Shown in pieces: positions 1-64,000 of a stretch of DNA of 64,000 nucleotides. Below the pieces are notes generated by a model, which had not been told where the DNA came from, ran no database searches, and saw only the letters and a list, made by a program, of their open reading frames with translations. This stretch comes from an uncultured Gammaproteobacteria bacterium (GTDB lineage Bacteria; Patescibacteriota; Microgenomatia; Woykebacterales; RBG-16-39-9b): positions 22,911 through 86,910 of the forward strand of contig CAYHXX010000003.1 of the NCBI GenBank assembly GCA_964360785.1, written 5' to 3'. How positions within the stretch are numbered: position 1 is the first letter of the stretch; every line of letters starts with the position of its first letter. A program made the translations under genes and the position numbers.

Positions 1-3000
1 GGAAGAGATCGGGAGAGCTACCACCGGTTTCATCAAGCCAAATCCCGCGATTTGCAGTTCCCCAGGAATCAGCGATTCCTGGACCAAGAGTTACTGGACC
101 ATTGGTATCTGCAAAAGTTTGCCAGGTGTTGGTAGAAACACAGCCCTTGAAGACAGGCCCGGTACTGTTGAAGTAAATTTCACCGGCAGTACATGTTGGG
201 TCGGCGCCGGTTGCGGCCGCAATTTTGACTCTTCCATAAGTACCGCTATCAACTATTGAGACTAAGGTGTTCGTCCCATCACGGAAAGCCAAAGTACCTC
301 CATCTGCCATATCAATTTTTGGAGTAGTACTGGCAAAGTTAATTTCTCGATCCCAACCAGTCCCGATGTTGATGGCAGTCTCTCCTGTTCCTCCACTGGT
401 CACGTTGGCGATATTTAGTCCAAAGCGGTTGCCAGCAGACCATGTGTAGTTGGTGTTGAGATCGATACTCAAACCAGTTAGATCGTTGGTTATATTTCTG
501 GATACACCACTGCCGATTGATACAGTCGTACCTGTGGTGAGTGAAGAGGCAAGACCTAGAGTTCCAGCACTGTTGATCGAGTTATCCCAACCGGTTCCGA
601 TATTGATTCCTGTTTCTGTCCCAGCTCCGGGTGTAGTGATATTGCCAATTTGGATGGCGTTGACTGTTCCAGCGGAAGGTCCAGTACCAATATTATCTAG
701 GAAAAAACCGTTTATAGTTCCAGCTCCAGGACTAACAATTGCAACGTCGGGAATGCTTGCATAATAGGCGTATTTTCGACCAACTCCGGTGCCAGTAACG
801 GTACCAGTGCTGACAGATACACCTTTCCTAATATCGTTGGTTACAGAAGAATCATCAGCAATAGTTATATTTATTCCAGTTGCAGCGTCCGCTGTTGCAA
901 TATTGATTCCTGTATCCCAGCCCGAACCGATGTTGATGGCGGTTTCGTTTCCTGTTCCTGGGGTTCCAATGCTTCCTATTTTAATAGCGTTTACATTGCC
1001 ACCACCTGGCCCAGTAGTTATATCAGCAAACCTAAAACCATTAACGGACGCTGAACCTAAAGCTGCACTATCTGGAACAGTGGCCAAATAAGCATCAACA
1101 TTAGACCCAGCCGAAGCAGCTGTTCCGGTCGTGACCGAGATACCTCTGTTTTCCGTTTGTCCGATTGCAACGTTTGCTAGAGAAATTGTTATACCGGTTG
1201 ATCCAATTGGTACGGAACTTATACTTACTCCGGTGTCCCACCCAGTCCCGATGTTGATGGCGGTTTCGGTGGCGTCTGGATCGGCGGCACTGATGGCTAG
1301 GTCCAGACCATTGATAGTCCCACCGGTGTGGTTATTGGAATTGGTGTAATTGAGGTAAATGCCCTGGAAGGTTTGAGCGGCTGCCAAAAGGGGAATAGTT
1401 CCGGACAAGGAGACTTGGGTTTGCGATCCGCTAGTAGCCAACCCGCCATCGATATCAATATTGTTGCCAATGATGTTGTGAGAGCCAAGGGCAATTGCAG
1501 CACTGTCAAAAGCACTTGCTTGGGTAAAATCAATACCAAAATCGAAAGTACCGGTTCCTGTGTCGGTAAAGAGAATACCTGAAGTGATCCCACCAGCTGT
1601 GTTGTCGGCTTGGTCAAGGTTGAGTAGAGCGTTGGTAAAGTTGGCACCAGCATCATTGGCATTGGTGATTCTTTGGGCGTAGTAAACTTCAGCAGCTTGG
1701 GCGACGTCATTGTTGGTAAAGGTCAGGTCAAAACCTACCTGGGTACCAGAGGCCGCCCCAGTGGCGGTGTAGGCGAGATTAATACCACTGTGACCAGCAG
1801 TTGCCGAGCTGGTGTCGATATCAAGTTCACCGGTAGTCCGAGTCGAGGTTAGATTGTTGATCTGTACTGCATCGCCAGAAGTGGCAGTACAAAGTGCCGT
1901 ACTGCTCACACAAGAGCCACCCCGACTCCAGTAACCAGAAGTTCCAGCAGCTGGACCACTGCCAGAGATAGTCCCATCCACCACCAGATTGGTGACACCA
2001 GCACCGGAATTGCCGATATTTAGTGTCGTGTCAGAACCGCTGGGCATATCGATGCGACCATCAGAATAAATAGTTGATGCAGCCCCAGCGACGATGCCTC
2101 CGAGGAAATACCCCTGGTAGTAGCGGTTGGCGGTGGTTGAGTAGTCAGTGCTGGTTGCACCGATATTTTGGGTGGTGTATTTAGTTACCGTTTTTGTATT
2201 TTCAAAAGTGATAGCAGGGGAGACAGTGTAAGAACCAGTCCCAGGGTCAACGGTAATTCGAGTGTAGTAATCTTGACCAGCAGTATTGTCAATGAGAACA
2301 ACATCATTTACGTTAAACGGATCGGTGGTGAGAGTAAGTGTAGTGGTGTCAGTTCCTGTACCAGTAGTTGTGCCAGTAGTTGCAGTGTTTGCGTTGACAG
2401 CTAGAAGGTTTCCGGAACCGTCAAGATTTACACCATTTCCACTAATTTGACTGTCCCAGCCAGTACCAATTTTAATGGCACTGGATGTGATTGTTGCCCC
2501 TGGATCGGTGAGGTTGCCGAACTTCAAACCGTTAACTGTGTCAGTACCAGCAGTGTTGGTCGGGGAGAAAGCATCCACCTCAATGACGTTGTAGGTCAGA
2601 AGATCAGCTCCACTTGGGCTAGTATAACTTGGGATAATATGTATGCCATCTCCAGAAGCATTGGAACTACCAAAAGTTAGGGCTATACCATCGATTCCAC
2701 TTAAAGTTGATGCTTGGCCAGAATTGCTAATGGCAAGCATATCGACATTAGAGGGGTTTTGAGCGGTAAGAGCAACATTTCTGTTAGAAGCTAAGATGAA
2801 CTCGCTGTCAGCGCGAACCTCTAAACCTCCAGTCGCCCAGATATCGATAGTGGTACTTGTGGTGTTGCCAATCGTGATTTGTCCGGCGCCACCCCCACCG
2901 GCGTTACCGATGGCAATTTCGTTACCACCAGTTGTATTTCCAACTAAAACTACACCGGCAGTGGTTGTCCCAACCCTCAGAGTACCGCCCCCCACATTAC

Positions 3001-6000
3001 TGTCGATTCCAAGACCACTCTGAACTGTGATGTTACCAGTAGCAGCGACATCAAAATTATCGAAATCAATTGTTGCCGTAGTTCCGAGGATTTTATTTGC
3101 CCCCAAGCTAATACCGTTGTCCCAACCAGCTCCGATGTTGATGGCGGTTTCGGTCCCAGATGTTCCAGAAAGCGACAAGTTGATCCCGTTAACAATGTCA
3201 GTAGCATCTGACCCACCAGAGGTGACGGCGATGTTCAAAGCATTGTTGGTTCGATCAACAGTTCCACTGGTTACAAAATCAACTGAGATACCATCAATTC
3301 CGTCATTGGTAACTCCACTACCGGCGAAAGTATTAGCAACGTTGAACAAATCTTCTCCTGGTGCTACAGCAGCGGTTGTGCCAATTTGAATCCCAGTGTC
3401 GGAATCAACTACAAAGTAAACATTCCCGCTACCGTTAGGGGAGATAGTAAGATTTTCATTGGTCCCAGTAGTGATATCGGTGGTAACACCGGAGAAATTG
3501 ACACCGACTGTCCCACCAATGACTATCCCAGTATCCCAACCACTGCCTATGTTGATGGCGGTCGAGCCAGTTCCCGTATCGGTAATGTTACTTACGTCGA
3601 TAGCAGTTATTGAGCCTCCATTATAAGTTCCCGAAGTGGCGGTTAATTTAAGACCGCTGACGTTACCAGCACCAACACCACTAAAGATACCCTCAAATCC
3701 AGTCTGTCCATTGCTGGTCGGAGTACCAATGTTTGCCCTGACCGCAGTGGTATTTGCTACAGTTGAATTGGCTATAGTCGTATTGATTCCCAGAGTACCA
3801 CCACTAATTGATGGAATCGAAAGACCAGTGTCCCAGCCAGATTCAATATTTAGGGCGTTTTCTGTTTGTTGAGCGTCACCAGTTATCGAGTCGATATTAA
3901 TCCCATTCAGAGTGTTGGTTCCGGCCGTTGGGTTACCGTTGGTTGGATCGATGAAGAGAAAGTTAATTATGTTTGTTCCAGAACTGTGTGCTGGAGTTGT
4001 TCCTTGGATTGTGGCCAAACTAACTGTTCCGGAATCTGCAGTTGGATTGAAGTTGATAATCGACTTACTATCGGTTCTCAAAGTATTTACGGCTGAATTG
4101 TAAAGGCCTACTGTTTTAGACAAATCAAAATAGAGTTGACTACCAGAGTCTGTAAAAACAACAGTGTCACCGGTGCCGTTTGGTAGGACGATAAAGTCCC
4201 GATTGGAGGTTGTGGTGATATCGGCGGTGGCAGTCCCACCAAAGCGAATACTACTAGTGAGAGTCCCGGCAATATCAATCCCGTAGTTTGCATCTGCCCC
4301 GGAAACATTCACCCCAAGGCCAACATTGGTCAGAGTGTTTGTTCCAGCACTTTCTGTTGAAGTATTAGAAAGATAGCCAGCGTAGTTGGTTAGGGGAGCG
4401 CTAGTGGTATTAAAACTGCCGGCCGAGCTGACACTCAGGTTTTTAACCAGATCGGTAGTTACCCCGGTTGCCAGCTGCTCAACCTTCAAATTAAACGCCG
4501 AAGTGCTCGGAGTGGCAACTGGGTTTTGGATGACAATTGAGCCATCAGTTGCTGTCAACAAAATATCAGCTGAAGCATCATTGTCATCGTTGTTGTAAAC
4601 ATCTTGCAGAGTAAGGCCGGCACCGGAATTGTCGGTAAAACTTGACCACACGTTTGTCGTGACACAACCTTTGTATTGGTTATCGGTATCGTTAAAGTAA
4701 ACATCCCCAACGGTACAAGTTGCCGGATCGCCAGTACCACCTTTGTCGGTTAACCGGATTGTTCCGTAAGTTCCAGAGTCAACGATTGAGAAAAGGGTGT
4801 TTGGTGTCCCGTTGTCCTGGAAAGTCAAAGTACCAGCCATTTCAATAGTAGGACTAGTTCCGCCAAAAGCCAGCTCAATGTTCTTGGTCGCCCCGGCAGT
4901 CTGATCTTGAATATAAATCCCGTAATTGTTGGTAACCGTACTACCAACACCAGAATTTTCGGTGGAGAGGACATCGAGACCAAAAGCACTGGTAATAGTA
5001 CCACCGCCGGTGTTTCTGACCAGGCTGCGGATGCCATGGGCCTCATTCACTGTACCAGTGGTGGCGTGGAGAACTTCCCCGCGCAGAGCCAAGAGATTTA
5101 CGTTAAATCCGCCACTACCAATGTTGGCTCCAGAAGTTTGGGCTAATGCCTGTAGTCCGCGGCCAGTGATAGCACCAGTTTGGACCCCAGAAGGACCGAT
5201 GGTGGTTGCGGAGTATATACCTTCATAGGTTGCCGTACCTATCCCACTAAAGGTTTCTCCAACCGCGACAATTTGATCAGTGCTAACACTAGCATTGCCA
5301 CCAAAAGCTCCGTGCCCAGCAATATCAACGTAGCCGGTATTTTCGATAGTCAAGTACGCAGTTGTACCGTTACCTTGGAAAGTGAATAAATTACCGCTAC
5401 CATTATTGTCGCTATCAGCTTCAAAAATAATATTGTCAAAAGCGTTTACTATTTTCCTGTCGCTAGCAGCAGTAAGTCGGAGGTTTCCATCAACTTGGAA
5501 TTCACCCCCACTAGGAAAATCTACAGAGATAACGGTTCCTGACGGAGCAATGGTCAAATTGCCGGAAGAGCTGACATCAAAGTCAGTGTAATTTGCAGCG
5601 GACCCATCGGCGTCGTTGTAGGTGAGTCTCAAGGCTGCCCCAGTGGCAGAGTTGATATCGAGCCTCTTTCCTGGACCCGCTGTTCCAATACCGACTAGAC
5701 CAGTACTATTAGGTGAGAAATAGGTGTTGGCAGCGATGTCTTGGATATAAAGCTCAACCCCACTGGTTTCAATATCGAAAGCAGTACTTAGGTCATTGCG
5801 GATGAGGAGGTAACTAGTAGCTCCTGGATCATCGACTCGGAATCTCGCGGTTGTAACCTGAACAGTTCCGTCGGTAGCATTATCAATCGTCTCGCCGTTG
5901 TCGAGACTAATATCAGCTCCAGTACCAGAGTTGAGAATGTTCAAAACTGCTCCAGAAGCATTGGCATCTTGCTGGTTGAGCTCGAGGATATTAGCGGTGC

Positions 6001-9000
6001 TGCCAGTGTAGGTACAAGTCCCGGTACAATTGCTGCTCAAATTGAGGACATCCCCGGTAACAGTGACGCCGCCGCTAGTGTTGGTAAAGACGTTGGCGAT
6101 TTTGGCAGTTGCACCGGAAGTGGTGAAACCTAAGCCGCCACTATTAATGTTGGTTCGGGTGATGTTGAGGTAGTTGGCAGTATCATCGATCGCCGCCGCA
6201 CCACCACTGAGAGTTCTGGTTGGTGAAATTTCAACAATATTGCCGGTCATAGCAGTGAGGGTACCGTTGACAGAGCCGTTGATATAAATTGCGTGGCCAG
6301 TCGACAAGCTACTAGGTGAAATTTTTAGTCCCGTACCGCTGGTCAGAGAAGTTAATGACGCTCCACCACTGATGTCGATCGCCGTACCAGTAAGGTTCGT
6401 GGCAGTAAAATTGAGACCAACTTTGCCAGTGGCAATTTGGCTGGAAAATTCGACTCTATTGTCCCAACCCCCAGCGACGTTGATAGCACTTTCTTTGCCG
6501 GACCCAGGAGTGGAGAGAGTGCCAATATTAATTCCGTAAAGATTGTCGCTGATACCCCCAGTCCCTGAAGTGACGTCAATTTTCAAGGCGGCGTTGGTGG
6601 TGTCGGCTACATTGGCTGTTGTTGTAAAGTTCAGCGATGCAAGGTTTACTGTGTCGACACTGGTCCCAAAACCACCGGCATTGGTGACTTGGAAAAGATC
6701 AACACTTTGGTCGGCAATAGAAGTGTTTAACTTAAGAGCGTAGTCATCTACTTCTGTTGCGGTGAAATCAATTTTGTAATCAGTACAACAAGTATCCTTA
6801 ACGATTGTTTTCGCTGCGCCAGCGCCTTGTGCTATAAATGGTGAAGCAGTACTTCCACCTGGACACGTCTCCCAACTAGGAGCAGCCGCCCCGTTGGCCT
6901 TCAGACAACGTCCCAAGGCACCAGAGGCAAGATTGTCATAAGTAGTCGTGCCAGTGGAATAAACGATTTCACCCGCTCCAGCAGCAGTGACATCGCCGCC
7001 CAGGCCACCGCGGGAAGTTGCTAAATATTGTTCCGAGTTCAAGGTACCTGTTCCGCCGGAGGTGAAAACAACACCGTTGGTGGAAAGTCCAGAGAAGGCG
7101 ATTGTCCCTGAAGAACTTACCCCAGTGGCTCCGGTTATGGCTCCAGCCCCAGTTATGTCAATTGAGCCAGAATTAAGAATATTGCCCAGTGTTCCAGTTA
7201 TCGTTATCCCATCAGTAATCGTCCCGGCAGTTTCGGCAAGCTCAATTGCACTTGTTAAGGTCCCCGCTCCTGATTGCTCAATATAAAGTCCGCGGGGCGT
7301 GGTCTCTGCGGCGTTGGCATTGTTTAGTCGGAGAAGGGCGTCAATGACGCCAACATTGGCACCATTGTCAGCATTGGTAAGGTTAAATCCATAAATTGTC
7401 CCGGTTGAAGCAGCCGCGTTGTCAGTTACTGTGATAGACACAGGGTTGACGGAAACATCGGCTCCGACGGTTGAATTGACTTGAATATTTGAATCATCAT
7501 CACCGTTGAAGATCGTGTCGCCGGTCCCACTTGGGCTAAATGTGTGAGTTCCAGTCCAAGTTGGGGAGTAAGTTAGGTCAAGAGACACAGTGTTGGTACT
7601 TCTACTGACGCCGTTCGTGAAGGTGAGTGGGTTTTCGTAATCGACTCCAGCGGTGGCTAGCCCAAGCAAACCAGTAGTTGCTTTAACTAAGCCCGATCCA
7701 AGTCCAGTTAAAGTTAATGTTTTCCCGGAAGCAACTGCAGTGTCACCATTCAAGCTGACTGCCCCAGTTCCAGTTCCAAAAGTATTTGCTCCAGTTTGCG
7801 AGAAAGTGTTGTCCAAAGTGGTAGCACCATGCAAAGTTAATGCCCCGGGAGTGGTAACTGAACCAATGGTGTTTATCGACGAAGAGCCACTACCGAAGCT
7901 ATTGGTAGTCCCAGCTCCAGTTGCTAGAGTGGTGTTTCCGGATGAAGTTAAGGTGGTGAAGGCACCTGATCCAGGAGTTGTTGATCCAATAGACCCCGGA
8001 GCCGCAAAGGTCGCCCCACCTAGAGTAGTTGCATTACAGGCTACAGTACTTATACAAATATCACCACTAGCAACATTGGGTAAGTTGAAAGTCTTGCTGG
8101 AAACAGTTGGATCTGAAGCAGTGATCAAAATTTCAATCAGATCGTTGGTTGCGCCTTCAAATTCAATCCCAGCATCCCAGCCAGTACCGATGCGGATCGC
8201 CCGTTCATTAACAGTTGCATCAGGGGTGGTGACATTGGACAAGTTCAAACCGTAAATGAAGTCAGCAACACCAGTAGCCGCTGAAGTAACGTCGACATTA
8301 ATTCCAATGACAGAATCAATATCGCCATCAGCTCCCAAGGTCAGGTTGACATCTTGAATGACTGCGGTGTTGGTAAGAGTTGAAGTCCAGGAGTGGAGAC
8401 CAGTCCAGGTGAAATCGTAGGCTTGGTTGACCGCGACTGAGTCCGCAGCGACGGAGATACCGTTGCCTGCACCGACATCCAAAGTATCCGGACTAGCGGC
8501 AGTCAAAACCAGTCCGTTACCAGCAATGCTGCTGGCAATATCATCACCGGTGATAGTGGCGTCGGTGATCTCACCGGTTGAGATACAGGAAGCAGAGTTA
8601 CAAGTGATGTTGGCAAAAGTTGCGACTCCAGCTCCTGTAACGCTCCATTGGGCATCGTTAAGAGCGAGATCTCCAGTCGAAGAGTTTCCTATTGTGATCG
8701 TTCCAGCATTGGTACCAGTACCAATATTTGTCGCGGTTGAACCAGATGCATTGATACTGGTTGTTCCAGTAACAGTAAGACCACCAGTTCCTTGAAGCAA
8801 ACCAGCTCCAGAGTTTACCCCAACAAAACTAGCTGCCCCAGAAGAACCAGTGATGGACCAGTTGGTCCCAGACAGGTCGTTGGCCCCAGCCGCAATAGCA
8901 GTATTAATGTTGGCATCTGACAGATCAATGGCTGTTGTAATAACAGCTGTGCCGGCTGCTTGAGAAATTTTTAAGCCAATTGGCAAATCACGGTTGGTGT

Positions 9001-12000
9001 CAGCATTATTAATTAAAAGTAGCTGAGCCGGATCAGCTGCACCTGCACCGTCGGCGCGAGCGAGAGTAGTGAAGTTTGTTCCACCAGTAGGAGTGGTAAC
9101 TGTGAAATCAGCTGAGGTTAAGGTAATAGCCAGATTACCTTCACCGGTAGTAACATCAATAGTTGGGCCAATTACGTAGGTTGCCTGGAGACTTTCTCCA
9201 CCGCCGGTGGTGTCGTTGTCAGCCGAACAAGTCCAGTTGCCGGTAGCTTTCTTTAAAATTTGGGTGTCCGAACAATTGAGAAGGCGGAGACCGTTGCCGC
9301 CACCAGCTGGATCAAGAGTTAGTCCTGAGAAATTTGCCGTACTATCAGAACCAGCCGTAGCCAAGAGTATTCCAAGAGAAGCCCCTTCGGTTCCAGTCAT
9401 CGTTAGCCCACCGTTGGCGGTAGCTGAGGAAACGTAGTTACCGGTGGTATCGGTAGTTAAGGTGACACTGTCAGCCGCAATAGTTAGTGCTGTTGTTCCA
9501 CCAGAACCCAAAGTGGCGGTCACATCGGAGCTGAAAGTGTGACCAGAAAGAATAATAGTTCCGGAAGCATTTGGAATTGTGATGGTGTTGTCTGTTCCGG
9601 CTGGCTCGGTGACCGCGATGAATGTCTCAATCAAATCATCAGTAGCACCTTCGAAAATCAAACCAGACTGGCCAAACTTTGCTCCATTTATCCCAAGAGC
9701 TGGATCTCCGGAAAGAGCAGTACTGACCTCGAATGCTAAGGTGACGTTACCAGAGGCTCCTCCGCCGGTAAGACCCAGACCAGCGGTGACATCAGTAATT
9801 ACTCCAGAAACCTCAGACTCAGTGACACCGCCATCCAAGACATTTAGCTCAGCCGAGCTGATAGAAACACTATTAGAAAGAATGTCATTTGCTCCAATAT
9901 TAATGGCGTTAACAATACCGGCAGCAGATGCATCAATCGCGTCGGTAATGGTACCAACGCTTGTTGTGAAAAGAATCCCATCCGTGTAAGCGAGGGCTAC
10001 ATTGGCGTCGATGGTTGTGTTATTGCCGGCGTTATCGCCGAGATTGATTGTTAGATTCCCCTCAGTATTGATCAGGCTAATAGTGTTACCGGCAACATAC
10101 TCAGACTGTAAACTACTAGTTCCAACATCATCAGAACCACAAGTCAAAACATTGGCGACTGTTTCCAGGGAAGTACAAGTGGTGAAACCAGCTGCGGGAA
10201 GGATGACCGAGGTGTCAGCATCGGTCAGAAACCGAATATTGCCAGTTCCAGCAGCCGAAATAGTTAAATTGGCGGTACCAGAAGAGATAATATCGCTGGT
10301 GGCACCACCGGCGAGAGTCAGAATTCCGTCCAAAGTGAGATCGCCATCACTGTCGATTGAGGCCTTTTCGTTGTCGGCTCCACCAACTCCAGACTCTATT
10401 ATTAATAACTTTTTATCCAAAGCATCGGCTTCGGTATCAATCTTGAAAGCAGCAATACGGTCGTTTGTTGTATCGTCGGAAGAATTTTGTAAGGTTAGGG
10501 TAGAGTCTGTTGTTGCACCTGAGAAATCAATAGTTAGGGAACCGCTGGCAACGATATTGTTGGCCCCGAGATTAATAGCATTGACGATGGCAGCATCAGA
10601 AATGTCTATGGCTGTGCCGATAGTAGCGCCGGTACCAGAGGTTGTAAAGAGAAGAGCAGTGGCAACATCGCCAGTAGTATTATTATCTACTACAACATTA
10701 TTATCGTTAGTAGCATCAGTTAAGTTAAAAAGTAAGTTACCATAAGTATTGGTAATATCAATGTTGTTTCCAAGCTGATAGGTATCATTTAGGTTTTGAC
10801 CGCTACCACCACCGCCACCACCTGCATCGGTTGAACAAGTCCAATTACCGGTAACTTTTTTCAAGATCTGGCCATTGGAACAAGCAAGTAAAGATAAACC
10901 ACCAGTAGTTCCATTGGTAAATTTTTCTAAACCAGAAAAGCTTGCACCAGCAGTAGTACCAGCTGTCGCTAGCCGGAAAGTTACGTTAGCAGTGTTGCCA
11001 ACTGGTTCTGTAACGTCAAAAACATCATCATTAAAATCTAGTATTGATAATGATCCGACCGTAGGAGTAGTTCTTAAACTAACTGAAGCAGCCCCGGCAC
11101 CGGTGTTGTCTGTACCACAATCCCATTCAAAATTGGTATTGTCCCACTCCAAAATTCCTCCTGCAGCACAACCTCGATAAAGCGACAGCCCGTCAGATGT
11201 TAAAGAGAGACCAGAGACAGATCCAGCACCTGTTGTCCCATCGACTGCATTTGTTTGAATCAAAATTCCAAGAGAAGCCCCTTCTGTACCAGTAAGAGTT
11301 AAACCACCGTTCGTTGTTGCACTGGAAACATAGTTGCCGATTGTGTCAGTTCCAAGTGCAACAGCATCAGCGGCAATTGTAAAGATTGTACTGCCGTCCG
11401 AGTCAAGAGAGATTGTTGAGTCCCCAGTAAATGAATGACCAGAGAGAATAATTGTGCCAGAGGCATCAGGAAAGGTGATAGTTTTGTCTGTGGTTGTTGG
11501 GTTTGTTATAGAAATATACGTTTCGATCAAGTCGCCAACAGCAGAACCTTCAAAGATTAGACCGGACTGGCCAAATTTTGCCTCATTAGCGCTGAGTGCA
11601 TGGTCTCCAGATAGAGCAGCACTCACATCAAAGCTCAAGGTTACAGCGCCGGCCAGGCCACCACCAGTTAACCCGAGCCCAGCGGCGACTGATTCAATCT
11701 CACCAGTAACTTCAGACTCATCGATACCTCCATCCAAAACGTTTAACTCAGCTGAGCTTATTGACACGCTATTGGAAAGAATATCGTTGGCACCGATATT
11801 AATGGCGTTAACAATCCCGGCAGCAGATACATCAATCGCGTCAGTGATGGTACCAACAGTTGTAGTAAAAAGAATCCCATCAGTGTAGGCGAGGGCTACG
11901 TTGGCGTCGATAGTTGTGTTGTTTCCAATTGCATCTCCTAAATTAACTTTAAAGTTGCCGGTAGCTGTGAGTAGGGAAATAGTTGGACCGCCGGTATAGG

Positions 12001-14425
12001 CGTCCTGCAAACTAGCAGCTCCAGTATTGTCATCAGAACAAGAAATTACGCCTGAGGCATCGGCGGTTAAGGCACCACCGGAGGAGTTTCCAGTACAGTT
12101 AAAGCTAGTGAAAGTTAAACTGCCAGTTCCTTTATCAAGAGTTAGGCCACTAACACCAGAGACTGTTCCAGTTTCGTTATTGTCGCCAAGTACCAAATTG
12201 ACATCATTTGAAACACCGTCATTATCATTGAGAGTTAGAGTTCCAGTGAGGGTACCCCCAGTTAGTGGGAGATAATTGGAAGCAGTAATTGTGTCGGGTA
12301 TGTCACCGTCCACTATTGCACTAACGGTAAATGTACCACCAGCACTGTTTTGTCTGACAAATTGATTGGCCCCACCAGTTAATGAAAGATCAGCACCCGT
12401 ACCACCACGGCTTAATCCTAGCATCCCCGTAGTATCTGAAATTGCTCGGTTAGTGATTTGGGTGATGTTGGTTAGAGTAAGGTCATCGTTTACCTGGGCA
12501 TTAGTTAGTCCAGTTCCGACAGAAGCAGCTGGGAGAGTTCCAGTCACTTCCGAAGCCAGATCAATACTACTTCCCAATAAGGTAACACTTGTTCCCAATC
12601 TAACCTGAGCTACGCCACTACCTTGATCAAAAACATCAAAATGGTTAGTTCCTGATCCGGCAGTACCAAATTCTACAGTTGTAGCGGTGGTAACCGTAGT
12701 TCCTAGGTCTGTTTCTCGAACAGTAATTCCAGAAATTCCTCCACAGGAGCCCCAAACTGGAGCAGCAGTTACTGGGCTGGCTGCTTGTAAACAAAAACCG
12801 GCAGTTGAAGACTGAGCAGTGAAAGCATAAGCAGAGCCATCACTGTAGGCTACTGTTCCCGCGGCGCCAATTGCAGTTGCATTGGTTCCACCACGTCCGA
12901 TTGCTAAGGTTCCAGTAGTATCGCTGATAGCGCGGTTAGTTATTTGGGTAATGTTAGTTAGAGTAAGGTCATCGTTTACTTGGGTATTAGTTAACCCATT
13001 GCCAACTTGAGTTGCTGCAATCGCAATTGGTGTGCTTCCAGCTGCAGTCAAACGACCCTTATTGCTAACGGTGAAAGTTGCTACTGAAGAAACGGAACCA
13101 AAGGAGCCACCAACAACCGTATCAGTTAAATTAACTGTGCCATTAGGATCAGCTCCTCCAACTACAAAATCATTTTGGAAGGCAACATTATCGGCAAAAA
13201 TTGAAGTGGTCCCGTCGGTAATTGTAATTGGGCTGCCCGCACCTGTGTCGTCTGCTCCACAGGTAACCTGGCCGGAAAGGTTGGTTTCTAGAGCGTTAGT
13301 CCCGTTACAGTTTGCTACAGTTTGTAGGGTTAAAGCACCACTTAGAACCCCTCCAGTCAAAGGTAAATAGCCAGAAACAGTGATGTTGTCGGCAATATAG
13401 GGATCGGTAAGAGCAGTTGCTTGCCAAGTTCCCGAAGTAATTGTTCCAACGGTTGTGATCGAATTTTGGCCAGAGTAGTTACTGGCAATATCGACTGTGG
13501 TACCGGAAACCGTAATGCGGTTGGCAGCACCATTGAGGTTTACGCTTTGAGCAGCGACTGAGATGACTGGATTTTGCCCAGAGGTGATTGCAACGTTGGT
13601 CCCGGCCGTCAGTGAGTAGATGACATTGCTGGCAGTTAGCTTGCCAGTGCCGGCATCGATGTCGGTATTGTTGGTGACAATCCCGCCTTCGGCAGTGAGA
13701 GCGCCAGTAATGTTTGTGGGAACAAAAACTGAGAGCAAACCATCTTTGACGCTACTGCCCAGAGTTTCGCCGGGTTGTTCACCAGTAATACTCGGTAGAC
13801 TGTCCCTGTTTACGGTCAGATGATCCTTTTTGCTATCTTTAGATACAGAGCTGCGATTTACGGTAAGTAGGTAAACGAGGCCGAGTGTTAGCACCAGAAT
13901 CTCGACTCCAACTAGGGCCAGCTTCTTGTGGCTGAGACCTTGGCTTTTGAGAAAATTAAGTAGCGAAAACCCAAAGGCCGAAACGCCATTACTACCGGTT
14001 GTTTCGAGACTTGAGGATTCGTTGCTAGTTATAGCCTTCTCAGTAGAAGGAGGGAAGTTTTGTGTCGCTGCCGCGGGAAACGAACCTGAGTTATCATCTA
14101 TTTGTATATCAGTAGTGGACGAGATGGGGATAAATGTTTCTGTTGTCTCAGTGAGTTTTGACTCTCGCACTATCGTCTGTATAGTTTTTCCAGCTTTTAT
14201 ATTTTGGTCGATCTCGACCATTTGATCGACGGCAGAAATTGGGAGTGCGCCGGCAGCAGCGAGACCGTTGAAAGATTTGCGAGAAGCTTTGGGGAGAAGA
14301 CCGATTTTGATGTAGTAGCGTAGGCGGTTGTAGGGGTCACCTTTACCAAAATCGACGCCTTTTAGCTTTGCTAGGCGTATGACTTCGTCAAACGATATGA
14401 GATTTTGAGTAGCGTTGTTGCTCAT
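1..14425 (-). CDS. Giant surface protein, partial: the 3' end lies beyond the window start, so more than 4,800 aa are encoded here. N-terminal cytoplasmic MerR-like HTH, one TM helix, then an enormous Thr/Gly/Ser/Asn/Val-rich beta-repeat ectodomain with internal tandem duplications.
   Basis: ATG at 14423-14425 (rc) with an in-frame stop just upstream. N-terminus MSNNATQNLISFDEVIRLAKLKGVDFGKGDPYNRLRYYIKIGLLPKASRKSF parallels the N-termini of the 50888..54199 and 54865..57819 proteins. No minus-frame ORF is reported with a stop inside 1..14425, implying the frame stays open to the window edge. Codon bias on the + strand (acc/agt/ggt/gcc runs) is the reverse complement of Gly/Thr codons. A recurring rc-encoded motif ETAINIGTGWD appears. 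Confidence 0.7.
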   Translation of the reverse strand, partial: MSNNATQNLISFDEVIRLAKLKGVDFGKGDPYNRLRYYIKIGLLPKASRKSFNGLAAAGALPISAVDQMVEIDQNIKAGKTIQTIVRESKLTETTETFIPISSTTDIQIDDNSGSFPAAATQNFPPSTEKAITSNESSSLETTGSNGVSAFGFSLLNFLKSQGLSHKKLALVGVEILVLTLGLVYLLTVNRSSVSKDSKKDHLTVNRDSLPSITGEQPGETLGSSVKDGLLSVFVPTNITGALTAEGGIVTNNTDIDAGTGKLTASNVIYSLTAGTNVAITSGQNPVISVAAQSVNLNGAANRITVSGTTVDIASNYSGQNSITTVGTITSGTWQATALTDPYIADNITVSGYLPLTGGVLSGALTLQTVANCNGTNALETNLSGQVTCGADDTGAGSPITITDGTTSIFADNVAFQNDFVVGGADPNGTVNLTDTVVGGSFGSVSSVATFTVSNKGRLTAAGSTPIAIAATQVGNGLTNTQVNDDLTLTNITQITNRAISDTTGTLAIGRGGTNATAIGAAGTVAYSDGSAYAFTAQSSTAGFCLQAASPVTAAPVWGSCGGISGITVRETDLGTTVTTATTVEFGTAGSGTNHFDVFDQGSGVAQVRLGTSVTLLGSSIDLASEVTGTLPAASVGTGLTNAQVNDDLTLTNITQITNRAISDTTGMLGLSRGGTGADLSLTGGANQFVRQNSAGGTFTVSAIVDGDIPDTITASNYLPLTGGTLTGTLTLNDNDGVSNDVNLVLGDNNETGTVSGVSGLTLDKGTGSLTFTSFNCTGNSSGGALTADASGVISCSDDNTGAASLQDAYTGGPTISLLTATGNFKVNLGDAIGNNTTIDANVALAYTDGILFTTTVGTITDAIDVSAAGIVNAINIGANDILSNSVSISSAELNVLDGGIDESEVTGEIESVAAGLGLTGGGLAGAVTLSFDVSAALSGDHALSANEAKFGQSGLIFEGSAVGDLIETYISITNPTTTDKTITFPDASGTIILSGHSFTGDSTISLDSDGSTIFTIAADAVALGTDTIGNYVSSATTNGGLTLTGTEGASLGILIQTNAVDGTTGAGSVSGLSLTSDGLSLYRGCAAGGILEWDNTNFEWDCGTDNTGAGAASVSLRTTPTVGSLSILDFNDDVFDVTEPVGNTANVTFRLATAGTTAGASFSGLEKFTNGTTGGLSLLACSNGQILKKVTGNWTCSTDAGGGGGGSGQNLNDTYQLGNNIDITNTYGNLLFNLTDATNDNNVVVDNNTTGDVATALLFTTSGTGATIGTAIDISDAAIVNAINLGANNIVASGSLTIDFSGATTDSTLTLQNSSDDTTNDRIAAFKIDTEADALDKKLLIIESGVGGADNEKASIDSDGDLTLDGILTLAGGATSDIISSGTANLTISAAGTGNIRFLTDADTSVILPAAGFTTCTSLETVANVLTCGSDDVGTSSLQSEYVAGNTISLINTEGNLTINLGDNAGNNTTIDANVALAYTDGILFTTSVGTITDAIDASAAGIVNAINIGANDILSNSVSISSAELNVLDGGVTESEVSGVITDVTAGLGLTGGGASGNVTLAFEVSTALSGDPALGINGAKFGQSGLIFEGATDDLIETFIAVTEPAGTDNTITIPNASGTIILSGHTFSSDVTATLGSGGTTALTIAADSVTLTTDTTGNYVSSATANGGLTMTGTEGASLGILLATAGSDSTANFSGLTLDPAGGGNGLRLLNCSDTQILKKATGNWTCSADNDTTGGGESLQATYVIGPTIDVTTGEGNLAITLTSADFTVTTPTGGTNFTTLARADGAGAADPAQLLLINNADTNRDLPIGLKISQAAGTAVITTAIDLSDANINTAIAAGANDLSGTNWSITGSSGAASFVGVNSGAGLLQGTGGLTVTGTTSINASGSTATNIGTGTNAGTITIGNSSTGDLALNDAQWSVTGAGVATFANITCNSASCISTGEITDATITGDDIASSIAGNGLVLTAASPDTLDVGAGNGISVAADSVAVNQAYDFTWTGLHSWTSTLTNTAVIQDVNLTLGADGDIDSVIGINVDVTSAATGVADFIYGLNLSNVTTPDATVNERAIRIGTGWDAGIEFEGATNDLIEILITASDPTVSSKTFNLPNVASGDICISTVACNATTLGGATFAAPGSIGSTTPGSGAFTTLTSSGNTTLATGAGTTNSFGSGSSSINTIGSVTTPGALTLHGATTLDNTFSQTGANTFGTGTGAVSLNGDTAVASGKTLTLTGLGSGLVKATTGLLGLATAGVDYENPLTFTNGVSRSTNTVSLDLTYSPTWTGTHTFSPSGTGDTIFNGDDDSNIQVNSTVGADVSVNPVSITVTDNAAASTGTIYGFNLTNADNGANVGVIDALLRLNNANAAETTPRGLYIEQSGAGTLTSAIELAETAGTITDGITITGTLGNILNSGSIDITGAGAITGATGVSSSGTIAFSGLSTNGVVFTSGGTGTLNSEQYLATSRGGLGGDVTAAGAGEIVYSTGTTTYDNLASGALGRCLKANGAAAPSWETCPGGSTASPFIAQGAGAAKTIVKDTCCTDYKIDFTATEVDDYALKLNTSIADQSVDLFQVTNAGGFGTSVDTVNLASLNFTTTANVADTTNAALKIDVTSGTGGISDNLYGINIGTLSTPGSGKESAINVAGGWDNRVEFSSQIATGKVGLNFTATNLTGTAIDISGGASLTSLTSGTGLKISPSSLSTGHAIYINGSVNGTLTAMTGNIVEISPTRTLSGGAAAIDDTANYLNITRTNINSGGLGFTTSGATAKIANVFTNTSGGVTVTGDVLNLSSNCTGTCTYTGSTANILELNQQDANASGAVLNILNSGTGADISLDNGETIDNATDGTVQVTTARFRVDDPGATSYLLIRNDLSTAFDIETSGVELYIQDIAANTYFSPNSTGLVGIGTAGPGKRLDINSATGAALRLTYNDADGSAANYTDFDVSSSGNLTIAPSGTVISVDFPSGGEFQVDGNLRLTAASDRKIVNAFDNIIFEADSDNNGSGNLFTFQGNGTTAYLTIENTGYVDIAGHGAFGGNASVSTDQIVAVGETFSGIGTATYEGIYSATTIGPSGVQTGAITGRGLQALAQTSGANIGSGGFNVNLLALRGEVLHATTGTVNEAHGIRSLVRNTGGGTITSAFGLDVLSTENSGVGSTVTNNYGIYIQDQTAGATKNIELAFGGTSPTIEMAGTLTFQDNGTPNTLFSIVDSGTYGTIRLTDKGGTGDPATCTVGDVYFNDTDNQYKGCVTTNVWSSFTDNSGAGLTLQDVYNNDDNDASADILLTATDGSIVIQNPVATPSTSAFNLKVEQLATGVTTDLVKNLSVSSAGSFNTTSAPLTNYAGYLSNTSTESAGTNTLTNVGLGVNVSGADANYGIDIAGTLTSSIRFGGTATADITTTSNRDFIVLPNGTGDTVVFTDSGSQLYFDLSKTVGLYNSAVNTLRTDSKSIINFNPTADSGTVSLATIQGTTPAHSSGTNIINFLFIDPTNGNPTAGTNTLNGINIDSITGDAQQTENALNIESGWDTGLSIPSISGGTLGINTTIANSTVANTTAVRANIGTPTSNGQTGFEGIFSGVGAGNVSGLKLTATSGTYNGGSITAIDVSNITDTGTGSTAINIGSGWDTGIVIGGTVGVNFSGVTTDITTGTNENLTISPNGSGNVYFVVDSDTGIQIGTTAAVAPGEDLFNVANTFAGSGVTNDGIDGISVDFVTSGTVDRTNNALNIAVTSGGSDATDIVNGINLSLSGTSGTETAINIGAGWDNGISLGANKILGTTATIDFDNFDVAATGNITVQSGLGIDSNVGGGTLRVGTTTAGVVLVGNTTGGNEIAIGNAGGGGAGQITIGNTTSTTIDIWATGGLEVRADSEFILASNRNVALTAQNPSNVDMLAISNSGQASTLSGIDGIALTFGSSNASGDGIHIIPSYTSPSGADLLTYNVIEVDAFSPTNTAGTDTVNGLKFGNLTDPGATITSSAIKIGTGWDSQISGNGVNLDGSGNLLAVNANTATTGTTTGTGTDTTTLTLTTDPFNVNDVVLIDNTAGQDYYTRITVDPGTGSYTVSPAITFENTKTVTKYTTQNIGATSTDYSTTANRYYQGYFLGGIVAGAASTIYSDGRIDMPSGSDTTLNIGNSGAGVTNLVVDGTISGSGPAAGTSGYWSRGGSCVSSTALCTATSGDAVQINNLTSTRTTGELDIDTSSATAGHSGINLAYTATGAASGTQVGFDLTFTNNDVAQAAEVYYAQRITNANDAGANFTNALLNLDQADNTAGGITSGILFTDTGTGTFDFGIDFTQASAFDSAAIALGSHNIIGNNIDIDGGLATSGSQTQVSLSGTIPLLAAAQTFQGIYLNYTNSNNHTGGTINGLDLAISAADPDATETAINIGTGWDTGVSISSVPIGSTGITISLANVAIGQTENRGISVTTGTAASAGSNVDAYLATVPDSAALGSASVNGFRFADITTGPGGGNVNAIKIGSIGTPGTGNETAINIGSGWDTGINIATADAATGINITIADDSSVTNDIRKGVSVSTGTVTGTGVGRKYAYYASIPDVAIVSPGAGTINGFFLDNIGTGPSAGTVNAIQIGNITTPGAGTETGINIGTGWDNSINSAGTLGLASSLTTGTTVSIGSGVSRNITNDLTGLSIDLNTNYTWSAGNRFGLNIANVTSGGTGETAINIGTGWDREINFASTTPKIDMADGGTLAFRDGTNTLVSIVDSGTYGRVKIAAATGADPTCTAGEIYFNSTGPVFKGCVSTNTWQTFADTNGPVTLGPGIADSWGTANRGIWLDETGGSSPDLF
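9200..12080. repeat. Intragenic tandem duplication in the giant gene: segments of about 0.9 kb at ~9200-10200 and ~11100-12080 (period 1,875 bp), with nearly identical cores 9590-10020 / 11465-11900.
   Basis: The antisense track ORFs 9579..9989 and 11454..11888 are near-identical. Related motifs recur near 10800. Confidence 0.75.
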
Positions 14426-14575
14426 TGGGCAGGGTAGAACTATTCATCAATCGATTTTAAGGTAGTCAGTAGGTTCGAACAGTCTACCGACTTGAAATCC
14501 TGTCAATAGGGTATTTTGGGTAAAAGACCCACTCCAGCGCGGGAAAATCCTTTGCTGTGACGGGAAATCGTACTT

Positions 14576-14607
14576 AGATTATTTCACAATCCGAAAAAAA
14601 ATGTCAA
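14576..14607 (-). promoter_or_regulatory. Candidate sigma70-type promoter for the giant gene: perfect TTGACA and TATAAT separated by a 20-nt spacer containing a T8 homopolymer.
   Basis: Minus strand: TTGACA-TTTTTTTTCGGATTGTGAAA-TATAAT. The giant-gene ATG lies about 150 nt downstream. Confidence 0.35.
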
Positions 14608-14660
14608 GGCCCGATCTCTTTAATATATATACAGAAAAATTTCCGTGGTAAGATTTTATT

Positions 14661-15455
14661 ATGAAATCTGCCATAAGAGCGTTCAGCTCAATACTGCTAT
14701 CTGCTCTACTGCTTTCTGCTAGCGCAACCTTTGCCTTTTCCCAAGGTATTAATCAAGTGGCTTACAATGTGGTTGTTGCAGAATCAGATGCAGAGACTGG
14801 GAGTATAGTCTCATTCAAAAATGGTCAATACGAACTCAGCAAAGCGGAATATGATACAGGAGTATATGGAGTTATATACTCTGATGCACAAGTCGCCCTC
14901 GGAAAGATTACTGTTGCAACCAAGCCGGTTGTAGTAAATGGAGAAGCTTTAGTAAAAGTTGCTACTAGTAACGGTGAGATAAAAGCAGGGGACTTGGTAA
15001 CTACCTCAAAAGATAAAGGAATAGGTCAGAAAGCAACAAAATCCGGACATGTACTGGGTAAGGCACTGAAAGATTTTCCAAACTCAGAAGCTTCGGGAAA
15101 TAATGGAGTGGTTCCGGTATTAATAAATGTTAGTTACAACCAAATCTCTTCTAGCTCAGAAGCTTTAACTGATCAGGGTCTCGATCAGGTGGCCAAGAAA
15201 GTTTCTAGCTCAATAGTTTCCGGAAACATTCCCAATCTTCTTAAGTACATATTTGCTCTGTTGCTGGGAGCTATAAGCTTCTTTGTCGGCTTATCACACT
15301 TTGTCCGTAGCAACCGAACGGCAGTGGAAGCAATCGCCAGAAACCCTTTGGCAAAAGCTGACATTCAGCGGCAACTATTTTTTGGAACTGCTGGAATACT
15401 TGTAGTGTGTGGTATTGGGTTAGCAATATCAGTGTGGATATTACTATTCTTGTAG
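14661..15455 (+). CDS. Fusion protein: signal peptide, then the conserved giant-protein C-terminal module (...KPVVVNGEALVKVATSNGEIKAGDLVTTSKDKGIGQKATKSGHVLGKALKDF...INVSYNQ), then a C-terminal F-ATPase c-subunit-like two-helix hairpin without the conserved Glu/Asp.
   Basis: C-terminal 70 aa GAISFFVGLSHFVRSNRTAVEAIARNPLAKADIQRQLFFGTAGILVVCGIGLAISVWILLFL aligns to c-subunit GxGxG...IARQP-loop...QxxFIGxALVEAL, but the carboxylate position is Leu/Val. The N-terminal domain aligns to the C-terminal about 100 aa of all four giant proteins. It lies directly upstream of atpF. Confidence 0.6.
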   Translation: MKSAIRAFSSILLSALLLSASATFAFSQGINQVAYNVVVAESDAETGSIVSFKNGQYELSKAEYDTGVYGVIYSDAQVALGKITVATKPVVVNGEALVKVATSNGEIKAGDLVTTSKDKGIGQKATKSGHVLGKALKDFPNSEASGNNGVVPVLINVSYNQISSSSEALTDQGLDQVAKKVSSSIVSGNIPNLLKYIFALLLGAISFFVGLSHFVRSNRTAVEAIARNPLAKADIQRQLFFGTAGILVVCGIGLAISVWILLFL

Positions 15456-15457
15456 GG

Positions 15458-15478
15458 TGACAAGGTCCGTCCTTGTCA
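15458..15478. repeat. REP-like palindrome (variant): tGACAAGG-TCCGT-CCTTGTCA.
   Basis: 7-bp stem GACAAGG/CCTTGTC and a 5-nt loop. It sits between the c-like gene stop and atpF. Confidence 0.6.
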
Positions 15479-15491
15479 AAGGTAAGAATTT

Positions 15492-16094
15492 ATGAATCTA
15501 GCAATCTATCTGTCGGTAATATTAAATCTAGTCACACTTGGTCTGGTGGCCTATCTTTTGCAAAAATCACGCCAGAGTGGAAGTAGTCTTGGGCAAAATC
15601 TTCCCCAAACACAAAACCTAAAAGAGCAGGCAGCGACGATACAAAACTTGGAAAACCAGTTTAAGCAGGTGCTACAAGAACTAATATTAAAGAATAAAGA
15701 AGTGATTCAAAGTACATCAGATAACCTGGTCAAATACTACCAAGATACAGTCACTACCATGACACTCAACTACAACCAAAATACAGAGAAGCTGATGCAA
15801 CTACTCGATCAGGAACTAAAAGTACGTGTGGAGAAACTCGACCAAACCACTATCAGACATATAGAGGAATCTCGAAAGGAAGTTAATGACCAAGTAAAGA
15901 AAGATCTTGAAGGGCTGAATAAGCAACTAGACAAGTACTCAAAGGAAAGGTTCAAACAACTGGACGAAAAGATCTACGAGATTGTTTCCGAGACTGCTAA
16001 AAATTCTGTTGGTAAAGTAATTAACCTAGTCGACCATCAAGAGCTCGTAATGTCGGCACTTGAGCAAGCCAAAAAGGACAAATTCTTTTCATGA
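15492..16094 (+). CDS. atpF: F-type ATP synthase subunit b (N-terminal TM helix followed by a long charged coiled coil).
   Basis: MNLAIYLSVILNLVTLGLVAYLL TM, then a Gln/Lys/Glu-rich helix. The position is between the c-like gene and the delta subunit. Its stop overlaps the atpH start (ATGA). Confidence 0.6.
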   Translation: MNLAIYLSVILNLVTLGLVAYLLQKSRQSGSSLGQNLPQTQNLKEQAATIQNLENQFKQVLQELILKNKEVIQSTSDNLVKYYQDTVTTMTLNYNQNTEKLMQLLDQELKVRVEKLDQTTIRHIEESRKEVNDQVKKDLEGLNKQLDKYSKERFKQLDEKIYEIVSETAKNSVGKVINLVDHQELVMSALEQAKKDKFFS

Positions 16095-16618
16095 AACCTG
16101 AATTTTCGATCTTTGCTACTGGGATTACGGATACAAAAGTTCTCTATCGTTTGGTCGATAAACTAAACGCGATTAACAAAGAACTTTATCACAACCAGGA
16201 AGGCAGCATTGCGCAGAAAGCCAAGAGCATCAGCCCGTCACTGATCGCGGTTTTTAACTATTTAGAACAAAAAGGTTTGGAGCCATCAGGGGATGAAGCA
16301 CAAAAAGCGTATATCGCAGAAATTATCAGTTATCTCAAGAGTTTGCTAGTTGTGAGAATTACAATGGCTTTTGAACCTGACGATACCTTTAGCACTAAGA
16401 TCAACGAAGTGATAAGTAGCCTTGCTGGGCGTAAAATTGTGCTGGATATTGCAGTCAACCACCACATTGTTGCCGGCATTACTCTCGAGTACAACGGTAA
16501 GTTCTCTGATTATAGCTATGAGGCTAGAACTGATACCTTTTTGAAGGAAAGACTCGGAGGTTTTTTCGCGGTAGCTTCAAATGAAGTTAGAAATCAACCA
16601 GAGCAGTTAGTAAACTAA
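16091..16618 (+). CDS. atpH: F-type ATP synthase subunit delta (OSCP-like).
   Basis: 175 aa. The C-terminal ...VNHHIVAGITLEYNGKFSDYSYEARTDTFLKERL resembles the delta C-terminus. Gene order is b-delta-alpha. Confidence 0.55.
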   Translation: MKPEFSIFATGITDTKVLYRLVDKLNAINKELYHNQEGSIAQKAKSISPSLIAVFNYLEQKGLEPSGDEAQKAYIAEIISYLKSLLVVRITMAFEPDDTFSTKINEVISSLAGRKIVLDIAVNHHIVAGITLEYNGKFSDYSYEARTDTFLKERLGGFFAVASNEVRNQPEQLVN

Positions 16619-16619
16619 A

Positions 16620-18107
16620 ATGCAGAAATTTGAAGAGTATCTTAAACAAATAGGTGAGGTTGGCTATGTCGAGTCGATCATTCACTCGATTTTCTATGTC
16701 AACGGCTTGCCTGGAGCCAAACTGCACGAACTGATTCTTTCAGAAAACGGCCATATTGGCATTGTCCAAGGTGTTCTGCCAGATCTGGTCGAGGTTATGC
16801 TGCTTCAAGGGGAGAATCTTGGCCACAACGTCCGGGTAGTTCGTACCAATGAGACTTTTGAGATGCCAGTAACCGATCGTTACCTAGGTAGGGTTATCAG
16901 TCCTTTTGGTCAAGCGCTAGATGAGCACGGACCAATCGGGGAAATAAAGACAAAATACCCAATCGACCCCAGAGCTCCCGGCATTAATGCCCGCAGCCGG
17001 GTCAAAGAGCCGATGGAGACAGGGGTTATCTCAGTCGATATGCAGGTGCCAATTGGGAAAGGGCAACGTGAAATGATCATGGGAGACCAGAAAACTGGTA
17101 AAACCACCTTCGCCTTGCAGGTTATCGGTAACCAAGTGACAAGTGGAGCCATTTGTATTTATGTTTCGATTGGGAAAAAGAAATCTGATTTGAAATTTGT
17201 GGTGAAAACTTTGGCCGATCTCGGCGCTCTCAAGAGCACTGTAGTCGTCGCTGCTTCTGCTTCTGACCCTGCCCCTCTGATTTATCTTGCGCCTTTTAGT
17301 GGGCTGTCGATTGCCGAGTATTTCCGAGATTTGGGTCGGGAAGTAGTGGTAGTTTTTGATGATCTCACTACCCACTCAAAGTTTTACCGGGAAACTTCTT
17401 TGATCACTCGCCGAACCCCAGGTCGGCAAAGCTATCCGGGAGACATTTTTCACCTCCACGCACGGATGGTCGAGAGAGCTGGGAATTTTAAGATGCAAAA
17501 TGGGAAAACTGTTCCCATCACTTTACTTCCGATCGCCGAGACTCTCGAAGGTGACTTGGCCGGGTATATCCAAACCAACCTAATGGCGATGACAGACGGT
17601 CACGTATTTTTTGATGTGGCTGAGGCTAAGAAAGGCCGGCACCCAGCAGTATCTTTCACCCTGTCCGTATCTCGGGTTGGAAACCAAACTAAAACTGCTC
17701 TTGAAAGAGAATTGTCAAAACTAATAACTGAGAAACTTTCTGCTTATCGAAAAGCCGAAGAGGTTAGTCGTTTTGGAGTTGAGCTGACTACCCAAACTTT
17801 GCAGGCATTGGATTCCGGTGAGAAACTTATTGCCCTTTTTGATCAGGAAAGCCAGATTATCACCCCAAAAGGATTGCAACTTGTATATCTAGGTTTGTTT
17901 TTCGGAGGAGCCTGGGACAAGAAAAGCGCCAAAGAAGTGCGGGTGGAGAAAATTAGAATTCTCGGTGAATACCTGCAAGGTAAGTACTCAAACCTGCCCG
18001 TCGAAGCAAAGTTAGCTAGTTCGGTTAAAGAGTTGGTAACGCTTGTAATGAGGTATTTTAAGCTGGGAGTTACTGTCCAGAAAGAAACAGAGGGTGTTGC
18101 TAAATAA
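16620..18107 (+). CDS. atpA: F-type ATP synthase subunit alpha.
   Basis: P-loop MGDQKTGKTTFALQVIGNQ (compare GDRQTGKT). 495 aa, with alpha-like N-terminal beta-barrel and C-terminal regions. Confidence 0.9.
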   Translation: MQKFEEYLKQIGEVGYVESIIHSIFYVNGLPGAKLHELILSENGHIGIVQGVLPDLVEVMLLQGENLGHNVRVVRTNETFEMPVTDRYLGRVISPFGQALDEHGPIGEIKTKYPIDPRAPGINARSRVKEPMETGVISVDMQVPIGKGQREMIMGDQKTGKTTFALQVIGNQVTSGAICIYVSIGKKKSDLKFVVKTLADLGALKSTVVVAASASDPAPLIYLAPFSGLSIAEYFRDLGREVVVVFDDLTTHSKFYRETSLITRRTPGRQSYPGDIFHLHARMVERAGNFKMQNGKTVPITLLPIAETLEGDLAGYIQTNLMAMTDGHVFFDVAEAKKGRHPAVSFTLSVSRVGNQTKTALERELSKLITEKLSAYRKAEEVSRFGVELTTQTLQALDSGEKLIALFDQESQIITPKGLQLVYLGLFFGGAWDKKSAKEVRVEKIRILGEYLQGKYSNLPVEAKLASSVKELVTLVMRYFKLGVTVQKETEGVAK

Positions 18108-18110
18108 TTT

Positions 18111-18983
18111 ATGTATTCAAAAGCCGAACTAAAAAAATATTCAGATGCTGTTGCGACGATAAAGTCCATAACCAGGGTTTATGAGGAAGCAGCTGCTCGT
18201 CGGATCAAACTTATTCAAAACTCCGTCTCCAAAATTGACGAGTTTCTTGGTTCGACAGCAGATTCCTACGTGAACATAAAATTTGGATTGCTGGCTGAGG
18301 AGAAAAATAAAAAAGTCCCTCGGAAAGATATTCTTACACGCAGCTTTCGAGAGAAGACAAAAAAAGGAGTCTTAGTTTTGATATCTTCGCACGAACAGTA
18401 CTTTGGTAACCTGATCCCCAATGTGTATCGAGCCTGGAAAGAAGATTTACTGTCCAGCAACCTTGACGGAATTATCTTTGGAAATACCGGCAAAAGGCTA
18501 CTCGAGAAAGATAACCTCCAAAAGGACAGTATTGTTTGCTACGATCTGGCTGACAGCGATCCTGACTGGGAACTGGTCTACAGAATCGGTGAGAAAGTGG
18601 CCAGCTACGAAAAGATCGTTGTCTACTATGGTAAGTATCGAACTGTTCTGACCCAAACTCCGGAGAAAGCTGATCTGAGTACACCAATGACGGTGGGGCA
18701 GGTACAACAAGTGAAGCGCTATTTGTTTGAAGACCAGGGGGAAAATATCCTCGGTTTTTTTGAAAAAGAAGTAGTCAACGCCCAACTGCAGAAGCGTGTT
18801 TATCAGTCGCAGATCGCACGTTATGCCGCCAGAATCAAGATTTTAGAGATCGGACAAGTAGCAGAGCAGATGAGTAAAGTGCTAGGTGATCTGAGCCGGG
18901 GAAAGCTAAAAGTGCGGAAGAATTTGTCAAATAAGAAACAACTTCAACTATATACAGGACTAGATTTGTGGGGAGACAGTTAG
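18111..18983 (+). CDS. atpG: F-type ATP synthase subunit gamma.
   Basis: 290 aa between alpha and beta. N-terminus ...KSITRVYEEAAARRIKLIQNSV matches the gamma consensus (...ITKAMEMVAASKMRKAQ). Confidence 0.7.
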   Translation: MYSKAELKKYSDAVATIKSITRVYEEAAARRIKLIQNSVSKIDEFLGSTADSYVNIKFGLLAEEKNKKVPRKDILTRSFREKTKKGVLVLISSHEQYFGNLIPNVYRAWKEDLLSSNLDGIIFGNTGKRLLEKDNLQKDSIVCYDLADSDPDWELVYRIGEKVASYEKIVVYYGKYRTVLTQTPEKADLSTPMTVGQVQQVKRYLFEDQGENILGFFEKEVVNAQLQKRVYQSQIARYAARIKILEIGQVAEQMSKVLGDLSRGKLKVRKNLSNKKQLQLYTGLDLWGDS

Positions 18984-19036
18984 TACGACAACACCTACGG
19001 GTTTTAACCAGTTGTTCTTGCGTCTAAGAAGACTAA

Positions 19037-20473
<1,437 letters not shown>

Positions 20474-20480
20474 TGTAGAT

Positions 20481-20509
20481 TTGGCTAAATATGCATTTTC
20501 CACTATAAT
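20481..20509 (+). promoter_or_regulatory. Promoter TTGGCT-17-TATAAT, 8 nt upstream of the ATG of 20518..22740 (leaderless-type).
   Basis: Exact 17-nt spacing. The -10 ends 8 nt before the ATG. Confidence 0.45.
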
Positions 20510-20517
20510 TTAAGTTA

Positions 20518-22740
20518 ATGCCCAGGATAGTCAAAAAAACTCTTGCAAGTTTTGTCCTCGCAATACTTTTTGCAAGTATAGTTCCAATTCAAAACTCAAA
20601 CGCAGTTGTTTCTTCCTGTACTGCCAATATCACTCCAAACCAAGTTGCAAGTGGTTCAACCAACAACTTCTCGCTGACCGTCACCAATACTTCCGGACAA
20701 GTGATCAATTGGGTCAGAATCACCCGTCCCAACAGCAACTTTACCTTGGGAGGTATTATTGCTTCGCTTTGGACGATAGTTGCTACGTCTGACAACTTCA
20801 CACTAACTGGTAGAACGATCAATTCTGGAGCAAGCAAAACTTTTTCCCCGACCAGTGTTGTGGCAGCTAGTACTGACCAGCCAGCCGCCAATTGGTCGGT
20901 GTTAGCCTCCGATAACGCTAGTGGGGCTTCTCCAACTAGTTGTACCGGGACGCTAGGAACCCAGATCGGGAATCCAGATGTGACTGCGCCAACTATTTCG
21001 GGTATAACTGTTTCCAACATAACCGCGGGAGGCGCGAGCATTTCTTGGACGACAAACGAATTATCAGATTCAAAAGTAAACTTTGGAACCTCGATCTCTT
21101 ATGGGCAAAATGTTGCAAGTGCAAGTTTAACAACAAACCATTCACTGAACCTGTCCGGGCTTTCCGCCAACACCGGTTACCATTTCCAAGTTCAAAGCAA
21201 GGACGCGAGTAACAATACCGCCAGCTCATCAGACAACACTTTTCTGACTGCGGCCGTTAGCCCCACTCCAACTCCAACCACCACGGTCACAACCACCACG
21301 ACAACTGAAAAACCAAGTGTAAGTACGGATAGTACTTTACCGATGGTTAGTTTAACCACAAACCTCACAGCAGTTTATAAAGAAACGCCGACAATCCTTG
21401 GATTAGCAAGTGATAATGTAGCGCTACAAAAAATCGAATACTCGATTGACGCAGGCGAGAATTGGTTGCCAGTGGATAAAAGCGTTGGTTTAAATACAAA
21501 AAAAGCTAGTTTTGAGTTCAAACCAGCGGGCTTGCCAGATGGAAACTACGATATTCTCGCTCGTGCTTTTGATACAAGTAACAACGAAGGCCGGGGAGGA
21601 GAGTCGGTTTTGATCATCGACCAGCTGCCACCGATCATTGGGCCGAACGTAGTTTCTTTTGGATCACAAGCAGCTAACGTAGAGAATAACCTAATCTATG
21701 CAGTCATTGGGGTCGACCAACGGATTACTCTAGCCACCATTGGTGGCCCGACAAGTGTGGGCATCAAAGCTGTCTCAAAAGACGAAAGAGCAAAACTTTT
21801 CTCGCTGACCAAAGAATTAGGTAGCAATCTTTGGTCAGGAATTTTAGCCTTCGAAGAACCAGGGGAGTACACACTCGTTGCCACCGCCAAAGATGGTGCT
21901 GGCAACATTGTCTCCCGTGAACTAAACAACGTTTTTGTCAATAAACCTTCTCAGGTGGTTAATGCTGAGGGTAAGGCACTAGAGAATGCTAAAATCGAGG
22001 TAAATTATTTTGATGAGGAGAGTTCCAGTTGGTACCTTTGGGACGCAGCTGCCTTTGGACAGAGCAATCCGCAAACAACCAACGCCAAGGGTGAATTTAA
22101 CTTCTTTTTACCCGCTGGGAAATATTTCCTCAGAGCAGAGTCAGAGGGTTACTATTCGGAAAATAGTGAGATCTTTGTCTTGAAAGAGGGTCTGCCACTC
22201 GCTGCTAGTATCAAACTGGAAAAAAGCTTTGGCATAAAGTTAGCGGACTTTAAGCTTGTTTTCCCGAGAATTAGTTTGGAAGGTTTTAAGGTTGATCTTG
22301 GGAATAAGGTATTGGTTTCTGATCAAGCCTCAAATTTGGTCAACAAAAATTTGCCTGCTTTCACCCTCCAAAATAGTCAGAAAGGGATTTTGAATGAAAG
22401 TTCCTTGTCAGGTAAGAACACTTTGTTGTCATTTGTGGCTACTTGGTCGCCCTGGTCTGAAGAGCAGATCGCCCAGCTAGAGAAATTAGCTGCAAGTGGT
22501 GAAGGTCAAAATATTTTCTTGATTACAACACTAGAGTCTCAGGAAAAGGTAGCTGCCTACAAGAAAATTGGTAACTACGAGGTTGAGTTCTTGGTTGATC
22601 CGACTGGAGGGATCTTGTCCAAGTTTAATATTCTGACAATTCCCTATCATTTAATTGTTGGCGAAGACTTACAAGTCAAAGAAGCCAAAACCGGCGTTTT
22701 TTCAAAAGAGGAATTGCAAGAAGCCTTGGATAAACATTAA
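20518..22740 (+). CDS. Secreted multidomain protein: signal peptide, FN3-like domain, Thr-rich linker, Ig-like and CarboxypepD-reg-like domains, then a C-terminal TlpA/thioredoxin-like domain whose CxxC is replaced by SPWS.
   Basis: N-terminal MPRIVKKTLASFVLAILFASIV signal. FN3-like ISGITVSNITAGGASISWTTNELSDSKVNFGTS...TGYHFQVQSKD. CarbopepD-like AKIEVNYFDEES...GEFNFFLPAGKYFLRAESEGY. TlpA-like LSGKNTLLSFVATWSPWSEEQ. Paralogue of 25595..27853. Confidence 0.7.
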   Translation: MPRIVKKTLASFVLAILFASIVPIQNSNAVVSSCTANITPNQVASGSTNNFSLTVTNTSGQVINWVRITRPNSNFTLGGIIASLWTIVATSDNFTLTGRTINSGASKTFSPTSVVAASTDQPAANWSVLASDNASGASPTSCTGTLGTQIGNPDVTAPTISGITVSNITAGGASISWTTNELSDSKVNFGTSISYGQNVASASLTTNHSLNLSGLSANTGYHFQVQSKDASNNTASSSDNTFLTAAVSPTPTPTTTVTTTTTTEKPSVSTDSTLPMVSLTTNLTAVYKETPTILGLASDNVALQKIEYSIDAGENWLPVDKSVGLNTKKASFEFKPAGLPDGNYDILARAFDTSNNEGRGGESVLIIDQLPPIIGPNVVSFGSQAANVENNLIYAVIGVDQRITLATIGGPTSVGIKAVSKDERAKLFSLTKELGSNLWSGILAFEEPGEYTLVATAKDGAGNIVSRELNNVFVNKPSQVVNAEGKALENAKIEVNYFDEESSSWYLWDAAAFGQSNPQTTNAKGEFNFFLPAGKYFLRAESEGYYSENSEIFVLKEGLPLAASIKLEKSFGIKLADFKLVFPRISLEGFKVDLGNKVLVSDQASNLVNKNLPAFTLQNSQKGILNESSLSGKNTLLSFVATWSPWSEEQIAQLEKLAASGEGQNIFLITTLESQEKVAAYKKIGNYEVEFLVDPTGGILSKFNILTIPYHLIVGEDLQVKEAKTGVFSKEELQEALDKH

Positions 22741-22754
22741 ACTAAATACAAGCT

Positions 22755-24356
22755 ATGCTGCCATTACAGTTTTTCGGTCAAAATATTAATTTCGCCCTTA
22801 ATCTATTTTTTAGTTTAGTTACCTTTGCAACTTTTTGGTTGTATTTTGCCGCTTGGTTGGGTCAAAAAAAGCTGCAAAGCTCATTTAAATGGTTCGCTTT
22901 TCTACTAATTTCAGCTTCGTTCTTGTTTCAAGCGGTTGTTATCGACAAAGAAATATTGGGAGATTCACTTTTTGCTAACTACCCTGAGAATCTTGCTTTA
23001 GTAGTGAGAGCGGTTGGTTACGCTGTCTTGGTTTTTGCCTTGATCAGAGAACCGTTGCAATCACCGCCAATTATTCCAGTTAGTTTACCAAAGCCAAAAC
23101 GAACTCATAAGTTGTTAATGCCGTTTAGTCTGACAATAGTTCCCAAAGTATTACTTCCGGTCGGAGCGTTCGCGGTCGCTTTTCTCTACTTTCGGAAGGC
23201 AACCGATGGGATGGAAAAGCACTTAAGAGCAGTCGCTTTTGCTTTCTTATCCCTGGCTGTTTATGAAGTGCTTGGGCTTTCAAGTCTTTTTCGTGAGACG
23301 ACAAACATCACTATTTCAAATCTAATTGCTCCCTTCGGACCAATCTGGGCTTTGCAACAAGTATTCTTGCTGATTTCCCTTGTGATACTTGGTCGTTGGG
23401 TTTGGGGCTACCTGCTTAAACGTTTGCAAAGCCAGTTATTTATTATTTTTACCAGTACTGTTTTAGTTATTTTTCTAGTTATCAGCATTGGTCTTACTTT
23501 CTTGTTGATTAAAAATATTGAAAAAAGCGCTTTGGACAACTTGGAGACAGCTTCAAAAGTTCTTAACTATAGCTTGGATTCGAAGAAAGCTGAATTGTCA
23601 GCTATTGCAGAGGTTTTTACCCAAAATCCAGAGATCTCAGCAGCAGTATTAGCAAAAGACCACAACAAACTCAATTTGCTCGTTTCCAAATCTCTTGAAA
23701 ACAAGAAAATCTCCTCGCTTGTGATCACGACCAACGCTGCGATGGTACTCTCACGTGCCGAAGACCCGGACAGCTGGGGAGACTCTTTATCGAGTGATGC
23801 CTTAGTTCAAAAGGCAATCTCCGGTAGCAACCAAACTAGTATTGTGACCAAGGTAGGGAATCTTGTACCGGCGGTTTACCTCCAATCGGCCCAACCAATA
23901 CTAAAGGACTCTGCTGTGGTCGGTACTGTTTTGGTAGGTTTGGCGATCTCAAACAATTTCCTTGATGGTATAAAAACCTCAACTGGCTTGGATAGCGCTA
24001 TTTACGCTGCGAATACCAGAACGGCGACGACCATCCTTGCTCCCGATAAGAAAAGCCGTTGGGTTGGAATCAAAGAGGAAAATTCGCAAATCAAAAAAGA
24101 GGTCTTAGAAAAAGGGCAGACCTTTAAAGGTAGTTCTAGCTTGGTCAACAGACCCTTTCTGGTGGTCTACAAACCACTCAAAAATGTTAACAATGAGATT
24201 GTTGGGATGATTTTTACGGGACAGCCTGAAGTTTCTATTTTGCTTGCAGCCGGAAGATCAATTGAGTTGGTGTTTATTTTAGCCGCTGTTCTTCTGATTA
24301 TTTCCCTGGTTCCAAGCTATCTAATTTCAAAATATATCGCTTATCAATTAAGCTAA
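22755..24356 (+). CDS. Membrane sensor-like protein: N-terminal multi-TM region, an extracytoplasmic Cache/PDC-like domain of about 270 aa bracketed by TM helices, and no cytoplasmic output domain.
   Basis: Hydrophobic N-terminus. The sensor-like region ...WGDSLSSDALVQKAISGSNQTSIV...VNNEIVGMIFTGQPEVSILLAAG is followed by a terminal TM and a stop. Paralogue of 27857..29455. Confidence 0.55.
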   Translation: MLPLQFFGQNINFALNLFFSLVTFATFWLYFAAWLGQKKLQSSFKWFAFLLISASFLFQAVVIDKEILGDSLFANYPENLALVVRAVGYAVLVFALIREPLQSPPIIPVSLPKPKRTHKLLMPFSLTIVPKVLLPVGAFAVAFLYFRKATDGMEKHLRAVAFAFLSLAVYEVLGLSSLFRETTNITISNLIAPFGPIWALQQVFLLISLVILGRWVWGYLLKRLQSQLFIIFTSTVLVIFLVISIGLTFLLIKNIEKSALDNLETASKVLNYSLDSKKAELSAIAEVFTQNPEISAAVLAKDHNKLNLLVSKSLENKKISSLVITTNAAMVLSRAEDPDSWGDSLSSDALVQKAISGSNQTSIVTKVGNLVPAVYLQSAQPILKDSAVVGTVLVGLAISNNFLDGIKTSTGLDSAIYAANTRTATTILAPDKKSRWVGIKEENSQIKKEVLEKGQTFKGSSSLVNRPFLVVYKPLKNVNNEIVGMIFTGQPEVSILLAAGRSIELVFILAAVLLIISLVPSYLISKYIAYQLS

Positions 24357-24357
24357 T

Positions 24358-24386
24358 TTGAAAGCAGTCGAGTATCGAGTTATAAT
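24358..24386 (+). promoter_or_regulatory. Promoter TTGAAA-17-TATAAT, 6 nt upstream of the receiver ATG at 24393 (leaderless-type).
   Basis: Exact consensus -10 and 5/6 -35. Confidence 0.5.
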
Positions 24387-24392
24387 TTGAGC

Positions 24393-24767
24393 ATGGCGAA
24401 AATACTTATAGTCGAAGATGACGAACTAATCTCAGGAATGTATCAGAGTATTTTTACTTTTGATAAGCATGAAGTCGCGATTGCCAGTGATGGGGAAGAA
24501 GCCCTGGCTAAGATTGGCGGGTTCAAACCAGACTTGGTTCTTCTTGATATCATGATGCCAAAGATGAACGGTCTACAGGTTCTAGATAAGATCAAAGCTG
24601 ATCCTGAAACAAAGGCTATTCCCGTGGTGATGCTGACCAATCTTGATGCCAAGCAGGATGCGGAAACTGCCCTAGCAAAAGGGGCTATAAAATATATCGT
24701 CAAGAGTAACTATAATCCCAAACAAATTAGTGACATGGTAAAGGATATCTTGGCTGAAGTTTCTTAA
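24393..24767 (+). CDS. Stand-alone response-regulator receiver domain (CheY-like).
   Basis: MAKILIVEDDELISGMYQ...LLDIMMPKMNGLQVLDKIK...PVVMLTNL...KYIVKS. The ATG at 24393 is preferred over the track's TTG at 24387. Same N-terminus as the paralogue at 32958. Confidence 0.8.
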   Translation: MAKILIVEDDELISGMYQSIFTFDKHEVAIASDGEEALAKIGGFKPDLVLLDIMMPKMNGLQVLDKIKADPETKAIPVVMLTNLDAKQDAETALAKGAIKYIVKSNYNPKQISDMVKDILAEVS

Positions 24768-24771
24768 TTAG

Positions 24772-25107
24772 GTGTTTACCCAAACTTTTCTTATGGATAT
24801 TGATGTCAGCAAACTGCCTACAACCTCAGCATACAAAGTCGATCGACTTTTTGTGACGGTTTATTCACTCGGCGCGCTGCAAAAACCGCCTTTCCAAGGC
24901 TTTGTCAAAAGTATCAGTTCGGTGGATACAAAAGGCCCGTTTGATATCCTACCCGTACATGAGAATTTTATTACACAATTTTCAAAAAAACTCGAAATTT
25001 TACCAGAGACAGGGGACAAGATTAGCTTTGAACAACCAACTGGCGTGATTGAAGTTGCCAACAATGTTGTCAAAATTTTTTTAAAAAAGAAAGAAACAAA
25101 GTCTTAG
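24772..25107 (+). CDS. atpC: F-ATPase epsilon-subunit-like protein (N-terminal beta-sandwich only). Possible alternative start at ATG 24793.
   Basis: ...TKGPFDILPVHENFITQF...PTGVIEVANNVVKIF aligns to epsilon GELGILPGHAPLLT...GGILEVQPNKVTIL. 111 aa, lacking the C-terminal helical hairpin. Confidence 0.45.
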   Translation: MFTQTFLMDIDVSKLPTTSAYKVDRLFVTVYSLGALQKPPFQGFVKSISSVDTKGPFDILPVHENFITQFSKKLEILPETGDKISFEQPTGVIEVANNVVKIFLKKKETKS

Positions 25108-25122
25108 TTTGAGGAGAACACT

Positions 25123-25494
25123 ATGAAAAAAATATTGATTGTTGAAGATGACATAAACTTACTCAATCTTTATAAAGAAGTATTGACGAGGGAAGGGTAT
25201 GAATTAAAGTTAGCTGAGGATGGAGGTGAGGCGTTGCAAATAGCTGCCAGTTTCCAACCTGATATCGTTCTCTTGGACCTGATGCTGCCATACGTGGATG
25301 GGTTTAAGGTTCTTGAAGAGCTAAAATCCAATCCGAAGACAGAGCACTGTTTTGTCATTGTCCAGACCAATCTTGACTCAGAAATGCAGCGACAAAAAGC
25401 CAAGAATCTCGGTGCCAATGAATTCTTGGTTAAATCCGAGAGTGATCCCGGAAGTTTGATCGAAGATATCAAACACCTTCTCGCCACACACTAA
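25123..25494 (+). CDS. Stand-alone response-regulator receiver domain.
   Basis: MKKILIVEDDINLLNLYKE...VLLDLMLPYVDGFKVLEELK...VIVQTNL. SD GAGGAG 6 nt upstream. Confidence 0.8.
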   Translation: MKKILIVEDDINLLNLYKEVLTREGYELKLAEDGGEALQIAASFQPDIVLLDLMLPYVDGFKVLEELKSNPKTEHCFVIVQTNLDSEMQRQKAKNLGANEFLVKSESDPGSLIEDIKHLLATH

Positions 25495-25503
25495 AAATCC
25501 TAT

Positions 25504-25524
25504 TGACAAGGCCCGTCCTTGTTA
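25504..25524. repeat. REP-like palindrome TTGACAAGG-CCCGT-CCTTGTT.
   Basis: Intergenic, after the receiver at 25123..25494. Confidence 0.7.
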
Positions 25525-25558
25525 CTATAGAAGGGCGTTTTATTTTCTGGTTTTGAGT

Positions 25559-25587
25559 TTGACCAGAAGCTAGTTTTTCAATAGAAT
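25559..25587 (+). promoter_or_regulatory. Promoter TTGACC-17-TAGAAT, 7 nt upstream of the ATG of 25595..27853.
   Basis: 5/6 and 5/6 matches with 17-nt spacing. Confidence 0.45.
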
Positions 25588-25594
25588 AGAAGTA

Positions 25595-27853
25595 ATGCCC
25601 AAGTTTGTTAAAAAACTAGTTTCAGTAGCTATCATTGCCGGAATTTCTTTTCAGTTTGTTCCAACCACCGAAGTAAAAGCAATAATTTCCTCATGTTCTG
25701 CTAGTGTTGTCCAGCATTCCGCTTACATTAACAGCAGCGTCGATTTTTCAATTCAAATCACAAACACTGCTCAGGAAGATATTAGTTGGATTAGGATCCA
25801 AAACCCTTCTTCAGGGGACTTCACGATTCAGGGCAGCAGTGTTTCCGGTTGGGATGCTAGTGGGGATGCAGTTAACCAGACCTTAACCGCAGGAAGTCTA
25901 CCTAGCGGTCAGTCTCTAAACGTTGTTGTGACAGCAACAACTGGTAGTCAACCGCGACCTTCCGCCGATTGGTTTGTCGAAGTTTCCGATGATGGTGGGG
26001 GAAGTAATCCATTTGCTTGCCCCGGTAATTTAGGAACAGAGATAATTGATCCTGCGGACCAGCCGGTGATTAGTAATATTTCTGTATCTAGTATTACTAC
26101 CAGCTCGGCTATTATTTCATGGGATACAAATGAATTGGCCAACGGAGCGGTAAACTATGGTTTCACCTCGAGCTACGGTTCAAATCAAAACAACCCCAAC
26201 CTCACAACTGCCCATTCGTTTACCTTAGAAAATTTATCGCCAAACGCCACGTACCACTTTAAAGTGCTAAGTGCTGATGTGTTCGGGACAAGCAGTCAAT
26301 CAGGGGACAATACTTTTCTGACACCGGCTGCCAGTCAGTCCGGACAATCAAGCAGTTCGGGTCCTAGCAGCAGCACTTCTACCGGCGAAAGTATTTTAAA
26401 AGAGTTAAAGCTAAAAGCCACAGAAAAAATCCCACCGACAATGACAATTTCAACTGATTTTTCCAAACCTTTTACAGCTGCCCCAACAATAGTTGGTACA
26501 GCTAGCGACAACGAGGCGATTTACTTAGTCGAATATTCAACTGACAATGGTAAAAATTGGCTCCCGGTCAATAATTTGGTCGGACAAGGTCAAAAGCAGG
26601 CAAGTTTTGATTTTACACCAATAAATCTTGACGATGGGAATTATAAAATCGTCGCTCGGGCAACTGACACTTCTGGTAATCAGGCTAGTTCACAAACCTA
26701 CACTTTGGTAATCGATCGCCTACCGCCAACAGTTGGCGCAGGTGTAATTTCTATTGGACCGCAAGTCCTGAAGCCAGATAGTGATGGGGTTGTCACTACC
26801 GTTGCTGGTCTTGATCAAAAAGTAACCTTAGCTTCAGTTGGTGGGGCAACCCAAGTCACTATTCGTTCAGTTGACACGAATGTGAAGTCTGGTGCCAACA
26901 GCCAAGTTTTTGCTCTTTCCCGCTCTAGCCAAACTGGTCTTTGGTCAGGGATTCTCAGTTTTTCCAAAGAGGGTTTAAATACTCTTTCGGTCGAAGCGCT
27001 TGATGGTGCCGGCAACAAGACCAAGCGGGACTTTGGCAATATCCAGGTACTGTCCGGTGGCCAAATAACCGAGAAAGATTCCAAAAAACCAATAACTCAA
27101 GCCAAAATCACCCTGTATTATCTTGAGACAGAGTCAAATTCTTGGGTGGTTTGGGATGGGTCTTCTTACGGTCAGAAAAATCCACAGCAAACAAGTAAAG
27201 ATGGTCAATTTAGGTTTTTTGCGCCAGCCGGCAAATATTACCTACAGATCTCGGCATCCGGTTACAAGACCGTCATCAGTAAAATTTTTGCCGTGGACCA
27301 AACAGTCCCCTTAGCCCAAAGTATTTCTCTAGAGAAAGCTACCAAAATTGGTTTTGACCCTCTTTCCTTTACCTTGCCGTCTTTGACACTCGGAAAAATT
27401 GAGATAGTCCCGAGCCAGAAAAAAGTTGACTTAGCTAAAACTGCGAGCTCTTTGGTAGACAAATCCTTGCCGAGTTTCAACCTTGAAAAAACCAGCGGGG
27501 GGACGACCAATCATGTCCAACTCTCCGGTAAGCCAACTCTCCTTAGTTTTGTTTCAACCTGGTCACCAGCGTCCCAAGAGCAGTTTCAGGTCTTGGACAA
27601 ATTACAAAACAACCAAGATTTGAATATTTCACCAGTTGTAGTAATGGAATCAACGGCAAAACTTGTCTCTTACAAAGCAATCTCGAAGTTAGAGTTGGAT
27701 TTTTTAGTTGATCCCGATGGTACAACCGTAAGTTCTTTTGGCTACCAAAGCCTACCCACGCACTATTTTGTCAACCGAAAGGGTATTATCAAAAAGATTA
27801 CGATCGGAGTATTATCAGAGAAAGAGATTTTGGATAATCTCGGAGCTTTGTAA
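25595..27853 (+). CDS. Secreted multidomain protein, paralogue of 20518..22740 (FN3-like, CarbopepD-reg-like, Cys-less TlpA-like with SPAS).
   Basis: MPKFVKKLVSVAIIAGISF signal. ISNISVSSITTSSAIISWDTNELANGAVNYG...YHFKVLSAD. GQFRFFAPAGKYYLQISASGY. LLSFVSTWSPASQEQF. Same domain order as 20518..22740. Confidence 0.7.
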   Translation: MPKFVKKLVSVAIIAGISFQFVPTTEVKAIISSCSASVVQHSAYINSSVDFSIQITNTAQEDISWIRIQNPSSGDFTIQGSSVSGWDASGDAVNQTLTAGSLPSGQSLNVVVTATTGSQPRPSADWFVEVSDDGGGSNPFACPGNLGTEIIDPADQPVISNISVSSITTSSAIISWDTNELANGAVNYGFTSSYGSNQNNPNLTTAHSFTLENLSPNATYHFKVLSADVFGTSSQSGDNTFLTPAASQSGQSSSSGPSSSTSTGESILKELKLKATEKIPPTMTISTDFSKPFTAAPTIVGTASDNEAIYLVEYSTDNGKNWLPVNNLVGQGQKQASFDFTPINLDDGNYKIVARATDTSGNQASSQTYTLVIDRLPPTVGAGVISIGPQVLKPDSDGVVTTVAGLDQKVTLASVGGATQVTIRSVDTNVKSGANSQVFALSRSSQTGLWSGILSFSKEGLNTLSVEALDGAGNKTKRDFGNIQVLSGGQITEKDSKKPITQAKITLYYLETESNSWVVWDGSSYGQKNPQQTSKDGQFRFFAPAGKYYLQISASGYKTVISKIFAVDQTVPLAQSISLEKATKIGFDPLSFTLPSLTLGKIEIVPSQKKVDLAKTASSLVDKSLPSFNLEKTSGGTTNHVQLSGKPTLLSFVSTWSPASQEQFQVLDKLQNNQDLNISPVVVMESTAKLVSYKAISKLELDFLVDPDGTTVSSFGYQSLPTHYFVNRKGIIKKITIGVLSEKEILDNLGAL

Positions 27854-27856
27854 GAT

Positions 27857-29455
27857 ATGCTGCCCATTGCTTTTATCAGTCAAAACCTACACTTTGCCAT
27901 CCAACTCTTTGCAGCCTTGGTCTGCTTTGCTGTCTTCTGGCTGTATTTTGATGCTTGGCTCGCCCGAAAACAGAAGAAAGAAACTCTGCTTTGGGTAGGT
28001 TTTTTGCTACTTTGTGTTTCCTTTATTATCCACGCGACGGTAATCGAACAAGCTGTTCTGGGTAATTCTTTTCTCGGTGATATTACTGAGGGGTTATCGG
28101 GTGTAATTAGACTTTTTGGTTACCTCTTAATTATTTTTGGCCAGCTCAGAGACCCGCTACAGAGCGTTCCTAAAACTGAAGGAGTCAAACTAGAAAAAGC
28201 CCCTGCTATAGTTGGCCTGGGTTTTGTTAGCAATTGTTTAGTGTTTCTGCTACCCGTTGGTAGTGCGCTTTGCGGCTTACTTTACTACAGGCGGGCAACT
28301 ACTGGGTTGGAAAGGCATTTGCGAAAAGTAGCTTTAGCCTTTTTTGGTTTGGGGGTTTTTGAGCTACTGTCTTTATCGAAGTTCTTACAAACCTCCGACA
28401 ACCCTTTTTTATATAGCCTGTCCTCAAGTTTTGGTGCGATTTGGTATTTGGAGCACGCCGTTTTAGTTGTCAGCATGGTTTTCCTTGGTTTATGGGTTTG
28501 GCAATATTTAATTACGCGTTTGCAGAGTCAATTATTTATGATCTTCACTGGTACAATTCTGGCTATTTTTCTACTGACGACAATTAGTTTTACCTTTCTT
28601 TTGATCAACAATATTCAAAACGAGTCGTTGAGCAACCTGGCGACTGCCACCAATGTTTTAAATTACTCACTTAATTCCAAGAAAGATGAAACCCTCTCGA
28701 CCACCGAGAGCTTGGCAGGCAATCCGGATTTTGTTTCTGCAGTGCTTGCCAAGGATCACAAAAAACTCAACCTTCTCGGTCAAGGAGTTCTCGAAGACAA
28801 GAAGAAATCTTCAATTGTTGTCACTGATGATTCTGGTTTGGTGTTGTCTCGGGCCGAGGAGCCTGATCGTTGGGGTGATTCGTTGTCAGACGACCCGTTG
28901 ATAAGAAGATCTTTAGTTGGGTTGGAAGGAAACAGTATATCAACTAAAGAAGGCATTCTCGCACCCTTAATCTATATCAAATCAGCTGTTGCGATGCGGG
29001 ATCAGAACAAAAACATTATTGGCAGTTTGACAGTTGGTATTTTGGTTGATAATGCCTTTCTTGACGGTGTAAAAGCTGCAACCGGTCTGGATAGTGCTGT
29101 TTATGCTGGCAATACACGCGCTGCCACCACCTTTCTGGCAGAGGATGGCAAGTCGCGGTGGGTCGGAGTTAAAGAAGAAAGCTCGGAAATCAAGAACCAA
29201 GTTCTAAAAAAAGGTAGTACCTTCAAAGGTAGTGTTTCGGTTCTCAACAGACCCTTTATCGGCGCTTACAGTCCGCTGCGGGACGTTAACAACGAGATTG
29301 TGGGAATGATCTTTATTGGTAAACCCCAAAGCTCGATCTTGTTGGCGGCTGGCAAAAGTATTGAGCTGACGTTTCTAGTGGCAGTAGCCTTGATCTCACT
29401 CTCGATAATTCCGTCTTTCTTTGTATCACGTTACCTGAGTAGGCAGCTATCTTAA
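27857..29455 (+). CDS. Membrane Cache/PDC-like sensor protein without an output domain, paralogue of 22755..24356.
   Basis: MLPIAFISQNLHFAIQLFAALVCFAVFWLYF... . Conserved ...WGDSLSDDPLIRRSLVG...VNNEIVGMIFIGKPQSSILLAAGKSIEL..., then a terminal TM. Confidence 0.55.
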   Translation: MLPIAFISQNLHFAIQLFAALVCFAVFWLYFDAWLARKQKKETLLWVGFLLLCVSFIIHATVIEQAVLGNSFLGDITEGLSGVIRLFGYLLIIFGQLRDPLQSVPKTEGVKLEKAPAIVGLGFVSNCLVFLLPVGSALCGLLYYRRATTGLERHLRKVALAFFGLGVFELLSLSKFLQTSDNPFLYSLSSSFGAIWYLEHAVLVVSMVFLGLWVWQYLITRLQSQLFMIFTGTILAIFLLTTISFTFLLINNIQNESLSNLATATNVLNYSLNSKKDETLSTTESLAGNPDFVSAVLAKDHKKLNLLGQGVLEDKKKSSIVVTDDSGLVLSRAEEPDRWGDSLSDDPLIRRSLVGLEGNSISTKEGILAPLIYIKSAVAMRDQNKNIIGSLTVGILVDNAFLDGVKAATGLDSAVYAGNTRAATTFLAEDGKSRWVGVKEESSEIKNQVLKKGSTFKGSVSVLNRPFIGAYSPLRDVNNEIVGMIFIGKPQSSILLAAGKSIELTFLVAVALISLSIIPSFFVSRYLSRQLS

Positions 29456-29459
29456 AGCT

Positions 29460-30596
29460 ATGAACAAAGTTCAAACCAAGGTCATCATTCTTTCAATCGT
29501 GTTGTCGGTAATTATAGGTCTAGGATCTATTTACTTTACCTCTGCCAACCAGAAAAGTGTTCAAGCACTGTTCAAGAGTCGACAAGAAGAAAAAGAGGCT
29601 CTTTTTGATAATTTACTCAAATTGAAATCAGCTTCTCTGCTGTCCTATGCTTACGACTATACCTATTGGGATGAGATGGTCAAGGTAGTAGAAGAGGGAG
29701 ACGAAAAAATTGCCAAAGAAAACATTGACACGAGTCTTGCTACCTACGGAGCCAACGCCGTTTGGGTCTACCGACCAGATTTCTCCTTGGTATATTTTGT
29801 CGGCGATGAAAAGGTAGGCAGTTCTAAGAAAGTTTCACTGGAGACAAACGATTTGGAGAAAGCATTTGGAGCAGGTTTGTTTCCGCATTTTTATATCAAA
29901 ACGGGGGCTGGTTTGATGGAGCTGGCCGGCGCACCAATCCAACCCACAAGTGATACTGAACGCAAGACTACACCGCGCGGTTTTTTTCTGACAGGCAGAC
30001 TTTGGGACAAGGGTTATCTTGATGAACTAGCAGGTTTTATGTTTGGACAGGTAGAGCAAACCAGCACAGACGACAAAGATGGGCATCTGACTGAAAGTAG
30101 TCTAAAAGATGGGGTTATATTTTTCGAAAGACAACTCAATGGTTTTGATGGTAAGCCAGTCGACTCAATTCATGTTGAAGCCACGACACCGACAACTACA
30201 CTTTTGAGCCAAACCACAAACAATCATATGTACTATCAAGTACTATCATCTATTTTTGCTGTCTTTTTGGCAATGTTTTTTCTTGCTCGTTGGATTATCT
30301 ACCCACTTATTCGAGTTTCCAGAAGCCTTGCTGAGGGCGATACTAAGTTTATCGCAAGCCTAACAAAAAAGCGCGATGAGTTTGGGCAAGTGGCACAGCT
30401 GATAGTAAAGTTCTTTGAGCAAAAAGTATTACTGGAAAAAGAGGTAGCGGAACACTTTAGGGCAGAGAAAGAGATGCAAAGACAAAAGGACGAGCTTGAA
30501 CGAATCAACAAGACCATGATTGACAGAGAATTAAAAATGATTGAATTGAAAGAAAGAATTGCCGACCTTGAATCTAACTTAAAGGAAGAGAAATAA
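29460..30596 (+). CDS. Membrane sensor with a CHASE4-like periplasmic domain, TM helix, HAMP and coiled coil, and no output domain.
   Basis: N-terminal TM. LLSYAYDYTYWDEMVKVVEEGD resembles the CHASE4 DYA-WDDTY motif. Second TM. HAMP-like IYPLIRVSRSLAEGDTKF...GQVAQLIVKFFEQK. C-terminal coiled coil. The stop is 2 nt before the kinase gene. Confidence 0.5.
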   Translation: MNKVQTKVIILSIVLSVIIGLGSIYFTSANQKSVQALFKSRQEEKEALFDNLLKLKSASLLSYAYDYTYWDEMVKVVEEGDEKIAKENIDTSLATYGANAVWVYRPDFSLVYFVGDEKVGSSKKVSLETNDLEKAFGAGLFPHFYIKTGAGLMELAGAPIQPTSDTERKTTPRGFFLTGRLWDKGYLDELAGFMFGQVEQTSTDDKDGHLTESSLKDGVIFFERQLNGFDGKPVDSIHVEATTPTTTLLSQTTNNHMYYQVLSSIFAVFLAMFFLARWIIYPLIRVSRSLAEGDTKFIASLTKKRDEFGQVAQLIVKFFEQKVLLEKEVAEHFRAEKEMQRQKDELERINKTMIDRELKMIELKERIADLESNLKEEK

Positions 30597-30598
30597 GA

Positions 30599-32935
30599 AT
30601 GGATACACCAGAAAAAGTTTCTAGTGATGTTGATTTTTCTCAAAAATCCAAGCTGATTTATCAGTTTTCTAGTGTTGGTTTCGTTTCTCTGATTCTTTTT
30701 GGGATCGTCAACTTAACACAAGGGCAAACTTCTTCCGGAATAACTGAGCTTATTTTTGGTTTGGCTATTCTGGGCAATATGGCCTATCTACACTGGCAAG
30801 GTGACGTAGAATTTGCTGCCAATGGTGTACTTTTGCTGATGCTTGGGGTACTGACTTTTCTCCTTGTTGATGGTGGTATTGATAAATCCGGGCTTTTTTG
30901 GTTTTATACTTACCCGGCCTTGGCTTTTTTTCTCAAAGGTCGGAAAAAGGGTGTAGTTTGGATTTCGGTGCTGCTATCAATGGTAGTACTAGTTACTGTA
31001 ATGAGTATGTTAGCTTTGGTGGAAATACCTTTCTCCGATGTGATTATCCGCCAACTCTTGGTTAGTTTATTCGTTGTTTCTTTTTTGATTTATCTCTACC
31101 AACAGGTTAATGAGAAGAAAGAGAAGTTGCTCGAAACCGATCGCCAAGATCATGAAAAGCAAACGCATATTCTTGAGGAAAAGGACTTGGTTATCCAAGA
31201 GACCTTAAAAGGAGTTGAGGAGCAAAATCAAAATTTGTCCAATACCAAGCTGGCAATGCTCAATGTTTTGGAAGACGCCAAGGAATTGCAGACAAAACTA
31301 CAATCTCAAACTGATGAATTGCGCAAATTCCAACTCGCAACCGAAAGTTCCTATGAGCACATAATTATCACTGACAGTAAAGGTGTGATTCTCTACGCCA
31401 ACCCCGGAGCGGCGCGCAACACTGGTTATTCGATTGAAGAAATGATTGGCAAGACGACGGCTCTTTGGGGTGGTCAGATGGACAAAGATTACTACCAGAA
31501 GATGTGGCAGACTTTGGTTAAAGATAAACAGCCTTTTGTCAGTGAAATTACCAATAAACGCAAAAACGGTGATAAATATATCGCCCAGTTAAAAATCTCA
31601 CCGATTTTGGACGACAAAGATGAAATTAAGTTTTTTGTCGGTTTGGAAAACGATATCACCAAAGAACGAGAACTAACTACGCATCTGCGTGAAGAGAAGG
31701 CGAATGTTGAGCTCAAGGTGCAGGCACGGACAAAAGAGCTTCAAGATGAGCAGGGGAAATTACAGGCTTCAATCAACAGTTTGAATGTTGGTTTTGTAAT
31801 GACCGATACTGCCTACAATGTTGTTAATATCAATAGCACGGCTAAGCGAATTCTTTGTATTAACGATTTCAAGACAATATTGAAGGATCCAAGTAGTATT
31901 GGTTCCAATTGTAGTTTGGAAGATATCGAAGCGAACCTAAAAAATGTTGTTGATCTTCGACAAAATATCAAAAAATGTTTGAGCGAGAAAAATATTATCA
32001 ATATTGACGATATCAGCTTTAACAACCGCTTTCTGCACTTTTTCCTCTCGCCAATCGCACTCTACCGTGAAAAACTGGATATCATCGGTGTTGTAATTTT
32101 GGTTGAGGATGTCACTGAAGCCAAAATTTTGGCCAGATCCAAAGACGAGTTTTTCTCAATCGCTTCCCATGAGTTGCGCACACCTCTGACCGCGATTCGG
32201 GGAAACACGGCTTTGATGAAAGATTACTACTTTGACAAAATCCGAGATAAAGATTTGAAAGTTATGATCACTGATATTCATGAATCTTCAGTACGACTAA
32301 TACAAATCGTCAATGATTTTTTGGATACTTCTCGTTTGGAGCAAGGTCGGATCGATTTCCACAACGAAGACTTTGACTTGCCAACGGTGATTGAGGAAGT
32401 TGCTAAGGAACTAGAACCCAATCTTGCAGCTGCGGAACTCTATTTAAAGCTGAAGCCATCCAATGTCCCGATCCCACTTGTGATTGCCGATCGCGATCGG
32501 GTTAAACAAATTTTGATCAATTTGATCGGCAATGCGATTAAATTTACCGAAGAAGGCGGAATTTCAATTGCACTGTCCCCAAAGTCCTCATCTGTGAAGC
32601 TTTCAATAACCGATACTGGTAAGGGTTTGACCGAGGAGAATAAAAATTTGCTTTTCCGCAAGTTCCAGCAAGCAGAGGACAATATTTTGACTCGGGATGC
32701 GACGCGGGGGACAGGGCTTGGGCTCTATATTTCCAAGCTTTTGATTGAGGGTATGGGCGGGAAAATCTATTTGGAGGCTTCCGAAGAGAAGAAAGGTTCA
32801 ACTTTTAGCCTTGAATTGCCAGCAGTGGCCAAGATCGAATTGGTCGCTCCGGAGACAGCAGAGGGTCCAAAGAAGAGTAAAAGAAAATTTAAACCAAGTA
32901 ACACTCCAGCAAAAAAGAAAGTTGTCAAAAAATAG
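30599..32935 (+). CDS. Sensor histidine kinase: N-terminal multi-TM region, PAS domain, HisKA and HATPase_c.
   Basis: H-box FFSIASHELRTPLTAIRG. N-box IGNAIKFTEEGG. G-boxes ITDTGKGL and GTGLGLYISKLLIE. PAS-like region around ...ATESSYEHIIITDSKGVILYANPG... Confidence 0.85.
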   Translation: MDTPEKVSSDVDFSQKSKLIYQFSSVGFVSLILFGIVNLTQGQTSSGITELIFGLAILGNMAYLHWQGDVEFAANGVLLLMLGVLTFLLVDGGIDKSGLFWFYTYPALAFFLKGRKKGVVWISVLLSMVVLVTVMSMLALVEIPFSDVIIRQLLVSLFVVSFLIYLYQQVNEKKEKLLETDRQDHEKQTHILEEKDLVIQETLKGVEEQNQNLSNTKLAMLNVLEDAKELQTKLQSQTDELRKFQLATESSYEHIIITDSKGVILYANPGAARNTGYSIEEMIGKTTALWGGQMDKDYYQKMWQTLVKDKQPFVSEITNKRKNGDKYIAQLKISPILDDKDEIKFFVGLENDITKERELTTHLREEKANVELKVQARTKELQDEQGKLQASINSLNVGFVMTDTAYNVVNINSTAKRILCINDFKTILKDPSSIGSNCSLEDIEANLKNVVDLRQNIKKCLSEKNIINIDDISFNNRFLHFFLSPIALYREKLDIIGVVILVEDVTEAKILARSKDEFFSIASHELRTPLTAIRGNTALMKDYYFDKIRDKDLKVMITDIHESSVRLIQIVNDFLDTSRLEQGRIDFHNEDFDLPTVIEEVAKELEPNLAAAELYLKLKPSNVPIPLVIADRDRVKQILINLIGNAIKFTEEGGISIALSPKSSSVKLSITDTGKGLTEENKNLLFRKFQQAEDNILTRDATRGTGLGLYISKLLIEGMGGKIYLEASEEKKGSTFSLELPAVAKIELVAPETAEGPKKSKRKFKPSNTPAKKKVVKK

Positions 32936-32951
32936 CTGGTAACAGTATAAT
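32922..32951 (+). promoter_or_regulatory. Promoter TTGTCA-18-TATAAT, 6 nt upstream of the receiver ATG at 32958. It lies inside the 3' end of the kinase gene.
   Basis: Perfect -10 and 5/6 -35. Confidence 0.45.
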
Positions 32952-32957
32952 CTCATT

Positions 32958-33350
32958 ATGGCAAAAATATTGATAATCGAAGACGACCCTCTGATGTCTC
33001 GGTTGTACGAGAAGATTTTTACCTTTGAAAAATATGAAGTCGTCTTGGCAGATAATGGCCAGGACGGATTGGATAAGGCGAGAACTGAGAGTCCGACACT
33101 GATATTGCTTGATATCATGATGCCGAAAATGAATGGCCTACAGGTCTTAGAGAAGCTTAAGGCCGATCCGGACCTAAAAAAGATCCCGGTCGTGATGCTC
33201 ACCAACCTAGCTGGGGATAAAGATGCCGAGACAGCGCTAGCCAAGGGTGCAGTCAAATATATTATCAAAAGTAATCAAGATCCCAAGCAAGTTTCCGGCA
33301 TGGTCAAAGAAATTCTTGCCGGTTACACCCGCGACGAAATCCCTACCTAA
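32958..33350 (+). CDS. Stand-alone response-regulator receiver domain.
   Basis: MAKILIIEDDPLMSRLYEKIF...LLDIMMPKMNGLQVLEKLK...PVVMLTNL...KYIIKS. Paralogue of 24393..24767. Confidence 0.8.
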   Translation: MAKILIIEDDPLMSRLYEKIFTFEKYEVVLADNGQDGLDKARTESPTLILLDIMMPKMNGLQVLEKLKADPDLKKIPVVMLTNLAGDKDAETALAKGAVKYIIKSNQDPKQVSGMVKEILAGYTRDEIPT

Positions 33351-33354
33351 TATC

Positions 33355-33376
33355 TTGACAAGGCCCGTCCTTGCAG
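33355..33376. repeat. REP-like palindrome TTGACAAGG-CCCGT-CCTTGCAG, immediately 5' of the RAYT gene.
   Basis: Perfect consensus copy 15 nt upstream of the RAYT ATG. Confidence 0.7.
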
Positions 33377-33390
33377 AGTAAATTACTCCC

Positions 33391-34050
33391 ATGCCAATTC
33401 GCAAAACTAGTTTTTTTGAAAATGGTTTTTATCATGTCTACAACCGCGGCGTCGAGAAGCGGGAGATTTTTCTTGACGAAAAAGATTACCAATCTTTTGT
33501 CGGTATTTTAAAAACTTATCTTTCAGAAGATATATCAAACAATAGTGAAATTACGTTGCAAGGACGGGCCTTGCAGGGCAAACGAATCAGAAAACATAGC
33601 CTTGGCGAGGAAGTGAGTCTGGTTGCATATTGCTTGATGCCGAATCACTTTCATCTATTGCTGCAGCAAAGATTCTCAACGTCGATTACAAATTTTATGC
33701 GTCGGGTTCTAACAGCCTACTCGATGTATTTCAATGATCGTTACGAACGGGTAGGGAGTTTATTCCAGGGCCGCTTCCAAGCCAAAGATATTTCCAATGA
33801 CGAATACCTATTGCATTTAACTCGTTACATTCACCGCAACCCAGTCGAAGCAAAAATAGTTAAAATTCAAAACTTAGAAAAATTTAAGTGGTCCTCTTAC
33901 CAAAATTATCTGGGGTTAAAGGAGGTCGTTTGGGTGAAGTCAAAAGCAATTCTTGATTACTTTTCGTCAATAGAGAGCAACAAAGACTACAGGAGTTTTG
34001 TTGAATTCGAGTCGGAAGAAAATCTTCCAGAAAGTTTACAAATTGACTAA
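33391..34050 (+). CDS. IS200/IS605-family HUH tyrosine transposase of REP-associated (RAYT-like) type.
   Basis: YHVYNRG...LMPNHFHLLLQQ (HUH motif)...LTRYIHRNPVEAKIV (catalytic Tyr). Single copy, bracketed by REP palindromes at 33355 and 34057, with one more inside at 33556. Confidence 0.75.
   Translation: MPIRKTSFFENGFYHVYNRGVEKREIFLDEKDYQSFVGILKTYLSEDISNNSEITLQGRALQGKRIRKHSLGEEVSLVAYCLMPNHFHLLLQQRFSTSITNFMRRVLTAYSMYFNDRYERVGSLFQGRFQAKDISNDEYLLHLTRYIHRNPVEAKIVKIQNLEKFKWSSYQNYLGLKEVVWVKSKAILDYFSSIESNKDYRSFVEFESEENLPESLQID
33556..33576. repeat. REP-like palindrome in inverted orientation (TTGCAAGG-ACGGG-CCTTGCAG), inside the RAYT CDS and in frame.
   Basis: Encodes ..LQGRALQG.. within an insertion of about 20 aa between the YHV and HUH motifs. 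Confidence 0.55.
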
Positions 34051-34056
34051 AATTAG

Positions 34057-34133
34057 CCTGCAAGGCCCTGTCTGCCGACCAGTCTGCCGACCAGTCTGCC
34101 GACAGGCAAGACAGGCACGACCGTCCTTGCAAG
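34057..34133. repeat. Composite REP: the stem arms CCTGCAAGGCCC and CCGTCCTTGCAAG are separated by a 52-nt insert containing 3 x 12-nt tandem repeats (cTGTCTGCCGAC / CAGTCTGCCGAC x2).
   Basis: Tandem units at 34068-34103. Located 3' of the RAYT gene. Confidence 0.6.
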
Positions 34134-34226
34134 TACTAGGGTTGGAAGTTAGTTCAGTTAAGGTTATAGAATGTTTATAGGAATTTATATGTCGCTAAAG
34201 CACCATATATTTCTTAAGAAAGTAAT

Positions 34227-34637
34227 ATGAAAAGTGATGAAGAGTTACGAAAAACTTTTAAGATCGCAGTCAATGATACCAATTTGATTCAGGTCGCCAT
34301 TTATTCAAGCGAATCCGATGAAGGTGACAATGGTCGCCAAGCCGAACTTGTTGTCGAGGGAATTGGTCAAATTGTTGGAGCTGATACAAGTAAAACTTAT
34401 AAATTTCTAGTTGATTTATCTGTTTCCGGAACTATTCATTCGCTTTCCCCGAAAGCCCGCAAAGCCTACGAGAGCTTAGGTCGGTTCAATAATATCGACA
34501 AAGCGGCGGTGGTCGGAAAAAGTCTATTTTTGGAAGTCACGGTAAATCTAATCGTCCAAACTCTTGGTCGTGGTAGTAATTTCAAATGGTTTGAAAATAT
34601 TGACGAGGCCAGAAAGTGGTTAGCTGAAGGTCCTTGA
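34227..34637 (+). CDS. Small hypothetical protein, possibly STAS/DUF4325-like.
   Basis: 136 aa. C-terminus ...VVGKSLFLEVTVNLIVQTLGRGSNFKWFENIDEARKWLAE resembles the end of STAS-fold proteins. Its TGA stop lies inside a degenerate REP. Confidence 0.3.
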   Translation: MKSDEELRKTFKIAVNDTNLIQVAIYSSESDEGDNGRQAELVVEGIGQIVGADTSKTYKFLVDLSVSGTIHSLSPKARKAYESLGRFNNIDKAAVVGKSLFLEVTVNLIVQTLGRGSNFKWFENIDEARKWLAEGP

Positions 34638-34655
34638 CAAGTCCCGGCCTTGCAG
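34634..34655. repeat. Degenerate REP-like copy TTGACAAGt-CCCGg-CCTTGCAG.
   Basis: Two substitutions relative to the consensus. It overlaps the TGA stop of 34227..34637 and lies just 3' of the giant gene's stop. Confidence 0.45.
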
Positions 34656-34661
34656 AGCAAG

Positions 34662-37600
34662 TTACTGTTGGTTCAAGATAAACCAGGTGAATTTGATAGC
34701 GGTTGTTGCCGAAGCAGTTGCTTGATCTGGTTGATCTCCACTACTACGTTCCAGTGCCACGACAAAACCCTCTCCGACTTTCTTTTCTTTAATATAAAGT
34801 GACAGCCCATTGGTTTTGGTTGAAGCGGTTAGGTTGATCAGGGATTCCTCTGTCACCTTGTCTGATTCAATAAAGACCTCAGTGGCATCAGCAGCAAAGA
34901 TAGCCTCACCAGCAGTCTTGGCCTCTTTCTTGACCACGGCTTCACCAAAGACCAATTTACCAAAATCACCGACTAATGCAGTTACTTTAGAGAAAAGTGC
35001 TTCGCCAGTGTCAGACACCCAAGCAACTGCTTGGCCAGTTGAATTTTCCCAAACAAATTTTGCTCCAGCCGAAAGAGGTGCAATTAAATCACCATTTTGG
35101 TCTAATGTCACGGTAGTCGCAGTTGTGGTTTCCAAGATTTGTTCTGGAGAAGGAACAAACCAAGTTCGGTTTACAAACACTAAAACTTTACCATCTTCGG
35201 TTGGTTCGTCAGAAGTTTTTGCTTGGTTTTCACTTCCTTGCAGCGTTGCTGATCCAGTCGCGACTGGGTTTTCTGAAGAATTTTCCTGGCCACCTTCTAC
35301 TCCAAGGCCCGGCCTTGGAGGGAAGTCTTCGAGAGCCATACCAATGACAAAACCGGCTTTCTTGGCTTTCATCGCCACTCCAGGAATACCCGAAGAGGTT
35401 AGATAATCACCGGCCTTGATAGGGTCGGCTCCGTTGTTGGTCGTAACGCGCAAGGGTACGCGTCCAGATAGGGCAACCGGATGTCCGCCGGGTTTGTTTT
35501 GGCCCAGTGTGAGTCCCGGTTCAGTCGAAACAATTCCGAGCATTTCATTTTGGTAAGGCTTATCGGTGGCAGTAATAAATTCACCTGTCTTATCGGTATC
35601 AACCGAAACCAAAGTCCCAGCGTCCAAGCCAATATCGGAGTAGTAGTACTCAGCCAAGTCAGCCCCACCGGTGAAGCCAACTTCGAGACCCTGACTACCA
35701 GTAAGAATGATACCGTCTTGAATCAGTTCTCCCCTAATATTAAAGAGTTGGTTGGCAAGATAATCCAGCCCCTGGCCGAGCCGAACATCTCTAGTTTCGG
35801 CATATATGTGAGCCTCCGTACCGATGAGCAAAGCTCTTCCTGAAAGATCTATAGAACGAATATCATCATAGTTCGTGCCAGTCCACTCAACGGCATAGTC
35901 ATCGGTTTGGGCTGAGTTGGAATGAAAGAGATCGGCGATAAGATTAGGTCCGGCTTGGTGGTTATAACAAGTCACGCCGCCACCATCTGCAGTATCATTG
36001 GTACCAATGCACATCTGTCTGGCTTCTCCCAAAGGAGATTCGGCCGTTACACCAACAGCCGTAACTGTATCGGATGCTCCGTATAAAGCCTCCGGGTCGA
36101 CTTCAAAATCAGTGGTCGTATCCGGAGTGGTGGCAAAATTGGATGAAACTGTAAGAGTCGTAGTGGTATTTGAAACAACGCGTCTGGTTTGTCCCACTCC
36201 GGTGCCGCCGGTAAGGGTGACTATCATGCCAGAAAATTCATTCGGAATCCAGGTTTCACCCGAGTCTCCAATAGTGCTTGAAGAAACGGTCGTAGCGTCG
36301 GTTACTGTTATAACTCGTTTTGCTACTAATGGCCGTGCATCGTTATATAAACGGCGGGCAGGAGCGGAGAGTAGTTGGGAAACCGTTGTTGCCCCGCTGC
36401 TGAAAGTAAAGTCGTCGATCGAACCATCCCAGAAGTTCGCGCCGGTAGCGCAGTTGGCAGCCCCTGCACAACTGGCTCCGATACTAGTCACCTGAGAAGC
36501 GGCGTCTACTGTCCCTGCTTGCGGTGTCGCATTGGTTGAATTCAAAATTTGTCCATCTATATACACATTAAGATCGCCGACGTTATCGCGTGCGAGTAAG
36601 AGAAAGTGCCACTGATCATCATTATAGGCAAGCGAGGAAGTCGACGTGATATCGTAAGTCGTGAACTGGGTGAATGTCGTGGTAGCATCAATGGCCCCGA
36701 CAATAGTCCCGGTAGTGGTCATATAGGCGACGACACACCCGACGACCGCGGCCGGTGTGGTGTTGTAGCATTTTTCGTACAAGACTTGCGGGGCAGCCGG
36801 GGCTGTTGTGGAGTGTTTGAACCACATGCTGATATTAAATGCCGTTGTAGTGCTGTTGAAACTAGCATCATTGTCACAGGTGGCGTCAGCATTGGCATCG
36901 GAACAAAGATAGCCCGCGCCACCCAGTGTCACACCCTTGCCGCGGACTCCACTGGCTCCAAGCGTAAAGGTTCCCTTGTAGCTCATATCGGTATTATTGA
37001 AACTGGCATCCTGCGCCAACGTTCCACTTGTTTCATCTAGTGGCAGAGCGGCATCAATAGCATTGGGCATCAACATGGTTTGACGGGTAGTGTTATAGAA
37101 TTTGGACCAACCGTTGGTGACAGTAGCGTTATCATGAATTTCGGTCAGACCCAAACTATGTCCGACATAAATAAGATCCATATTGTCTTGAGCGAGCGAT
37201 CCTCTTTCCACTACTTCCAAGGCGTCGGGCGCATCGGTTTGAATCGCCACCGCTCCCACTGCCAAAGCCGGGCCGACAGCTGAAGTCCAACGCGAAGTAT
37301 ACGTACCAGCTACTTCACTCGTCTTATCAGAATCAATCGCATCCCACTTTTCAGCCTGATCGGTTGTGGAATTCAAGGCATACATTTTACCGCTTTTTGT
37401 CAGGGCGACGGCTTCATAATTATCTGCCAATACATCTGAATATTGGAGCAGCTTTTGGGCTGCCAGGTTGATAATAGTCACTCCTGAATCGGTGGCCAGT
37501 GCCACAAACGATAGTCCTTGCCCGGGGATAACGTTTGTGGTACCACCGATGGTAATCGCCGAAAGACTGCTGTTGACGCTGACTGCGGCGACGTCGTTGA

Positions 37601-40600
37601 TGTTCATCCATTCCGCCGATGTGCCAACCGGGTCAAGTTGAAGCGCGGTTTTAGCGTCGCTGGCATAGGTAACAGCGCCGTTGCGCCCGCTGATACCAAC
37701 ATCCGCGCCAGCCCGATCGGTGGCGTCATAATTCCACATACGATCATTGACGAAGTCAAAGGCATACAAACCGCCGGAAGCAGTACCTTTTGCGCCGACA
37801 TAAATCACGCCGTTTAGTGCCGTGACACTGGACGGATCATTATTGGTATCTGCTCCTAGGGCCCAGCCGGCGGCATTCTGGCTAAACTTCATCCACATAT
37901 CATTGGTGGCCGCATCAAAAATATAAAGCGAGTCGGTGGTGACGATAAGGATGGCTTTACGGGGAAAAGCTTTGGCGTAACAACGGTCGTCGGTGGCGAT
38001 GACACAGGGATCACTAGGACCGTCATCAAGCGTTTCGTTGTACCAAGAAAGCTGGTCGGTAGTGGCCCAATCTATCCAACGGCCGCCATCACTGTCGGCA
38101 GTTGTATCATAGACATAAATGTCTTTGATTCCGGTTAGAGCAGTGATATCTGAATACCCTTGAGAGACTATTTCTCCGTAAACTGAGGCATTACCACGAT
38201 TGGTTGGGGAGCCGATCTGGAGTAGCCTCTCTGTGGAGCCAGTTATTGATATTGTCCCAACCCCAACTCGGCCGTCACCGTCAATTATAAATGGCGTTGT
38301 GTCGCTTGCGACATCATCAATACGGAGAGCCATGTTACCAGTTCCGGTAGCGCGATGATCAACATAAAGACTGGTGTTGGTATTGGCCGTACCAGTATTG
38401 CTCAGTTTGAGAAGGCTACCGGTATTGGCGGCGTTGGATCCAGAGAGAACCAGTTCGGTGAGGGAACCAGTGAAAGCAATTGCCGAAGAGCTGACCGTTA
38501 TACCTTTTCCTGAGGTCAAGCCGTTGGTAGTAATTGCTAGAGCAGTTTCACCGTCAATAGCGTTGGCAGTGAGGTTGATACCATTGGCTGCATTTGAAGC
38601 TTGTACTAAATCAAGTCCTAGGACAGCAGCGGTGGTGTTGTTTTGGTTGATCTGTAGTGTAAAAGCGCTGCTTGTTCCAGCTGAAGTTGGATTGGTGATA
38701 ACGATAGAGTCTTGGGTGGCATCAAGGGTGATCAATTGATCGCCAGCTGCACCAGCGTCATAAGTTTGCTGTAAGGTACCGCCACCACCGCCACAACCAG
38801 TACAAGAAGACACTGTTAAAGCAGCTGAAGCAAAGCTAAGAGTGGTAGCATTCGAGGTGAGATTTAGGCTCCCATTTCTGTAAAGATTAACGCTATTGGC
38901 ATCAGTTCCCCATTGGATTCCAGCAGAAACTGTAGTGGACGAAAAAGTCCCATCAAGACAATCAAAACAAAGCCCAATGTTTTTCGTACCACCGGCAGTA
39001 ATATTATCAATATGGACCCCGTAGGCATTGGTAATAACATCAGCAGTACCTTTAATTAAATCAGCAGCTTCGAGTGCAACACCATCTTGAAGGGTAATCG
39101 CTCCGCCAGTCGAGTCGTCGACTTTTACTGTCCCTGATATTCCGAAAGCTATCCCAGTCGGCGAGTTGATATTGACTATTGGTTGGGAGTAAATTCCAAC
39201 ACAGCCTCCAAAAAGGGCAATCGGACAAGTTGCAGAGCTATTGTTGACGTTACCAATTGCTTGGAAGATGCTTTGTCCTGCGGAGAATAGCAGAGTGCCA
39301 TTACCTGCAGCAGTATTGCCGATAAATTTAATAAAGCCATCGGTGTCGTTTTCCACCTTTTCGCCGTTGGTGAAGGTGATGTCTCCACTAGCCCCAGTGA
39401 AAGTAAGACCAGTGGTTCCACCAATGACAAAGTTGTCATCGGTTTTGAGAGTATCACTGGCAGAGCGGTAGAGAGTTACCAGATTGGTATCAGTCCCAAA
39501 CTGGATCCCTGCGGCCACCGTGCTCGAAGCCCAAGCACCATCACAGTCAAAACAGAGGGCAACATTAGTGTTGGCTCCTGAGACATCAGCAAGGTAGAGA
39601 CCGATGGCTGTGGTGGTTCCATTGGTGTCTCCAGTCGCGTCAAAGTAGCCTCCGTAGGTATTTCTTGTTCCTGTGCCGGTACTGGTATTAGAAGCAGATG
39701 AATAAATGCCGTAGAGGTTAAATACGACTGCGCCACCGGCGGTATCGATTCCTGTTTTACTGACGGTGTTATAAATTCCGTAATCATTTTGTGGGCTAAA
39801 GACTGAGGCAAACGCCGTACTTGAGGTCCAGGAATTGTAAACACCGTAGCTACCACCGCCATTATTATCGGTAGACGTGAAGGAATTATCAATACCTCTT
39901 ACATCATCAGTTGCGCTAGTGGTATTAACATCCAGCACGCCAGCACCGCCGACTGCTCCTGTGCCATTGATAAGGACTGTACTAGCAAAGGTAGTGGCAT
40001 CCTGAACATCGAGAATATCCGCACCGTTAATGATGACATCATTACCAGCTCCAGCTGAAGCGATGGTGATCGCACCCGTTGCAGTAATATCACCGACATC
40101 GGTGATTGTATTGGCATTGAAATCTAGGGTTGTATCGGAGAAGGAGTATTCAGTTGCATCATTTTCTCGTAAGTTAATCAAGCCGCCATCGGTGACGTTA
40201 ATCATCAAATCATTTGTACTCGAAGCATAGATTGATCTGACAGCTGAAGGGGCAGATGCATCAGCAGTTGTGAAGGTTAGGCTGTCGTTGGTGGTGTCAT
40301 CGACTTCTCCGGAGAACCCTCCAGGACAAGCTCCCCAAACTGGAACACCGCTAGCCCCAGCTCCAGAAAGTAGACACTGGCTGCCGGTTTCAGTTTCTAC
40401 GACTCGAGTAACGACTCCGCCAGTTGTTGTGTACAAAACCGCGTTAGCGTCAGTGATCATCGAAGAGAAGGTAATAGCTCCAGAGGAGGTGAGTGCTGTT
40501 GCGCCAGTGATTGCCCCTGCGCCAGTGATATCGATGGTTGGGGTGTTAAGAAAATTACTGTAACCATTACCAAAAGCACCGGTATTGGTGATACTGATTG

Positions 40601-42194
40601 CATCAGTAAGCAATAGATCGGTATCGGCGTTATCAATTGCGATTCCGACATCCAAACCATTACCACCAGCAGCCGCTGCTTGTTGAATAAACAAACCTTG
40701 GGTAGCGAAGTCGGAAGCATTTGGAGTCGCAATCAGTGAAATTACATTAACAGTACCCGCAAGATCTGAGGTCATAGCAATATTTTCTGTTCCGGCGAGA
40801 GTGAAGTTGGTATCGGTATTAAAGGTAGGAGTTCCGTTAACCGTAATAGTATCGCCGGTAGCGTTTCCAATTCCGATTGTTGTTGAGTTTACAGTTAAGG
40901 CTGTACCGTCATCGACGGTCAGTGTACCAGAAGAAAAACTGTCAGAAGTATCGCTTCGCAAGAATGAAAGAGAGTCAATTCCGTCCAAGCTGTCAGAGTT
41001 GAGAGCGTAACTTGAAGAAGCGATTCTTTGACGAGGAGCTGCTTCAGCATCAGCACCAATTTTTACCCCCAAGTAGAGCGCTGAGTTATCTGCAAAAAGG
41101 GTTGAGGGGATAGCGGTGTCGGCTTGTCCAGTATCGCCAAGTTGTACTGAAAAGATACCGTTTGCATCTGGTGTGACCGACCAAGTTTTGGATTCCCAAA
41201 GACAGGTGTTGGCACAAGGGTCTCCTGTGTCCCCACTGGTAGAGGTGTAAATTCGAAAAACGATGTTGGTAGCAATTGTGGTTGGGTTACCGCTTAGGTC
41301 AGTCAACCTTCCTTGGAAGGAAAGAATTCGGGGTGGGGTCGCAGCAAGGACTAGACCATCTTGGATCTCATTTTTGAGGTTGGTGATATCAAGGGGTTTG
41401 GGAGCAAAGAAACCCTCAAAAAGCAGTAATCCAACGACCAAAATCGCCCCAGTGCTGGCTGCCCAGTTGACGTAGTCGCTCATTGGGTGTCCTCGATAGG
41501 CGTGCCACCATCGGGGTTTGCTAAACTTAATTCGTTGCCAGAAATGCCCAACATTTGCAAGGACGGGCCTTGTAATGGTGACGGGGTTGGTTTCGTAGAC
41601 AATATCTTCCTTGTGGAGGTTAAAGAATGATTTCAAACTATAAAGTTGACTTTGGATTGTGCTCTCTGTTGTTCCCTTTGATCGCAAGTAAGATATATAT
41701 CTTTCTATATCATTGTGACTCACTTTGTCGATATTCTTCTGTGATAAAGTTTCCGCGCCACTCTGATTTGGTTTTAACCAAGCGAAGAATGAAGCTACTC
41801 CTGCGGTATAAAGCTTGGTTGTGCTCGAGGCTGCCCCCTCGGATTTAATATGTTCGGAGTAAACTTCAATCGGTGAAGAAAGGGTATTGTCTGATATCTT
41901 TTGAGGTATTTGAGTAATAGTAACTAGGTTATAACCTTTGGAGTTTAGCCAACTGCAAAATGATTTGAGACTGTAACCAAATCTCCGCAGCGTTGACTCT
42001 GAAAACTGTCCCCCTAGAGTTGCAACGGCTTGGTTTAGAGAATCCTGCCCGATCTCCAAATCTGCCGGAAGTTTCTCAAGAATTGTCTTCAAATCAGAGG
42101 TGTAGTTCTTGATTGTTGAACGCGAAGAATTAGTTGAAGATAAGTAATCTATGAAAGATGGTAGAAGACTGTGTAGTTCTTTTGAAGTTAGCAT
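34662..42194 (-). CDS. Giant surface protein, 2,510 aa as the open frame. The N-terminal 237 aa carry two integrase SAM-like (core-binding) repeats. Met238 (41483) is followed by a TM helix and a Thr/Gly/Ser/Asn-rich ectodomain ending in the conserved C-terminal module (...FTWFILNQQ).
   Basis: Open frame from 42194 to 34662. N-terminal STIKNYTSDLKTILEKL and STIQSQLYSLKSFFNL (SAM-like). MSDYVNWAASTGAILVVGLLLF TM. A 500-nt block at 38990-39480 is about 85% identical to 52000-52510 in the 50888..54199 gene. C-terminal GDYLTSSGIPGVAMKAKKAGFVIGMALEDF. Confidence 0.7.
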   Translation of the reverse strand: MLTSKELHSLLPSFIDYLSSTNSSRSTIKNYTSDLKTILEKLPADLEIGQDSLNQAVATLGGQFSESTLRRFGYSLKSFCSWLNSKGYNLVTITQIPQKISDNTLSSPIEVYSEHIKSEGAASSTTKLYTAGVASFFAWLKPNQSGAETLSQKNIDKVSHNDIERYISYLRSKGTTESTIQSQLYSLKSFFNLHKEDIVYETNPVTITRPVLANVGHFWQRIKFSKPRWWHAYRGHPMSDYVNWAASTGAILVVGLLLFEGFFAPKPLDITNLKNEIQDGLVLAATPPRILSFQGRLTDLSGNPTTIATNIVFRIYTSTSGDTGDPCANTCLWESKTWSVTPDANGIFSVQLGDTGQADTAIPSTLFADNSALYLGVKIGADAEAAPRQRIASSSYALNSDSLDGIDSLSFLRSDTSDSFSSGTLTVDDGTALTVNSTTIGIGNATGDTITVNGTPTFNTDTNFTLAGTENIAMTSDLAGTVNVISLIATPNASDFATQGLFIQQAAAAGGNGLDVGIAIDNADTDLLLTDAISITNTGAFGNGYSNFLNTPTIDITGAGAITGATALTSSGAITFSSMITDANAVLYTTTGGVVTRVVETETGSQCLLSGAGASGVPVWGACPGGFSGEVDDTTNDSLTFTTADASAPSAVRSIYASSTNDLMINVTDGGLINLRENDATEYSFSDTTLDFNANTITDVGDITATGAITIASAGAGNDVIINGADILDVQDATTFASTVLINGTGAVGGAGVLDVNTTSATDDVRGIDNSFTSTDNNGGGSYGVYNSWTSSTAFASVFSPQNDYGIYNTVSKTGIDTAGGAVVFNLYGIYSSASNTSTGTGTRNTYGGYFDATGDTNGTTTAIGLYLADVSGANTNVALCFDCDGAWASSTVAAGIQFGTDTNLVTLYRSASDTLKTDDNFVIGGTTGLTFTGASGDITFTNGEKVENDTDGFIKFIGNTAAGNGTLLFSAGQSIFQAIGNVNNSSATCPIALFGGCVGIYSQPIVNINSPTGIAFGISGTVKVDDSTGGAITLQDGVALEAADLIKGTADVITNAYGVHIDNITAGGTKNIGLCFDCLDGTFSSTTVSAGIQWGTDANSVNLYRNGSLNLTSNATTLSFASAALTVSSCTGCGGGGGTLQQTYDAGAAGDQLITLDATQDSIVITNPTSAGTSSAFTLQINQNNTTAAVLGLDLVQASNAANGINLTANAIDGETALAITTNGLTSGKGITVSSSAIAFTGSLTELVLSGSNAANTGSLLKLSNTGTANTNTSLYVDHRATGTGNMALRIDDVASDTTPFIIDGDGRVGVGTISITGSTERLLQIGSPTNRGNASVYGEIVSQGYSDITALTGIKDIYVYDTTADSDGGRWIDWATTDQLSWYNETLDDGPSDPCVIATDDRCYAKAFPRKAILIVTTDSLYIFDAATNDMWMKFSQNAAGWALGADTNNDPSSVTALNGVIYVGAKGTASGGLYAFDFVNDRMWNYDATDRAGADVGISGRNGAVTYASDAKTALQLDPVGTSAEWMNINDVAAVSVNSSLSAITIGGTTNVIPGQGLSFVALATDSGVTIINLAAQKLLQYSDVLADNYEAVALTKSGKMYALNSTTDQAEKWDAIDSDKTSEVAGTYTSRWTSAVGPALAVGAVAIQTDAPDALEVVERGSLAQDNMDLIYVGHSLGLTEIHDNATVTNGWSKFYNTTRQTMLMPNAIDAALPLDETSGTLAQDASFNNTDMSYKGTFTLGASGVRGKGVTLGGAGYLCSDANADATCDNDASFNSTTTAFNISMWFKHSTTAPAAPQVLYEKCYNTTPAAVVGCVVAYMTTTGTIVGAIDATTTFTQFTTYDITSTSSLAYNDDQWHFLLLARDNVGDLNVYIDGQILNSTNATPQAGTVDAASQVTSIGASCAGAANCATGANFWDGSIDDFTFSSGATTVSQLLSAPARRLYNDARPLVAKRVITVTDATTVSSSTIGDSGETWIPNEFSGMIVTLTGGTGVGQTRRVVSNTTTTLTVSSNFATTPDTTTDFEVDPEALYGASDTVTAVGVTAESPLGEARQMCIGTNDTADGGGVTCYNHQAGPNLIADLFHSNSAQTDDYAVEWTGTNYDDIRSIDLSGRALLIGTEAHIYAETRDVRLGQGLDYLANQLFNIRGELIQDGIILTGSQGLEVGFTGGADLAEYYYSDIGLDAGTLVSVDTDKTGEFITATDKPYQNEMLGIVSTEPGLTLGQNKPGGHPVALSGRVPLRVTTNNGADPIKAGDYLTSSGIPGVAMKAKKAGFVIGMALEDFPPRPGLGVEGGQENSSENPVATGSATLQGSENQAKTSDEPTEDGKVLVFVNRTWFVPSPEQILETTTATTVTLDQNGDLIAPLSAGAKFVWENSTGQAVAWVSDTGEALFSKVTALVGDFGKLVFGEAVVKKEAKTAGEAIFAADATEVFIESDKVTEESLINLTASTKTNGLSLYIKEKKVGEGFVVALERSSGDQPDQATASATTAIKFTWFILNQQ
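41555..41576. repeat. REP-like palindrome (inverted on +, canonical on the - strand), in frame inside the 5' region of the giant ORF 34662..42194.
   Basis: TTTGCAAGGACGGGCCTTGTAA. It separates the SAM-like N-terminal region from Met238 and the TM helix. Confidence 0.55.
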
Positions 42195-42389
42195 GGGCAG
42201 GTATGCTAATAATTCGATCTAAATCGTATAACTTCTTGATGATTCAGGAAGTTATACATAAATTTTAGTTCAGAAAAGGTAGTATTGTCAAGCATGATTG
42301 AGTAAGAAAGTTACTGTATTTAGCTTGAAGCTATGCTAGGTTTGACACCGAAGAAAAGAGGAATGAAATTAACAAGTCGAATTTGCTTG

Positions 42390-42420
42390 GTATTTCAAAC
42401 AGTTATACTGTTTGAAATAC
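42390..42420. promoter_or_regulatory. Perfect 13-bp inverted repeat GTATTTCAAACAG-TTATA-CTGTTTGAAATAC (candidate operator), 45 nt upstream of the first SGNH-dockerin gene.
   Basis: Exact 13/13 palindrome. An extended -10-like TGaTAAATT follows 8 nt before the ATG at 42465. Confidence 0.45.
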
Positions 42421-42464
42421 ATGGTACTAGAGTTATTTTTCACTTTGTGATAAATTGTTAGCCT

Positions 42465-43430
42465 ATGTTTAACAAAAATCTAAAGGTTGTGGTTGCAGGT
42501 CTTTTAGTTGCGGTTTTGACAGTTGTTCCCTTTATTATCAAACCAACTAAAGTTGAGTCGGCGACCGCACTAAAAATAGTCGCTCTAGGTGATTCAATAA
42601 CAGGATTGGGTGGATTTATTACAAAGTACAAAAACTACTTAATTGGTGATTTAAAGAACTATAGTACTGTTACCAATCTGGGAGTAAATAATTCAACCAG
42701 TTCTGATCTGGTGCAATCAATAACAAACAACCAAACTGTTCGAAGTAGTGTAGCGAGTGCAGACTTGGTAACTGTTGAAATCGGAATTAATGACTTCTTT
42801 CAGGCCAGGGGTAGATATTTATACGGTGTTTGCGGCGGAGTAGATAATCAAGACTGTTTGCGAAGTACGGTAACTAATTTTGAGATAAATTGGAATACAA
42901 TAATTGGCCAAGTAAAAGGTTTAACTGATTCGAGCACAGCCATCAGGGCTCTTGATATTTATTACTCAGTAGTTGTTGCAGATCAAGGTACTGGGTCGCC
43001 GGAAAATAGTACTTTTGTTGTACTCAACTCTTATCTTGAACAGATGAACGCTCATATCCACGCTTCGGCTGTTGCCAACTCTATACCAGTTGCACAGGTA
43101 CATCGTGCTTTTAACGGTCTCACAGGAGCCGAGGATCCTATCGCCAAGGGTTATATTCTTCTTGATGCAGTACATCCGACCGATCTGGGTTCACGGGTTA
43201 TTGCCACGGAACTTCGAGTACTTGGGTATGCACCATTAAAGCAACCCTGTCCGGATGTAAATGGTGATACCAGGATAAACTCGACTGATCAATTGATAGT
43301 CGCTCAGAGGTTTGGGGCAACTATCGGTACATCAAAATACCTTGAGTCGGCGGATGTAAATGGTGATGGGAAAATAAACTCAGGTGATATGTTGATAATC
43401 GCCCAACAGTTTAACAAAAAATGCCTTTAA
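42465..43430 (+). CDS. Secreted SGNH/GDSL-family hydrolase with a C-terminal type-I dockerin module.
   Basis: Signal peptide. GDSL block IVALGDSITGLGGF. DAVHPT catalytic His block. Two Ca-binding dockerin repeats DVNGDTRINSTDQLIVAQRF and DVNGDGKINSGDMLIIAQQF bracketed by Cys. Confidence 0.7.
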   Translation: MFNKNLKVVVAGLLVAVLTVVPFIIKPTKVESATALKIVALGDSITGLGGFITKYKNYLIGDLKNYSTVTNLGVNNSTSSDLVQSITNNQTVRSSVASADLVTVEIGINDFFQARGRYLYGVCGGVDNQDCLRSTVTNFEINWNTIIGQVKGLTDSSTAIRALDIYYSVVVADQGTGSPENSTFVVLNSYLEQMNAHIHASAVANSIPVAQVHRAFNGLTGAEDPIAKGYILLDAVHPTDLGSRVIATELRVLGYAPLKQPCPDVNGDTRINSTDQLIVAQRFGATIGTSKYLESADVNGDGKINSGDMLIIAQQFNKKCL

Positions 43431-43501
43431 TCTATACATTGAATAAATGTAAGTATTATTAGAGGTTGTTATTTGAAACCACAGGATGTAAATTAGAGTT
43501 A

Positions 43502-44497
43502 ATGGTTTTAATTAAAATTGTTCATAGACACTTTCTAATAAAGGGTTTTTTAGTCAGCTTTTTTATACTATTATCGATGACAGTTTTAACCCTTTTAGCG
43601 GTTAAAGCTTCAGCAAACAACCCTCTAAAAGTTACAGCCCTTGGAGATTCTATTACATCCCTTGGTGGTTTTATCAGTATCTATAATAGATATGTAACCA
43701 CAGATTTGAAGTATGTGACCCAAACTAACAATTTGGGTGTTGCTGGTTGGACTTCAGGTGCATTAGCCAATGCCTTAACCGATAACTCAACTATGCGTAC
43801 TTCGATTGTGGATTCCAAAATCGTTCTGGTTGAAATCGGAATTAATGACTTCTTCAACTACAGAGGTGCTTATCAAAGCGGTACTTGTGGTGGTGTAGAT
43901 AATCAGGATTGTTTACGGTCCATGGTGGCTAATTTTAAAACTAATTGGGACAGAATTTTTACCCAAATTAATACACTAGTTGATCCGACAAAAACTGCAA
44001 TCAGAACTCAAGACATTTACTATTCAGTCGCAGCGGCAGACCAGCTTCCAACTGCCCCTTACAACAACTCTTTTCCAGTTCTAAATTTTTACCTGCAGCA
44101 GATGAATGCTTATATCCATTCTTCTTCACAGGTACGTAATATTCCAGTGGCTAATGTTCATCTAGCTTACAACGGGATAAACGGTGACGAAAATCCGGCT
44201 GCCAAGGGTTATCTTTTACCTGACGCGATCCATCCAACCACTTTGGGATCTACAGTTATTGCCGACGAACTGCGTAAACTTGGTTATGCACCGTTGACAC
44301 TGGTTTGTGCTGACGTGAACGGTGATGGGAAAGTCAATTCTACAGACATGTTGTTAGTTTATAAGAACTTTAACACTAACAGTAGTCAGACTAACTTTAA
44401 TCCCACCTATGACGTGAATGGTGATGGTAAAGTCAACTCAATTGATATATTGCTTATGTCGCAACAGTTTAACCGTCGTTGTGTTATTTCTCCTTAA
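43502..44497 (+). CDS. Secreted SGNH/GDSL-family hydrolase with a C-terminal dockerin module (paralogue). The track's start is TTG at 43466.
   Basis: VTALGDSITSLGGF, DAIHPT, DVNGDGKVNSTDMLLVYKNF, DVNGDGKVNSIDILLMSQQF. The start is uncertain (ATG 43502, preferred, or upstream TTG). Confidence 0.65.
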   Translation: MVLIKIVHRHFLIKGFLVSFFILLSMTVLTLLAVKASANNPLKVTALGDSITSLGGFISIYNRYVTTDLKYVTQTNNLGVAGWTSGALANALTDNSTMRTSIVDSKIVLVEIGINDFFNYRGAYQSGTCGGVDNQDCLRSMVANFKTNWDRIFTQINTLVDPTKTAIRTQDIYYSVAAADQLPTAPYNNSFPVLNFYLQQMNAYIHSSSQVRNIPVANVHLAYNGINGDENPAAKGYLLPDAIHPTTLGSTVIADELRKLGYAPLTLVCADVNGDGKVNSTDMLLVYKNFNTNSSQTNFNPTYDVNGDGKVNSIDILLMSQQFNRRCVISP

Positions 44498-44737
44498 TAT
44501 CTCTTCAATACTCAATCTCTGATCCTTGTGTTTTACAGTGGTATAGAAAGCAAGACTTTACTGCTGTTTTCTGTAGTGGAGGAGACAATAGTAGCAATAG
44601 GTTTTCTCGGCTGTGAACGTCAGCACAGGGCGTTAGAATAGAGTAGATTGGGATAAATTAAGATACCGCTAAATTCAAGCTACTGTATTTAAACGCTGAA
44701 ATTATTCTAGGGAGGTGTTGGGAAGTAAAGAGATGTA

Positions 44738-45703
44738 CTATGCTTGCTTTTGCGCTTTAGCTACGATCCAGTGGTTGTATCTCTTGATTGCAAAGATTAG
44801 GACTGCAAGTACAATTGCAATGACGATCAAAGCGATTAGTAAAGTCATCCAAGGGATGATCCAAAAGTTTGTCTTGGAAGTAGTAGTTTGTGCTGGATCG
44901 CCATAAGAAAGTGTTACAGTGGCTGTGTAGTAGCCAAGTTTGAAGCCAGGGTCTTTCCAACTACTGTCAAAGATACGGCTGGAACCAGGCAAGACATTAG
45001 AGGCGAGTTGGTTGACGTCTAGACCAGCGACTGTACCGCCAAAAACATTTTTGACCTCAATTACACCTTTGGGTTGGACATGAACGTTGCCAGTATTTTC
45101 AACAGTTGTAGAAAATTTTACTTCTGCCTTATCATAAGTGTCTTTATCAGCGCTGAAATCAGTGATTTTTGCAGCTTCCTTCGCATCTCCAGCAACTCTT
45201 ACCAAAACTAAAGAACCAACTTTTGAAGTAAGTCCGATTCCCGTACCTTCTGTTGGTACTACTGGTTCTGTTGAAAATAGTATTCCGGCGTAATGACCAC
45301 CTGGCTCAGCATCCTCTGGAACAGAAATATTGAAGTTCAAGGCTTCTGATTTTCCAGGTTCAATCGTAATTTTATCCTTCGAGACCAAGATCCACTTAGC
45401 CAAAGAGTAGGTACCATTTTCCTCGCCCTCTTTTAGAAATACGGGGGTCCCACTTTTATTATCAGATTTGAAATCAAGTGCTTGAGGGAAATAGGTTTGT
45501 ACTTGGGAACCAACGTTCTTAATTTTTATAATATCTTGTTGGACGCTTCCGGGTTTTATTGTGTACTCATAGAGAGGCGAGCTAACCTCAATCCCGATAG
45601 ACTTATTATCTGCAGATTGTTGAGCTAAAATTGGAGAAACCAAAAATAAAGGGGCGGTTGAAGCAATTAAAGCAGCTTTTTTAACTAAGGACAGTTTATT
45701 CAT
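44738..45703 (-). CDS. Cell-surface protein with signal peptide, Ig-like ectodomain and a C-terminal TM anchor (DUF916/DUF3324-like architecture).
   Basis: MNKLSLVKKAALIASTAPLFLVSPILAQ signal. Beta-rich ectodomain. C-terminal IIPWMTLLIALIVIAIVLAVLIFAIKRYNHW TM with a short basic tail. Confidence 0.5.
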   Translation of the reverse strand: MNKLSLVKKAALIASTAPLFLVSPILAQQSADNKSIGIEVSSPLYEYTIKPGSVQQDIIKIKNVGSQVQTYFPQALDFKSDNKSGTPVFLKEGEENGTYSLAKWILVSKDKITIEPGKSEALNFNISVPEDAEPGGHYAGILFSTEPVVPTEGTGIGLTSKVGSLVLVRVAGDAKEAAKITDFSADKDTYDKAEVKFSTTVENTGNVHVQPKGVIEVKNVFGGTVAGLDVNQLASNVLPGSSRIFDSSWKDPGFKLGYYTATVTLSYGDPAQTTTSKTNFWIIPWMTLLIALIVIAIVLAVLIFAIKRYNHWIVAKAQKQA

Positions 45704-45729
45704 TCTATCTATCTAGTATAACTAACTAA

Positions 45730-46809
45730 TTAAAAAGTTCCAGTCGTAATGTGAGTTACGATATGACTATAACTCCCAGCCTCAGTGGTTGAGATTATGC
45801 TGGCTGAGTGACAAATTGTAGTCGTTTCGTCTACCGGACCACCGTGATCAGCGTACCTTTTAGCAGTACCAATAATTGGGCTGGCAATTTCTGAAATATC
45901 AGTGCCGTCTACTTCACAAGCACCATCCCAGACTAGAATATCTTGCGCACCAACGTTTGTGCTAGACGTTGAGGCACCATATTCTTCTGCAACACCCGTA
46001 TCAGTTACAGTGCCATCGCTAACATCGGAAATTGTTAGAGCGCCGGTTCTTAAGTCACCATCTTCTAGCATTGTTGAGGCGTACCCCGAAGCCGCGTTGG
46101 TGGCTACTTGGTTTGTATAAGAACAAGAATCAACAATAGTTGAAGTAATAGCTGGAGTAATTGTACAGGGGGCACCGGTTATTGTTGAAGTAATTGTTGG
46201 GTCTATAGTTGCTGAAACGGTAACTTGGTCAGTAGTTAATATTGGAACAGCGAAACTGCCAGTATCGCCGAAGGTTCCGCCGATCGAGATAGTTTTACTA
46301 AGATTTGTTCCGGGGTTTGTAATTTGGCTGTCACCTGTACCACCGGTAGGGCCGGCATTTGTACCAATTTCCACGGTTATAACTACACCAGCTGCTTCTG
46401 AAGTATAGCTACCACAAGCAGTTAAGGTTATTACGTCAGTGCCACTGATAGAAGTAAGTTCAATAGAGTCTGTAGCTCCACAGCCGGCAGCGGCAACAAT
46501 TGCCTCTTCGGTTGGACCAACCACTATGTCAAAATCTTTTGGATCGGCTGTTGATAGAGTAGTTGTATCAAAACCATCATCAAGGTCAATTGTTATCGTT
46601 TCGCCGGCCACAAATTGTGTAGTAGCCGTTTGATCAAAAGTTATCGTGTGATTCGAAGCTACAGAAATTGTTTGTCGGGTCATTGTATCCGACATTGCCG
46701 TCAAGTTACCAGCGCCAACGGATTTAGAAAAGAGCGGGTAAACTGCTGCAACAATTATGAGAGCAGTAAGTAAAATTCGGATAGCTTTATTTGATATAGC
46801 AGTAATCAT
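45730..46809 (-). CDS. Secreted Thr/Ser/Gly-rich protein with a WxL-like C-terminal motif (...AGSYSHIVTHITTGTF).
   Basis: Signal peptide MITAISNKAIRILLTALIIVAAVYPLFSKSVGA. The C-terminal 28 aa are conserved with 46855..47574 (TTICxxAxIxxTxAGxYxxIVTxxTTGxF). Confidence 0.45.
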   Translation of the reverse strand: MITAISNKAIRILLTALIIVAAVYPLFSKSVGAGNLTAMSDTMTRQTISVASNHTITFDQTATTQFVAGETITIDLDDGFDTTTLSTADPKDFDIVVGPTEEAIVAAAGCGATDSIELTSISGTDVITLTACGSYTSEAAGVVITVEIGTNAGPTGGTGDSQITNPGTNLSKTISIGGTFGDTGSFAVPILTTDQVTVSATIDPTITSTITGAPCTITPAITSTIVDSCSYTNQVATNAASGYASTMLEDGDLRTGALTISDVSDGTVTDTGVAEEYGASTSSTNVGAQDILVWDGACEVDGTDISEIASPIIGTAKRYADHGGPVDETTTICHSASIISTTEAGSYSHIVTHITTGTF

Positions 46810-46854
46810 CTATGTAGATTTATTATCTATTAGTAAAATTTTACTGTCAAGTAA

Positions 46855-47574
46855 TTAAAAAGCTCCGGTAGTTACGAAAGTCACTATTTGACGATAGGTT
46901 CCTGCTGCAGTCGAGCCAGCGATAGTCGCTGCGTAACAAATAGTCGTGCTTTCAGCTGTAAAAGTTGGACCGGTTGCGTTGGCAACTGACTGTGGAGTGG
47001 TGGTTAGACCAGAAGCTAAATGTGTACCTGAACCACAGGTAGAATCTTGAGTAATTTGTTGACCCGATTCCGAAGTTGCAATACCGTATTCTTCATCTGC
47101 TCCACCAGTTTCAACTTCACCGTCAGTCACATCCGCGATATCATTGGTAGCGTTACAGGGAAGGGGGATACGACAAAAGTTGCCATCTTCATAAACTCTT
47201 GATGTGTAACCCCCAACATTTGTAGTGACTGAAATTGTGTGACTAGTGGTATTAACAGCCGAAGTAGTCAGGGTATTGAGGTTAATGGTGTTCGCACTTA
47301 GAGTAACTATTACTTTAGGTACCTCAGCAATCACACACTGGAAGCCGCTACAGTTTCGGTAGTTACTTGAAATGCCGATCCCCGGAGCAAAGCCACCACC
47401 AGTATCAGTCAGGCGGTAGTTGTCTGAGGTTTTGGCCCCACCAAAGATTCCAAACTCACCCTCGAGTTTGTAGGTACCTGAACTAGAGGGAAAAGCCTCA
47501 ACAACTGATGTTAAACTGAGAAAACAGGTGAGTAGCAAAAGGTAGGTTAGAATATATTTGGCAGAGAGTTGCAT
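46855..47574 (-). CDS. Secreted protein, paralogue of 45730..46809, with a WxL-like C-terminus (...AGTYRQIVTFVTTGAF).
   Basis: Signal peptide MQLSAKYILTYLLLLTCFLSLTSVVEA. Shared C-terminal motif. Confidence 0.45.
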   Translation of the reverse strand: MQLSAKYILTYLLLLTCFLSLTSVVEAFPSSSGTYKLEGEFGIFGGAKTSDNYRLTDTGGGFAPGIGISSNYRNCSGFQCVIAEVPKVIVTLSANTINLNTLTTSAVNTTSHTISVTTNVGGYTSRVYEDGNFCRIPLPCNATNDIADVTDGEVETGGADEEYGIATSESGQQITQDSTCGSGTHLASGLTTTPQSVANATGPTFTAESTTICYAATIAGSTAAGTYRQIVTFVTTGAF

Positions 47575-47843
47575 CTATTACTATTCTATAAGTTAAAGAT
47601 AGAAACTTCAATTTTCCTAGTTACTTTTTAGAAAAGTAGCCAAAATTTGCGCCTGGCTGCGTGAGCTAAAGAAATTAAAGGCGCTCAAGCAAAACTGGTA
47701 AACTCGTCCCGATAAATCGAGACTCAAACAAACCAGTTTGTGCTAGGTCGCTTTGTTTAACTTCTTTTTGACGCTTACTCGCATGGCGCTGAAAATAAAC
47801 TTCGTTGATTAAAATGAGCTACTTTAGTAGAATCAACGCAATT

Positions 47844-50402
47844 ATGTCCAGATACAATCCTAAAGAAATCGAATCCAGGTGGCAGAAGAAGTGGCAGACT
47901 GACAAGACATTGGTGCCTGATTTGCAGAATGCGAAAAAGCCGTTTTACAATCTGATGATGTTTCCTTACCCATCTGGAGAAGGATTACACGTTGGTCATG
48001 TCTACGCTTTTGGAGGTGCGGATACGTTTGGACACTTCAAAAAGATGCAAGGCTGGGACGTTTTTGAGCCAATGGGTTTTGATAGTTTTGGAATTCACTC
48101 GGAAAACTACGCTATTAAAATTGGCAAACACCCCAAGGACTTGATCGAGCAAACCACAAAATATTTCAAAGAAGAACAATTGCAAAAACTGGGGACGCTG
48201 TTTGATTGGGATCACGCGGTGACCACTTCTGATCCAGATTATTACCGTTGGACACAGTGGCTCTTTGTCCAACTTTTTAAATCTGGGCTGGCAGTACGCA
48301 AAAAAGCGCCAGTGGAGTGGTGTCCTTCTTGCAAAACTGTCCTCGCCAACGAGCAAGTTATCAACGGTCATTGTGAACGTTGTAATAGCGAAGTCGAGCA
48401 AAAAGAGCTCGAGCAGTGGTTTTTCAAGATCACTGAGTATGCCCAAAGACTGCTTAATAACCTTGAAAAGATTGATTGGTCAGAAACTACCAAGACCATG
48501 CAGCGAAACTGGATCGGCCGTTCCACTGGCTGCGAGATAGACTTTCCGATCAAAAATTCAAAAGAATCACTGCGGGTTTTTACAACCCGGCCGGACACAA
48601 TTTTTGGCGCTACCTTCATGGTAGTTGCCCCAGAGCATCCTTTGGTTAAGAACCTAGATTCGAAAGAGATTAAAGATTATGTTGAAGAAGCAAAGTCCAA
48701 GTCAGCTGTTGACCGAGAAAAAGAAAAATCAGGCATCTTCTCCGGGATTTATGTATTAAACCCGCTCACAAAAAAGGAAATCCCAGTCTGGATCGCTGAT
48801 TATGTATTGATGGGTTATGGTACGGGTGCAATTATGGCTGTACCAGCCCATGACCAGCGTGACTGGGAGCTTGCTAAAAAGTATGATCTACCGATTATTG
48901 AGGTTATTAGCGGCGGTGAGGTTAAAGAAAGAGCTTGGGATGGGGAAGGGAAACTACTTAACTCTGGAAAATTTAATGGACAAAGTGTTGAAGAGGCAAA
49001 GGAGAACATATCAAAACATATCGAAGAAAAACAACATGGATCAACTAAAGTAAATTTCCACTTGCGTGATTGGTTGATTTCTAGGCAACGTTACTGGGGT
49101 CCGCCGATACCAATGATCTATTGTGAAAACTGTGCCAAAGCAGGCAAGAGTTGGTTTAGTACAGCTGAAGCTGAAGAAAGATCGAGAGATCTAAGATCTA
49201 AGATCAAAGAGAAGCCGGGTTTAGAGTACAAAAATCTTACATCTGATATCTTACATCTTAAATCTGAAATGCCTGGCTGGTATCCAGTTGCCGAGGAGGA
49301 CTTACCGGTTGAATTGCCAGAGATTAACGACTACCAACCCAAAGGAACTGGTGTCAGTCCGCTAGAAAGTGTGCCAGGCTTTTTAAGCGTAAATTGTCCT
49401 GAGTGCGGGCAAAAAGCAAAAAGAGAAACCGATGTTTCTGACACTTTCTTGGACTCGTCTTGGTATTTCTTACGCTATCTTTCAGTAGGCGCTGAAACTT
49501 CAAAGATAAGACTTGGAGGTAAAGAAATTGAGCTTCCTTGGAGTACCGATTTGAACCAGAAATGGTTGCCAGTTGATAGCTATATCGGTGGGAATGAACA
49601 TGCAGTATTACATTTACTTTACACCAGATTTGTGACCATGGCCTTGCATGACATGGGTTTAATAGCATTCGAAGAACCATTTAAGAAATTCCGTGCCCAC
49701 GGTTTGATTATCTATCAAGGTGCGAAAATGAGTAAGTCTCGAGGAAACGTGGTGAATCCAAATGAGTACATGGAAGCTTATGGAGTTGATGCCTTGCGTA
49801 TTTACTTACTTTTCATCGGTCCTTATGAAATCGGAGGAGAGTTCAATGACCGGGCGATTACTGGGGTTAACCGTTTCCTTAATCGAATTCACACGTTAAT
49901 TTCAGAGTTTAAAGAAGGTAATAGCAAACCGAGCAATAATTTACTTCTTAAACTCAATAGTCTAAATGAAAAAGTCGCAGGCGATCTTGAAAATCTGAGA
50001 TTCAATACGGCCATTGCCGCGTTGATGGAGTACCTGAACGAACTTTACAAAGAACGCTCAAACCTGTCGCGGGAAATTCTCAAAACCTATTTGTTTCTGC
50101 TAGCTCCTTTAGCTCCTTTTTTATCAGAGGAATTGTGGGAGGTACTTGGTCAGGAGGGTTCAGTCCACAATCAGACTTGGCCAGAGATGATTACTGTCGA
50201 AAAACAAGAGGAAAACATAGCGATTGTAATTCAGGTGAACGGTGTCTTTCGTGACAAGATCGAGGTCAAGAAAGGTAGTTCTGAAGAGCAGGTGGTAGAG
50301 TTGTCCTTGAAGTCAGTAAAGATTAAAAACTACACTGAAGGTAAGAAAGTTGAAAAAACAATTTGGGTTCCAGAAAAGCTGCTTAACTTTGTGGTCAAAT
50401 AG
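47844..50402 (+). CDS. leuS: Leucyl-tRNA synthetase.
   Basis: HIGH motif PYPSGEGLHVGHVYAFG. KMSKS motif GAKMSKSRGNVV. Bacterial LeuRS N-terminus MSRYNPKEIESRWQKKW (ATG 47844 preferred over the track's 47805). Confidence 0.9.
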   Translation: MSRYNPKEIESRWQKKWQTDKTLVPDLQNAKKPFYNLMMFPYPSGEGLHVGHVYAFGGADTFGHFKKMQGWDVFEPMGFDSFGIHSENYAIKIGKHPKDLIEQTTKYFKEEQLQKLGTLFDWDHAVTTSDPDYYRWTQWLFVQLFKSGLAVRKKAPVEWCPSCKTVLANEQVINGHCERCNSEVEQKELEQWFFKITEYAQRLLNNLEKIDWSETTKTMQRNWIGRSTGCEIDFPIKNSKESLRVFTTRPDTIFGATFMVVAPEHPLVKNLDSKEIKDYVEEAKSKSAVDREKEKSGIFSGIYVLNPLTKKEIPVWIADYVLMGYGTGAIMAVPAHDQRDWELAKKYDLPIIEVISGGEVKERAWDGEGKLLNSGKFNGQSVEEAKENISKHIEEKQHGSTKVNFHLRDWLISRQRYWGPPIPMIYCENCAKAGKSWFSTAEAEERSRDLRSKIKEKPGLEYKNLTSDILHLKSEMPGWYPVAEEDLPVELPEINDYQPKGTGVSPLESVPGFLSVNCPECGQKAKRETDVSDTFLDSSWYFLRYLSVGAETSKIRLGGKEIELPWSTDLNQKWLPVDSYIGGNEHAVLHLLYTRFVTMALHDMGLIAFEEPFKKFRAHGLIIYQGAKMSKSRGNVVNPNEYMEAYGVDALRIYLLFIGPYEIGGEFNDRAITGVNRFLNRIHTLISEFKEGNSKPSNNLLLKLNSLNEKVAGDLENLRFNTAIAALMEYLNELYKERSNLSREILKTYLFLLAPLAPFLSEELWEVLGQEGSVHNQTWPEMITVEKQEENIAIVIQVNGVFRDKIEVKKGSSEEQVVELSLKSVKIKNYTEGKKVEKTIWVPEKLLNFVVK

Positions 50403-50404
50403 CT

Positions 50405-50860
50405 ATGAGTAGTGTTGTCCGAGATGACAATTGGCTCCTTTCCCGATTAGATCATCTTTGGTCAAACCATTTTCCTGATGTAGATCAAAAGAATAAGGTT
50501 TTCATAAAGTTTGGTCGGGTAGCCAAGTATCGCTTTGGTTCAATCCGGTTGGATCCAAAGAAAGACGCTTCGTTAATTCTGATAAACGGTATGTTTAAAG
50601 ATGACAAGGTGCCTGCCGAAGTTGTTGATCATACTATTGCCCACGAGCTTGTACACTACACCCATGGTTTTTCGTCTCCTCACAAAAAACAGCACTCACA
50701 CCCACATAAAGGTGGTGTTATTGATAAGGAGATGTTGACACGAGGCTTGGCAGATTTAATAAAATCGTATAAATCCTGGCTCAAAGTTTATCGAAAGAAT
50801 CTTAAACCAGTCGTAAGGAAAAGAAGAGTCAGACGAATAATAAAAATCCGTTGGATTTAG
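50405..50860 (+). CDS. Small HExxH zinc-metallohydrolase-like protein (DUF45/SprT-like).
   Basis: VDHTIAHELVHYTHGF motif. 151 aa, basic C-terminus. Confidence 0.45.
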   Translation: MSSVVRDDNWLLSRLDHLWSNHFPDVDQKNKVFIKFGRVAKYRFGSIRLDPKKDASLILINGMFKDDKVPAEVVDHTIAHELVHYTHGFSSPHKKQHSHPHKGGVIDKEMLTRGLADLIKSYKSWLKVYRKNLKPVVRKRRVRRIIKIRWI

Positions 50861-50861
50861 C

Positions 50862-50882
50862 CTGCAAGGCCCGTCCTTGCAG
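50862..50882. repeat. REP-like palindrome CTGCAAGG-CCCGT-CCTTGCAG between convergent genes.
   Basis: Perfect 8-bp stem. Located between the stop of 50405..50860 (+) and the stop of the giant gene 50888..54199 (-). Confidence 0.7.
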
Positions 50883-50887
50883 AGCAA

Positions 50888-53800
50888 TTACTCTTGGTTG
50901 ACGATTAGCCAGTTGAACTCGACTTTTTTGCTGCTTATGTTTCCCGGGAAGCGTTTGATGCCGACGACAAAACTTTTTCCGGCTATTTTGGACTTAATGT
51001 AAAGCACACCGTCTGGTTCAGAATCTGGAGTCAGGTTAATTAATGAATCTTCCTTAACTTTATCACTTTGTATAAGCACCTCATTTTGATCTGCTACGAG
51101 CTCACCAGTCCCCGCGCTTTGAGAACCTTTTTTAACTGCAATCTCTCCAAAAACAAGCTTCTGGAAGCTGGCAAAAACCGCTGTCACTTTGCTAAATATT
51201 GCCTCGCCAGATTTAGAAATAAAGGCACTCAGATAACTTGTTTCTGAATCTAAGTTTTGGGTAGGTGCTTCTCTAAGATTTACGTAAAAACTGTTGTCAA
51301 CAAAGACCAAGATTTTCCCTATCCCTAAAGCGCTGTAAGAGCCCAAGGCCTTCCCAATAGTCGGTCCGGTAGATGTAGCTTTCATCGCTACTCCCGGGAT
51401 TGAAGAAGATGTCAAATAATCGCCAGGTTTAATTGGTCCTTTTTCAGTAGAAACCTTTACCGGTACACGTCCGATTAAGGCAATTGGTTTGGGATTATTC
51501 AGGTAAGGTTTAGCGGTTTCACCCAATATTTCTCCACTTGGGTTTGTGGACACTATTCCAAGTAATGTATTTTGGTAGGAAGTAGAGGATTTAACTACGT
51601 GGGCAATAGAAGTTTTACCACCGTAATAATGGGTCTCGTAAGCTTCACCGTCGAGTACAACGAGAGTGCCTTCGTCTGAATCATCATTAACACCGTAGTA
51701 CTCAGCTAAATCGGCTTGTGTTCCACCACAATCTCCAATTTGCTGAACCCCTGTCGCAGCATCAGCGCCGTTGTGGCAGAGGCGCTGGGCAGTACCACCG
51801 ACTTGAGCAGAAAGATTAATAGAGGTTGTAGTTGTATTTGATTGAATCAAAACCGTACCAGCCCCATCGTCAATTGTTGCTTGGGCTGCTGTAGCGCCGT
51901 TGCTTCGATAAAGCCTTAGGTTTTGGGTCGTGGTCGCGTCATTACCCCATTGGATTCCTCCTGAGACCGTCGTTGAAGAATGGGTTCCATCAAGGCAATC
52001 AAAACAAAGCCCAATGTTTTTTGTACCACCTGCAGTGATATTATCGATATGAACCCCGTATGCATTAGTGATAACATCAGCGGCACCTTTGGTTAAATCA
52101 GCAGCTAGGATTGCGACACCATCCTGAAGAGTGATCGCTCCGGCAGTCGAATCATCAACCTTTACTGTACCTGATATTCCGTATGCCGCACCTGTTGGGG
52201 AGTTGATGTTTACTGTTGGTAATGAGTAAATACCTACACAACCTCCGAAGGATACAATCGGACAGGTTGCAAAGCTGTTGTTGACATTACCAATGGCTTG
52301 GAAGACGCTTTGTCCAGCTGTGTAAATTAAAGTACCACTACCGGCAGCGGCGTTGCCAATAAGTTTTATAAAGCCATTCGTGTCGTTTTCCACCTTTTCC
52401 CCATTGGTAAAAGTAATGTCCCCACCAGCGCCAGTGAAGGTGAGACCGGTAGTTCCACCAACGACAAAGTTATCATCGGTCTTCAGGGTATCGGCAGCAG
52501 ATCGGTAAAGGTTAGCATCGCCCCCAAGAGTTAAGGTAGCAGCTAAATTTAAACCACCACCAGCAGTAAAATCTGTTCCAGCGTTTCCAATATTCAAAGC
52601 GAGGTTAGTATTAAAATCAACATTTCCAGCCATAGTTCCACCTGACAAAAGTAAGTAGTTGGAGACGGTTATTGTGTTTGGTATATCTGCATCCAGTAAT
52701 CCAGTTACTCCAGCTACGGTTACACTTCCAATAAGCGTACCACCACCGAGTGGGAGATAGTTGGAAGCTGTAATGTTGTCAGCGACATTAGCATCGCCCA
52801 AACTTCCAGTAATCGAACTAAATAACCCAAGAGCTAAAATCACACTACCATTCCCAAGTGTTCCCGAATTTATCGCGGTTGCATCAATACTGCTTGTACT
52901 GGCAATTGTAATTGTGTTGGGAATGTCCCCATCTGCTAAACCGGTAACACCAGCTACAGTCAGAGACCCGCTTAAAATACCACCGGATAACGGTAGATAA
53001 TTTGAGGCAGTAATGGTATCGGCAATGTTGGCATCCCCAAGAATTCCAGTGATTGATCCAAAAATTCCTAATGCCAGAGTGACCCCACCGTTTCCTAAAG
53101 TCCCAGAAGTAATGTTAGTCGCATCTATACTGGTTAAGTTAATCCCTGAAAGAGCAGGTAGCTGAGCTGATCCATTAAGTTGAACTAGTTGGTTTGCACC
53201 ATTAAATACATTTCCCTGTTGAGTAACTGAGGTATCAATATTCAAAGTAACCAAACCAGAAGATCCGCCGCCAGAAAGTCCAGTACCGGCGACAACTGCG
53301 GTGATTGTTCCACTGCCCGAACTTGAAGCAGTTGCGGAGATTGTGATTGCATTGGTCAGCGTGTTCTTCTTGAGGATAATATTACTTCCGGCAATTAGGT
53401 CAATTGAGCCGGCTAAGTCGGGTTTATCCTTAATATACTCCCAGCCAATCTCTGCCTTTATCTCACCCGGAATTTCTAAATTACCATCGTTGTTTAGAGT
53501 AACAAAACTGTTCTCCTTATTATTAATTTGATACCCATTGATAGACTTTGTTGTAATCGAATCAACATCAATTTTATTGGTAAAAGTTAATTTGTCCCCG
53601 TCTTTTTGGATATAGTCAGAGATGTTAGTTAGTCCGAGTGGATCAAGAGCGTCGCTTGTTTTAATCACCTTAAGTATTCCCAGGTTAAGGTATGAGAGTG
53701 GGGAGACAATTGCTTTCGCAACTCTCACAAAACCATTCTCATTTTTTGTACTTGTTCCGAGGACTTTTTGATTAGTTTGAACTTGATTAGCAAAAAGAGA

Positions 53801-54199
53801 AGTTAGTAACAGAATTGCTACCAAGACAGTTAAACCAATCACAACTCTCGGTATAAAGTTTGATTTCTGTTCTGGGATTAGAGTAATTTCTCCCTCTGTA
53901 TTTTGTGCTCGTTTAACTTTGATTTTAGGCTGGTTTTGTAACAACACTTTTTGCTCAGCGATGCTTTTGCCCTTGGCACGTTTCTTCTCGATAGCAACTA
54001 TCTGCTCGACAACTTCGAGTTTAAAAGCTGCGCTTGGAGGTTCATTGTTGAAAGACTTACGCTTAGCGTGGGGAAGTAGGCCGAACTTAATATAGTAGCG
54101 GATTCGGTTTTCTGGGTTCGAATCGCCAAAATTAACACCCCTGGCTTGGGCCAATTTTATTATTTTTGATATCGGATAAAGATCGTTGTTAGTTCTCAT
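50888..54199 (-). CDS. Large surface protein (1,103 aa): N-terminal MerR-like HTH, TM helix, tail-fibre-like Gly/Thr/Asn beta-repeats, and the conserved C-terminal module ending FNWLIVNQE.
   Basis: N-terminal ISKIIKLAQARGVNFGDSNPENRIRYYIKFGLLPHAKRKSFN...IVAIEKKRAKGKSIAEQ (MerR-like). TM IGLTVLVAILLLTSLF. Repeats GTLGNGGVTLALGIFGSITG...ITASNYLPLSGG. A block shared with 34662..42194. Confidence 0.75.
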   Translation of the reverse strand: MRTNNDLYPISKIIKLAQARGVNFGDSNPENRIRYYIKFGLLPHAKRKSFNNEPPSAAFKLEVVEQIVAIEKKRAKGKSIAEQKVLLQNQPKIKVKRAQNTEGEITLIPEQKSNFIPRVVIGLTVLVAILLLTSLFANQVQTNQKVLGTSTKNENGFVRVAKAIVSPLSYLNLGILKVIKTSDALDPLGLTNISDYIQKDGDKLTFTNKIDVDSITTKSINGYQINNKENSFVTLNNDGNLEIPGEIKAEIGWEYIKDKPDLAGSIDLIAGSNIILKKNTLTNAITISATASSSGSGTITAVVAGTGLSGGGSSGLVTLNIDTSVTQQGNVFNGANQLVQLNGSAQLPALSGINLTSIDATNITSGTLGNGGVTLALGIFGSITGILGDANIADTITASNYLPLSGGILSGSLTVAGVTGLADGDIPNTITIASTSSIDATAINSGTLGNGSVILALGLFSSITGSLGDANVADNITASNYLPLGGGTLIGSVTVAGVTGLLDADIPNTITVSNYLLLSGGTMAGNVDFNTNLALNIGNAGTDFTAGGGLNLAATLTLGGDANLYRSAADTLKTDDNFVVGGTTGLTFTGAGGDITFTNGEKVENDTNGFIKLIGNAAAGSGTLIYTAGQSVFQAIGNVNNSFATCPIVSFGGCVGIYSLPTVNINSPTGAAYGISGTVKVDDSTAGAITLQDGVAILAADLTKGAADVITNAYGVHIDNITAGGTKNIGLCFDCLDGTHSSTTVSGGIQWGNDATTTQNLRLYRSNGATAAQATIDDGAGTVLIQSNTTTTSINLSAQVGGTAQRLCHNGADAATGVQQIGDCGGTQADLAEYYGVNDDSDEGTLVVLDGEAYETHYYGGKTSIAHVVKSSTSYQNTLLGIVSTNPSGEILGETAKPYLNNPKPIALIGRVPVKVSTEKGPIKPGDYLTSSSIPGVAMKATSTGPTIGKALGSYSALGIGKILVFVDNSFYVNLREAPTQNLDSETSYLSAFISKSGEAIFSKVTAVFASFQKLVFGEIAVKKGSQSAGTGELVADQNEVLIQSDKVKEDSLINLTPDSEPDGVLYIKSKIAGKSFVVGIKRFPGNISSKKVEFNWLIVNQE
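52560..53110. repeat. Intragenic tandem repeats of about 240 bp (an 80-aa unit, ...GTLGNG.V.LALG.F.SITG.LGDAN.AD.ITASNYLPL.GG...) in the 50888..54199 gene. They are shared with 56340-56600 of the 54865..57819 gene.
   Basis: Two or more adjacent near-identical nucleotide units, with a paralogous block in the neighbouring giant gene. Confidence 0.65.
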
Positions 54200-54424
54200 T
54201 GGGCAGAATTTGAACTAAAGGTTATTTTTGAAGAACTTAATTACTCTTATTTTATCTCGCGACAAGTAGACTAGTCAAATAATAATGAATGTCCATTTGA
54301 GCCTGCTGCGAGAAAAATTGAAGGTAGCCTGAAGATTAATAAAGATCAAATTAAGCATAAATTTAGCCTTGTTTTCGATTTTTAAAAACAGATTTCCACT
54401 GCAAGTTTAAAATAACTTTACCAC

Positions 54425-54455
54425 TTGATTTAGTATTACCAAAAAGTGTTATCAT
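54425..54455 (+). promoter_or_regulatory. Candidate promoter TTGATT-19-TGtTATCAT with SD GGAG for the HTH gene at 54480.
   Basis: Extended -10. GGAG lies 9 nt before the ATG. Confidence 0.3.
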
Positions 54456-54479
54456 TTAGTTAGCTTGGAGTAGTAAACG

Positions 54480-54854
54480 ATGAAAGTAAAACTAGACCTA
54501 GATAATCGAAGGGAAATATTAAGAAGAATCGAGGAAGGCGAGTCAATTTACTCTTTAGCCAAGGAGTACAAAGTTTCACGGGTTTTAATTTACCGGCTAA
54601 GGAAAAAAGCAAGGGTCTCGCTGAACTTAATTGCTCCAGGAGCAAGGAAACCGCGCAAACAGAAAATTCCGATTGAAGTTGAAGCAGCAATAATCAACCT
54701 AATTCTTAGTTACCCAGAGCTTTCAAGCCATAAGATAGCTCAGCTGATCAAAGGAAATCTGCCTCTAGGAGCTCATGGAGTCTACAATTTGATGAAGCGG
54801 TACAAGTTAAATAGATACGACGCACGGGCAAAAGCGGCAGAGAAGTTGTTTTGA
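54480..54854 (+). CDS. Small stand-alone HTH protein resembling a transposase N-terminal DNA-binding domain (IS630/Tc1-like).
   Basis: RREILRRIEEGESIYSLAKEYKVSRVLIYRLRKK (HTH) plus ...ELSSHKIAQLI (second HTH-like). There is no catalytic domain downstream. Confidence 0.4.
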   Translation: MKVKLDLDNRREILRRIEEGESIYSLAKEYKVSRVLIYRLRKKARVSLNLIAPGARKPRKQKIPIEVEAAIINLILSYPELSSHKIAQLIKGNLPLGAHGVYNLMKRYKLNRYDARAKAAEKLF

Positions 54855-54864
54855 AACAGGACAA

Positions 54865-57819
54865 TTAATTGACAATAAACCAGTCGAAGCTAATATCGTG
54901 AGTAGTTGGTTGCTCAACCTCAACCATAAAGTAGTTACCTGCTTGTTTTTCCGTAACTACCAGAGTTTGCCCTGAGGTGAAGTTTAGCGCAGTGACAAAA
55001 ACCCGCGAAGTACTTTTCACCAAGTTACTTGGAACAATCACTTTTGTTGTTCCGGAGACAATTTTAGCTGTCCCCACAGAGCCCCCAGAAGCGTCTACGG
55101 AAAGTTCAGTGATCTTTAGTTTTGTTGTCTCTACACTTTGGGCAAAGAGGGTCTTAGAAATTGTTAAGTTGCCTTCTAAGTTTATATCTCCAATAATTTC
55201 AATCTTTCCCGAGGCGCCCAATTTGATTTGATTCTTGCCAAGCACTATCTCTGTAGCAGAGATTGAAGAGTTAGTGGTTCCGGAGATTGGCTTAGTGTAG
55301 TAACTTGAATTCACCAGGACCAAGACTTTTCCAACCCCAGTTTGGTTGAAACTTTGCAAAGACTTACCGATAACCGGACCGCTCTCGGTTGCTTTCATCG
55401 CAACCCCAGGGGTTGAAGAGGATGTTAAATAGTCACCAACTTCAACCGGTCCGTTTTCAGTCGAGACTTTGGTTGGGACCCGTCCGGTGAGTGCCAGTTT
55501 CGCGATGTGTTGCGGGTTGCCGAGAGCGTCGGGGTTATCAATAAAAGTTGGGTCAGTACTTTCAATTCCGATTAAAGTTTTTTGGTAAGGTAAGCTAGAT
55601 TTTTTAACCTTTAAATCAGTGGCCGTAGTATCAATTGCCAAGACATCACCAGCCTCTAACTTCTCACTAGCCACTGCTCGTTCGGCAATATCAAAAGTTC
55701 CAGTGCGGTTCCAGTAGCTACAAGTCCCACCGGTTCCTTTCCAATAAATCCGATTATTTGTTGAATCATAACCAAAATCACCGTTGGTTAAAGAAGCACA
55801 ACTGGGAGCGGCTTGAGCAGTATTCAGGTTAAATCCAACTGCAGAGGTAGAAGCAGTTGAAGCGCTAAGTTTTGCACCAAAATTGGAAGCAGCGTTGAAA
55901 ATGTTAGTACCAGTTGTTCCTGATTGATAAATCGGGTAGATATTAGTCCCAACTGTAATGTCTTGTATTTCAATTCCATAGCTATTGGCAGGAGTCCCTC
56001 CAAGGATAGAGGGTGAAACAATCGATACTCCGACAAGAGTAGCGACTGAACCAGATCCAGCCCCAGTATTTACAGTTGCTTGTATTGCGGCTAGAGTTGT
56101 TGCACCCCCACTTCCGGAGTAGGTTGAGATCGAATCAAGTCCAATCAAACTAATACTTGTATCTGCACCACTGTAGATAGGTAAAGTACGAATCCCAAAA
56201 GTTAATGGGTTGCCAACTCCGTTGAAACTACTGGTTGGTGCTACTAATAAACCAGAATAGATGACATCTGCGGATTGAGATTCGGAGAAGTACGCAATCG
56301 CCGATGAAGTAATTGCAGCAGTACTACCAAAAGCGCCATGACCGTTGGCATCGAGATCCGTTGCTAGATTTAAACCACCACCGGCAGTAAAATCTGTACC
56401 GGCGTTGCCGATATTGATAGCTAGATTGTTATTGAAGTTAGCATTTCCAGCCATAGTTCCACCAGTTAATGGCAGATAGTTTGACGCTGTTATTGTGTCA
56501 GCCACGTTTCCATCGGTCAGACTTCCGGTTATGGAACCAAAACTCCCCAACGCTAAAGTAACCGATCCGTTACCCAAGGTTCCGGAATTAAGAGCAGTGG
56601 CCGAAACACTACTGGTATTGGCAATTGTAATTGAGTCTGAAACCGCACCATCGCCAACACAACTAGTACAAGTAAAAGTTCCAAGCACACTCAGGGTAGT
56701 TCCGGCATCTAAAGTTAAAGTTCCGGAGGTAAAATTGTCCGTAGTATCAGAACGTAAGAATTGAGCTGAATCGATTGAATCAAGCAAATCAGCGTTAACC
56801 CCAGAACCAGCTAAATTGAAAGTAATCGAATTAGTTGAATCGTTGGAAGTGATCGTAACTCCAGCTCCGGCGATAAAATCAATATCGCCAGCATTATTTT
56901 TTATCCCATCAATACTTGAAATTGCTTCATTGGCAAGAGAAAGAGCAAAAGCATTGCCGATTCTTGTGATATTTACCCCATTTCCTGTAAGGCTCAAGCC
57001 TGCAAGACCAGTACTCACTGAAGTATCGGCAATGTCTTTTATAGTCTCAGCTGTCCAATAAAGATCAGCACTACAGCTTAATAATTGGGCAATATCAAGA
57101 GTCAGAACACAAGCTTCGGTTGCTCCGGAGAGATTGGGAAAGGTAATTTCTTTACTCAAAATCTTTTTTACATCAATACTCTCGACGGTTAAACTATCAT
57201 TGGTGATTAGGGAATTCTCCAAGGAAATAGGAGCTGAAGGGTCAGAGATTATAGTTTTTTGAATAGTAACTTCTTGTTTTTCGTTAATGGTGATGACTTT
57301 GCCGACATTGGTCAAACCCAGAGGATCAGTCGAGCTAGCATTTTCATCCTTAGCCTCTCGGATCAGGGCAGCTAATACATTACCAACAGGTTTTGCCACG
57401 ACATTATTGGTCACAGAATTGTTGAAAGTTATTGTTAGGGTAATAGCACCGAGGAAAATTAGGAAAAAAAGTCCCGATAGCATCAAAAGCGATTTGCTGG
57501 CTTTTTGGTAGGTGTCAACTAAGCTACGTAGATCAGTTGGTTTTCTGAGAAATTCTTGACGCTGTTCTTCAATAACCTGTTTGATTTGGGAGAGGCTCTT
57601 GCCTTCTTTAAGCATTTTGTCGATCGAAACGATACGATCAACTGCTGTAGCTGGAAAATCGCCATTGAGAAGTTTTGGTACAAGACCATTCTGAACATAG
57701 GTCTCGATTGTTTGTTGGTGGTTGTCACCGAGGTTTACATCATGGTCAAGGCAGCGGCCAATAAGTTGTTCGATATTTATGAGCTGATCTCGTTGAAACG
57801 GGTTTTCGTCAAGAAACAT
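54865..57819 (-). CDS. Large surface protein (984 aa), paralogue: divergent MerR-like N-terminal HTH, TM, Gly/Thr/Asn repeats including YLPLTGGTMAGN, and the conserved C-terminal module.
   Basis: N-terminal ...TIETYVQNGLVPKLL...IVSIDKMLKEGKSLSQIKQVI. TM LLMLSGLFFLIFLGAITLTI. Repeat GTLGNGSVTLALGSFGSITGSLTDGNVADTITASNYLPLTGGTMAGN. C-terminal GDYLTSSSTPGVAMKATESGPVIGKSL...FDWFIVN. Confidence 0.75.
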   Translation of the reverse strand: MFLDENPFQRDQLINIEQLIGRCLDHDVNLGDNHQQTIETYVQNGLVPKLLNGDFPATAVDRIVSIDKMLKEGKSLSQIKQVIEEQRQEFLRKPTDLRSLVDTYQKASKSLLMLSGLFFLIFLGAITLTITFNNSVTNNVVAKPVGNVLAALIREAKDENASSTDPLGLTNVGKVITINEKQEVTIQKTIISDPSAPISLENSLITNDSLTVESIDVKKILSKEITFPNLSGATEACVLTLDIAQLLSCSADLYWTAETIKDIADTSVSTGLAGLSLTGNGVNITRIGNAFALSLANEAISSIDGIKNNAGDIDFIAGAGVTITSNDSTNSITFNLAGSGVNADLLDSIDSAQFLRSDTTDNFTSGTLTLDAGTTLSVLGTFTCTSCVGDGAVSDSITIANTSSVSATALNSGTLGNGSVTLALGSFGSITGSLTDGNVADTITASNYLPLTGGTMAGNANFNNNLAINIGNAGTDFTAGGGLNLATDLDANGHGAFGSTAAITSSAIAYFSESQSADVIYSGLLVAPTSSFNGVGNPLTFGIRTLPIYSGADTSISLIGLDSISTYSGSGGATTLAAIQATVNTGAGSGSVATLVGVSIVSPSILGGTPANSYGIEIQDITVGTNIYPIYQSGTTGTNIFNAASNFGAKLSASTASTSAVGFNLNTAQAAPSCASLTNGDFGYDSTNNRIYWKGTGGTCSYWNRTGTFDIAERAVASEKLEAGDVLAIDTTATDLKVKKSSLPYQKTLIGIESTDPTFIDNPDALGNPQHIAKLALTGRVPTKVSTENGPVEVGDYLTSSSTPGVAMKATESGPVIGKSLQSFNQTGVGKVLVLVNSSYYTKPISGTTNSSISATEIVLGKNQIKLGASGKIEIIGDINLEGNLTISKTLFAQSVETTKLKITELSVDASGGSVGTAKIVSGTTKVIVPSNLVKSTSRVFVTALNFTSGQTLVVTEKQAGNYFMVEVEQPTTHDISFDWFIVN

Positions 57820-57872
57820 AGGCAGGGTATAGAAACATTATAGGGAACTACTAAATAGATGTCTAATCTAGC

Positions 57873-57902
57873 TTGAATTTTTTGACTTCCGCTAGCATAA
57901 TT
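57873..57902 (+). promoter_or_regulatory. Candidate promoter TTGAAT-18-ATAATT, 9 nt upstream of the comEA ATG at 57912.
   Basis: 5/6 -35 and 4/6 -10. Consistent with the leaderless pattern elsewhere in the window. Confidence 0.3.
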
Positions 57903-57911
57903 TTCTTAAAG

Positions 57912-58517
57912 ATGGAGCAGAACACAACGTGGTCCAAATTCTTTGAGGTAGCAGATAAATTTAAAATTCCATTAATATTGGCTTTTGCTGGGTTACTTTT
58001 GATTGGTTTGGGTCTATTGCTACCAAAACTAAATCAAGGAAAGAAGGATATTGTTGTCGAAACTGCTAATTCAGAAACAAGCATAAAAGAAAGTACAAAA
58101 CTAAAAGTTGATATTGCCGGAGCAGTTCCGCAGCCAGGAGTTTATGAAATTAGTTCCGAAGCAAGGTTGGAAGACGCGATAAAGCTGGCTGGCGGTTTCT
58201 CGGAAATAGCAGATTCTGTTTGGATTGCGAAGAACATAAACCTAGCAAGCAAGTTAGTCGATGGCCAAAAGATTTACATTCAAGCCAAAGGCGAAAGCGA
58301 AGTTGGTGGTCTGTCCCTTGGAGCAAAAACATCCGACAAAATTAATGTCAACTTTGCTTCGGCAAAAGAGCTCGATACTTTGCCCGGTATAGGGGAAGTG
58401 ACCGCTGCAAAAATTATTGCTGCAAGGCCCTACAACAGTGTGGGCGAGCTATTAACTAAGAAAGCAGTCGGTAAGGCAACCTTCGAAAAGATTAAGGATC
58501 TGGTCAGTGTTAACTAA
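57912..58517 (+). CDS. comEA: Competence protein ComEA (SLBB domain plus tandem helix-hairpin-helix DNA-binding domain).
   Basis: TM, then ...DIAGAVPQPGVYEI...INVNFASAKELDTLPGIGEVTAAKIIAARPYNSVGELL. The ATG at 57912 is preferred over the track's TTG at 57873. Confidence 0.8.
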   Translation: MEQNTTWSKFFEVADKFKIPLILAFAGLLLIGLGLLLPKLNQGKKDIVVETANSETSIKESTKLKVDIAGAVPQPGVYEISSEARLEDAIKLAGGFSEIADSVWIAKNINLASKLVDGQKIYIQAKGESEVGGLSLGAKTSDKINVNFASAKELDTLPGIGEVTAAKIIAARPYNSVGELLTKKAVGKATFEKIKDLVSVN

Positions 58518-59703
58518 GAAACTTTGGCTAGTAGTAGCAATCGTTGCTTTTCTCATTCTTGGTCTGAGAATCTCCTTTTACTACAATTCAAAGCAAACAG
58601 AAGGCAATATCACTGTTAAAGGTCAAGTGCTAACCGAGCCGTATTTGAGGAAAGGCGAATATAACTTCAGGGTCGATCGTTTCCAGGTGGTTACCAAGTA
58701 TCAGAATATTAGCTTTGGAGATAACGTTTTAGTCGAAGGTGAATTAAGAGACAGGGTTATTCGAGCTTCAAAAGTTTTGGTCTTGCCACAAACTGGGATC
58801 GAAGGGTTTCTCACAAAAACTCGATTAGGTTTGAATAGGAGACTACTTGAGAATTTTCCAAGCCCACAGTCTCAACTTCTTTCTGGAATTGTATTGGGAG
58901 TAAAATCTAACCTCAATAAAGATTTTAAACAGAGTCTGGTAAATACAGGCACCCTTCACGTAGTGGTAGTTTCTGGTTACAACATCGCACTGGTTGCTGG
59001 GTTTGGTTTGTCTCTAAGCTTCTTGATTGGGAGAAGAAAGGCGAGTTTGTTCGCTGGAGTGCTTGTTATCGTCTACACTTTACTAGTTGGGGTCTCAGCC
59101 CCAACTTTGAGAGCTACAATTATGGCACTACTGACAATAGCTGGTACTTTGTTTGGTAGGCAAGTCTTAGCCGGGTATCTACTTTTCCTGACTGCTTACT
59201 TGCTGATACTGATTTCTCCGGAGAACTTAGTAGACGTTTCGTTTCAGCTGACTTTCCTGGCAACACTAGGTTTGATAATCTTCAGCAATCCGTTTAGTAA
59301 TTACCTGGGGAGATTGCCAAGGCAGCTTCGTGAACCATTAGCGACAACACTAGCTGCCCAGGTTCTAGTTGTGCCGATAATCTTTTTTTATTTTGGGAAT
59401 GTACCGCTGCTTTCTCCTTTGATAAACATTTTAGTACTCTGGACTGTTCCACTGATCACAGTTGCCGGTTTTCTTTATTTGTTCTTGCTTCAAGTAAGTA
59501 TTTTACTAGCCCACTTCTTAGGTTATTTATTGTTGGTTCCTTTAACTTTCTTTGTTCAAGTAGTCGTATTTTTTGGAAAGTTTGACTCCTTCGTATTCCA
59601 GAGTGAGCGTGGTAATTGGCTAGTAATTTCAGGATACTTACTCTTGCTGCTGGCTTTACTGATCGTTATTTTGAGAAGGAATAGAGGAAAGGAGCTAGAT
59701 TAG
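58507..59703 (+). CDS. comEC: ComEC/Rec2 membrane channel portion (DUF4131 plus competence domain), without the MBL domain.
   Basis: Polytopic. ...TGTLHVVVVSGYNIALVAGF... is the competence-domain signature. It ends 1 nt before the next ORF. Confidence 0.7.
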   Translation: MLTKKLWLVVAIVAFLILGLRISFYYNSKQTEGNITVKGQVLTEPYLRKGEYNFRVDRFQVVTKYQNISFGDNVLVEGELRDRVIRASKVLVLPQTGIEGFLTKTRLGLNRRLLENFPSPQSQLLSGIVLGVKSNLNKDFKQSLVNTGTLHVVVVSGYNIALVAGFGLSLSFLIGRRKASLFAGVLVIVYTLLVGVSAPTLRATIMALLTIAGTLFGRQVLAGYLLFLTAYLLILISPENLVDVSFQLTFLATLGLIIFSNPFSNYLGRLPRQLREPLATTLAAQVLVVPIIFFYFGNVPLLSPLINILVLWTVPLITVAGFLYLFLLQVSILLAHFLGYLLLVPLTFFVQVVVFFGKFDSFVFQSERGNWLVISGYLLLLLALLIVILRRNRGKELD

Positions 59704-59704
59704 T

Positions 59705-60553
59705 TTGAAAAGAAATTTTTGGATTCTGCTTGTCAGCGTACTTATTTTAGGAAACATCTTAGTCTGGTCTTTGCTTTCAGGTTCTAGAGAGAAGCAGTTT
59801 TCTGTAAGTTTTTATAATGTTGGCCAAGGGGATTCTGCTTTGATCCAAACTCCAGATGGCTACAACATACTTGTTGATGGCGGTCCAAACAACAAAGTTT
59901 CAGAATATTTAAATAAGGATTTACCCGTGAACGACAGAGAGCTGGATTTGGTTATCCTTACCCACCCACAATCAGATCACATGTATGGTTTGATCAATGT
60001 AGTTAAGAATTTCAAAGTAAAGAAAATCATCACTACCAGCGCCAGTAACACTACTAGTGAGTATAAGTTATGGATTGATACAGTAAAAAATAAAGGTTTG
60101 AATCTAAACTTTGCCAAAGCGGGGAACAGTATTACCTTGACGGACAACGTAACTTTGAAGTTCAATTGGCCAGACACAGATGGAAAGCAGGAAGCAGCCG
60201 ACTTAAACATGGCCTCAGTGGTGTTAACAGTTAGCTACAACGATTTGGATATATTAATGACTGGGGATGCTGATATGCAGGTACAGCCGTATAGCGATGC
60301 AAGTAAAGAGATAGAGGTTTTGAAGGTACCCCATCATGGTTCCAAAACCTCCTTAAAGCAGGACTTCCTAGAGAAAATAAACCCGAAAGTTTCTGTCATT
60401 AGTGTTGGCAAGTCTAACAGCTATGGTCACCCAAACCCTTTACTACTCGAGCAGCTGGGAAAAATTAAAAGCAAGGTTTTCCGGACAGATCTCAGCGGGA
60501 CCATCAAAATTGTCAGCGATGGTCAAAAATGGTACACTCAAACGGAGAAATGA
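59705..60553 (+). CDS. comEC: ComEC C-terminal metallo-beta-lactamase domain, as a separate TTG-initiated ORF in a different frame.
   Basis: HPQSDHMYG (HxHxDH), ...VPHHGSK.... N-terminal TM NFWILLVSVLILGNILVWSLL. There is no ATG start. Confidence 0.6.
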   Translation: MKRNFWILLVSVLILGNILVWSLLSGSREKQFSVSFYNVGQGDSALIQTPDGYNILVDGGPNNKVSEYLNKDLPVNDRELDLVILTHPQSDHMYGLINVVKNFKVKKIITTSASNTTSEYKLWIDTVKNKGLNLNFAKAGNSITLTDNVTLKFNWPDTDGKQEAADLNMASVVLTVSYNDLDILMTGDADMQVQPYSDASKEIEVLKVPHHGSKTSLKQDFLEKINPKVSVISVGKSNSYGHPNPLLLEQLGKIKSKVFRTDLSGTIKIVSDGQKWYTQTEK

Positions 60554-60580
60554 AGCCATTACAGGATTAGTTGATACAAT

Positions 60581-62155
60581 ATGATCAAGAAAGCTATATT
60601 AGAAAGAATAAACAGTGCCTTGCAAGCCGAAGAGCTAAGCTTTTCGGGTGTCTCTCTGGAAGAATCTTCTTTCGGTGATTATTCGACAAGTTTTCCACTA
60701 AAGCTAGGTAAGTTCAAGTCTTATCAGACTCCAGATGAAGTTGCTAGATTTTTTGTGTCTGTGCTGGCGAAGAATGAGCTGTTTTCAGAAGTCACTTTTT
60801 CCAAACCTGGTTTCATAAACTTCAGAATAAACCAAAAAGAAGCCGGAAAACTTCTGTCCGAAGTCCTTGAGCAGAAAGAAAACTTTGGTAAGACCAAGGA
60901 CTTTATTGGTAAGAAAGCTCGGGTTGAATATGTATCGGCCAATCCTACTGGCCCCCTTCACATAGGTAATGCTCGGGGAGGGCCTTTGGGTAGTAGTTTG
61001 GCTTCAGTCTTGGAGTGGAATGGCTATAGTGTGATACAGGAGTATCTACATAATGACATCGGTTCGCAAATAGACAATCTTGGGGCAAGTTTACTTAATT
61101 TACGAAAAGGAGGAAGGCTTGAAGATCAGGAGTATAAAGGTGAGTACTTGCTTGAATTACAGAAGGTTTTGCCAAAAGAAATTGACTCAAGTCAGGAAGC
61201 CGGTAAGTGGGCAGCGGACAAAATGTTGCAAGAGATACTTAATGATCTAGATAAAATTGGAATAAAATATAACAAAATATATAAAGAAAGTGAATTTGAA
61301 GCTTCTAAAACCGAGCAGATTCTCAAGGTTTTGGAAGATAAGTCGCTGCTCAAGGAAAAAGATGGGGCGAAGTGGTTTGCACCGGGCGGTGAGTATATGC
61401 AGGATAAAGAAGCAGTTGTGGTCAGATCTGATGGCCGACCGACTTACTTTGCTAACGACATCGCTTACCACAATGAAAAGTTCTCCGAAGGTTATGATCT
61501 CGTCATCGATGAGCTTGGTTCCGGCCATGATGGTCATATCCCTAAGCTAAAAGCAGTTATCTCAGCTCTTGGTTACGACGTAAACAAATTTAAAGTAATA
61601 GTGCACCAGAATGTTAGAGTAAAGAGGGGAAAGATAATAGTCAAAATGTCCAAGCGGGCAGGAAACTACGTGACTGCACGTGAGGTGTTTGATGAAGTTG
61701 GGTCAGATGCTTTTCGTTTCTTACTCTTGATGTCCTCGCCAAACTCGCACCTGGATTTTGACCTTGATCTTGCCAAGAAACAAAGTAGCGAAAACCCAGT
61801 CTACTATGTGCAGTATGCTCACGCTCGAATTTGCAGCATCTTAAGTAAAGCAGATTTGAGTACAAACCGGTTTGATCCAAGCTTGCTCGAGACTAATGAA
61901 GAAAAAGAACTCACCAGAAAGATTCTTGAATTTCCTGATCTTCTTTCTGAGGTTGGACAAAATTTTATGGTTCACCAGATCGCCCACTACTGCATTTCTG
62001 TAGCTGATTTGTTTCACAAATTTTACGAAAAAGTTCATGTGCTCAACGAAGACAAAGATCTCACCAAAGCTCGTTTGGCTTTAGTAAAAGCTACTCAAAT
62101 CGTACTCGCAAACAGCCTCAGCCTTTTAGGAGTAAGTGCTCCTGAAAAAATGTAA
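60581..62155 (+). CDS. argS: Arginyl-tRNA synthetase.
   Basis: SANPTGPLHIGNARGG (HIGH-type). C-terminal DALR anticodon-binding ...YYVQYAHARICSIL. Confidence 0.9.
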   Translation: MIKKAILERINSALQAEELSFSGVSLEESSFGDYSTSFPLKLGKFKSYQTPDEVARFFVSVLAKNELFSEVTFSKPGFINFRINQKEAGKLLSEVLEQKENFGKTKDFIGKKARVEYVSANPTGPLHIGNARGGPLGSSLASVLEWNGYSVIQEYLHNDIGSQIDNLGASLLNLRKGGRLEDQEYKGEYLLELQKVLPKEIDSSQEAGKWAADKMLQEILNDLDKIGIKYNKIYKESEFEASKTEQILKVLEDKSLLKEKDGAKWFAPGGEYMQDKEAVVVRSDGRPTYFANDIAYHNEKFSEGYDLVIDELGSGHDGHIPKLKAVISALGYDVNKFKVIVHQNVRVKRGKIIVKMSKRAGNYVTAREVFDEVGSDAFRFLLLMSSPNSHLDFDLDLAKKQSSENPVYYVQYAHARICSILSKADLSTNRFDPSLLETNEEKELTRKILEFPDLLSEVGQNFMVHQIAHYCISVADLFHKFYEKVHVLNEDKDLTKARLALVKATQIVLANSLSLLGVSAPEKM

Positions 62156-62226
62156 CTTACTTCTGCTCAAATTTCCCGTGATAGGTTAGAATAGCAAAGA
62201 ACCAATTTATCATTTTTGTTTGTGGT

Positions 62227-63063
62227 ATGAAAAATTTCTTTATTGTGGCTACGGCCGTCATATTATTTGCAGGACTTTTACTGGCGCTAAGTGCTTACTT
62301 AGGTAGGGATCTACTGGTGAGTTTGCAAAATTCCGTTACTTCGACAAACAAAGCGAATGGCTCCAAGCTGGTTACCGAATTTGCAATTGTTAGTGATACT
62401 CACAGTGATACGCAGCAGTCGGAAAAAGCCTTACAACAAATAAAGTCATTAGGGTTAGGTTACATTGTACATACCGGAGACTGGACAAAAGTAGGAACTA
62501 GGGAAGAACTGCTCGAGCAGAAGAAGCTTTTTGATAATACGGGTCTTCCTTATTGGGGAATTATGGGTGATCACGACCGTTGGCAGTCTCAAGAAAAAAA
62601 TTTCGACTCGGTTTTTGGAGCGCGCTATGAAGTTTTTGAGAAGAATAGTATTACCCATATTCTGATGGATTCTTCCGATCTGAATAATGGACTTGGGGAA
62701 GCGCAGCTGGATTGGTTAGAATTAGTTTTGAAGAAGAATAAATACAAAAAGAAACTGATCTTTATGCATTTACCTGCCTACCATCCGACAAGCGACCGTA
62801 CTGTTGCTAGCAAAGCCGGGCAGGACAGTTCTCGCGAACAAGAGGTGAATAGGTTTCTGAAGCTGATAAAAGATCAAAACGTCCTCGCGATCTTCTCCGG
62901 AGATCATCATTTGTCAGCTAGCTATACAGAACCCACTACCTCTGTTAAAATATTCATCTCTGGTGCGGTGACAAGTGAACGAAACCTACAGTCGCCCCGC
63001 TTCACAAAAGTAGAGGTGTATGACAATGGTTTTGTCAGTGTAAGCGACCAAGTGATAAATTAG
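62227..63063 (+). CDS. Calcineurin-like metallophosphoesterase with an N-terminal membrane anchor.
   Basis: AIVSDTHSD, HTGDWT, GDHD and GDHH motifs. Confidence 0.7.
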   Translation: MKNFFIVATAVILFAGLLLALSAYLGRDLLVSLQNSVTSTNKANGSKLVTEFAIVSDTHSDTQQSEKALQQIKSLGLGYIVHTGDWTKVGTREELLEQKKLFDNTGLPYWGIMGDHDRWQSQEKNFDSVFGARYEVFEKNSITHILMDSSDLNNGLGEAQLDWLELVLKKNKYKKKLIFMHLPAYHPTSDRTVASKAGQDSSREQEVNRFLKLIKDQNVLAIFSGDHHLSASYTEPTTSVKIFISGAVTSERNLQSPRFTKVEVYDNGFVSVSDQVIN

Positions 63064-63065
63064 CC

Positions 63066-64000
63066 ATGATTGATATAAAAAAGCAAGTTGTCAGTAATAA
63101 TCTAAGAGTGCTAACAGCTGAAATGAAGTCCGTAAAGTCAGCTACGGTTTTGCTTTTGGTCAAAGCTGGTAGTCGTTACGAGACCAAGAACCTTAACGGT
63201 ATTGCTCACTTTGCGGAACATATGTTTTTCAAAGGAACAAAGAAACGACCAACAGCGGTTGAGATAGCCTCGCTCATTGATGGTTTGGGGGCGGAGTTTA
63301 ACGCCTTTACCTCAAAAGAATACACTGGTTTTTATATCAAAGCCGCAAGTTCTCACCTGGAGCTGGTCAGCGAAGTGCTTTCAGACATGCTCCTGAATTC
63401 AAAATTTGACCAAGAGGAAATAAATCGCGAGCGCAACGTTATCGCCGAAGAGCTGAGAATGTACCTTGACACCCCGATGCGCTATGTTGGTGATATCTAT
63501 GAAGAACTTCTCTACGGGGATCAACCGTTGGGCTGGGATACAGTCGGGACACTAGAGTCTTTAGCAAATATCCAGAGAGAAGACTTCCTCAGCTATAACA
63601 GCAAGTTTTATCTTGGCCCAAACATGATATTTGTAGCTGGTGGTGATGTTAATGAATTTCGGGCAAAGGAATTAGCAGAAAAATATTTCGCTTCTTTGCC
63701 GGACAGGCCTTCACCCAAATTTCTGCCAATAAAGTACAGCCAAGAGAAACCAGCTCTCAGACTTTTCTACAAAGACAGCGAACAGGCCCATCTTTGTCTC
63801 GGTGTTCGAGCATTTGCGCTCGGCAACCCTGACAGATACAAGAGCGCAGTGCTAAACGCAATCATTGGGTCTTCAATGAGTTCTAGGTTGTTTATTCAGC
63901 TGCGGGAGCGACGCGGTTTGGCTTATTACGTACGCTCAGGCAACGAAGAGTATCATGACGCTGGTTCCTTTGCCGCCCAAGCAGGAGTGGATCCAAAAAA
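63066..64000 (+). CDS. M16-family (insulinase/pitrilysin-like) zinc peptidase, 3'-truncated by the window end.
   Basis: ATG at 63066. HFAEHMFFKGT contains the inverted zinc motif HxxEH. The frame is open to the window end. Confidence 0.65.
   Translation, partial: MIDIKKQVVSNNLRVLTAEMKSVKSATVLLLVKAGSRYETKNLNGIAHFAEHMFFKGTKKRPTAVEIASLIDGLGAEFNAFTSKEYTGFYIKAASSHLELVSEVLSDMLLNSKFDQEEINRERNVIAEELRMYLDTPMRYVGDIYEELLYGDQPLGWDTVGTLESLANIQREDFLSYNSKFYLGPNMIFVAGGDVNEFRAKELAEKYFASLPDRPSPKFLPIKYSQEKPALRLFYKDSEQAHLCLGVRAFALGNPDRYKSAVLNAIIGSSMSSRLFIQLRERRGLAYYVRSGNEEYHDAGSFAAQAGVDPK

Follow-up and report, generated by a model that had tools for sequence, protein, structure and literature searches.

A groundwater CPR bacterium's ATP synthase-like cluster has lost both proton-moving parts and is probably an ATP-burning machine at the cell surface

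Gene content of the locus

The window, i.e., the whole 64-kb stretch of DNA analysed here, carries an F-type-like operon in which genes for a c-like fusion protein, a b-like protein, delta, alpha, gamma, and beta run from 14661 to 20473 (Table 1). The first-pass annotation had proposed this order, and the ORF coordinates together with Pfam and profile matches bear it out, as the Pfam domains do for the secreted multidomain protein, the Cache membrane protein, and the receiver that it placed after beta. An ORF check of the window found all ORFs of the locus on the + strand at the coordinates first given. An independent assembly from a replicate sample shows the same gene order at 99.99% identity, which excludes mis-assembly.

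Table 1. Operon genes and neighbouring features, by position in the window
Feature	Position	Strand	Basis
Giant surface protein, N-terminal 4,808 aa in window (5,801 aa in full contig)	2..14425	-	Open frame, gene call
Conserved ~160-nt intergenic element between giant and c-like genes	14500..14660	.	Alignment with L010, L011, L004, L012
c-like fusion protein, 264 aa	14661..15455	+	Profile matches to F-type c subunits, AF2 model, Foldseek
b-like peripheral-stalk protein, 200 aa	15492..16094	+	One N-terminal TM helix and coiled coil; operon position
Delta/OSCP-like subunit, 175 aa	16091..16618	+	PF00213, 26 bits (gathering threshold 22.3)
Alpha subunit, 495 aa	16620..18107	+	PF00006, E 7e-60
Gamma subunit, 290 aa	18111..18983	+	PF00231, E 2e-12, 47.8 bits (gathering threshold 39.9)
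Beta subunit, 460 aa	19091..20473 (ATG 19091; ORF opens TTG 19061)	+	PF00006, E 1e-63
Secreted/anchored multidomain protein, 740 aa, inserted paralogue	20518..22740	+	Pfam, NCBIfam
Multi-pass membrane protein, extracellular double-Cache, 533 aa, inserted paralogue	22755..24356	+	dCache_3, E 7e-22
Stand-alone CheY-like receiver RR_a	24393..24767 (likely ATG 24393; ORF opens TTG 24387)	+	PF00072, E 2e-25
Epsilon, N-terminal beta-sandwich only, 104 aa	24793..25107 (ORF opens GTG 24772)	+	PF02823, family profile
Stand-alone CheY-like receiver RR_b	25123..25494	+	PF00072, E 4e-23
Secreted multidomain protein, 752 aa, orthologous copy	25595..27853	+	Pfam; SPAS in place of CxxC
Multi-pass membrane Cache protein, 532 aa, orthologous copy	27857..29455	+	Pfam
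Membrane CHASE4-domain protein, 378 aa	29460..30596	+	PF05228, E 3e-17
Sensor histidine kinase MASE6-PAS-HisKA-HATPase_c, 778 aa	30599..32935	+	Pfam
Third stand-alone receiver, 130 aa	32958..33350	+	PF00072, E 9e-26

Walker A and B motifs, the catalytic Glu, and the Arg finger are present in the alpha and beta proteins of the window, with GDQKTGKT and SVSRVG in alpha and the catalytic motifs of beta intact, and Walker A is kept in 72/73 alpha and 71/71 beta members of the family. Against the PDB, beta scored 375 bits with canonical F1 beta and 284 bits with the G1 beta of M. mobile. Every subunit fell under the NCBI equivalog cut-offs for the F0F1, N-ATPase, and mycoplasma F1-like families. 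The NCBIfam cut-offs were missed by alpha (TIGR00962, 386 vs. 484), beta (TIGR01039, 459.6 vs. 462.85), gamma (TIGR01146, 28.5 vs. 194), delta (17.9 vs. 57.5), epsilon (21.4 vs. 67), and c (18.8 vs. 122). With beta this close to the atpD equivalog cut-off, the F1 part departs little from the canonical form. The b-like family has a conserved C-terminal motif, AKxxxGKxIxxxxHExLV, and its profile weakly matches the Chloroflexus b subunit (E 3e-4) amid coiled-coil noise. The gene occupies the b position of the operon in 63/67 related loci; b and delta are both missing in three, and b was undetected in one more (L072).

The giant gene upstream is divergent from the operon. Its product has a cytoplasmic N-terminal domain that weakly resembles MerR, a single TM helix, and a very large ectodomain built of repeats. 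In 63/73 related loci, the c-like gene is preceded by an ORF of at least 500 aa in divergent orientation. Such genomes are rich in genes for giant surface proteins, of which the window holds four, so part of this adjacency could be chance. The intergenic element between the two genes contains two TGTCAAG boxes, two CGGGAAA repeats, and one inverted repeat. An Rfam search of the element returned no match, and support for an RNA structure is weak. It also includes a minus-strand TTGACA-18-AATAAT match (14607..14578), of a promoter type whose matches are at chance level overall.

Membrane subunits and the related CPR operons

The c-like protein consists of a signal peptide, an extracellular beta-barrel (approximately residues 30–157), a linker helix, and a c-subunit hairpin (residues 190–263) with an R227-N228-P229 loop and Leu247 at the position of the ion-binding Glu. 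A Pfam search of the protein gave no match. The family profile matched F-type c subunits alone in the PDB (2wie, E 1.4e-5), which upholds the earlier label of a c-like fusion, and in the profile alignment Glu62 of 2wie aligns with the hydrophobic position that is Leu247 here. In the AF2 model (pLDDT 81), the C-terminal hairpin superposes on c subunits at 1.3–1.9 Å by Foldseek. The F1-binding RNP loop is kept in 90/90 c-like homologues, and a membrane-embedded Asp or Glu was found in either hairpin helix in 0/90. The ectodomain resembles phage preneck-appendage, fibre, and decoration domains (Foldseek; E 5e-12, rmsd ~2.3 Å), among them the gp12 barrel of the phi29 preneck appendage and further domains from the ends of phage fibres. 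It also occurs in giant proteins, three of them within the window (E 1e-31 to 1e-40), and is not present in every complete upstream giant, e.g., that of L077. With E values down to 1e-158 vs. homologues, the window protein belongs over its full length to a family with 806 representatives at 50% identity (E ≤ 1e-30).

No a-subunit gene was found in the 64-kb window. Genes with at least three hydrophobic segments in the window are those of the c-like protein, the two Cache proteins, the kinase, and ComEC, together with two short, probably spurious ORFs (10002–10745 and 38374–38739) located antisense to giant genes. A scan of the multi-TM ORFs in the window for the a-type Arg motif was equally empty, confirming the absence of an a-subunit from the window that the first-pass annotation had reported. 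Among the 67 related loci, searched over ~20 kb per related genome compared to 64 kb in this genome, there was no a-like ORF and no free-standing or canonical c gene. The earlier framing as an atp locus merely without atpB fails on these grounds, as the a-subunit is missing from all loci searched and the ion-binding carboxylate from all 90 c-like homologues.

The operon is common to ~70 related CPR/Patescibacteria loci (67 non-redundant) from many CPR lineages, with homologous operons in WWE3, Woesebacteria, Curtissbacteria, and Levybacteria MAGs. The order c-like/b/delta/alpha/gamma/beta/epsilon is conserved in the family, and the window locus fits it with epsilon displaced by 4.3 kb. The window locus shares the features of the a-less CPR operons, namely a c-like fusion in first place, a short epsilon, and a divergent gene for a large surface protein upstream. 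For a complete WWE3 genome, an ATPase operon was reported whose membrane subunits show no homology to known ones (Kantor et al. 2013, mBio, PMC3812714), and this WWE3/OP11 operon is apparently the same system. That study assumed a, b, and c all to be present and left direction and ion open; the lost carboxylate, the ectodomain, the absence of a, the pairing with a giant gene, and the two-component link are missing from it. The operon was mentioned in passing in 2013 (Kantor et al., PMC3812714) and never explained.

Epsilon and the neighbouring sensor cassettes

The displaced ORF 24772..25107 had been read as the N-terminal domain of epsilon. In the PF02823 search this ORF gave a match (E 9.4e-5, 22.8 bits) that did not reach the gathering threshold of 27. 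All homologues tested (19/19) match PF02823, with a best E of 9.8e-13, and the profile built from them found epsilon chains alone in the PDB (best E 5e-7), in agreement with that reading. By these profile comparisons, the assignment of 24772/24793–25107 to epsilon is firm at the family level. The likely start is ATG 24793 (MDIDVSKL), which agrees with the relatives and with the publicly called 104-aa gene. The C-terminal helical domain is absent, leaving the receiver-adjoined epsilon without a regulatory C-terminal domain of its own.

The gap between beta and epsilon is 4,298 bp here, compared to a median of 3 bp over the 67 loci and a maximum of 156 bp with this locus set aside, and epsilon lies directly 3′ of beta in 66/67. 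The first-pass annotation had suggested a synteny comparison with related genomes, and over the 67 loci the beta-epsilon separation occurs only here. In the closest relatives (L004, L011, L012, and L009), beta and epsilon are followed by a receiver, a secreted protein, and a Cache protein. The cassette downstream of epsilon (25123–29455) is the orthologous one, with an identity to L011 and L004 summarised as 62–81%, and the one that separates beta from epsilon is a paralogue that has diverged (39–51% identity). Both the gap and this divergence support the earlier proposal of displacement by insertion: an old, diverged paralogue of the normally post-epsilon sensor cassette appears to have been inserted in this lineage only.

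The inserted secreted protein (20518–22740) carries fn3, CarboxypepD_reg-like, and AhpC-TSA domains, the last a C-terminal TlpA/ResA-like thioredoxin fold with SPWS in place of CxxC, and is 39% identical to the orthologous copy, which itself shares 65% identity with the L011 protein and 56% with that of L004. The inserted Cache protein (22755–24356) has ~8 hydrophobic segments, no recognisable cytoplasmic output domain, and 51% identity to the copy at 27857–29455, which is 81% identical to an L011 fragment. RR_b is the orthologue of the post-epsilon receiver in the relatives (67% identity to the receiver of L011, 62% to that of L004), and RR_a is 67% identical to the receiver at 32958–33350. 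A TTGAAA-17-TATAAT match ends 7 nt 5′ of the RR_a ATG, and promoter-type matches of this kind are at chance level overall. The 25.1–47.8 kb block resembles a lineage-specific expansion and holds an IS200-like gene. The gene after epsilon is that of LeuRS in most CPR loci.

Receivers adjoin the operon or sit inside it in 12/67 loci (18%), in several arrangements: a receiver and a kinase lie between alpha and gamma in L005 and L014, and the epsilon and receiver genes overlap by 4 bp in L007 and L021. In L004, a CHASE4/PAS protein gene overlaps the epsilon stop codon. The suggestion that the cassette is functionally tied to the ATPase is plausible in view of these receivers, and it is unproven, with matches in the promoter/terminator scan no commoner than in shuffled sequence.

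Possible function of the operon family

From c to epsilon, the genes of the canonical F1Fo operon (atpBEFHAGDC) are arranged as they are here, with homologous alpha, beta, gamma, and delta subunits, epsilon N-terminal domain, b-like stalk, and c-type hairpin with a polar R-x-P loop. In contrast to it, the system described here has no a in the window or the flanks of related loci, no ion-binding carboxylate in the c hairpin, a c-like protein with an extracellular domain of ~130 aa behind a signal peptide, an epsilon without the C-terminal helical regulatory domain, and scores below the NCBI equivalog cut-offs for all subunits. The N-ATPase (alternate F1F0, atpDCQRBEFAG) is likewise a second, divergent F-type operon family; however, it has a, an ion-binding c, AtpQ, and AtpR, lacks delta, and is arranged differently. 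The different gene order, the presence of delta, the absence of a, and the scores (TIGR03305, 403 vs. 752; TIGR03324, 353 vs. 750) rule out this identity. In the flagellar/type III export complex FliH-FliI-FliJ, homologues of F1 and stalk proteins work without ion translocation by an a/c pair. That complex has a homohexameric ATPase and no c ring, and flagellar/type III export ATPase models score much lower here, at about 160–210 bits.

The mycoplasma type 2 (M. mobile gliding motor, G1-ATPase) and type 3 (MIB-MIP) systems are F1-like ATPases genetically linked to membrane proteins and to giant surface proteins (PMC11864180). Like the system proposed below, they combine an F1-derived alpha/beta/gamma core and a small beta-sandwich subunit with a non-bioenergetic task at the cell surface. 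Membership of these clades is ruled out by NCBIfam scores far under the cut-offs (346 vs. 850, 329 vs. 600, 364 vs. 570, and 238 vs. 520 for the MMOB1660/1670 and MSC_0618/0619 clade models) and by the lower score of beta with G1 beta than with canonical beta. Unlike the mycoplasma clusters (PMC11864180), the CPR system has retained delta, a b-like protein, and a c hairpin that can still be recognised. A genuine F1Fo coexists in the same genome with the mycoplasma type 2/3 systems.

With both proton-moving parts lost, the cluster of this groundwater CPR bacterium would probably encode an ATP-burning machine at the cell surface. On the sequence evidence, we lean towards an F-type-derived, ATP-hydrolysing, non-ion-translocating, and cell-surface-coupled machine, encoded by a large CPR/Patescibacteria operon family and controlled by receivers in some lineages. 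The subunits would form an F1-like head seated on a ring made of c-like hairpins, and the complex would be capable of ATP hydrolysis only. Torque or conformational work could then pass outside the membrane through the crown of ectodomains, its probable target being those giant fibre proteins of the surface that share this ectodomain and whose genes usually adjoin the operon in divergent orientation. In its mode of work, such a machine would be similar to the mycoplasma type 2 and type 3 F1-like ATPases. We propose that, in this clade and several others, CheY-like receivers beside epsilon may gate the motor under the control of Cache, CHASE4, and PAS sensors and the histidine kinase. The absence of b and delta from some loci counts against this reading, being awkward for a rotary stator model, as do the presence of receivers near the operon in 18% of loci only and the closeness of beta to the atpD cut-off.

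A possible, if doubtful, account is that the signalling cassette and the ATPase are functionally unrelated. A duplicated neighbouring block of two-component and sensor genes would have been inserted by chance, and epsilon would be expressed by read-through or from an internal promoter. The lack of a nearby receiver in 82% of related loci, LeuRS 3′ of epsilon in most CPR loci, the expansion-like block with its IS200-like gene, and the promoter-like sites 5′ of several cassette genes fit this account. However, distant clades repeatedly have receivers, alone or together with kinases, next to or within the operon in at least four arrangements (e.g., L007 and L021; L005 and L014), and the post-epsilon cassette is kept in 4/4 close relatives. 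An export or assembly ATPase seems unlikely. In such a system, comparable to FliH/FliI/FliJ of type III export, the head would power secretion, folding, or trimerisation of the giant surface proteins, with the c-like ring as portal or template. Such a role would suit the conserved divergent pairing with a giant secreted protein, the ectodomain common to both, and the similarity of this domain to the phi29 gp12 barrel and other phage fibre-end domains; yet the operon encodes no export-gate proteins, no protein-conducting pore is known for a c ring, the ordinary N-terminal signal/TM segments of the giants suggest Sec export, and retention of the stalk of delta and b-like subunits is characteristic of rotary enzymes that resist torque.

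Less likely still is a functional chemiosmotic ATP synthase or ion pump. Its a-subunit, and perhaps a normal c, would be encoded elsewhere or an unconventional ion path used, and the c-like protein would serve the rotor as an accessory or variant subunit. The F1 subunits and those of a putative stalk are indeed all present, the catalytic motifs are intact, and beta is nearly at the atpD cut-off. Nonetheless, the gene in the c position has no membrane carboxylate in 90/90 homologues, neither a, nor a multi-TM ORF with the a-type Arg motif, nor a small c-like ORF turned up in the window or in the ~20 kb covered per related genome, and a and c would have to be split from the operon in every lineage. 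The sole ATPase operon described for the complete WWE3 genome also has non-homologous membrane subunits (PMC3812714). It is highly improbable that the operon is the decaying, functionless remnant of an ATP synthase that a reduced symbiont once used. The loss of a and of the key c residue, the truncated epsilon, and the missing b and delta of some loci would agree with decay, but all genes have stayed intact in hundreds of lineages far diverged from one another (806 clusters at 50% identity), with the RNP loop invariant and the catalytic motifs and gene order conserved. CPR clusters of this kind are routinely counted as ATP synthases, hence the importance of a reading in which the encoded machine would not translocate ions.

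Subunit inventory of the atp locus

The atp operon in the window, which derives from a 0.1-µm-filtered Hainich groundwater metagenome (ENA ERZ1292618 and replicates), is a member of a widespread but barely described branch of F-type ATPases that has neither an a-subunit gene at its loci nor the carboxylate of the c-subunit, and whose function we infer. The gene set and order read by the first-pass annotation were borne out: Pfam assigns delta, alpha, gamma and beta, as well as the secreted fn3/CarboxypepD_reg/thioredoxin-like protein, the multi-pass double-Cache protein and the receiver, and a replicate-sample assembly (L001) has the identical gene order at 99.99% identity. The two assemblies differ in the 3' part of gamma, where 93 bp in the window correspond to 10 bp in L001 and the replicate gene call is shortened to 246 aa; this reflects variation within the population or else a mistake in assembly, and the window version agrees with the 290-aa gamma of relatives. 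ORF analysis placed all genes of interest on the plus strand. The interval 1-14.4 kb seemed gene-poor in the ORF list because a giant minus-strand gene (at least 4,808 aa inside the window, 5,801 aa in the full contig) runs off the window edge. That gene, together with the absence of any RNA gene from Rfam and tRNA searches across the window, rules out an rRNA operon in this interval.

The first gene of the operon is a c subunit with two changes, the missing carboxylate and a fused ectodomain. The isolated hairpin gave no match in a Pfam search and a family profile was required; the PDB matches of a profile of 22 c-like homologues were F-type c subunits only. The AlphaFold model (pLDDT 81) comprises a signal helix, a beta-rich domain (residues 33-156), a linker helix and a hairpin (residues 190-263), on which c-ring protomers superpose at 1.3-1.9 Å. 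A cytoplasmic R-N-P loop is invariant in 90 of 90 c-like homologues, and the equivalent R-Q/N-P loop of canonical c subunits forms the contact with gamma and epsilon. In the same 90 proteins both membrane helices are devoid of acidic residues; in the window protein, Leu247 occupies the position of the ion-binding Glu in the Spirulina ring. Structural matches of the ectodomain are phage preneck-appendage barrels of the phi29 gp12 type, tail/fibre proteins and capsid decoration proteins (PDB, E 7e-5; BFVD, E 5e-12 at ~2.3 Å). At E <= 1e-30, an exhaustive profile search returned 806 c-like representatives (50% identity), almost all of them between 250 and 290 aa in length.

The reported lack of an a-subunit gene in the window also held. 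Only the c-like gene, the two Cache genes, the kinase, ComEC and two short ORFs have at least three hydrophobic segments, and these two ORFs, lying opposite giant genes, are probably spurious. Related loci were taken from species-representative genomes (80) and metagenomes (nine); the genome scan used a 10-sequence alignment, and annotation relied on HMMs built from the window proteins. The host labels are Woesebacteria, Curtissbacteria, Levybacteria, WWE3, Pacebacteria, Doudnabacteria, Nealsonbacteria, Woykebacteria and 'Patescibacteria group', several of them plainly wrong. Of the loci, 67 non-redundant ones hold a c-like as well as an epsilon gene. All of these encode alpha, gamma and beta, 64 encode delta and 63 encode b; a-like ORFs, multi-TM ORFs with an a-type Arg motif and small c genes standing on their own were found in none of them. 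Multi-TM ORFs in the locus flanks, considered as candidates for subunit a, are instead site-2-protease-like, CPBP-like, ComEC, PMT-like and similar proteins. An 'alpha-like' ORF in one locus (L061) is Rho, and the ~800-aa proteins after epsilon in many loci are LeuRS. Three loci (L009, L052, L081) hold c-like, alpha, gamma, beta and epsilon genes without b and delta, and thus have no recognisable peripheral stalk, and a further one (L072) is without b. The ~560-aa protein between c-like and b in Woesebacteria-type loci was identified as iPGM; its presence in an ATPase operon of the CPR is a curious parallel to the M. mobile F1-like motor, in which phosphoglycerate kinase is a structural component.

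Judged by its motifs, the F1 part looks active. Walker A is present in 71/71 beta and 72/73 alpha proteins, and most of the family, the window proteins included, has the catalytic GER motif, Walker B, the PADD motif and a DELSEED-like loop. Beta scored higher against canonical F1 beta chains (375 bits) than against M. mobile G1 beta (284 bits). Every subunit scores lower than the curated NCBIfam F0F1 cut-offs, beta narrowly (459.6 vs 462.85) and gamma, delta, epsilon and c by far, and all fall short of the cut-offs for the N-ATPase and two mycoplasma F1-like families. By these scores the F1 part is an equivalog of no named family, and public records assign no names to proteins of this system. 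The ORF called epsilon-like in the first pass scored 22.8 bits alone against PF02823 (epsilon beta-sandwich; threshold 27), and the call was secured by its homologues: 19 of the 19 tested match PF02823 (best E 9.8e-13), and the PDB matches of their profile are epsilon chains only. This epsilon consists of the N-terminal sandwich alone, with the C-terminal domain missing, and its true start is probably the ATG at 24793.

Displaced epsilon and its neighbourhood

Synteny supports the suggestion that insertion of the signalling cassette displaced epsilon. Beta and epsilon lie a median of 3 bp and at most 156 bp apart in the 67 loci, with the exception of the window, where 4,298 bp separate them. 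In the nearest relatives (loci L004, L011, L012 and L009; c-like identity to the window 50-64%), beta-epsilon is followed by a receiver, a secreted protein and a Cache protein. The cassette 3' of epsilon is the orthologue of these cassettes (62-81% identity). The cassette between beta and epsilon is merely 39-51% identical to that copy, and the insertion is therefore an old paralogue and not a recent tandem duplicate; its receiver is closest (67%) to a third receiver at 32958. No direct repeats flanking the insertion were found.

In the secreted proteins of the two cassettes, the CxxC of a C-terminal TlpA/ResA-like thioredoxin domain is replaced by SPWS and SPAS, respectively, so the domain is probably redox-inactive. 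LeuRS, directly after epsilon in many CPR loci, lies 22.7 kb downstream of it in the window. Between epsilon and LeuRS lies what looks like a lineage-specific expansion, with sensors, a kinase, receivers, lipases, an IS200-like gene and a gene for a 2,510-aa protein. The lipases are tandem GDSL-family lipase/acylhydrolases, each with a C-terminal type I dockerin domain, which is unusual for such a small-genome bacterium.

Giant surface proteins and receivers

A divergent gene of at least 500 aa (up to >4,800 aa) lies 5' of the c-like gene in 63 of the 73 loci with enough upstream sequence. Many of these giants begin with a cytoplasmic domain that has a weak MerR-type match, followed by one TM helix. 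In the window giant, a cytoplasmic start of ~90 aa (weak MerR-type HTH match, E 0.004) precedes a TM helix at residues ~180-200 and thousands of residues of repeats. The N-terminal domain is common to 25 of the 63 upstream giants and to window proteins of 984 aa and 1,103 aa, and might, speculatively, regulate the divergent promoter from the membrane to which it is tethered. The c-like HMM matches giant proteins via the ectodomain only (HMM positions ~33-186), and the upstream giants of loci L044, L046 and L066 are among those matched. The shared ectodomain and the conserved divergent pairing suggest that the c-like protein and the giant proteins may interact physically. Three further large surface proteins of the window, whose barrel domain is that of the c-like ectodomain, end in conserved hydrophobic tails (…FxWFILNQQ, …FNWLIVNQE and …FDWFIVN; …NWWIIN in relatives), which may be a sorting or assembly signal.

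An intergenic element of ~160 nt separates the giant and c-like genes. It is 80-90% identical in loci L010, L011, L004 and L012, compared with merely ~55-66% for the flanking proteins, and contains two TGTCAAG boxes, two CGGGAAA repeats, a GGGTA...TACCC-like inverted repeat and a TATATATA run. The relatives carry ~200 nt of extra conserved leader that is missing from the window. The element has no match in Rfam, and RNA-structure support for it is weak.

Stand-alone receivers, with or without kinases, lie within or adjoining the operon in 12 of the 67 loci, in several arrangements, and those of the window have a complete set of phospho-acceptor residues. In canonical enzymes, the epsilon C-terminal domain regulates hydrolysis. 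Epsilon here is without this regulatory domain, so the receiver encoded next to it could plausibly stand in as regulator. Consensus promoter and terminator matches occurred at chance frequency in our scan. An 11-of-12 promoter match (TTGAAA-17-TATAAT) ends 7 nt 5' of the ATG of the first receiver, suggesting a possible leaderless transcript, and a terminator-like hairpin with a 9-bp stem lies 3' of the second receiver; the two would frame a receiver-epsilon-receiver unit.

Features of the window and of related loci (L-numbers)
Feature	Coordinates or locus	Placement	Evidence or remark
Giant gene	2-14425 (-)	5' of c-like gene, divergent	
Intergenic element	14500-14660	between giant and c-like genes	
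Gamma length difference	18822-18914; L001:14162-14171	3' part of gamma	
Inserted cassette	20518-24767	between beta and epsilon	
Secreted protein, SPWS	20518-22740	inserted cassette	
Promoter match	24358-24393	5' of first receiver (ATG 24393)	
Epsilon ORF	24772-25107	between the two cassettes	
Orthologous cassette	25123-29455	3' of epsilon	
Terminator-like hairpin	25544-25569	3' of second receiver	
Secreted protein, SPAS	25595-27853	orthologous cassette	
IS200/Y1-transposase-like gene	33391-34050 / 34227-34637 region	end of signalling block	PF01797, E 6e-11
SpoIIAA/STAS-like gene	33391-34050 / 34227-34637 region	end of signalling block	
Barrel-domain surface proteins	34662-42194 (-), 50888-54199 (-), 54865-57819 (-)		c-like HMM, E 1e-31 to 1e-40
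Dockerin-bearing lipase genes	42465-43430, 43466-44497	epsilon-LeuRS block	
LeuRS	47805-50402	downstream of epsilon	
Receiver	L007, L021	overlaps epsilon stop codon by 4 bp	
Receiver	L023, L025, L012	27-28 bp 3' of epsilon	
Receiver + histidine kinase	L005:10010-11529, L014	between alpha and gamma, same strand	gaps to neighbours 10 bp, 84 bp
Receiver	L026, L033, L067	convergent, downstream	
iPGM	L077:10690-12387	between c-like and b genes	PF06415, E 2e-73; also ~20 other Woesebacteria/Pacebacteria-type loci

Possible function and significance

The subunit inventory, the catalytic motifs, the F1-binding loop, the missing carboxylate and a-subunit, the fibre-type ectodomain, the synteny with giants and the recurrent receivers form the observed basis for a mechanism in which an F1-like head would sit on a c-like ring and hydrolyse ATP without ion movement. 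The mechanical work would be passed to the extracellular crown and its associated fibres, and in some lineages phosphorylated receivers would provide gating. A bolder proposal, which we put forward tentatively and consider unlikely as a whole, is a new kind of bacterial surface motor. The ATPase would turn or cyclically strain the carboxylate-less c ring, and the phage-fibre-type domains of the crown would dock giant fibre proteins bearing the same domain. Intracellular ATP hydrolysis would thereby move or remodel adhesive fibres outside, for host attachment, motility or contact-dependent uptake, with the CheY-like receivers as a phosphorylation-dependent clutch replacing the lost epsilon C-terminal domain. 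As a corollary, a chemiosmotic ATP synthase would be lacking altogether in many Patescibacteria that are scored as 'having ATP synthase'.

Several rivals to the ATP-hydrolysing mechanism were considered. That the cassette neighbourhood is incidental is possible, if doubtful; against it, receivers recur at the operons of other loci. An export or assembly ATPase serving the giant proteins, a role with which the conserved divergent pairing agrees, seems to us improbable. There is a slim likelihood of a true ATP synthase whose a and c genes lie elsewhere; against it stands a c-like hairpin with no acidic residue in its membrane helices. A relic is the reading to which we give very little credence: the absence of b and delta from a few loci speaks for it, the retention of Walker A almost throughout the family against it.

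Kantor et al. (2013, PMC3812714) noted that 'a, b and c', adjacent in the WWE3 ATPase operon, were without homology to known subunits and that the putative c was common to OP11 genomes; direction and ion were left unclear. Our literature search found no paper characterising this system beyond that 2013 remark. Reviews since then still credit Patescibacteria with an F-type ATP synthase, whose role they regard as a puzzle, and the source study of this metagenome does likewise. Functionally, the CPR system comes closest to the type 2 and type 3 F1-like ATPases of mycoplasmas (PMC11864180). It lies outside those clades and, unlike them, keeps delta, b and the c hairpin.

In a large part of the radiation, namely the Woesebacteria, Curtissbacteria, Levybacteria, WWE3, Pacebacteria and several Parcubacteria-type groups (at least 806 clusters at 50% identity), the enzyme may be no ion-coupled ATP synthase: an a-subunit and an ion-binding site on c are missing, and the rotor subunit carries a fused cell-surface domain. 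The recurrent linkage to receivers suggests a testable way of switching such a motor. If the enzyme is indeed not ion-coupled, metabolic reconstructions that score 'complex V present' from alpha, beta and gamma matches would need revision. The mycoplasmas would then be joined by a second, independent instance in which a minimal, host-dependent bacterium has recruited an F1 motor for surface work.

Follow-up and report, generated by a model that had tools for sequence, protein, structure and literature searches.

A Patescibacteria locus with two paralogous versions of a conserved module of secreted protein, Cache membrane protein, histidine kinase and stand-alone receiver

Are the separately encoded sensors, kinase and receivers of this locus a signalling system in their own right, or the remains of ordinary kinases? 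We analyzed a 64,000-nucleotide stretch of DNA (the window), in which an earlier sequence-only reading had described a tandemly duplicated cassette of sensor-only, kinase-only and receiver-only proteins between positions 20518 and 33350. We found that the locus carries, in two paralogous versions, a module that is conserved among Patescibacteria and made up of a secreted protein (A), a membrane protein (B), a HisKA kinase and a stand-alone receiver. The gene module occurs across the ultra-small groundwater bacteria of the Patescibacteria (CPR) and has not been characterized previously.

Results

Organization of the locus

The ORFs described by the sequence-only reading were all present at their coordinates on the forward strand (Table 1), separated by 2–100 nt, and they were identical in two independent assemblies from two groundwater samples. 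Gaps inside each module were 2–30 nt, which suggests that expression within each module is coupled. Promoter-like sites were located upstream of REC1 (24358-24386) and REC3 (32922-32951), and a hairpin with a T-run was located downstream of REC2 (25544-25569). The locus had been placed between the atp genes and a RAYT; the RAYT indeed lies downstream, but copy 1 does not merely follow the atp genes and is instead embedded in their operon, between atpD and atpC. Pfam supported the Cache, CHASE4, PAS, HisKA, HATPase_c, REC and AhpC-TSA assignments, while the HAMP assignment fell below the cut-off (E=0.03; 15 bits against 25).

Table 1. Features of the locus and its flanks, numbered as in the window.
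Feature	Position	Strand	Description	Basis
Upstream atp genes	14661..20473	+	c-like fusion, b-like, delta, alpha, gamma, beta	Pfam, phmmer labels
A1	20518..22740	+	740 aa, predicted secreted multidomain protein	Pfam/NCBIfam, family alignment
B1	22755..24356	+	533-aa membrane protein	Pfam, TM scan
REC1	24387..24767	+	126-aa stand-alone receiver	Response_reg 1.7e-25, sole domain match
atpC	24772..25107	+	short ATP synthase epsilon	weak Pfam/NCBIfam matches, profile vs PDB
REC2	25123..25494	+	123-aa stand-alone receiver	Response_reg 4.4e-23
A2	25595..27853	+	752 aa, predicted secreted multidomain protein	Pfam, family alignment
B2	27857..29455	+	532 aa, 7TM–dCache–TM membrane protein, B2-type clade	
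CHASE4 protein	29460..30596	+	378 aa	CHASE4 3.3e-17
Histidine kinase	30599..32935	+	778 aa	Pfam/NCBIfam, H-box/TM scan
REC3	32958..33350	+	130-aa stand-alone module receiver	Response_reg 9.4e-26, sole domain match
RAYT	33391-34050	+	IS200/Y1-type transposase-like gene	Pfam
SpoIIAA-like/DUF7793 protein	34227-34637	+		Pfam

The paralogy behind the term "tandemly duplicated" was borne out at identities far beyond chance: 39% for A1 and A2 (E=1e-171), 51% for B1 and B2 (E=0) and 65% for REC1 and REC3. A recent tandem duplication was not, since B1 and B2 fall into different old clades; the nearest relatives of B1 (P0068 at 64% and P0061 at 57%) are closer to it than B2 is, at only 51%. Judging from these identities, the two copies are old paralogues. 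The repeated A–B–receiver pattern held for copy 1 (A1-B1-REC1) but not for copy 2, where REC3 comes after the CHASE4 protein and the kinase and not beside B2. Copy 1 is without a kinase while relative L054 has one between B and the receiver, and the kinase was likely lost from copy 1 by a clean deletion that left no frameshift.

The secreted A and membrane B proteins

A1 has a signal peptide, a single N-terminal hydrophobic segment in the TM scan, an N-terminal domain with two conserved Cys, FN3 and Ig-like domains, CarboxypepD_reg and a C-terminal thioredoxin fold; the Pfam matches in A were AhpC-TSA, CarboxypepD_reg and fn3/Big_13. The redoxin-like role suggested for these proteins was not supported, and their TlpA-like domain departs from that description. 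Where CxxC is expected, A1 has SPWS and A2 has SPAS (WCPHC of Bacillus subtilis ResA aligns to WSPAS of A2), and the family alignment contained no CxxC in the thioredoxin-like domain of any of the 47 A members. Since both active-site cysteines are replaced in all 47, the domain is evidently redox-dead, and a redoxin role for A was ruled out at the level of sequence.

In B1 and B2 alike, seven TM helices precede an extracytoplasmic double Cache domain, and one more TM helix closes the protein. Pfam matched dCache_3 and sCache_3_3 in the B proteins with E down to 1e-23 (6.9e-22 and 2.6e-21, respectively, in B1) and found no cytoplasmic output domain in either protein. The homologues, more than 350 in number, are all full length at about 530-570 aa with Cache domains only, and an exhaustive search found the N-terminal membrane domain solely at the N-terminus of B-type proteins, none longer than 661 aa. 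In an alignment with 12 relatives, the C-termini of B1, B2 and all the relatives coincide just past the last TM helix. The lack of an output domain in B is not a frameshift artefact, because none of 313 cluster representatives carries one; the separation of sensing, transmitter and receiver onto different polypeptides, which the sequence-only reading had proposed, is thus conserved. The only conserved cytoplasmic features of B are short loops (RRATTGLERHLK, YLTxRFQSQ) and a C-terminal RYLxxQL tail. The 7TM domain is its most conserved region and could itself be an effector. The structure model of B was of moderate confidence (pLDDT 66), one loop of its topology went against the positive-inside rule, and the LuxQ periplasmic domain was among the structural matches of its Cache region.

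The kinase, the CHASE4 protein and the receivers

The kinase consists of a MASE6-like membrane domain with 4-5 N-terminal TM helices (a borderline match of 26.7 bits against a cut-off of 27.4), one PAS domain recognized by Pfam and another PAS-like stretch, followed by HisKA with an intact H-box (His524) and HATPase_c; Pfam found no receiver or Hpt domain in it. Its PAS-HisKA-HATPase content was as previously read, but the supposed lack of a large sensor was not supported. The CHASE4 protein runs from TM 8-26 through CHASE4, TM 262-280 and a weak HAMP-like segment to a coiled-coil tail, and, like B1 and B2, has no output domain, so that none of the three sensors carries a kinase, as had been claimed. 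Fusion in orthologous loci, which the sequence-only reading had named as a sign of frameshift artefacts, was found in part, at one orthologous locus (L001), where a 716-aa protein joins CHASE4 (40.5% identical to that of the window) to HisKA-HATPase (50.6% identical in the kinase core); the window CHASE4 protein aligns to its residues 1-372. This Rosetta-stone evidence suggests that the CHASE4 protein and the kinase work together. A frameshift does not explain the separate proteins in the window, since the window kinase has 345 additional N-terminal residues (MASE6-like and PAS) with their own start codon, and the split CHASE4 form (377-391 aa) recurs in L005, L057, L040 and L056.

None of the three receivers has an effector domain, in agreement with the sequence-only reading, Response_reg being the only Pfam match in each. 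The DD, D, T and K residues are retained in all three receivers. In REC1, which more likely starts at the ATG at 24393, the Asp pocket is conserved together with T and K. By its identity to REC3, REC1 is a diverged paralogue of the module receiver. REC2 is only 37–39% identical to REC1 and REC3 and represents a separate orthologous type that is atpC-linked in relatives; its orthologues adjoin atpC in L005 (67.5%), L054 (66.7%) and L057 (62%). Identity of REC3 to its counterparts at the other species loci is mostly 62-77%, and it reaches 92% for the closest relative, L005. REC3-type receivers are more conserved than F1 beta and, by these comparisons, form an orthologous group of their own across Patescibacteria. 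That the receiver is the most conserved part of the module points to a partner outside the module.

Conservation of the module

Gene order was conserved: A–B–kinase–receiver is kept in about 48 Patescibacteria species-level genomes, counted as 48 GTDB species loci with full-length B. A lies directly upstream of B in 36 of the 48 loci and within the locus in 45, and where at least 4.5 kb followed B, a kinase was present in 36 of 39 loci and a stand-alone receiver also in 36 of 39. Clustering of the neighbouring ORFs gave exactly the A, B, kinase and receiver families as the conserved set. The linkage outlasts rearrangements, with A or the kinase sometimes on the opposite strand and B identity down to 33%. 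The kinase core is mostly 50–62% identical to module kinases of other species, and the sensor part varies among lineages (2-TM periplasmic, 6-8 TM, or none). In four species a soluble, TM-less kinase of 352-401 aa comes right after B, where it complements a sensor that has no transmitter.

Linkage to the ATP synthase genes

A1 starts 44 nt after the end of atpD (beta), atpC starts 4 nt after the REC1 stop and REC2 follows atpC by 15 nt. The window atpC is 57-68% identical to atpC of close relatives, and its profile matched only epsilon chains in the PDB, over the N-terminal domain alone; the window epsilon has only the N-terminal beta-sandwich. Every locus with a complete atpC encodes such an N-terminal-only epsilon, of 77-111 aa. 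The upstream c-like fusion protein contains a c-subunit-like hairpin. Copy-1-type modules also lie between atpD and atpC in L054/L055 and L056, and REC2-type receivers adjoin atpC in four lineages. In L054 a SpoIIAA-like protein is encoded between atpC and the REC2-type receiver. Of 39 other assessable atpC clusters, 13 have a stand-alone receiver adjoining or within the atp operon, in most cases accompanied by a small kinase. The layouts are of at least four kinds, and in one of these the receiver-kinase pair lies between atpA and atpG.

Discussion

We propose, with moderate confidence, that the locus encodes a two-component system extended to multiple components, with A and B as accessory extracytoplasmic sensors; A and B are plausible as ligand and co-sensor for the kinase. 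In this scheme, for which we infer the physical interactions and the direction of information flow, the Cache domain of B would sense an extracytoplasmic cue, either A itself or A bound to something via its pseudo-thioredoxin domain. B would signal to the kinase by protein-protein contact through its conserved loops and tail, the stand-alone CHASE4 protein would serve this kinase as another detached sensor, and the kinase may also sense by its own MASE6-like and PAS domains. The kinase would phosphorylate REC3 and probably REC1, copy 1 presumably relying on the copy-2 kinase, and the phosphorylated receivers would act by binding a strongly conserved partner and not DNA.

The variable sensor region of the kinase beside constant A and B is unexpected if B addresses the membrane or sensor part of the kinase, and since each module kinase has its own input domain, B would not be required as its sensor. 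Shuffled kinase inputs with constant A, B, kinase core and receiver would fit an inverse arrangement, which we regard as unlikely though worth weighing, in which the kinase senses alone and A and B are the output; the phosphorylated receiver would bind the cytoplasmic loops of B and change the action of B and A at the cell surface, for instance in host adhesion or surface-protein control. Receivers without an output domain must act on a protein, the conserved cytoplasmic features of B are limited to its short loops and tail, and giant and WxLIP-like surface proteins lie next to the module both in the window and at about 10 loci. However, Cache domains are known ligand-binding input modules, B is much less conserved than the receiver (for example 33% against 64% in L049), a poor fit to B as the receiver's main partner, and a Cache protein as the target of a receiver has no precedent known to us. 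We think it quite improbable that A and B serve at the envelope or cell surface without any functional tie to the two-component system, and are only co-located or co-transcribed with the kinase and receiver and, in this clade, with the atp operon. Small CPR genomes do retain long syntenic blocks, and A resembles a surface protein of Ig-like domains, but the four-gene association outlasts many rearrangements even where B has diverged most, and it is hard to see what a Cache domain bracketed by membrane helices would do by itself with no output. Repeated chance adjacency is also unlikely given how few kinases CPR genomes encode, about 0.3 per 100 genes (PMC10805038).

The recurrent adjacency to atp genes raises another reading, compatible with the accessory-sensor proposal, to which we assign a low probability: the stand-alone receivers, especially REC2 and perhaps REC1 and REC3, would bind and regulate the unusual F-type ATPase encoded around them, replacing the regulatory C-terminal domain missing from the short epsilon. 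The insertion of copy 1 between atpD and atpC here and in relatives, the tight REC1-atpC-REC2 spacing between a promoter-like site and a hairpin, the varied placements of receivers beside atp genes and the consistently short epsilon all favour it. Yet the loci share phylogeny and do not count as independent cases, adjacency does not amount to interaction, Saccharibacteria-type modules have no atp gene within 10 kb, and our literature search found no such receiver regulation of an ATPase. Finally, it is scarcely credible that the sensor-only and receiver-only ORFs are fragments of ordinary or hybrid kinases produced by frameshift, misassembly or pseudogenisation. The L001 fusion and the kinase missing from copy 1 could be read in this way, but a broken-kinase origin of B, the CHASE4 protein and the receivers is refuted by the invariant architecture and common C-terminus of B, the CHASE4-only form in four other lineages and the identical ORFs in independent assemblies. 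The window kinase moreover has its own 345-aa N-terminal region, and with neither a receiver nor an Hpt domain it is no hybrid-kinase remnant.

Comparison with known systems

Two-component systems with accessory extracytoplasmic or membrane proteins include YycH/YycI–WalK and SaeP/SaeQ–SaeS/SaeR. Further precedent for accessory proteins that control kinases comes from QseG–QseE/QseF (PMC12691602), RocA–CovS/CovR (PMC7028121) and LiaF–LiaS/LiaR (PMC3543457), whose accessory partners are believed to act on the kinase through contact (PMC12691602, PMC6075780, PMC7028121, PMC3543457). The module resembles such systems in combining a kinase–regulator pair with a secreted protein or lipoprotein and a membrane partner, neither of these two with a catalytic signalling domain, and in its conserved operon linkage. 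It differs in that B carries a full double Cache and a family-specific 7TM domain, A strings Ig-like domains together over 740 aa and has a dead thioredoxin fold, the regulator is a receiver on its own that lacks a DNA-binding domain and the kinase sensor varies between lineages; no homology of A or B to QseG, RocA, LiaF, YycH/YycI or SaeP/SaeQ was found.

A ends in a domain that matches AhpC-TSA and, by sequence, ResA/DsbE structures (E about 1e-8), but the WCPHC of TlpA/ResA/DsbE (CcmG) is WSPAS or WSPWS in A throughout its 47 members. The LuxP–LuxQ and TorT–TorS systems rely on docking of a periplasmic binding protein onto the tandem-PAS/Cache-like sensor of the kinase, much as soluble, extracytoplasmic A is proposed to be read by the Cache/PDC-type domain of B. 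However, the kinase is on the same polypeptide in LuxQ and TorS and there is none on B, and A, whose contact with B is putative, has no periplasmic-binding-protein fold. As in chemotaxis (MCP, CheA and CheY), sensor, kinase and single-domain receiver are separate polypeptides and the receiver would act by protein binding, but the module kinase is of the HisKA type and not CheA, and no CheW, MCP signalling domain or methylation machinery was found within the window. Near the module we found no gene for an Hpt or Spo0B-like partner, a flagellar switch or any other known receiver target, and the best NCBIfam stand-alone-type match of the receivers, a DVU0259/DivK-like family, is far below its cut-off. 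REC1-3 resemble CheY, DivK, Spo0F, CpdR and PilH in being receiver-only with an intact phospho-acceptor pocket, whereas the REC3-type receivers are set apart as an orthologous group of their own, held mostly at 62-77% identity across Patescibacteria.

Organization of the atp/signalling block

The contig belongs to a groundwater member of the Patescibacteria (CPR), and its genes were identical in two assemblies from the Hainich aquifer (ERZ1292618 and ERZ1292616). All genes of the block lie on the plus strand and are separated by gaps of just 2-100 nt; REC1 and atpC are 4 nt apart, and atpC and REC2 15 nt. A sequence-only reading had described a duplicated modular signalling cassette in this region, an observation that proved largely right, while its interpretation was supported in part.

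Genes of the atp/signalling block and its flanks (window positions)
Feature	Position	Strand	Remark
c-like protein	14661-15455	+	
b-like protein	15492-16094	+	
atpH	16091-16618	+	
atpA	16620-18107	+	
atpG	18111-18983	+	
atpD	19061-20473	+	
A1 (secreted protein)	20518-22740	+	
B1 (membrane protein)	22755-24356	+	
REC1 (stand-alone receiver)	24387-24767	+	
short atpC	24772-25107	+	
REC2 (stand-alone receiver)	25123-25494	+	
A2 (secreted protein)	25595-27853	+	
B2 (membrane protein)	27857-29455	+	
CHASE4 protein	29460-30596	+	
histidine kinase	30599-32935	+	
REC3 (stand-alone receiver)	32958-33350	+	
Y1/IS200-type transposase-like gene (RAYT)	33391-34050	+	
SpoIIAA-like/DUF7793 protein, 136 aa	34227-34637	+	follows RAYT
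giant ORF, >4,814 aa	2-14443	-	flanks block; continues beyond window edge
second giant ORF, 2,510 aa	34662-42194	-	flanks block

We scanned the plus strand for sigma-70-like promoters, and all five matches scoring at least 10/12 fell within short intergenic gaps (20481-20509, 24358-24386, 25559-25587, 32922-32951 and 33355-33384), one each upstream of A1, REC1, A2, REC3 and RAYT. A hairpin with a T-run was found 3' of REC2 at 25544-25569. Taken as a whole, the promoter and terminator scan showed no enrichment over shuffled controls (32 matches, 30.6 expected), and just the positions of the best matches are suggestive. Together with the hairpin, these sites suggest the putative units A1-B1, REC1-atpC-REC2, A2-B2-CHASE4-kinase and REC3. 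Neither Rfam families nor tRNAs were found in the window.

Several genes outside the signalling block were also noted. At the start of the 2,510-aa protein are phage-integrase SAM-like domains; the long stretch after them is of low complexity and surface-like. Relatives of the giant proteins adjoin the module in ~10 other loci as well as in the related loci L001 and L057. Two adjacent paralogous GDSL-lipase/acylhydrolase proteins (42465-43430 and 43466-44497, plus strand) each have a type I dockerin domain at the C-terminal end, which is unexpected for a CPR genome; a cohesin partner was not seen in the window. On the minus strand, a WxLIP_PGBD/Fn3-like surface protein lies beside two proteins without a Pfam match (44738-45703, 45730-46809 and 46855-47574), and WxLIP-like homologues occur near the A-B module in ~10 other loci.

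A conserved membrane sensor without an output domain

The B proteins matched dCache_3, sCache_3_3 and Cache_3-Cache_2 in Pfam, and their PDC/Cache fold lies between TM helices; the N-terminal 7TM domain matched no Pfam family. Characterized Cache receptors have a linked cytoplasmic output module such as a kinase, MCP or GGDEF domain. No such module was present in B, since the chain stops ~8 residues past the last TM helix in all homologues. More than 350 homologues (named sources: Saccharibacteria, Woykebacteria and 'Patescibacteria group') were all ~530-570 aa long, aligned over their full length and contained Cache domains only, and B1, B2 and twelve aligned relatives had a common C-terminus, RYLxxQL, right past the last TM helix. 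An exhaustive HMMER search of 1.84 billion cluster representatives with the first 255 residues of B as the query gave just 313 matches. In the best 150 of these the domain was always N-terminal and the full-length proteins were ~520-560 aa, with none longer than 661 aa, indicating that the 7TM domain is confined to this architecture and, within those 150, is never fused to an output. The earlier claim that the Cache-type sensors carry no kinase was thus borne out, and orthologues fused into ordinary hybrid kinases, which would have refuted it, were not seen for B among these homologues. A frameshift or assembly artefact was ruled out by the uniform length and architecture of B, its common C-terminus and the identical genes in the two assemblies.

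The A proteins have a signal peptide and Pfam matches to fn3/Pur_ac_phosph_N, Big_13, CarboxypepD_reg and AhpC-TSA, the last at 6e-10 to 7e-10 and over the cut-off; ResA and DsbE structures were also matched by sequence. A therefore has the same AhpC-TSA/TlpA-type thioredoxin fold as the TlpA/ResA/DsbE oxidoreductases, whereas the CxxC of those enzymes is missing. In the alignment to Bacillus subtilis ResA, WCPHC is replaced by WSPAS; the site reads SPWS and SPAS in the two window proteins, and 0 of 47 family sequences had a Cys at either position. The sole two conserved Cys residues of the family are in the N-terminal domain. Since the CxxC is missing throughout the 47 members, the thioredoxin-like domain is redox-dead, and both redox sensing by A and a TlpA/ResA oxidoreductase activity were ruled out; the TlpA-like or redoxin role that the sequence-only reading had given to A was lost with them, although the fold is present.

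The histidine kinase, the CHASE4 protein and the receivers

The kinase matched HisKA (8.7e-18), HATPase_c (3.5e-24) and PAS in Pfam, and contains the H-box SHELRTPL with His524 and the N and G boxes (NLIGNAIKF, DTGKGL and GTGLGL). It had been described as a kinase with no large sensor, which we could not uphold, since it has 4-5 TM helices at the N-terminus as well as a PAS domain and a further PAS-like segment. The TM region gave a borderline match to MASE6 (PF20966, E=6.5e-6, 26.7 bits against a cut-off of 27.4, profile positions 11-168 of 170), and MASE6 is annotated in the L057 relative. Response_reg and Hpt matches were absent from the kinase in Pfam, and no Hpt-like protein was found among the scanned window ORFs of at least 150 aa. 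With no fused receiver, and no Hpt domain in the kinase or in those ORFs, the system is neither a hybrid kinase nor a phosphorelay.

The assignment of CHASE4 to the protein encoded upstream of the kinase was firm (PF05228, 3.3e-17, 63 bits against a cut-off of 26), with TM helices at residues 8-26 and 262-280. The HAMP domain that had been assigned along with it is rightly placed after the second TM helix but was only a weak, sub-threshold match (PF00672, E=0.03, 15.1 bits against a cut-off of 25). In L001 a single 716-aa protein covers both: its residues 1-372 match the CHASE4 protein of the window (40.5% identity), and its residues 308-711 match residues 346-741 of the window kinase (50.6% identity). 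Relative to this fusion the window kinase has 345 additional N-terminal residues, comprising the MASE6-like domain and PAS, as well as its own start in a different frame. A stand-alone CHASE4 form of 377-391 aa was also present in L005, L057, L040 and L056, so that the CHASE4/kinase split is a conserved state. The fused protein of L001 serves as Rosetta-stone evidence for joint action of the kinase and the CHASE4 protein.

All three receivers matched Response_reg (1e-23 to 1e-26) and nothing else in Pfam, in line with the earlier description of effector-less receivers, and residues D11/D12, D54, T84 and K106 were invariant in their alignment. REC1 and REC3 are 65% identical, while REC2 is just 37-39% identical to the other two. 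Judged by these residues (His524 and the N and G boxes; DD/D/T/K), the kinase and the receivers form a putative phosphotransfer pair with its signature residues intact, and the pairing is based on conserved adjacency and on the co-conservation of the kinase core and the receiver. The sequence-only reading had proposed a search for an effector partner elsewhere; no response regulator bearing an output domain was found among the scanned window ORFs of at least 150 aa.

Conservation of the four-gene module

We surveyed the module (A, B, histidine kinase and stand-alone receiver) in one genome per GTDB species and obtained 49 loci; B was full-length in 48. The sources were Saccharibacteria, Woykebacteria, Woesebacteria, Roizmanbacteria, WWE3 and unnamed Patescibacteria. 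The ORFs of these loci were labelled by phmmer with the window proteins as queries. Among the loci with a full-length B, A was directly upstream of B in 36/48 and within the locus in 45/48. When at least 4.5 kb of downstream sequence was required, a HisKA kinase and a stand-alone receiver were each found in 36 of 39 loci. Unsupervised clustering of the neighbouring ORFs recovered the same four families (B in 50 loci, A in 48, the kinase in 46 and the receiver in 40), the next family being present in 16. The gene order that the sequence-only reading had wished to see checked therefore recurs across Patescibacteria species.

The module receiver (131-133 aa) was mostly 62-77% identical to REC3 even where B was only 33-40% identical. 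In relatives with atp genes it exceeded the F1 beta subunit in identity (77.5% against 59.9% for L001, 92% against 84% for L005); REC1 is the fastest-evolving receiver of its type. The kinase DHp+CA core was mostly 50-62% identical to that of the window kinase despite differing N-termini, which by lineage have either a periplasmic domain (CHASE4 or dCache_1-HAMP) set between two TM helices or 6-8 TM helices. In four species, soluble kinases of 352-401 aa without TM helices directly follow B. These identities and the variety of N-termini indicate that the module is constant in A, in B, in the receiver and in the core of the kinase, and that the kinase input domain is interchangeable.

In 16 loci, mostly of the Saccharibacteria type, A or the receiver is adjoined by a protein of ~150-250 aa that has one TM helix and is disordered at the N-terminus (e.g. 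6952-7518 in L003). This protein has no counterpart in the window and may be a lineage-specific fifth component. We also noted several MAGs (L005, L028-L030, L034, L036, L038 and L042) that carry the CPR-specific module and CPR-like atp operons, yet are titled 'uncultured Gammaproteobacteria/Pseudomonadales bacterium' or, in one case, 'Candidatus Acidoferrum'; such titles are probably taxonomic mislabels of deposited bins.

Two old modules at the atp locus

A1/A2 (39% identity, E=1e-171), B1/B2 (51%, E=0) and REC1/REC3 are paralogous, so the duplication in the earlier claim stands, while a recent tandem origin does not. B1 is 64%, 63% and 57% identical to proteins from other metagenomes as against 51% to B2, and a neighbor-joining tree placed B1 and B2 in separate clades, with Saccharibacteria-type sequences nearer to B2 than B1 is; a recent tandem duplication was thereby ruled out. 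Nor do both copies have a receiver beside B, as had been proposed, since in copy 2 the receiver comes after the CHASE4 protein and the kinase. The gene that separates REC1 from REC2 encodes an ATP synthase epsilon subunit consisting of the N-terminal domain only, and copy 1 is therefore inside the atp operon, between atpD and atpC. The block had been placed between the atp genes and the RAYT; this was correct for its 3' side but not for copy 1.

The B1-type relatives likewise have the module between atpD and atpC, as in L054 (atpD-A-B-kinase (532 aa)-REC-atpC-SpoIIAA-like-REC2 type) and L056 (atpD-A-B-REC-atpC-CHASE4), whereas in B2-type relatives it is placed after atpC, as in L001 (atpD-atpC-A-B-[CHASE4-HisKA-HATPase]-REC) and L005 (atpD-atpC-...-REC2 type-A-B-CHASE4-(PAS/coil protein)-MASE6-PAS-kinase-REC). 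In L057 the L005 layout is followed by a Y1 transposase-like gene and a giant ORF. The window holds both arrangements. Since L054 is its nearest relative by atp genes (atpD 88.7%), copy 1 corresponds to the L054 arrangement minus the kinase. The likeliest history starts from two paralogous modules of old date at the atp locus, which then underwent differential loss; lateral replacement could also have given this distribution.

Two further genes recur here. In L054 the SpoIIAA-like gene is flanked by atpC and the REC2-type receiver, a position suggesting that it may share the functional neighbourhood; in the window the RAYT intervenes. The RAYT is at the 3' end of the atp/signalling block in both the window and L057 (15161-15835) and directly follows atpC in four other lineages (L115, L117, L120 and L121), so that its position is recurrent.

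An atypical ATPase operon and its possible link to the receivers

A profile built from six epsilon orthologues matched no PDB chains other than epsilon (best E 9.7e-5), the single-sequence Pfam score of the window protein being under the cut-off. The protein has 111 aa (87-110 aa in relatives) and aligns just to residues ~10-80 of the 121-146-aa epsilon chains. At all loci with a complete atpC (L001, L005 and L054-L139), epsilon was 77-111 aa long and consisted of the N-terminal beta-sandwich only; the C-terminal two-helix regulatory domain was missing in the window and in every one of these loci.

The atp operon opens with a gene that directly follows the giant minus-strand ORF in the window and leuS in L064. 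Its product has a signal peptide, ~170 aa of extracytoplasmic domain and, at the C-terminus, a hairpin of two TM helices whose AIxRNPLA loop is invariant (counterparts: L064 3708-4451, L001 1736-2512 and L054 1768-2562). The hairpin on its own matched nothing in Pfam, and its likeness to subunit c was seen solely by profile search of the PDB, where a profile of four orthologues matched only ATP synthase c subunits (11 matches, best E=0.023, over the loop and TM2). No acidic residue occupies the place of the ion-binding Glu/Asp. From its sequence, the product seems to be a c-like subunit that has an outside domain attached and lacks the carboxylate. No subunit-a-like gene (multi-TM, ~250 aa) was found in the operon (window 14443-16094; L064 3335-5053).

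A metagenome scan with the atpC profile yielded 39 assessable atpC clusters outside the window clade, and a stand-alone receiver touched the atp operon in 13 of them, in most with a small kinase (L078, L095, L100, L102, L104, L107, L108, L131, L137/L138 and L085/L088); these loci are interrelated, and the count is not a formal test. At least four arrangements were seen: on the same strand after atpC, convergent after atpC, between atpA and atpG (L137/L138) and divergent upstream. Receivers and kinase cores of the 13 clusters were only 30-46% and 27-37% identical, respectively, to those of the window and thus belong to other subfamilies. Kinases number about 0.3 per 100 genes in CPR/Patescibacteria (PMC10805038), so this proximity is more than one would expect by chance. 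On the other hand, Saccharibacteria-type loci had no atp gene within 10 kb of the A-B module. We consider the link between receivers and ATPase suggestive, and the physical integration of the module into an odd atp operon offers a concrete, testable lead.

Possible mechanism and relation to known systems

Transmitter-less sensors, output-less receivers, tight gene spacing and phylum-wide conservation are the observations on which a mechanism can be built. B, perhaps reading A through its Cache domain, would be a detached sensor that modulates the kinase by contact, and the CHASE4 protein would be a further one. The kinase would integrate these signals with its own MASE6-like and PAS inputs and phosphorylate REC3, probably also REC1, and the phosphorylated receivers would then act on a highly conserved protein partner. 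We would give this scheme, taken as a whole, an even chance. Its main weakness is that the sensor part of the kinase is variable or absent while A and B are constant, so that contact between B and the kinase would need the short conserved cytoplasmic loops and tail of B. A variable kinase sensor with constant A and B also fits the reverse direction, where B and A at the cell surface would be the targets of the phosphorylated receiver, and the giant surface and WxLIP-like proteins that adjoin the module in ~10 loci and in the window also favor this reading. We nevertheless hold it to be rather unlikely, and more unlikely still that A and B are functionally independent neighbours.

Since kinases are few in CPR and the module spans Saccharibacteria, Woykebacteria, Woesebacteria, Roizmanbacteria and WWE3, it is probably a main route for sensing the outside, possibly including the host surface. 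A bolder proposal, which we regard as a long shot, is that many Patescibacteria signal mainly through this module and that its receivers control core machinery by binding it directly, not through transcription; in this lineage the machinery would be the atypical F-type ATPase, with the module inserted in its operon between beta and the short epsilon. If true, ultra-small symbionts would have a new way to couple sensing of the outside to energy conversion. The target of the receiver would reveal a route from signal to response that does not involve a DNA-binding regulator.

In full-text literature searches we met with no description of the module, of Cache-only proteins in CPR or of links between receivers and atp operons, nor of a function for the 7TM-Cache protein, the secreted pseudo-thioredoxin protein or the REC3-type receiver; they supplied just background on CPR (PMC10805038) and precedents for accessory proteins. 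The module thus brings together three uncharacterized parts, the last of them an ultra-conserved stand-alone receiver. Accessory proteins that control kinases are established in QseG-QseE (PMC12691602, PMC6075780), RocA-CovS (PMC7028121) and LiaF-LiaS (PMC3543457), and the module described here is of the same type as these accessory-protein two-component systems. Although not itself a Che system, it also shares with chemotaxis the separation of sensor, kinase and single-domain receiver.

Follow-up and report, generated by a model that had tools for sequence, protein, structure and literature searches.

A Probable REPtron-Like System in a Patescibacterium: A Y1 Enzyme Gene Bracketed by Its Own Dispersed Hairpin

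Introduction

REP/RAYT systems are textbook matter for enterobacteria and pseudomonads. The characterised TnpA_REP enzymes require a GT[AG]G guide for cleavage (PMC8266576). Subclass 2.1 of Quentin et al., which is Group 1 of Bertels, has been reported as not REP-associated, and its members often carry a C-terminal HTH domain of the Bac_DnaA_C, HTH_23 or HTH_28 kind (PMC6006769). The TnpA of IS200 is a protein of about 150 aa with a Y...Q motif (PMC6006769). The open-access literature was searched for REP or RAYT linked to Patescibacteria, and no such paper was found.

The locus described here lies in a stretch of 64 kb, referred to as the window. The host is an ultra-small groundwater bacterium of the candidate phyla radiation, a placement based on the relatives of its AtpD. 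As the preliminary description had it, the Y1 gene is single-copy, with one such gene in the 64-kb window (tblastn). Its position is fixed in relatives, as in RAYTs, and it is flanked by a palindrome family that is repeated elsewhere, as in REPtrons. A single-copy Y1 gene with its own bracketing and dispersed palindrome is family-wide in Patescibacteria. A REP/RAYT-type system in this lineage and with this enzyme subtype (Group 1 / subclass 2.1-like) is without earlier description in the literature searched. The features are collected in Table 1.

Table 1. Features of the Y1 locus and hairpin copies in the 64-kb window
Feature	Position	Strand	Sequence	Context or evidence
Y1/HUH gene	33391..34050	+		219 aa; Pfam Y1_Tnp, AF2, fold match, invariant residues
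Y1 protein motifs			YHVYNRG 14-20, NHFH 85-88, LFQGRF 124-129, YIHRNP 146-151, WSSY 167-170	
Upstream REP copy	33355..33376	+	TTGACAAGG-CCCGT-CCTTGCAG	Palindrome count, folding
Intragenic REP copy	33556..33575	-	Plus strand TTGCAAGG-ACGGG-CCTTGCA	In frame in Y1 ORF
Downstream REP copy, loop-split	34057..34133	+	Left half CCTGCAAGGCCC (34057-34068); right half CCGTCCTTGCAAG (34121-34133)	
Decayed REP copy	34634..34654	+	TTGACAAGT-CCCGG-CCTTGCA	Overlaps TGA stop of ORF 34227..34637
REP copy	35300..35320	.	CTCCAAGGC-CCG-GCCTTGGAG	In frame in giant ORF 34662..42194 (-); encodes PRPGLG
REP copy	41555..41575	-		In frame in giant ORF 34662..42194 (-); encodes TRPVLA
Dispersed REP copy	15457..15478	+	GTGACAAGG-TCCGT-CCTTGTCA	Between two + strand ATP synthase cluster genes
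Dispersed REP copy	19061..19082	+		Between ORF 18111..18983 and ATP synthase beta gene
Dispersed REP copy	25503..25522	+		Between response-regulator gene and fn3-domain gene
Dispersed REP copy	50861..50882	+	CCTGCAAGG-CCCGT-CCTTGCAG	Between convergent genes
Half-site, 12 nt	14602..14613	+	TGTCAAGGCCCG	Left arm and part of loop, without right arm

The Y1 Protein

The protein encoded at 33391..34050 had been credited with a HUH motif and a catalytic Tyr, and both were confirmed as NHFH at 85-88 and Y146. It scores 43.1 bits against Pfam Y1_Tnp (PF01797; gathering cut-off 23), and a Pfam scan at E up to 0.1 returned Y1_Tnp alone and no HTH domain. One search scored more than 7900 homologues. Among 88 homologues of the protein, H86 and Y146 are invariant and H88 is conserved in at least 90%, and the family consensus around the catalytic Tyr is YIHxNP, present here as YIHRNP. 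Genes of this family carry the annotation label 'transposase'.

A PDB sequence search with the family profile gave ISDra2 TnpA as its sole match (E 0.04), so that a fold search was needed. The AF2 model of the 219-aa protein (pLDDT 89.7) and Foldseek reveal a TnpA-type alpha/beta fold, and the best PDB match is 4ER8, the complex of E. coli TnpA_REP with a REP hairpin (E 3.8e-8, TM 0.70), at a structure-based sequence identity of 13%. The TnpA proteins of IS608, ISDra2 and IS200 match more weakly (1e-4 to 1e-3). In hhalign the HUH, (W/F)Q, Y..NP and W.S motifs align with those of E. coli RayT, at a marginal similarity (E 0.017). A C-terminal tail is present.

The equivalog model NF047646 of NCBIfam (REP_Tyr_transpos) is matched by 88 of 88 family members, with a best E of 1.9e-16; the window's protein reaches 55.3 bits, below the cut-off of 80. 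By the table in PMC6006769, YIHRNP carries the class 2 signature Y...NP, and NHFH, LFQGRF, YIHRNP and WSSY, compared as motifs only with Table 1 of that paper, are those of subclass 2.1. This subclass reportedly has no REP-like sequences near the gene, whereas here hairpins flank and enter it. The distal C-terminal HTH of the subclass (Bac_DnaA_C, HTH_23, HTH_28) is absent from the protein by Pfam, and the TIRYT inverted repeat GGGG[AT][CG]A[CG] has no match on either strand of 32891-34700. The gene departs from IS200/IS605 (subclass 1.1) in its YIHRNP motif, its length of 219 aa, its single copy in the window and its synteny. The Y1 gene and its hairpins are not a canonical RAYT system, as there is no GT[AG]G foot, the score lies below the NCBIfam cut-off and the motifs are subclass-2.1-like. 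Of the REP/RAYT system announced in the preliminary description, the single-copy, non-IS Y1 gene bracketed by its own, dispersed palindrome stands; strict membership of the described RAYT/REP families fails on the missing GT[AG]G foot and on the NF047646 score.

The Hairpin Family in the Window

The hairpin core CAAGG-CCCGT-CCTTG is present in 10 copies in 64 kb, with 0.08 expected by chance. The query CAAGGCCCGTCCTTG, allowing two mismatches or fewer, gave 10 matches at 9 positions, a count unreached in 100/100 shuffles. The copies listed earlier (15458, 19061, 25504, 33355, 33556, 34057, 34634, 41555 and 50862) are all real, and the estimate of at least nine missed only a tenth, at 35300-35320. 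The half-site reported at 14602 is also there (12 nt, 14602-14613) and possibly represents a decayed hairpin copy.

The 5-nt loop, previously called invariant, is CCCGT in most copies, TCCGT at 15458 and CCCGG at 34634 and 35300. The stems are short, as had been noted, but span 5-9 rather than 5-8 bp, and the 34634 copy, which has a stem mismatch, has lost its folding. As ssDNA the hairpins fold with only -4 to -10 kcal/mol, the copy at 50861-50882 being the most stable (-9.9 kcal/mol). CCCGT lies on the G-rich strand in seven of the nine orientable copies, a sample too small to call a strand bias. The central 15-mer is a nearly perfect double-stranded palindrome, reading CAAGGCC-S-GGCCTTG in the related locus L004 and at 35300, whose form is that of the L004 copies.

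No GT[AG]G was found beside the hairpin at the nine aligned copies, where GTAG-like flanks had been sought following the preliminary description; the flanks are TTGA, CCTG, CTC or TTA. In RAYT systems as described, inverted doublets (REPINs) make up many of the tens to hundreds of copies in a genome; such doublets are absent among the 10 copies of the 64-kb window. The stems are not followed by T-runs, and a scan for intrinsic terminators did not rise above shuffles; Rfam, run over the whole window at gathering thresholds, returned no match. Copies 33355, 34634 and 50861 have the 3' extension GCAGAGyAAnTTACT in common. At 34634 and 50861 its TTA serves as stop codon for two large genes on the minus strand, which have repeat families in common, so that the extension may stem from similar gene ends and not from a REP of greater length.

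Four of the ten copies fall within 1.3 kb around the Y1 gene. The placement of all copies at gene boundaries did not hold, since three lie in frame within ORFs, at 33556 in the Y1 gene and at 35300 and 41555 in the giant ORF. The 33556 copy encodes LQGRAL, residues 56-61 of the Y1 protein, in a surface loop of low confidence (AF2). The 41555 copy lies at the junction that follows the Phage_int_SAM domains at the N terminus of the giant ORF and has an orthologous copy in L004 (15640). In L005 and L006 the downstream REP is the orthologue of the copy at 34634, which is adjacent to the giant gene's 3' end. ORF 18111..18983, which precedes the 19061 copy, is probably the ATP synthase gamma gene, as placed by position and by analogy with L006.

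The gene had been described as bracketed by the palindrome. The upstream copy at 33355 is intact, but in the downstream copy at 34057 the loop is interrupted by an insert of 52 nt (34069-34120), which carries three 12-nt tandem units (C[T/A]GTCTGCCGAC); in orthologous loci an intact copy occupies this position. The TTGACA of the upstream copy (33355-33360) doubles as a -35 box. A TAAATT -10 box follows at 33379-33384, at a spacing of 18 nt, and because it lies only 6 nt before the Y1 ATG, the sequence suggests that the mRNA is leaderless. The layout of TTGACA hairpin and TAAATT before the Y1 gene is conserved in L004, L005, L006 and L027. A promoter role for all copies was considered and rejected, as a usable -10 box exists only at the Y1-upstream copy and perhaps at 25503.

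The Locus in Related Genomes

The Y1 gene adjoins the giant gene, its downstream neighbour, in L004, L005 and L006, at 61-73% amino acid identity, and all samples with the identical protein show the same Y1 neighbours. A response-regulator gene lies upstream in L004 and L006. REPs occur at the same four positions in the L004, L005 and L006 loci. The copy at 25503 is conserved at the same site in L004 and in CAYIWY01 (L011), a related genome that contains many hairpin copies on four contigs. A scan of genome contigs for the 18-mer TGACAAGGCCCGTCCTTG gave seven exact matches in CAYIWY01. Nine further matches, each a single one in an unrelated genome of high GC content, are about what chance would give. 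Ahead of the ATP synthase beta gene, the spacer of the window has this REP and that of L006 has other palindrome families; in L006 a copy of the hairpin is located after the beta gene instead.

The sequence of the hairpin varies with the lineage of the enzyme. In L004 the flanking loops are CC[CG]GG, and the intragenic copy matches them through the synonymous change GGA>GGC. Orthologues also show a compensatory change in the stem of the intragenic copy (CTCCAAGG/CCTTGGAG versus TTGCAAGG/CCTTGCAG). More distant members of the family each carry a hairpin of their own in these positions, with loops such as TCTAA, TCTCT, TTCAA, CCAGG, TCCGA and others. A second Y1 paralogue in L004 (Pfam Y1_Tnp 42.5 bits) has a different palindrome on both sides. 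As read from these sequences, the change of stem and loop with the Y1 lineage is a pattern of enzyme-substrate co-evolution.

For statistics, 77 family loci from Patescibacteria metagenomes were each scored for their own hairpin. At least two hairpins of the same family are present at the Y1 gene in 56% of the loci, versus 1.6% of 1600 random intervals, and hairpin density is 3.3 per kb at the Y1 gene versus 0.064 per kb elsewhere. Away from the gene, the figure of about 0.06-0.1 per kb is modest. Upstream hairpins are located at -27..-60 and downstream ones at +1..+30; those inside the gene recur at two hot spots, around residues 50-65 before HuH and around 150-160 just after Y..NP. Intragenic copies occupy each of the three frames and either orientation, and were therefore inserted repeatedly. 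Inverted REPIN-like doublets exist in L025, L051, L077, L088 and L101.

Nature of the Locus

The locus is probably REPtron-like, namely a domesticated, vertically inherited Y1 ssDNA nuclease with a cognate short hairpin, whose core stem is 5 bp long and closed by GG and whose loop has 5 nt. By the model of E. coli TnpA_REP and IS200/IS605 TnpA, the Y1 protein would recognise this hairpin in folded form on transiently single-stranded DNA, with specificity from the sequence of stem and loop. Cleavage nearby would proceed via Tyr146, with a metal held by His86 and His88. Rejoining of strands could occasionally deposit hairpin copies at new sites, such as intergenic spacers, gene ends and tolerant surface loops of proteins, including two loops of the Y1 product. 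Since the upstream copy overlaps the -35/spacer region of the Y1 gene, binding there could also autoregulate the gene. Several observations weigh against the REPtron-like reading. The hairpins are without the GT[AG]G guide, the protein scores below the RAYT equivalog cut-off of NCBIfam, and its similarity to RayT is marginal. The motifs fit subclass 2.1, in which others have not found REPs (PMC6006769). Density outside the gene is modest, and the stems are short and weakly stable as ssDNA. Moreover, copies 25503 and 41555 and the three at the Y1 gene sit at orthologous sites in other species; they are hence ancient, and their retention could have some other cause.

On a rival reading, the palindrome serves chiefly in host regulation, as the operator of a dimeric DNA-binding protein, as part of a promoter or as a stem that stabilises mRNA. 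The Y1 protein would then have lost any role in moving DNA and would be either the product of one gene among those so controlled or itself a regulator binding the hairpin or palindrome. The nearly perfect double-stranded symmetry of the 15-mer in L004 and at 35300, the promoter layout shared by L004, L005, L006 and L027 and the retention of several copies at orthologous sites across species would agree with this. An operator would, however, be unexpected in frame inside coding regions, in both orientations, in all frames and at two hot spots. Stem and loop follow the Y1 lineage, down to the separate palindrome of the second paralogue, and many family hairpins have CTGCAGGG, TCGCAAGG or GTGAAAGG in place of TTGACA. 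Neither a -10 box nor the distance to a start codon is consistent among the copies at 15457 and 19061 and the convergent-gene copies 34634 and 50861, and the T-run of a terminator is absent. Catalytic residues conserved in 88 homologues would be unneeded by a pure regulator. A host signal is improbable on this evidence.

It is considerably less probable that 33355-34133 is an ordinary IS of the IS200 type, whose tnpA has subterminal hairpins and whose solo ends or miniature derivatives make up the other palindromes. Its size of 779 bp and the order hairpin, Y1 gene, hairpin do resemble IS200, the Pfam family is that of IS200-like transposases, and short hairpins derived from IS200/IS605 elements are known. 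The preliminary description had named multiple identical copies with IS200-type ends as the mark of an ordinary IS, and none were seen; one copy exists in 64 kb, and its neighbours are shared by three other species, with 61-73% identity, and by every sample containing the identical protein. The protein has Y...NP (class 2) and not the Y...Q of IS200 transposases, its 219 aa with a C-terminal tail exceed the roughly 150 aa of IS200 TnpA (PMC6006769), and its fold is nearer to TnpA_REP than to the TnpA of IS608 or ISDra2. Least probable of all is another over-represented word, for instance a DNA uptake sequence or a site related to restriction-modification with the centre CCSGG, whose proximity to Y1 would be incidental. 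The central CC[CG]GG resembles a type II recognition site, but loops of CCCGT in most copies here and TCTAA, TTCAA, TCTCT and the like in relatives mean that such a centre is not general. Uptake sequences are often inverted pairs at gene ends; their known densities are roughly ten-fold above the approximately 0.1 per kb of the hairpin. Patescibacteria are reported to be naturally competent (PMC10633639). The enrichment at Y1 genes, 50-fold relative to other parts of the loci, speaks against an incidental word, and it holds for many unrelated hairpin sequences.

A further extension of the REPtron-like reading is offered tentatively and may well be wrong. A very large clade of subclass-2.1-like Y1 enzymes, spread across Patescibacteria and with lineage-specific REPs in genomes of about 1 Mb, might repeatedly have written its hairpin in frame into two loops of its own gene and into its promoter as a self-sensing autoregulatory circuit, and not as neutral scars. 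If true, the Y1 gene would be the preferred target of its own product.

The locus is of wider use in several respects. The host range of REP/RAYT-type systems is extended to ultra-small, reduced genomes, where purging of repeats would be expected, and a hairpin without GTAG guide is tied to a Group 1 / subclass 2.1-like enzyme across many Patescibacteria lineages. The enzyme-hairpin pairs form a natural series with varied loop and stem for studies of Y1 specificity, and the hairpins can serve as markers for rearrangement around giant surface-protein genes. Annotation is also concerned, through the 'transposase' label on these genes and through in-frame REP insertions that add short peptides to proteins.

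Comparison with Known Systems

Enzymes of subclass 2.1, probably TIRYTs (PMC6006769, PMC5581495), have the same motif triple NH[YF]H, FQ and Y[IV]H.NP as the protein described here, and are alike in length (about 220-240 aa), in a proximal C-terminal tail with a conserved SS (WSSY here) and in low copy number. They are reportedly without nearby REPs, whereas REP-like hairpins are tightly associated with the present gene. The TnpA_REP of subclass 2.4 (Bertels Group 4; Cyanobacteria, Bacteroidetes; PMC6006769) has, as here, in-frame REPs in peripheral loops of its own gene together with flanking copies. Its motifs are WQ and YIxNNP, in contrast to FQ and YIHRNP, and its REPs are long with a GT[AG]G foot, unlike the short, footless hairpins of this family.

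E. coli RayT (4ER8) is the best structural match and has the same catalytic layout. The REP/BIME arrangement of E. coli is similar in that the gene is bracketed by REPs and that REPs occupy operon spacers and sites between convergent genes. In E. coli a REP is about 35 nt long, its stem is bulged and its GTAG is essential; the present hairpins are shorter and have no GTAG. To our knowledge, intragenic REP copies in E. coli rayT are not known.

In the REPtron Mb of Marinomonas sp. MWYL1 (Group 3 / subclass 2.5, PMC8266576), the host is a gammaproteobacterium and not a patescibacterium, the enzyme has DH[LF]H and WQ where NHFH and FQ occur here, and it is without the extra C-terminal tail of about 65 aa. 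Its REPs have a GTAG tetranucleotide 2 nt from the stem, which the present copies do not. Loop bases are important for recognition in Mb; here the loop is conserved within a genome and varied between lineages. The palindromes of Mb have a 5-bp stem and a 4-nt loop, compared with a 5-bp core stem and a 5-nt loop in this family, and in both systems small perfect palindromes stand on either side of a single-copy Y1 gene, with their copies concentrated near it.

Y1 protein

The best-supported reading of this locus is a REPtron-like system, that is, a domesticated Y1 nuclease together with its cognate hairpin. The HUH motif and catalytic tyrosine claimed in the preliminary description are present in the Y1 protein, as NHFH at 85-88 and YIHRNP at 146-151, and the Pfam Y1_Tnp model gives 43.1 bits (cut-off 23). 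Across the family, H86 and Y146 never vary, and at least 90% of members keep H88. The gene was also described as single-copy, and tblastn of the 64 kb detected no second copy. The AlphaFold model, obtained with 88 homologues as input, is confident (pLDDT 89.7, pTM 0.87). Its closest solved structure is 4ER8, the E. coli TnpA_REP with a REP hairpin (E 3.8e-8, target TM 0.70), followed by the IS608, ISDra2, and IS200 transposases (1e-4 to 1e-3). A sequence-only search among solved structures gave nothing beyond ISDra2 (E 0.04). Against E. coli RayT, a profile alignment reaches only marginal significance (E 0.017), with HUH, (W/F)Q, Y..NP, and W.S still aligned, and the NCBIfam equivalog for REP-associated tyrosine transposases scores 55 bits, below its cut-off of 80.

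Hairpin copies in the window

Allowing at most 2 mismatches, the 15-nt core CAAGG-CCCGT-CCTTG is matched 10 times in the window, at 9 positions, where 0.08 matches are expected. All palindrome positions reported earlier are real, and one more copy lies at 35300-35320. The loop, thought to be invariant, is TCCGT at 15458 and CCCGG in the copies at 35300 and 34634, the latter of which is decayed and has lost its folding. Palindromes do stand on both sides of the Y1 gene, but the downstream one is not intact, its loop being interrupted by a 52-nt insert that is missing from the related loci L004-L006. Within this insert, AGGCAAGACAGG is able to pair with the first 12-mer unit, CTGTCTGCCGAC. Nor are the copies confined to gene boundaries, since three sit in frame within ORFs. 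The six copies away from the Y1 gene occupy two ATP synthase cluster spacers, one site before an fn3-domain gene, one between convergent genes, and two in the giant gene. As single-stranded DNA, the copies have folding energies of -4 to -10 kcal/mol, and no T-run follows any of them in the window. GC skew is positive throughout, and CCCGT lies on that strand in 7 of 9 orientable copies, too few to judge bias. On the 3' side, the copies at 33355-33390, 34634-34665, and 50861-50895 continue into a common sequence, GCAGAG-yAA-nTTACT, which may belong to the element; in two cases its TTA serves as the stop codon for large genes on the minus strand that have repeat families in common.

Coordinates and composition of the features (window coordinates unless a locus is named)
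Feature	Position	Strand	Description
Y1 gene	33391-34050	+	219 aa
Intragenic REP copy	33556		in frame inside Y1 gene; encodes LQGRAL
Insert in downstream REP loop	34069-34120		52 nt; three tandem 12-mers CTGTCTGCCGAC, CAGTCTGCCGAC, CAGTCTGCCGAC, then AGGCAAGACAGG
SpoIIAA-like/STAS gene	34227-34637	+	136 aa; Pfam 30.9 bits
Giant ORF	34662-42194	-	2510 aa
REP copies in giant ORF	35300, 41555		in frame
AT-rich stem	42390-42420		perfect 14 bp, 3-nt loop: GTATTTCAAACAGT-TAT-ACTGTTTGAAATAC
Second giant gene	<1-14443	-	open frame, 4814 aa or more; extends past left window edge
Sensory gene block	22755-33350		dense; dCache and CHASE4 proteins, MASE6-PAS-HisKA kinase (30599-32935)
L006 palindromes in ATP synthase spacers	2785-2807, 5895-5985 (L006)		ATGTCCACCCGACGGGTGGACAT (twice), TGTACACCTCGGAGGTGTACA
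L023 hairpin			TTGACAAGG-TCTAA-CCTTGTCAA
L025 hairpin			ACAAGG-TCTCT-CCTTGT, with inverted doublet
L027 hairpin			TTGACAGGG-TTCAA-CCCTGTCAA
L028 hairpin			TGTCAGGG-AACAA-CCCTGACA

Conservation and co-variation

In L004, L005, and L006, whose Y1 proteins are 61-73% identical, the gene likewise adjoins the 3' end of the orthologous giant gene, and in two of the three the same response-regulator gene precedes it. With one copy in the 64 kb and this position kept in three other organisms, the Y1 gene is very unlikely to be an insertion sequence. The palindrome sites are also alike, about 30-47 nt before the ATG, at the LQGRAL codons, and just after the stop; L004 has a further copy of it where the giant gene encodes its N-terminal part. 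In these loci, the copy upstream of the Y1 gene reads TTGACAAGG..CCTTGTCAA-g-TAAATT, 6-7 nt ahead of the ATG, and a promoter scan of the window returned TTGACA, 18 nt, and TAAATT at the corresponding copy. This layout suggests a -35/-10 pair of a predicted leaderless mRNA.

The flanking loops of L004 are CC[CG]GG in place of CCCGT, matched in its intragenic copy by a synonymous GGA to GGC change. A compensatory change is found in the intragenic stem (CTCCAAGG/CCTTGGAG versus TTGCAAGG/CCTTGCAG). Y1 members at 46-52% identity have other hairpins in the same places (L023, L025, L027, and L028 in the table), and a second Y1 paralogue of L004 (16685-17314) is flanked on both sides by an unrelated palindrome, GTGTACAC..GTGTACA, of GTGTACAC-CCCGG type.

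A metagenome scan yielded 80 further Y1-family loci, in which perfect 5+5+5 hairpins were listed and grouped at no more than 2 mismatches, both orientations being compared. In 43 of 77 loci (56%), the Y1 gene +/-90 nt holds two or more hairpins of a single group, against 1.6% of random intervals of equal size (n=1600); the family-wide count is too low, as only perfect 5-bp stems with 5-nt loops were accepted. Hairpins number 3.3 per kb at the Y1 gene and 0.064 per kb elsewhere. The recurring positions are -27 to -60 upstream, nt 145-197, nt 445-507, and +1 to +30 past the stop, where the TGA often falls within the stem. The first internal site corresponds to the low-confidence loop 45-70 of the AlphaFold model, and the second directly follows Y..NP. 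Intragenic copies are found in either orientation and in all three frames and encode LQGRAL, LTGxNPV, PTRPGL, and other peptides, a pattern that favours repeated insertion, at two loops that are tolerant or preferred, over a single ancient event.

Dispersal and turnover

The copy at 25503 is kept in L004 and in CAYIWY01, a related genome with many copies spread over four contigs. In the window, this REP occupies the spacer ahead of the ATP synthase beta gene, but in L006 two different palindrome families lie there and a copy of the REP follows the gene instead; neither L006 family has a copy in the window. The SpoIIAA-like gene, missing from the orthologous loci, is flanked by the split copy on one side and the ancestral downstream copy on the other, with its TGA stop within REP 34634, and looks like a gain between two REPs.

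Host and neighbouring genes

An identical Y1 protein occurs on Hainich groundwater contigs of the 0.1-um fraction. The ATP synthase beta subunit has relatives named Curtissbacteria, Woykebacteria, 'Patescibacteria group', and Saccharimonadales, which places the host in the candidate phyla radiation. The CAYIWY01 contigs (L007, L010, L011, L013, L020, L021) are titled 'uncultured Gammaproteobacteria bacterium ERP119705_co4_291'; they have 40-42% GC and 76-82% nucleotide identity to the patescibacterial window, and their label looks wrong.

In the giant ORF, three domains resembling Phage_int_SAM, the core-binding domain of tyrosine recombinases, fall within the first ~205 residues, with PF02899 matched at 59 bits over 3 stretches and further matches to PF13495 and PF13102. 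The ORF showed no recombinase catalytic domain, and it continues with a predicted membrane segment and then a very long region rich in Thr, Ser, and Gly. At L025, a 4157-aa gene adjoins the Y1 gene too. Internal repeats are numerous in the second giant gene (families D1, D6, D7, D15), and the half-site at 14602 precedes its start region by ~160 nt. The AT-rich stem, which may be an operator, lies between two divergent genes, the giant gene (start at 42194) and a GDSL-lipase/dockerin gene (42465). The sensory block, unusual for a reduced genome, also codes for three or more stand-alone receiver-domain proteins whose 5' ends are almost identical (family D19).

Comparison with known systems

Homology suggests that the Y1 protein would bind, cleave, and copy the hairpin. 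The conserved copies could conceivably be purely regulatory, but such a role leaves unexplained the in-frame intragenic copies, the lineage-specific co-variation, and the conserved catalytic residues.

As a domesticated nuclease with its hairpin, the system would work like REP/RAYT. It departs from described RAYT families in two membership criteria, the NCBIfam cut-off and the GT[AG]G foot, the latter sought as GTAG-like flanks and absent from the window hairpins. In the motif table by subclass of Quentin et al. 2018 (PMC6006769), the NHFH / FQ / YIH.NP triple and the SS tail would correspond, at motif level only, to subclass 2.1 (Bertels Group 1). No REPs are reported near the gene in that subclass (PMC6006769), and reviews confine REPINs to Groups 2 and 3. 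Subclass 2.4 also has in-frame copies within its own gene, although at other sites. The Marinomonas REPtron Mb (PMC8266576) has, as here, tiny hairpins clustered at the gene. TIRYT-type inverted repeats are missing from the present locus.
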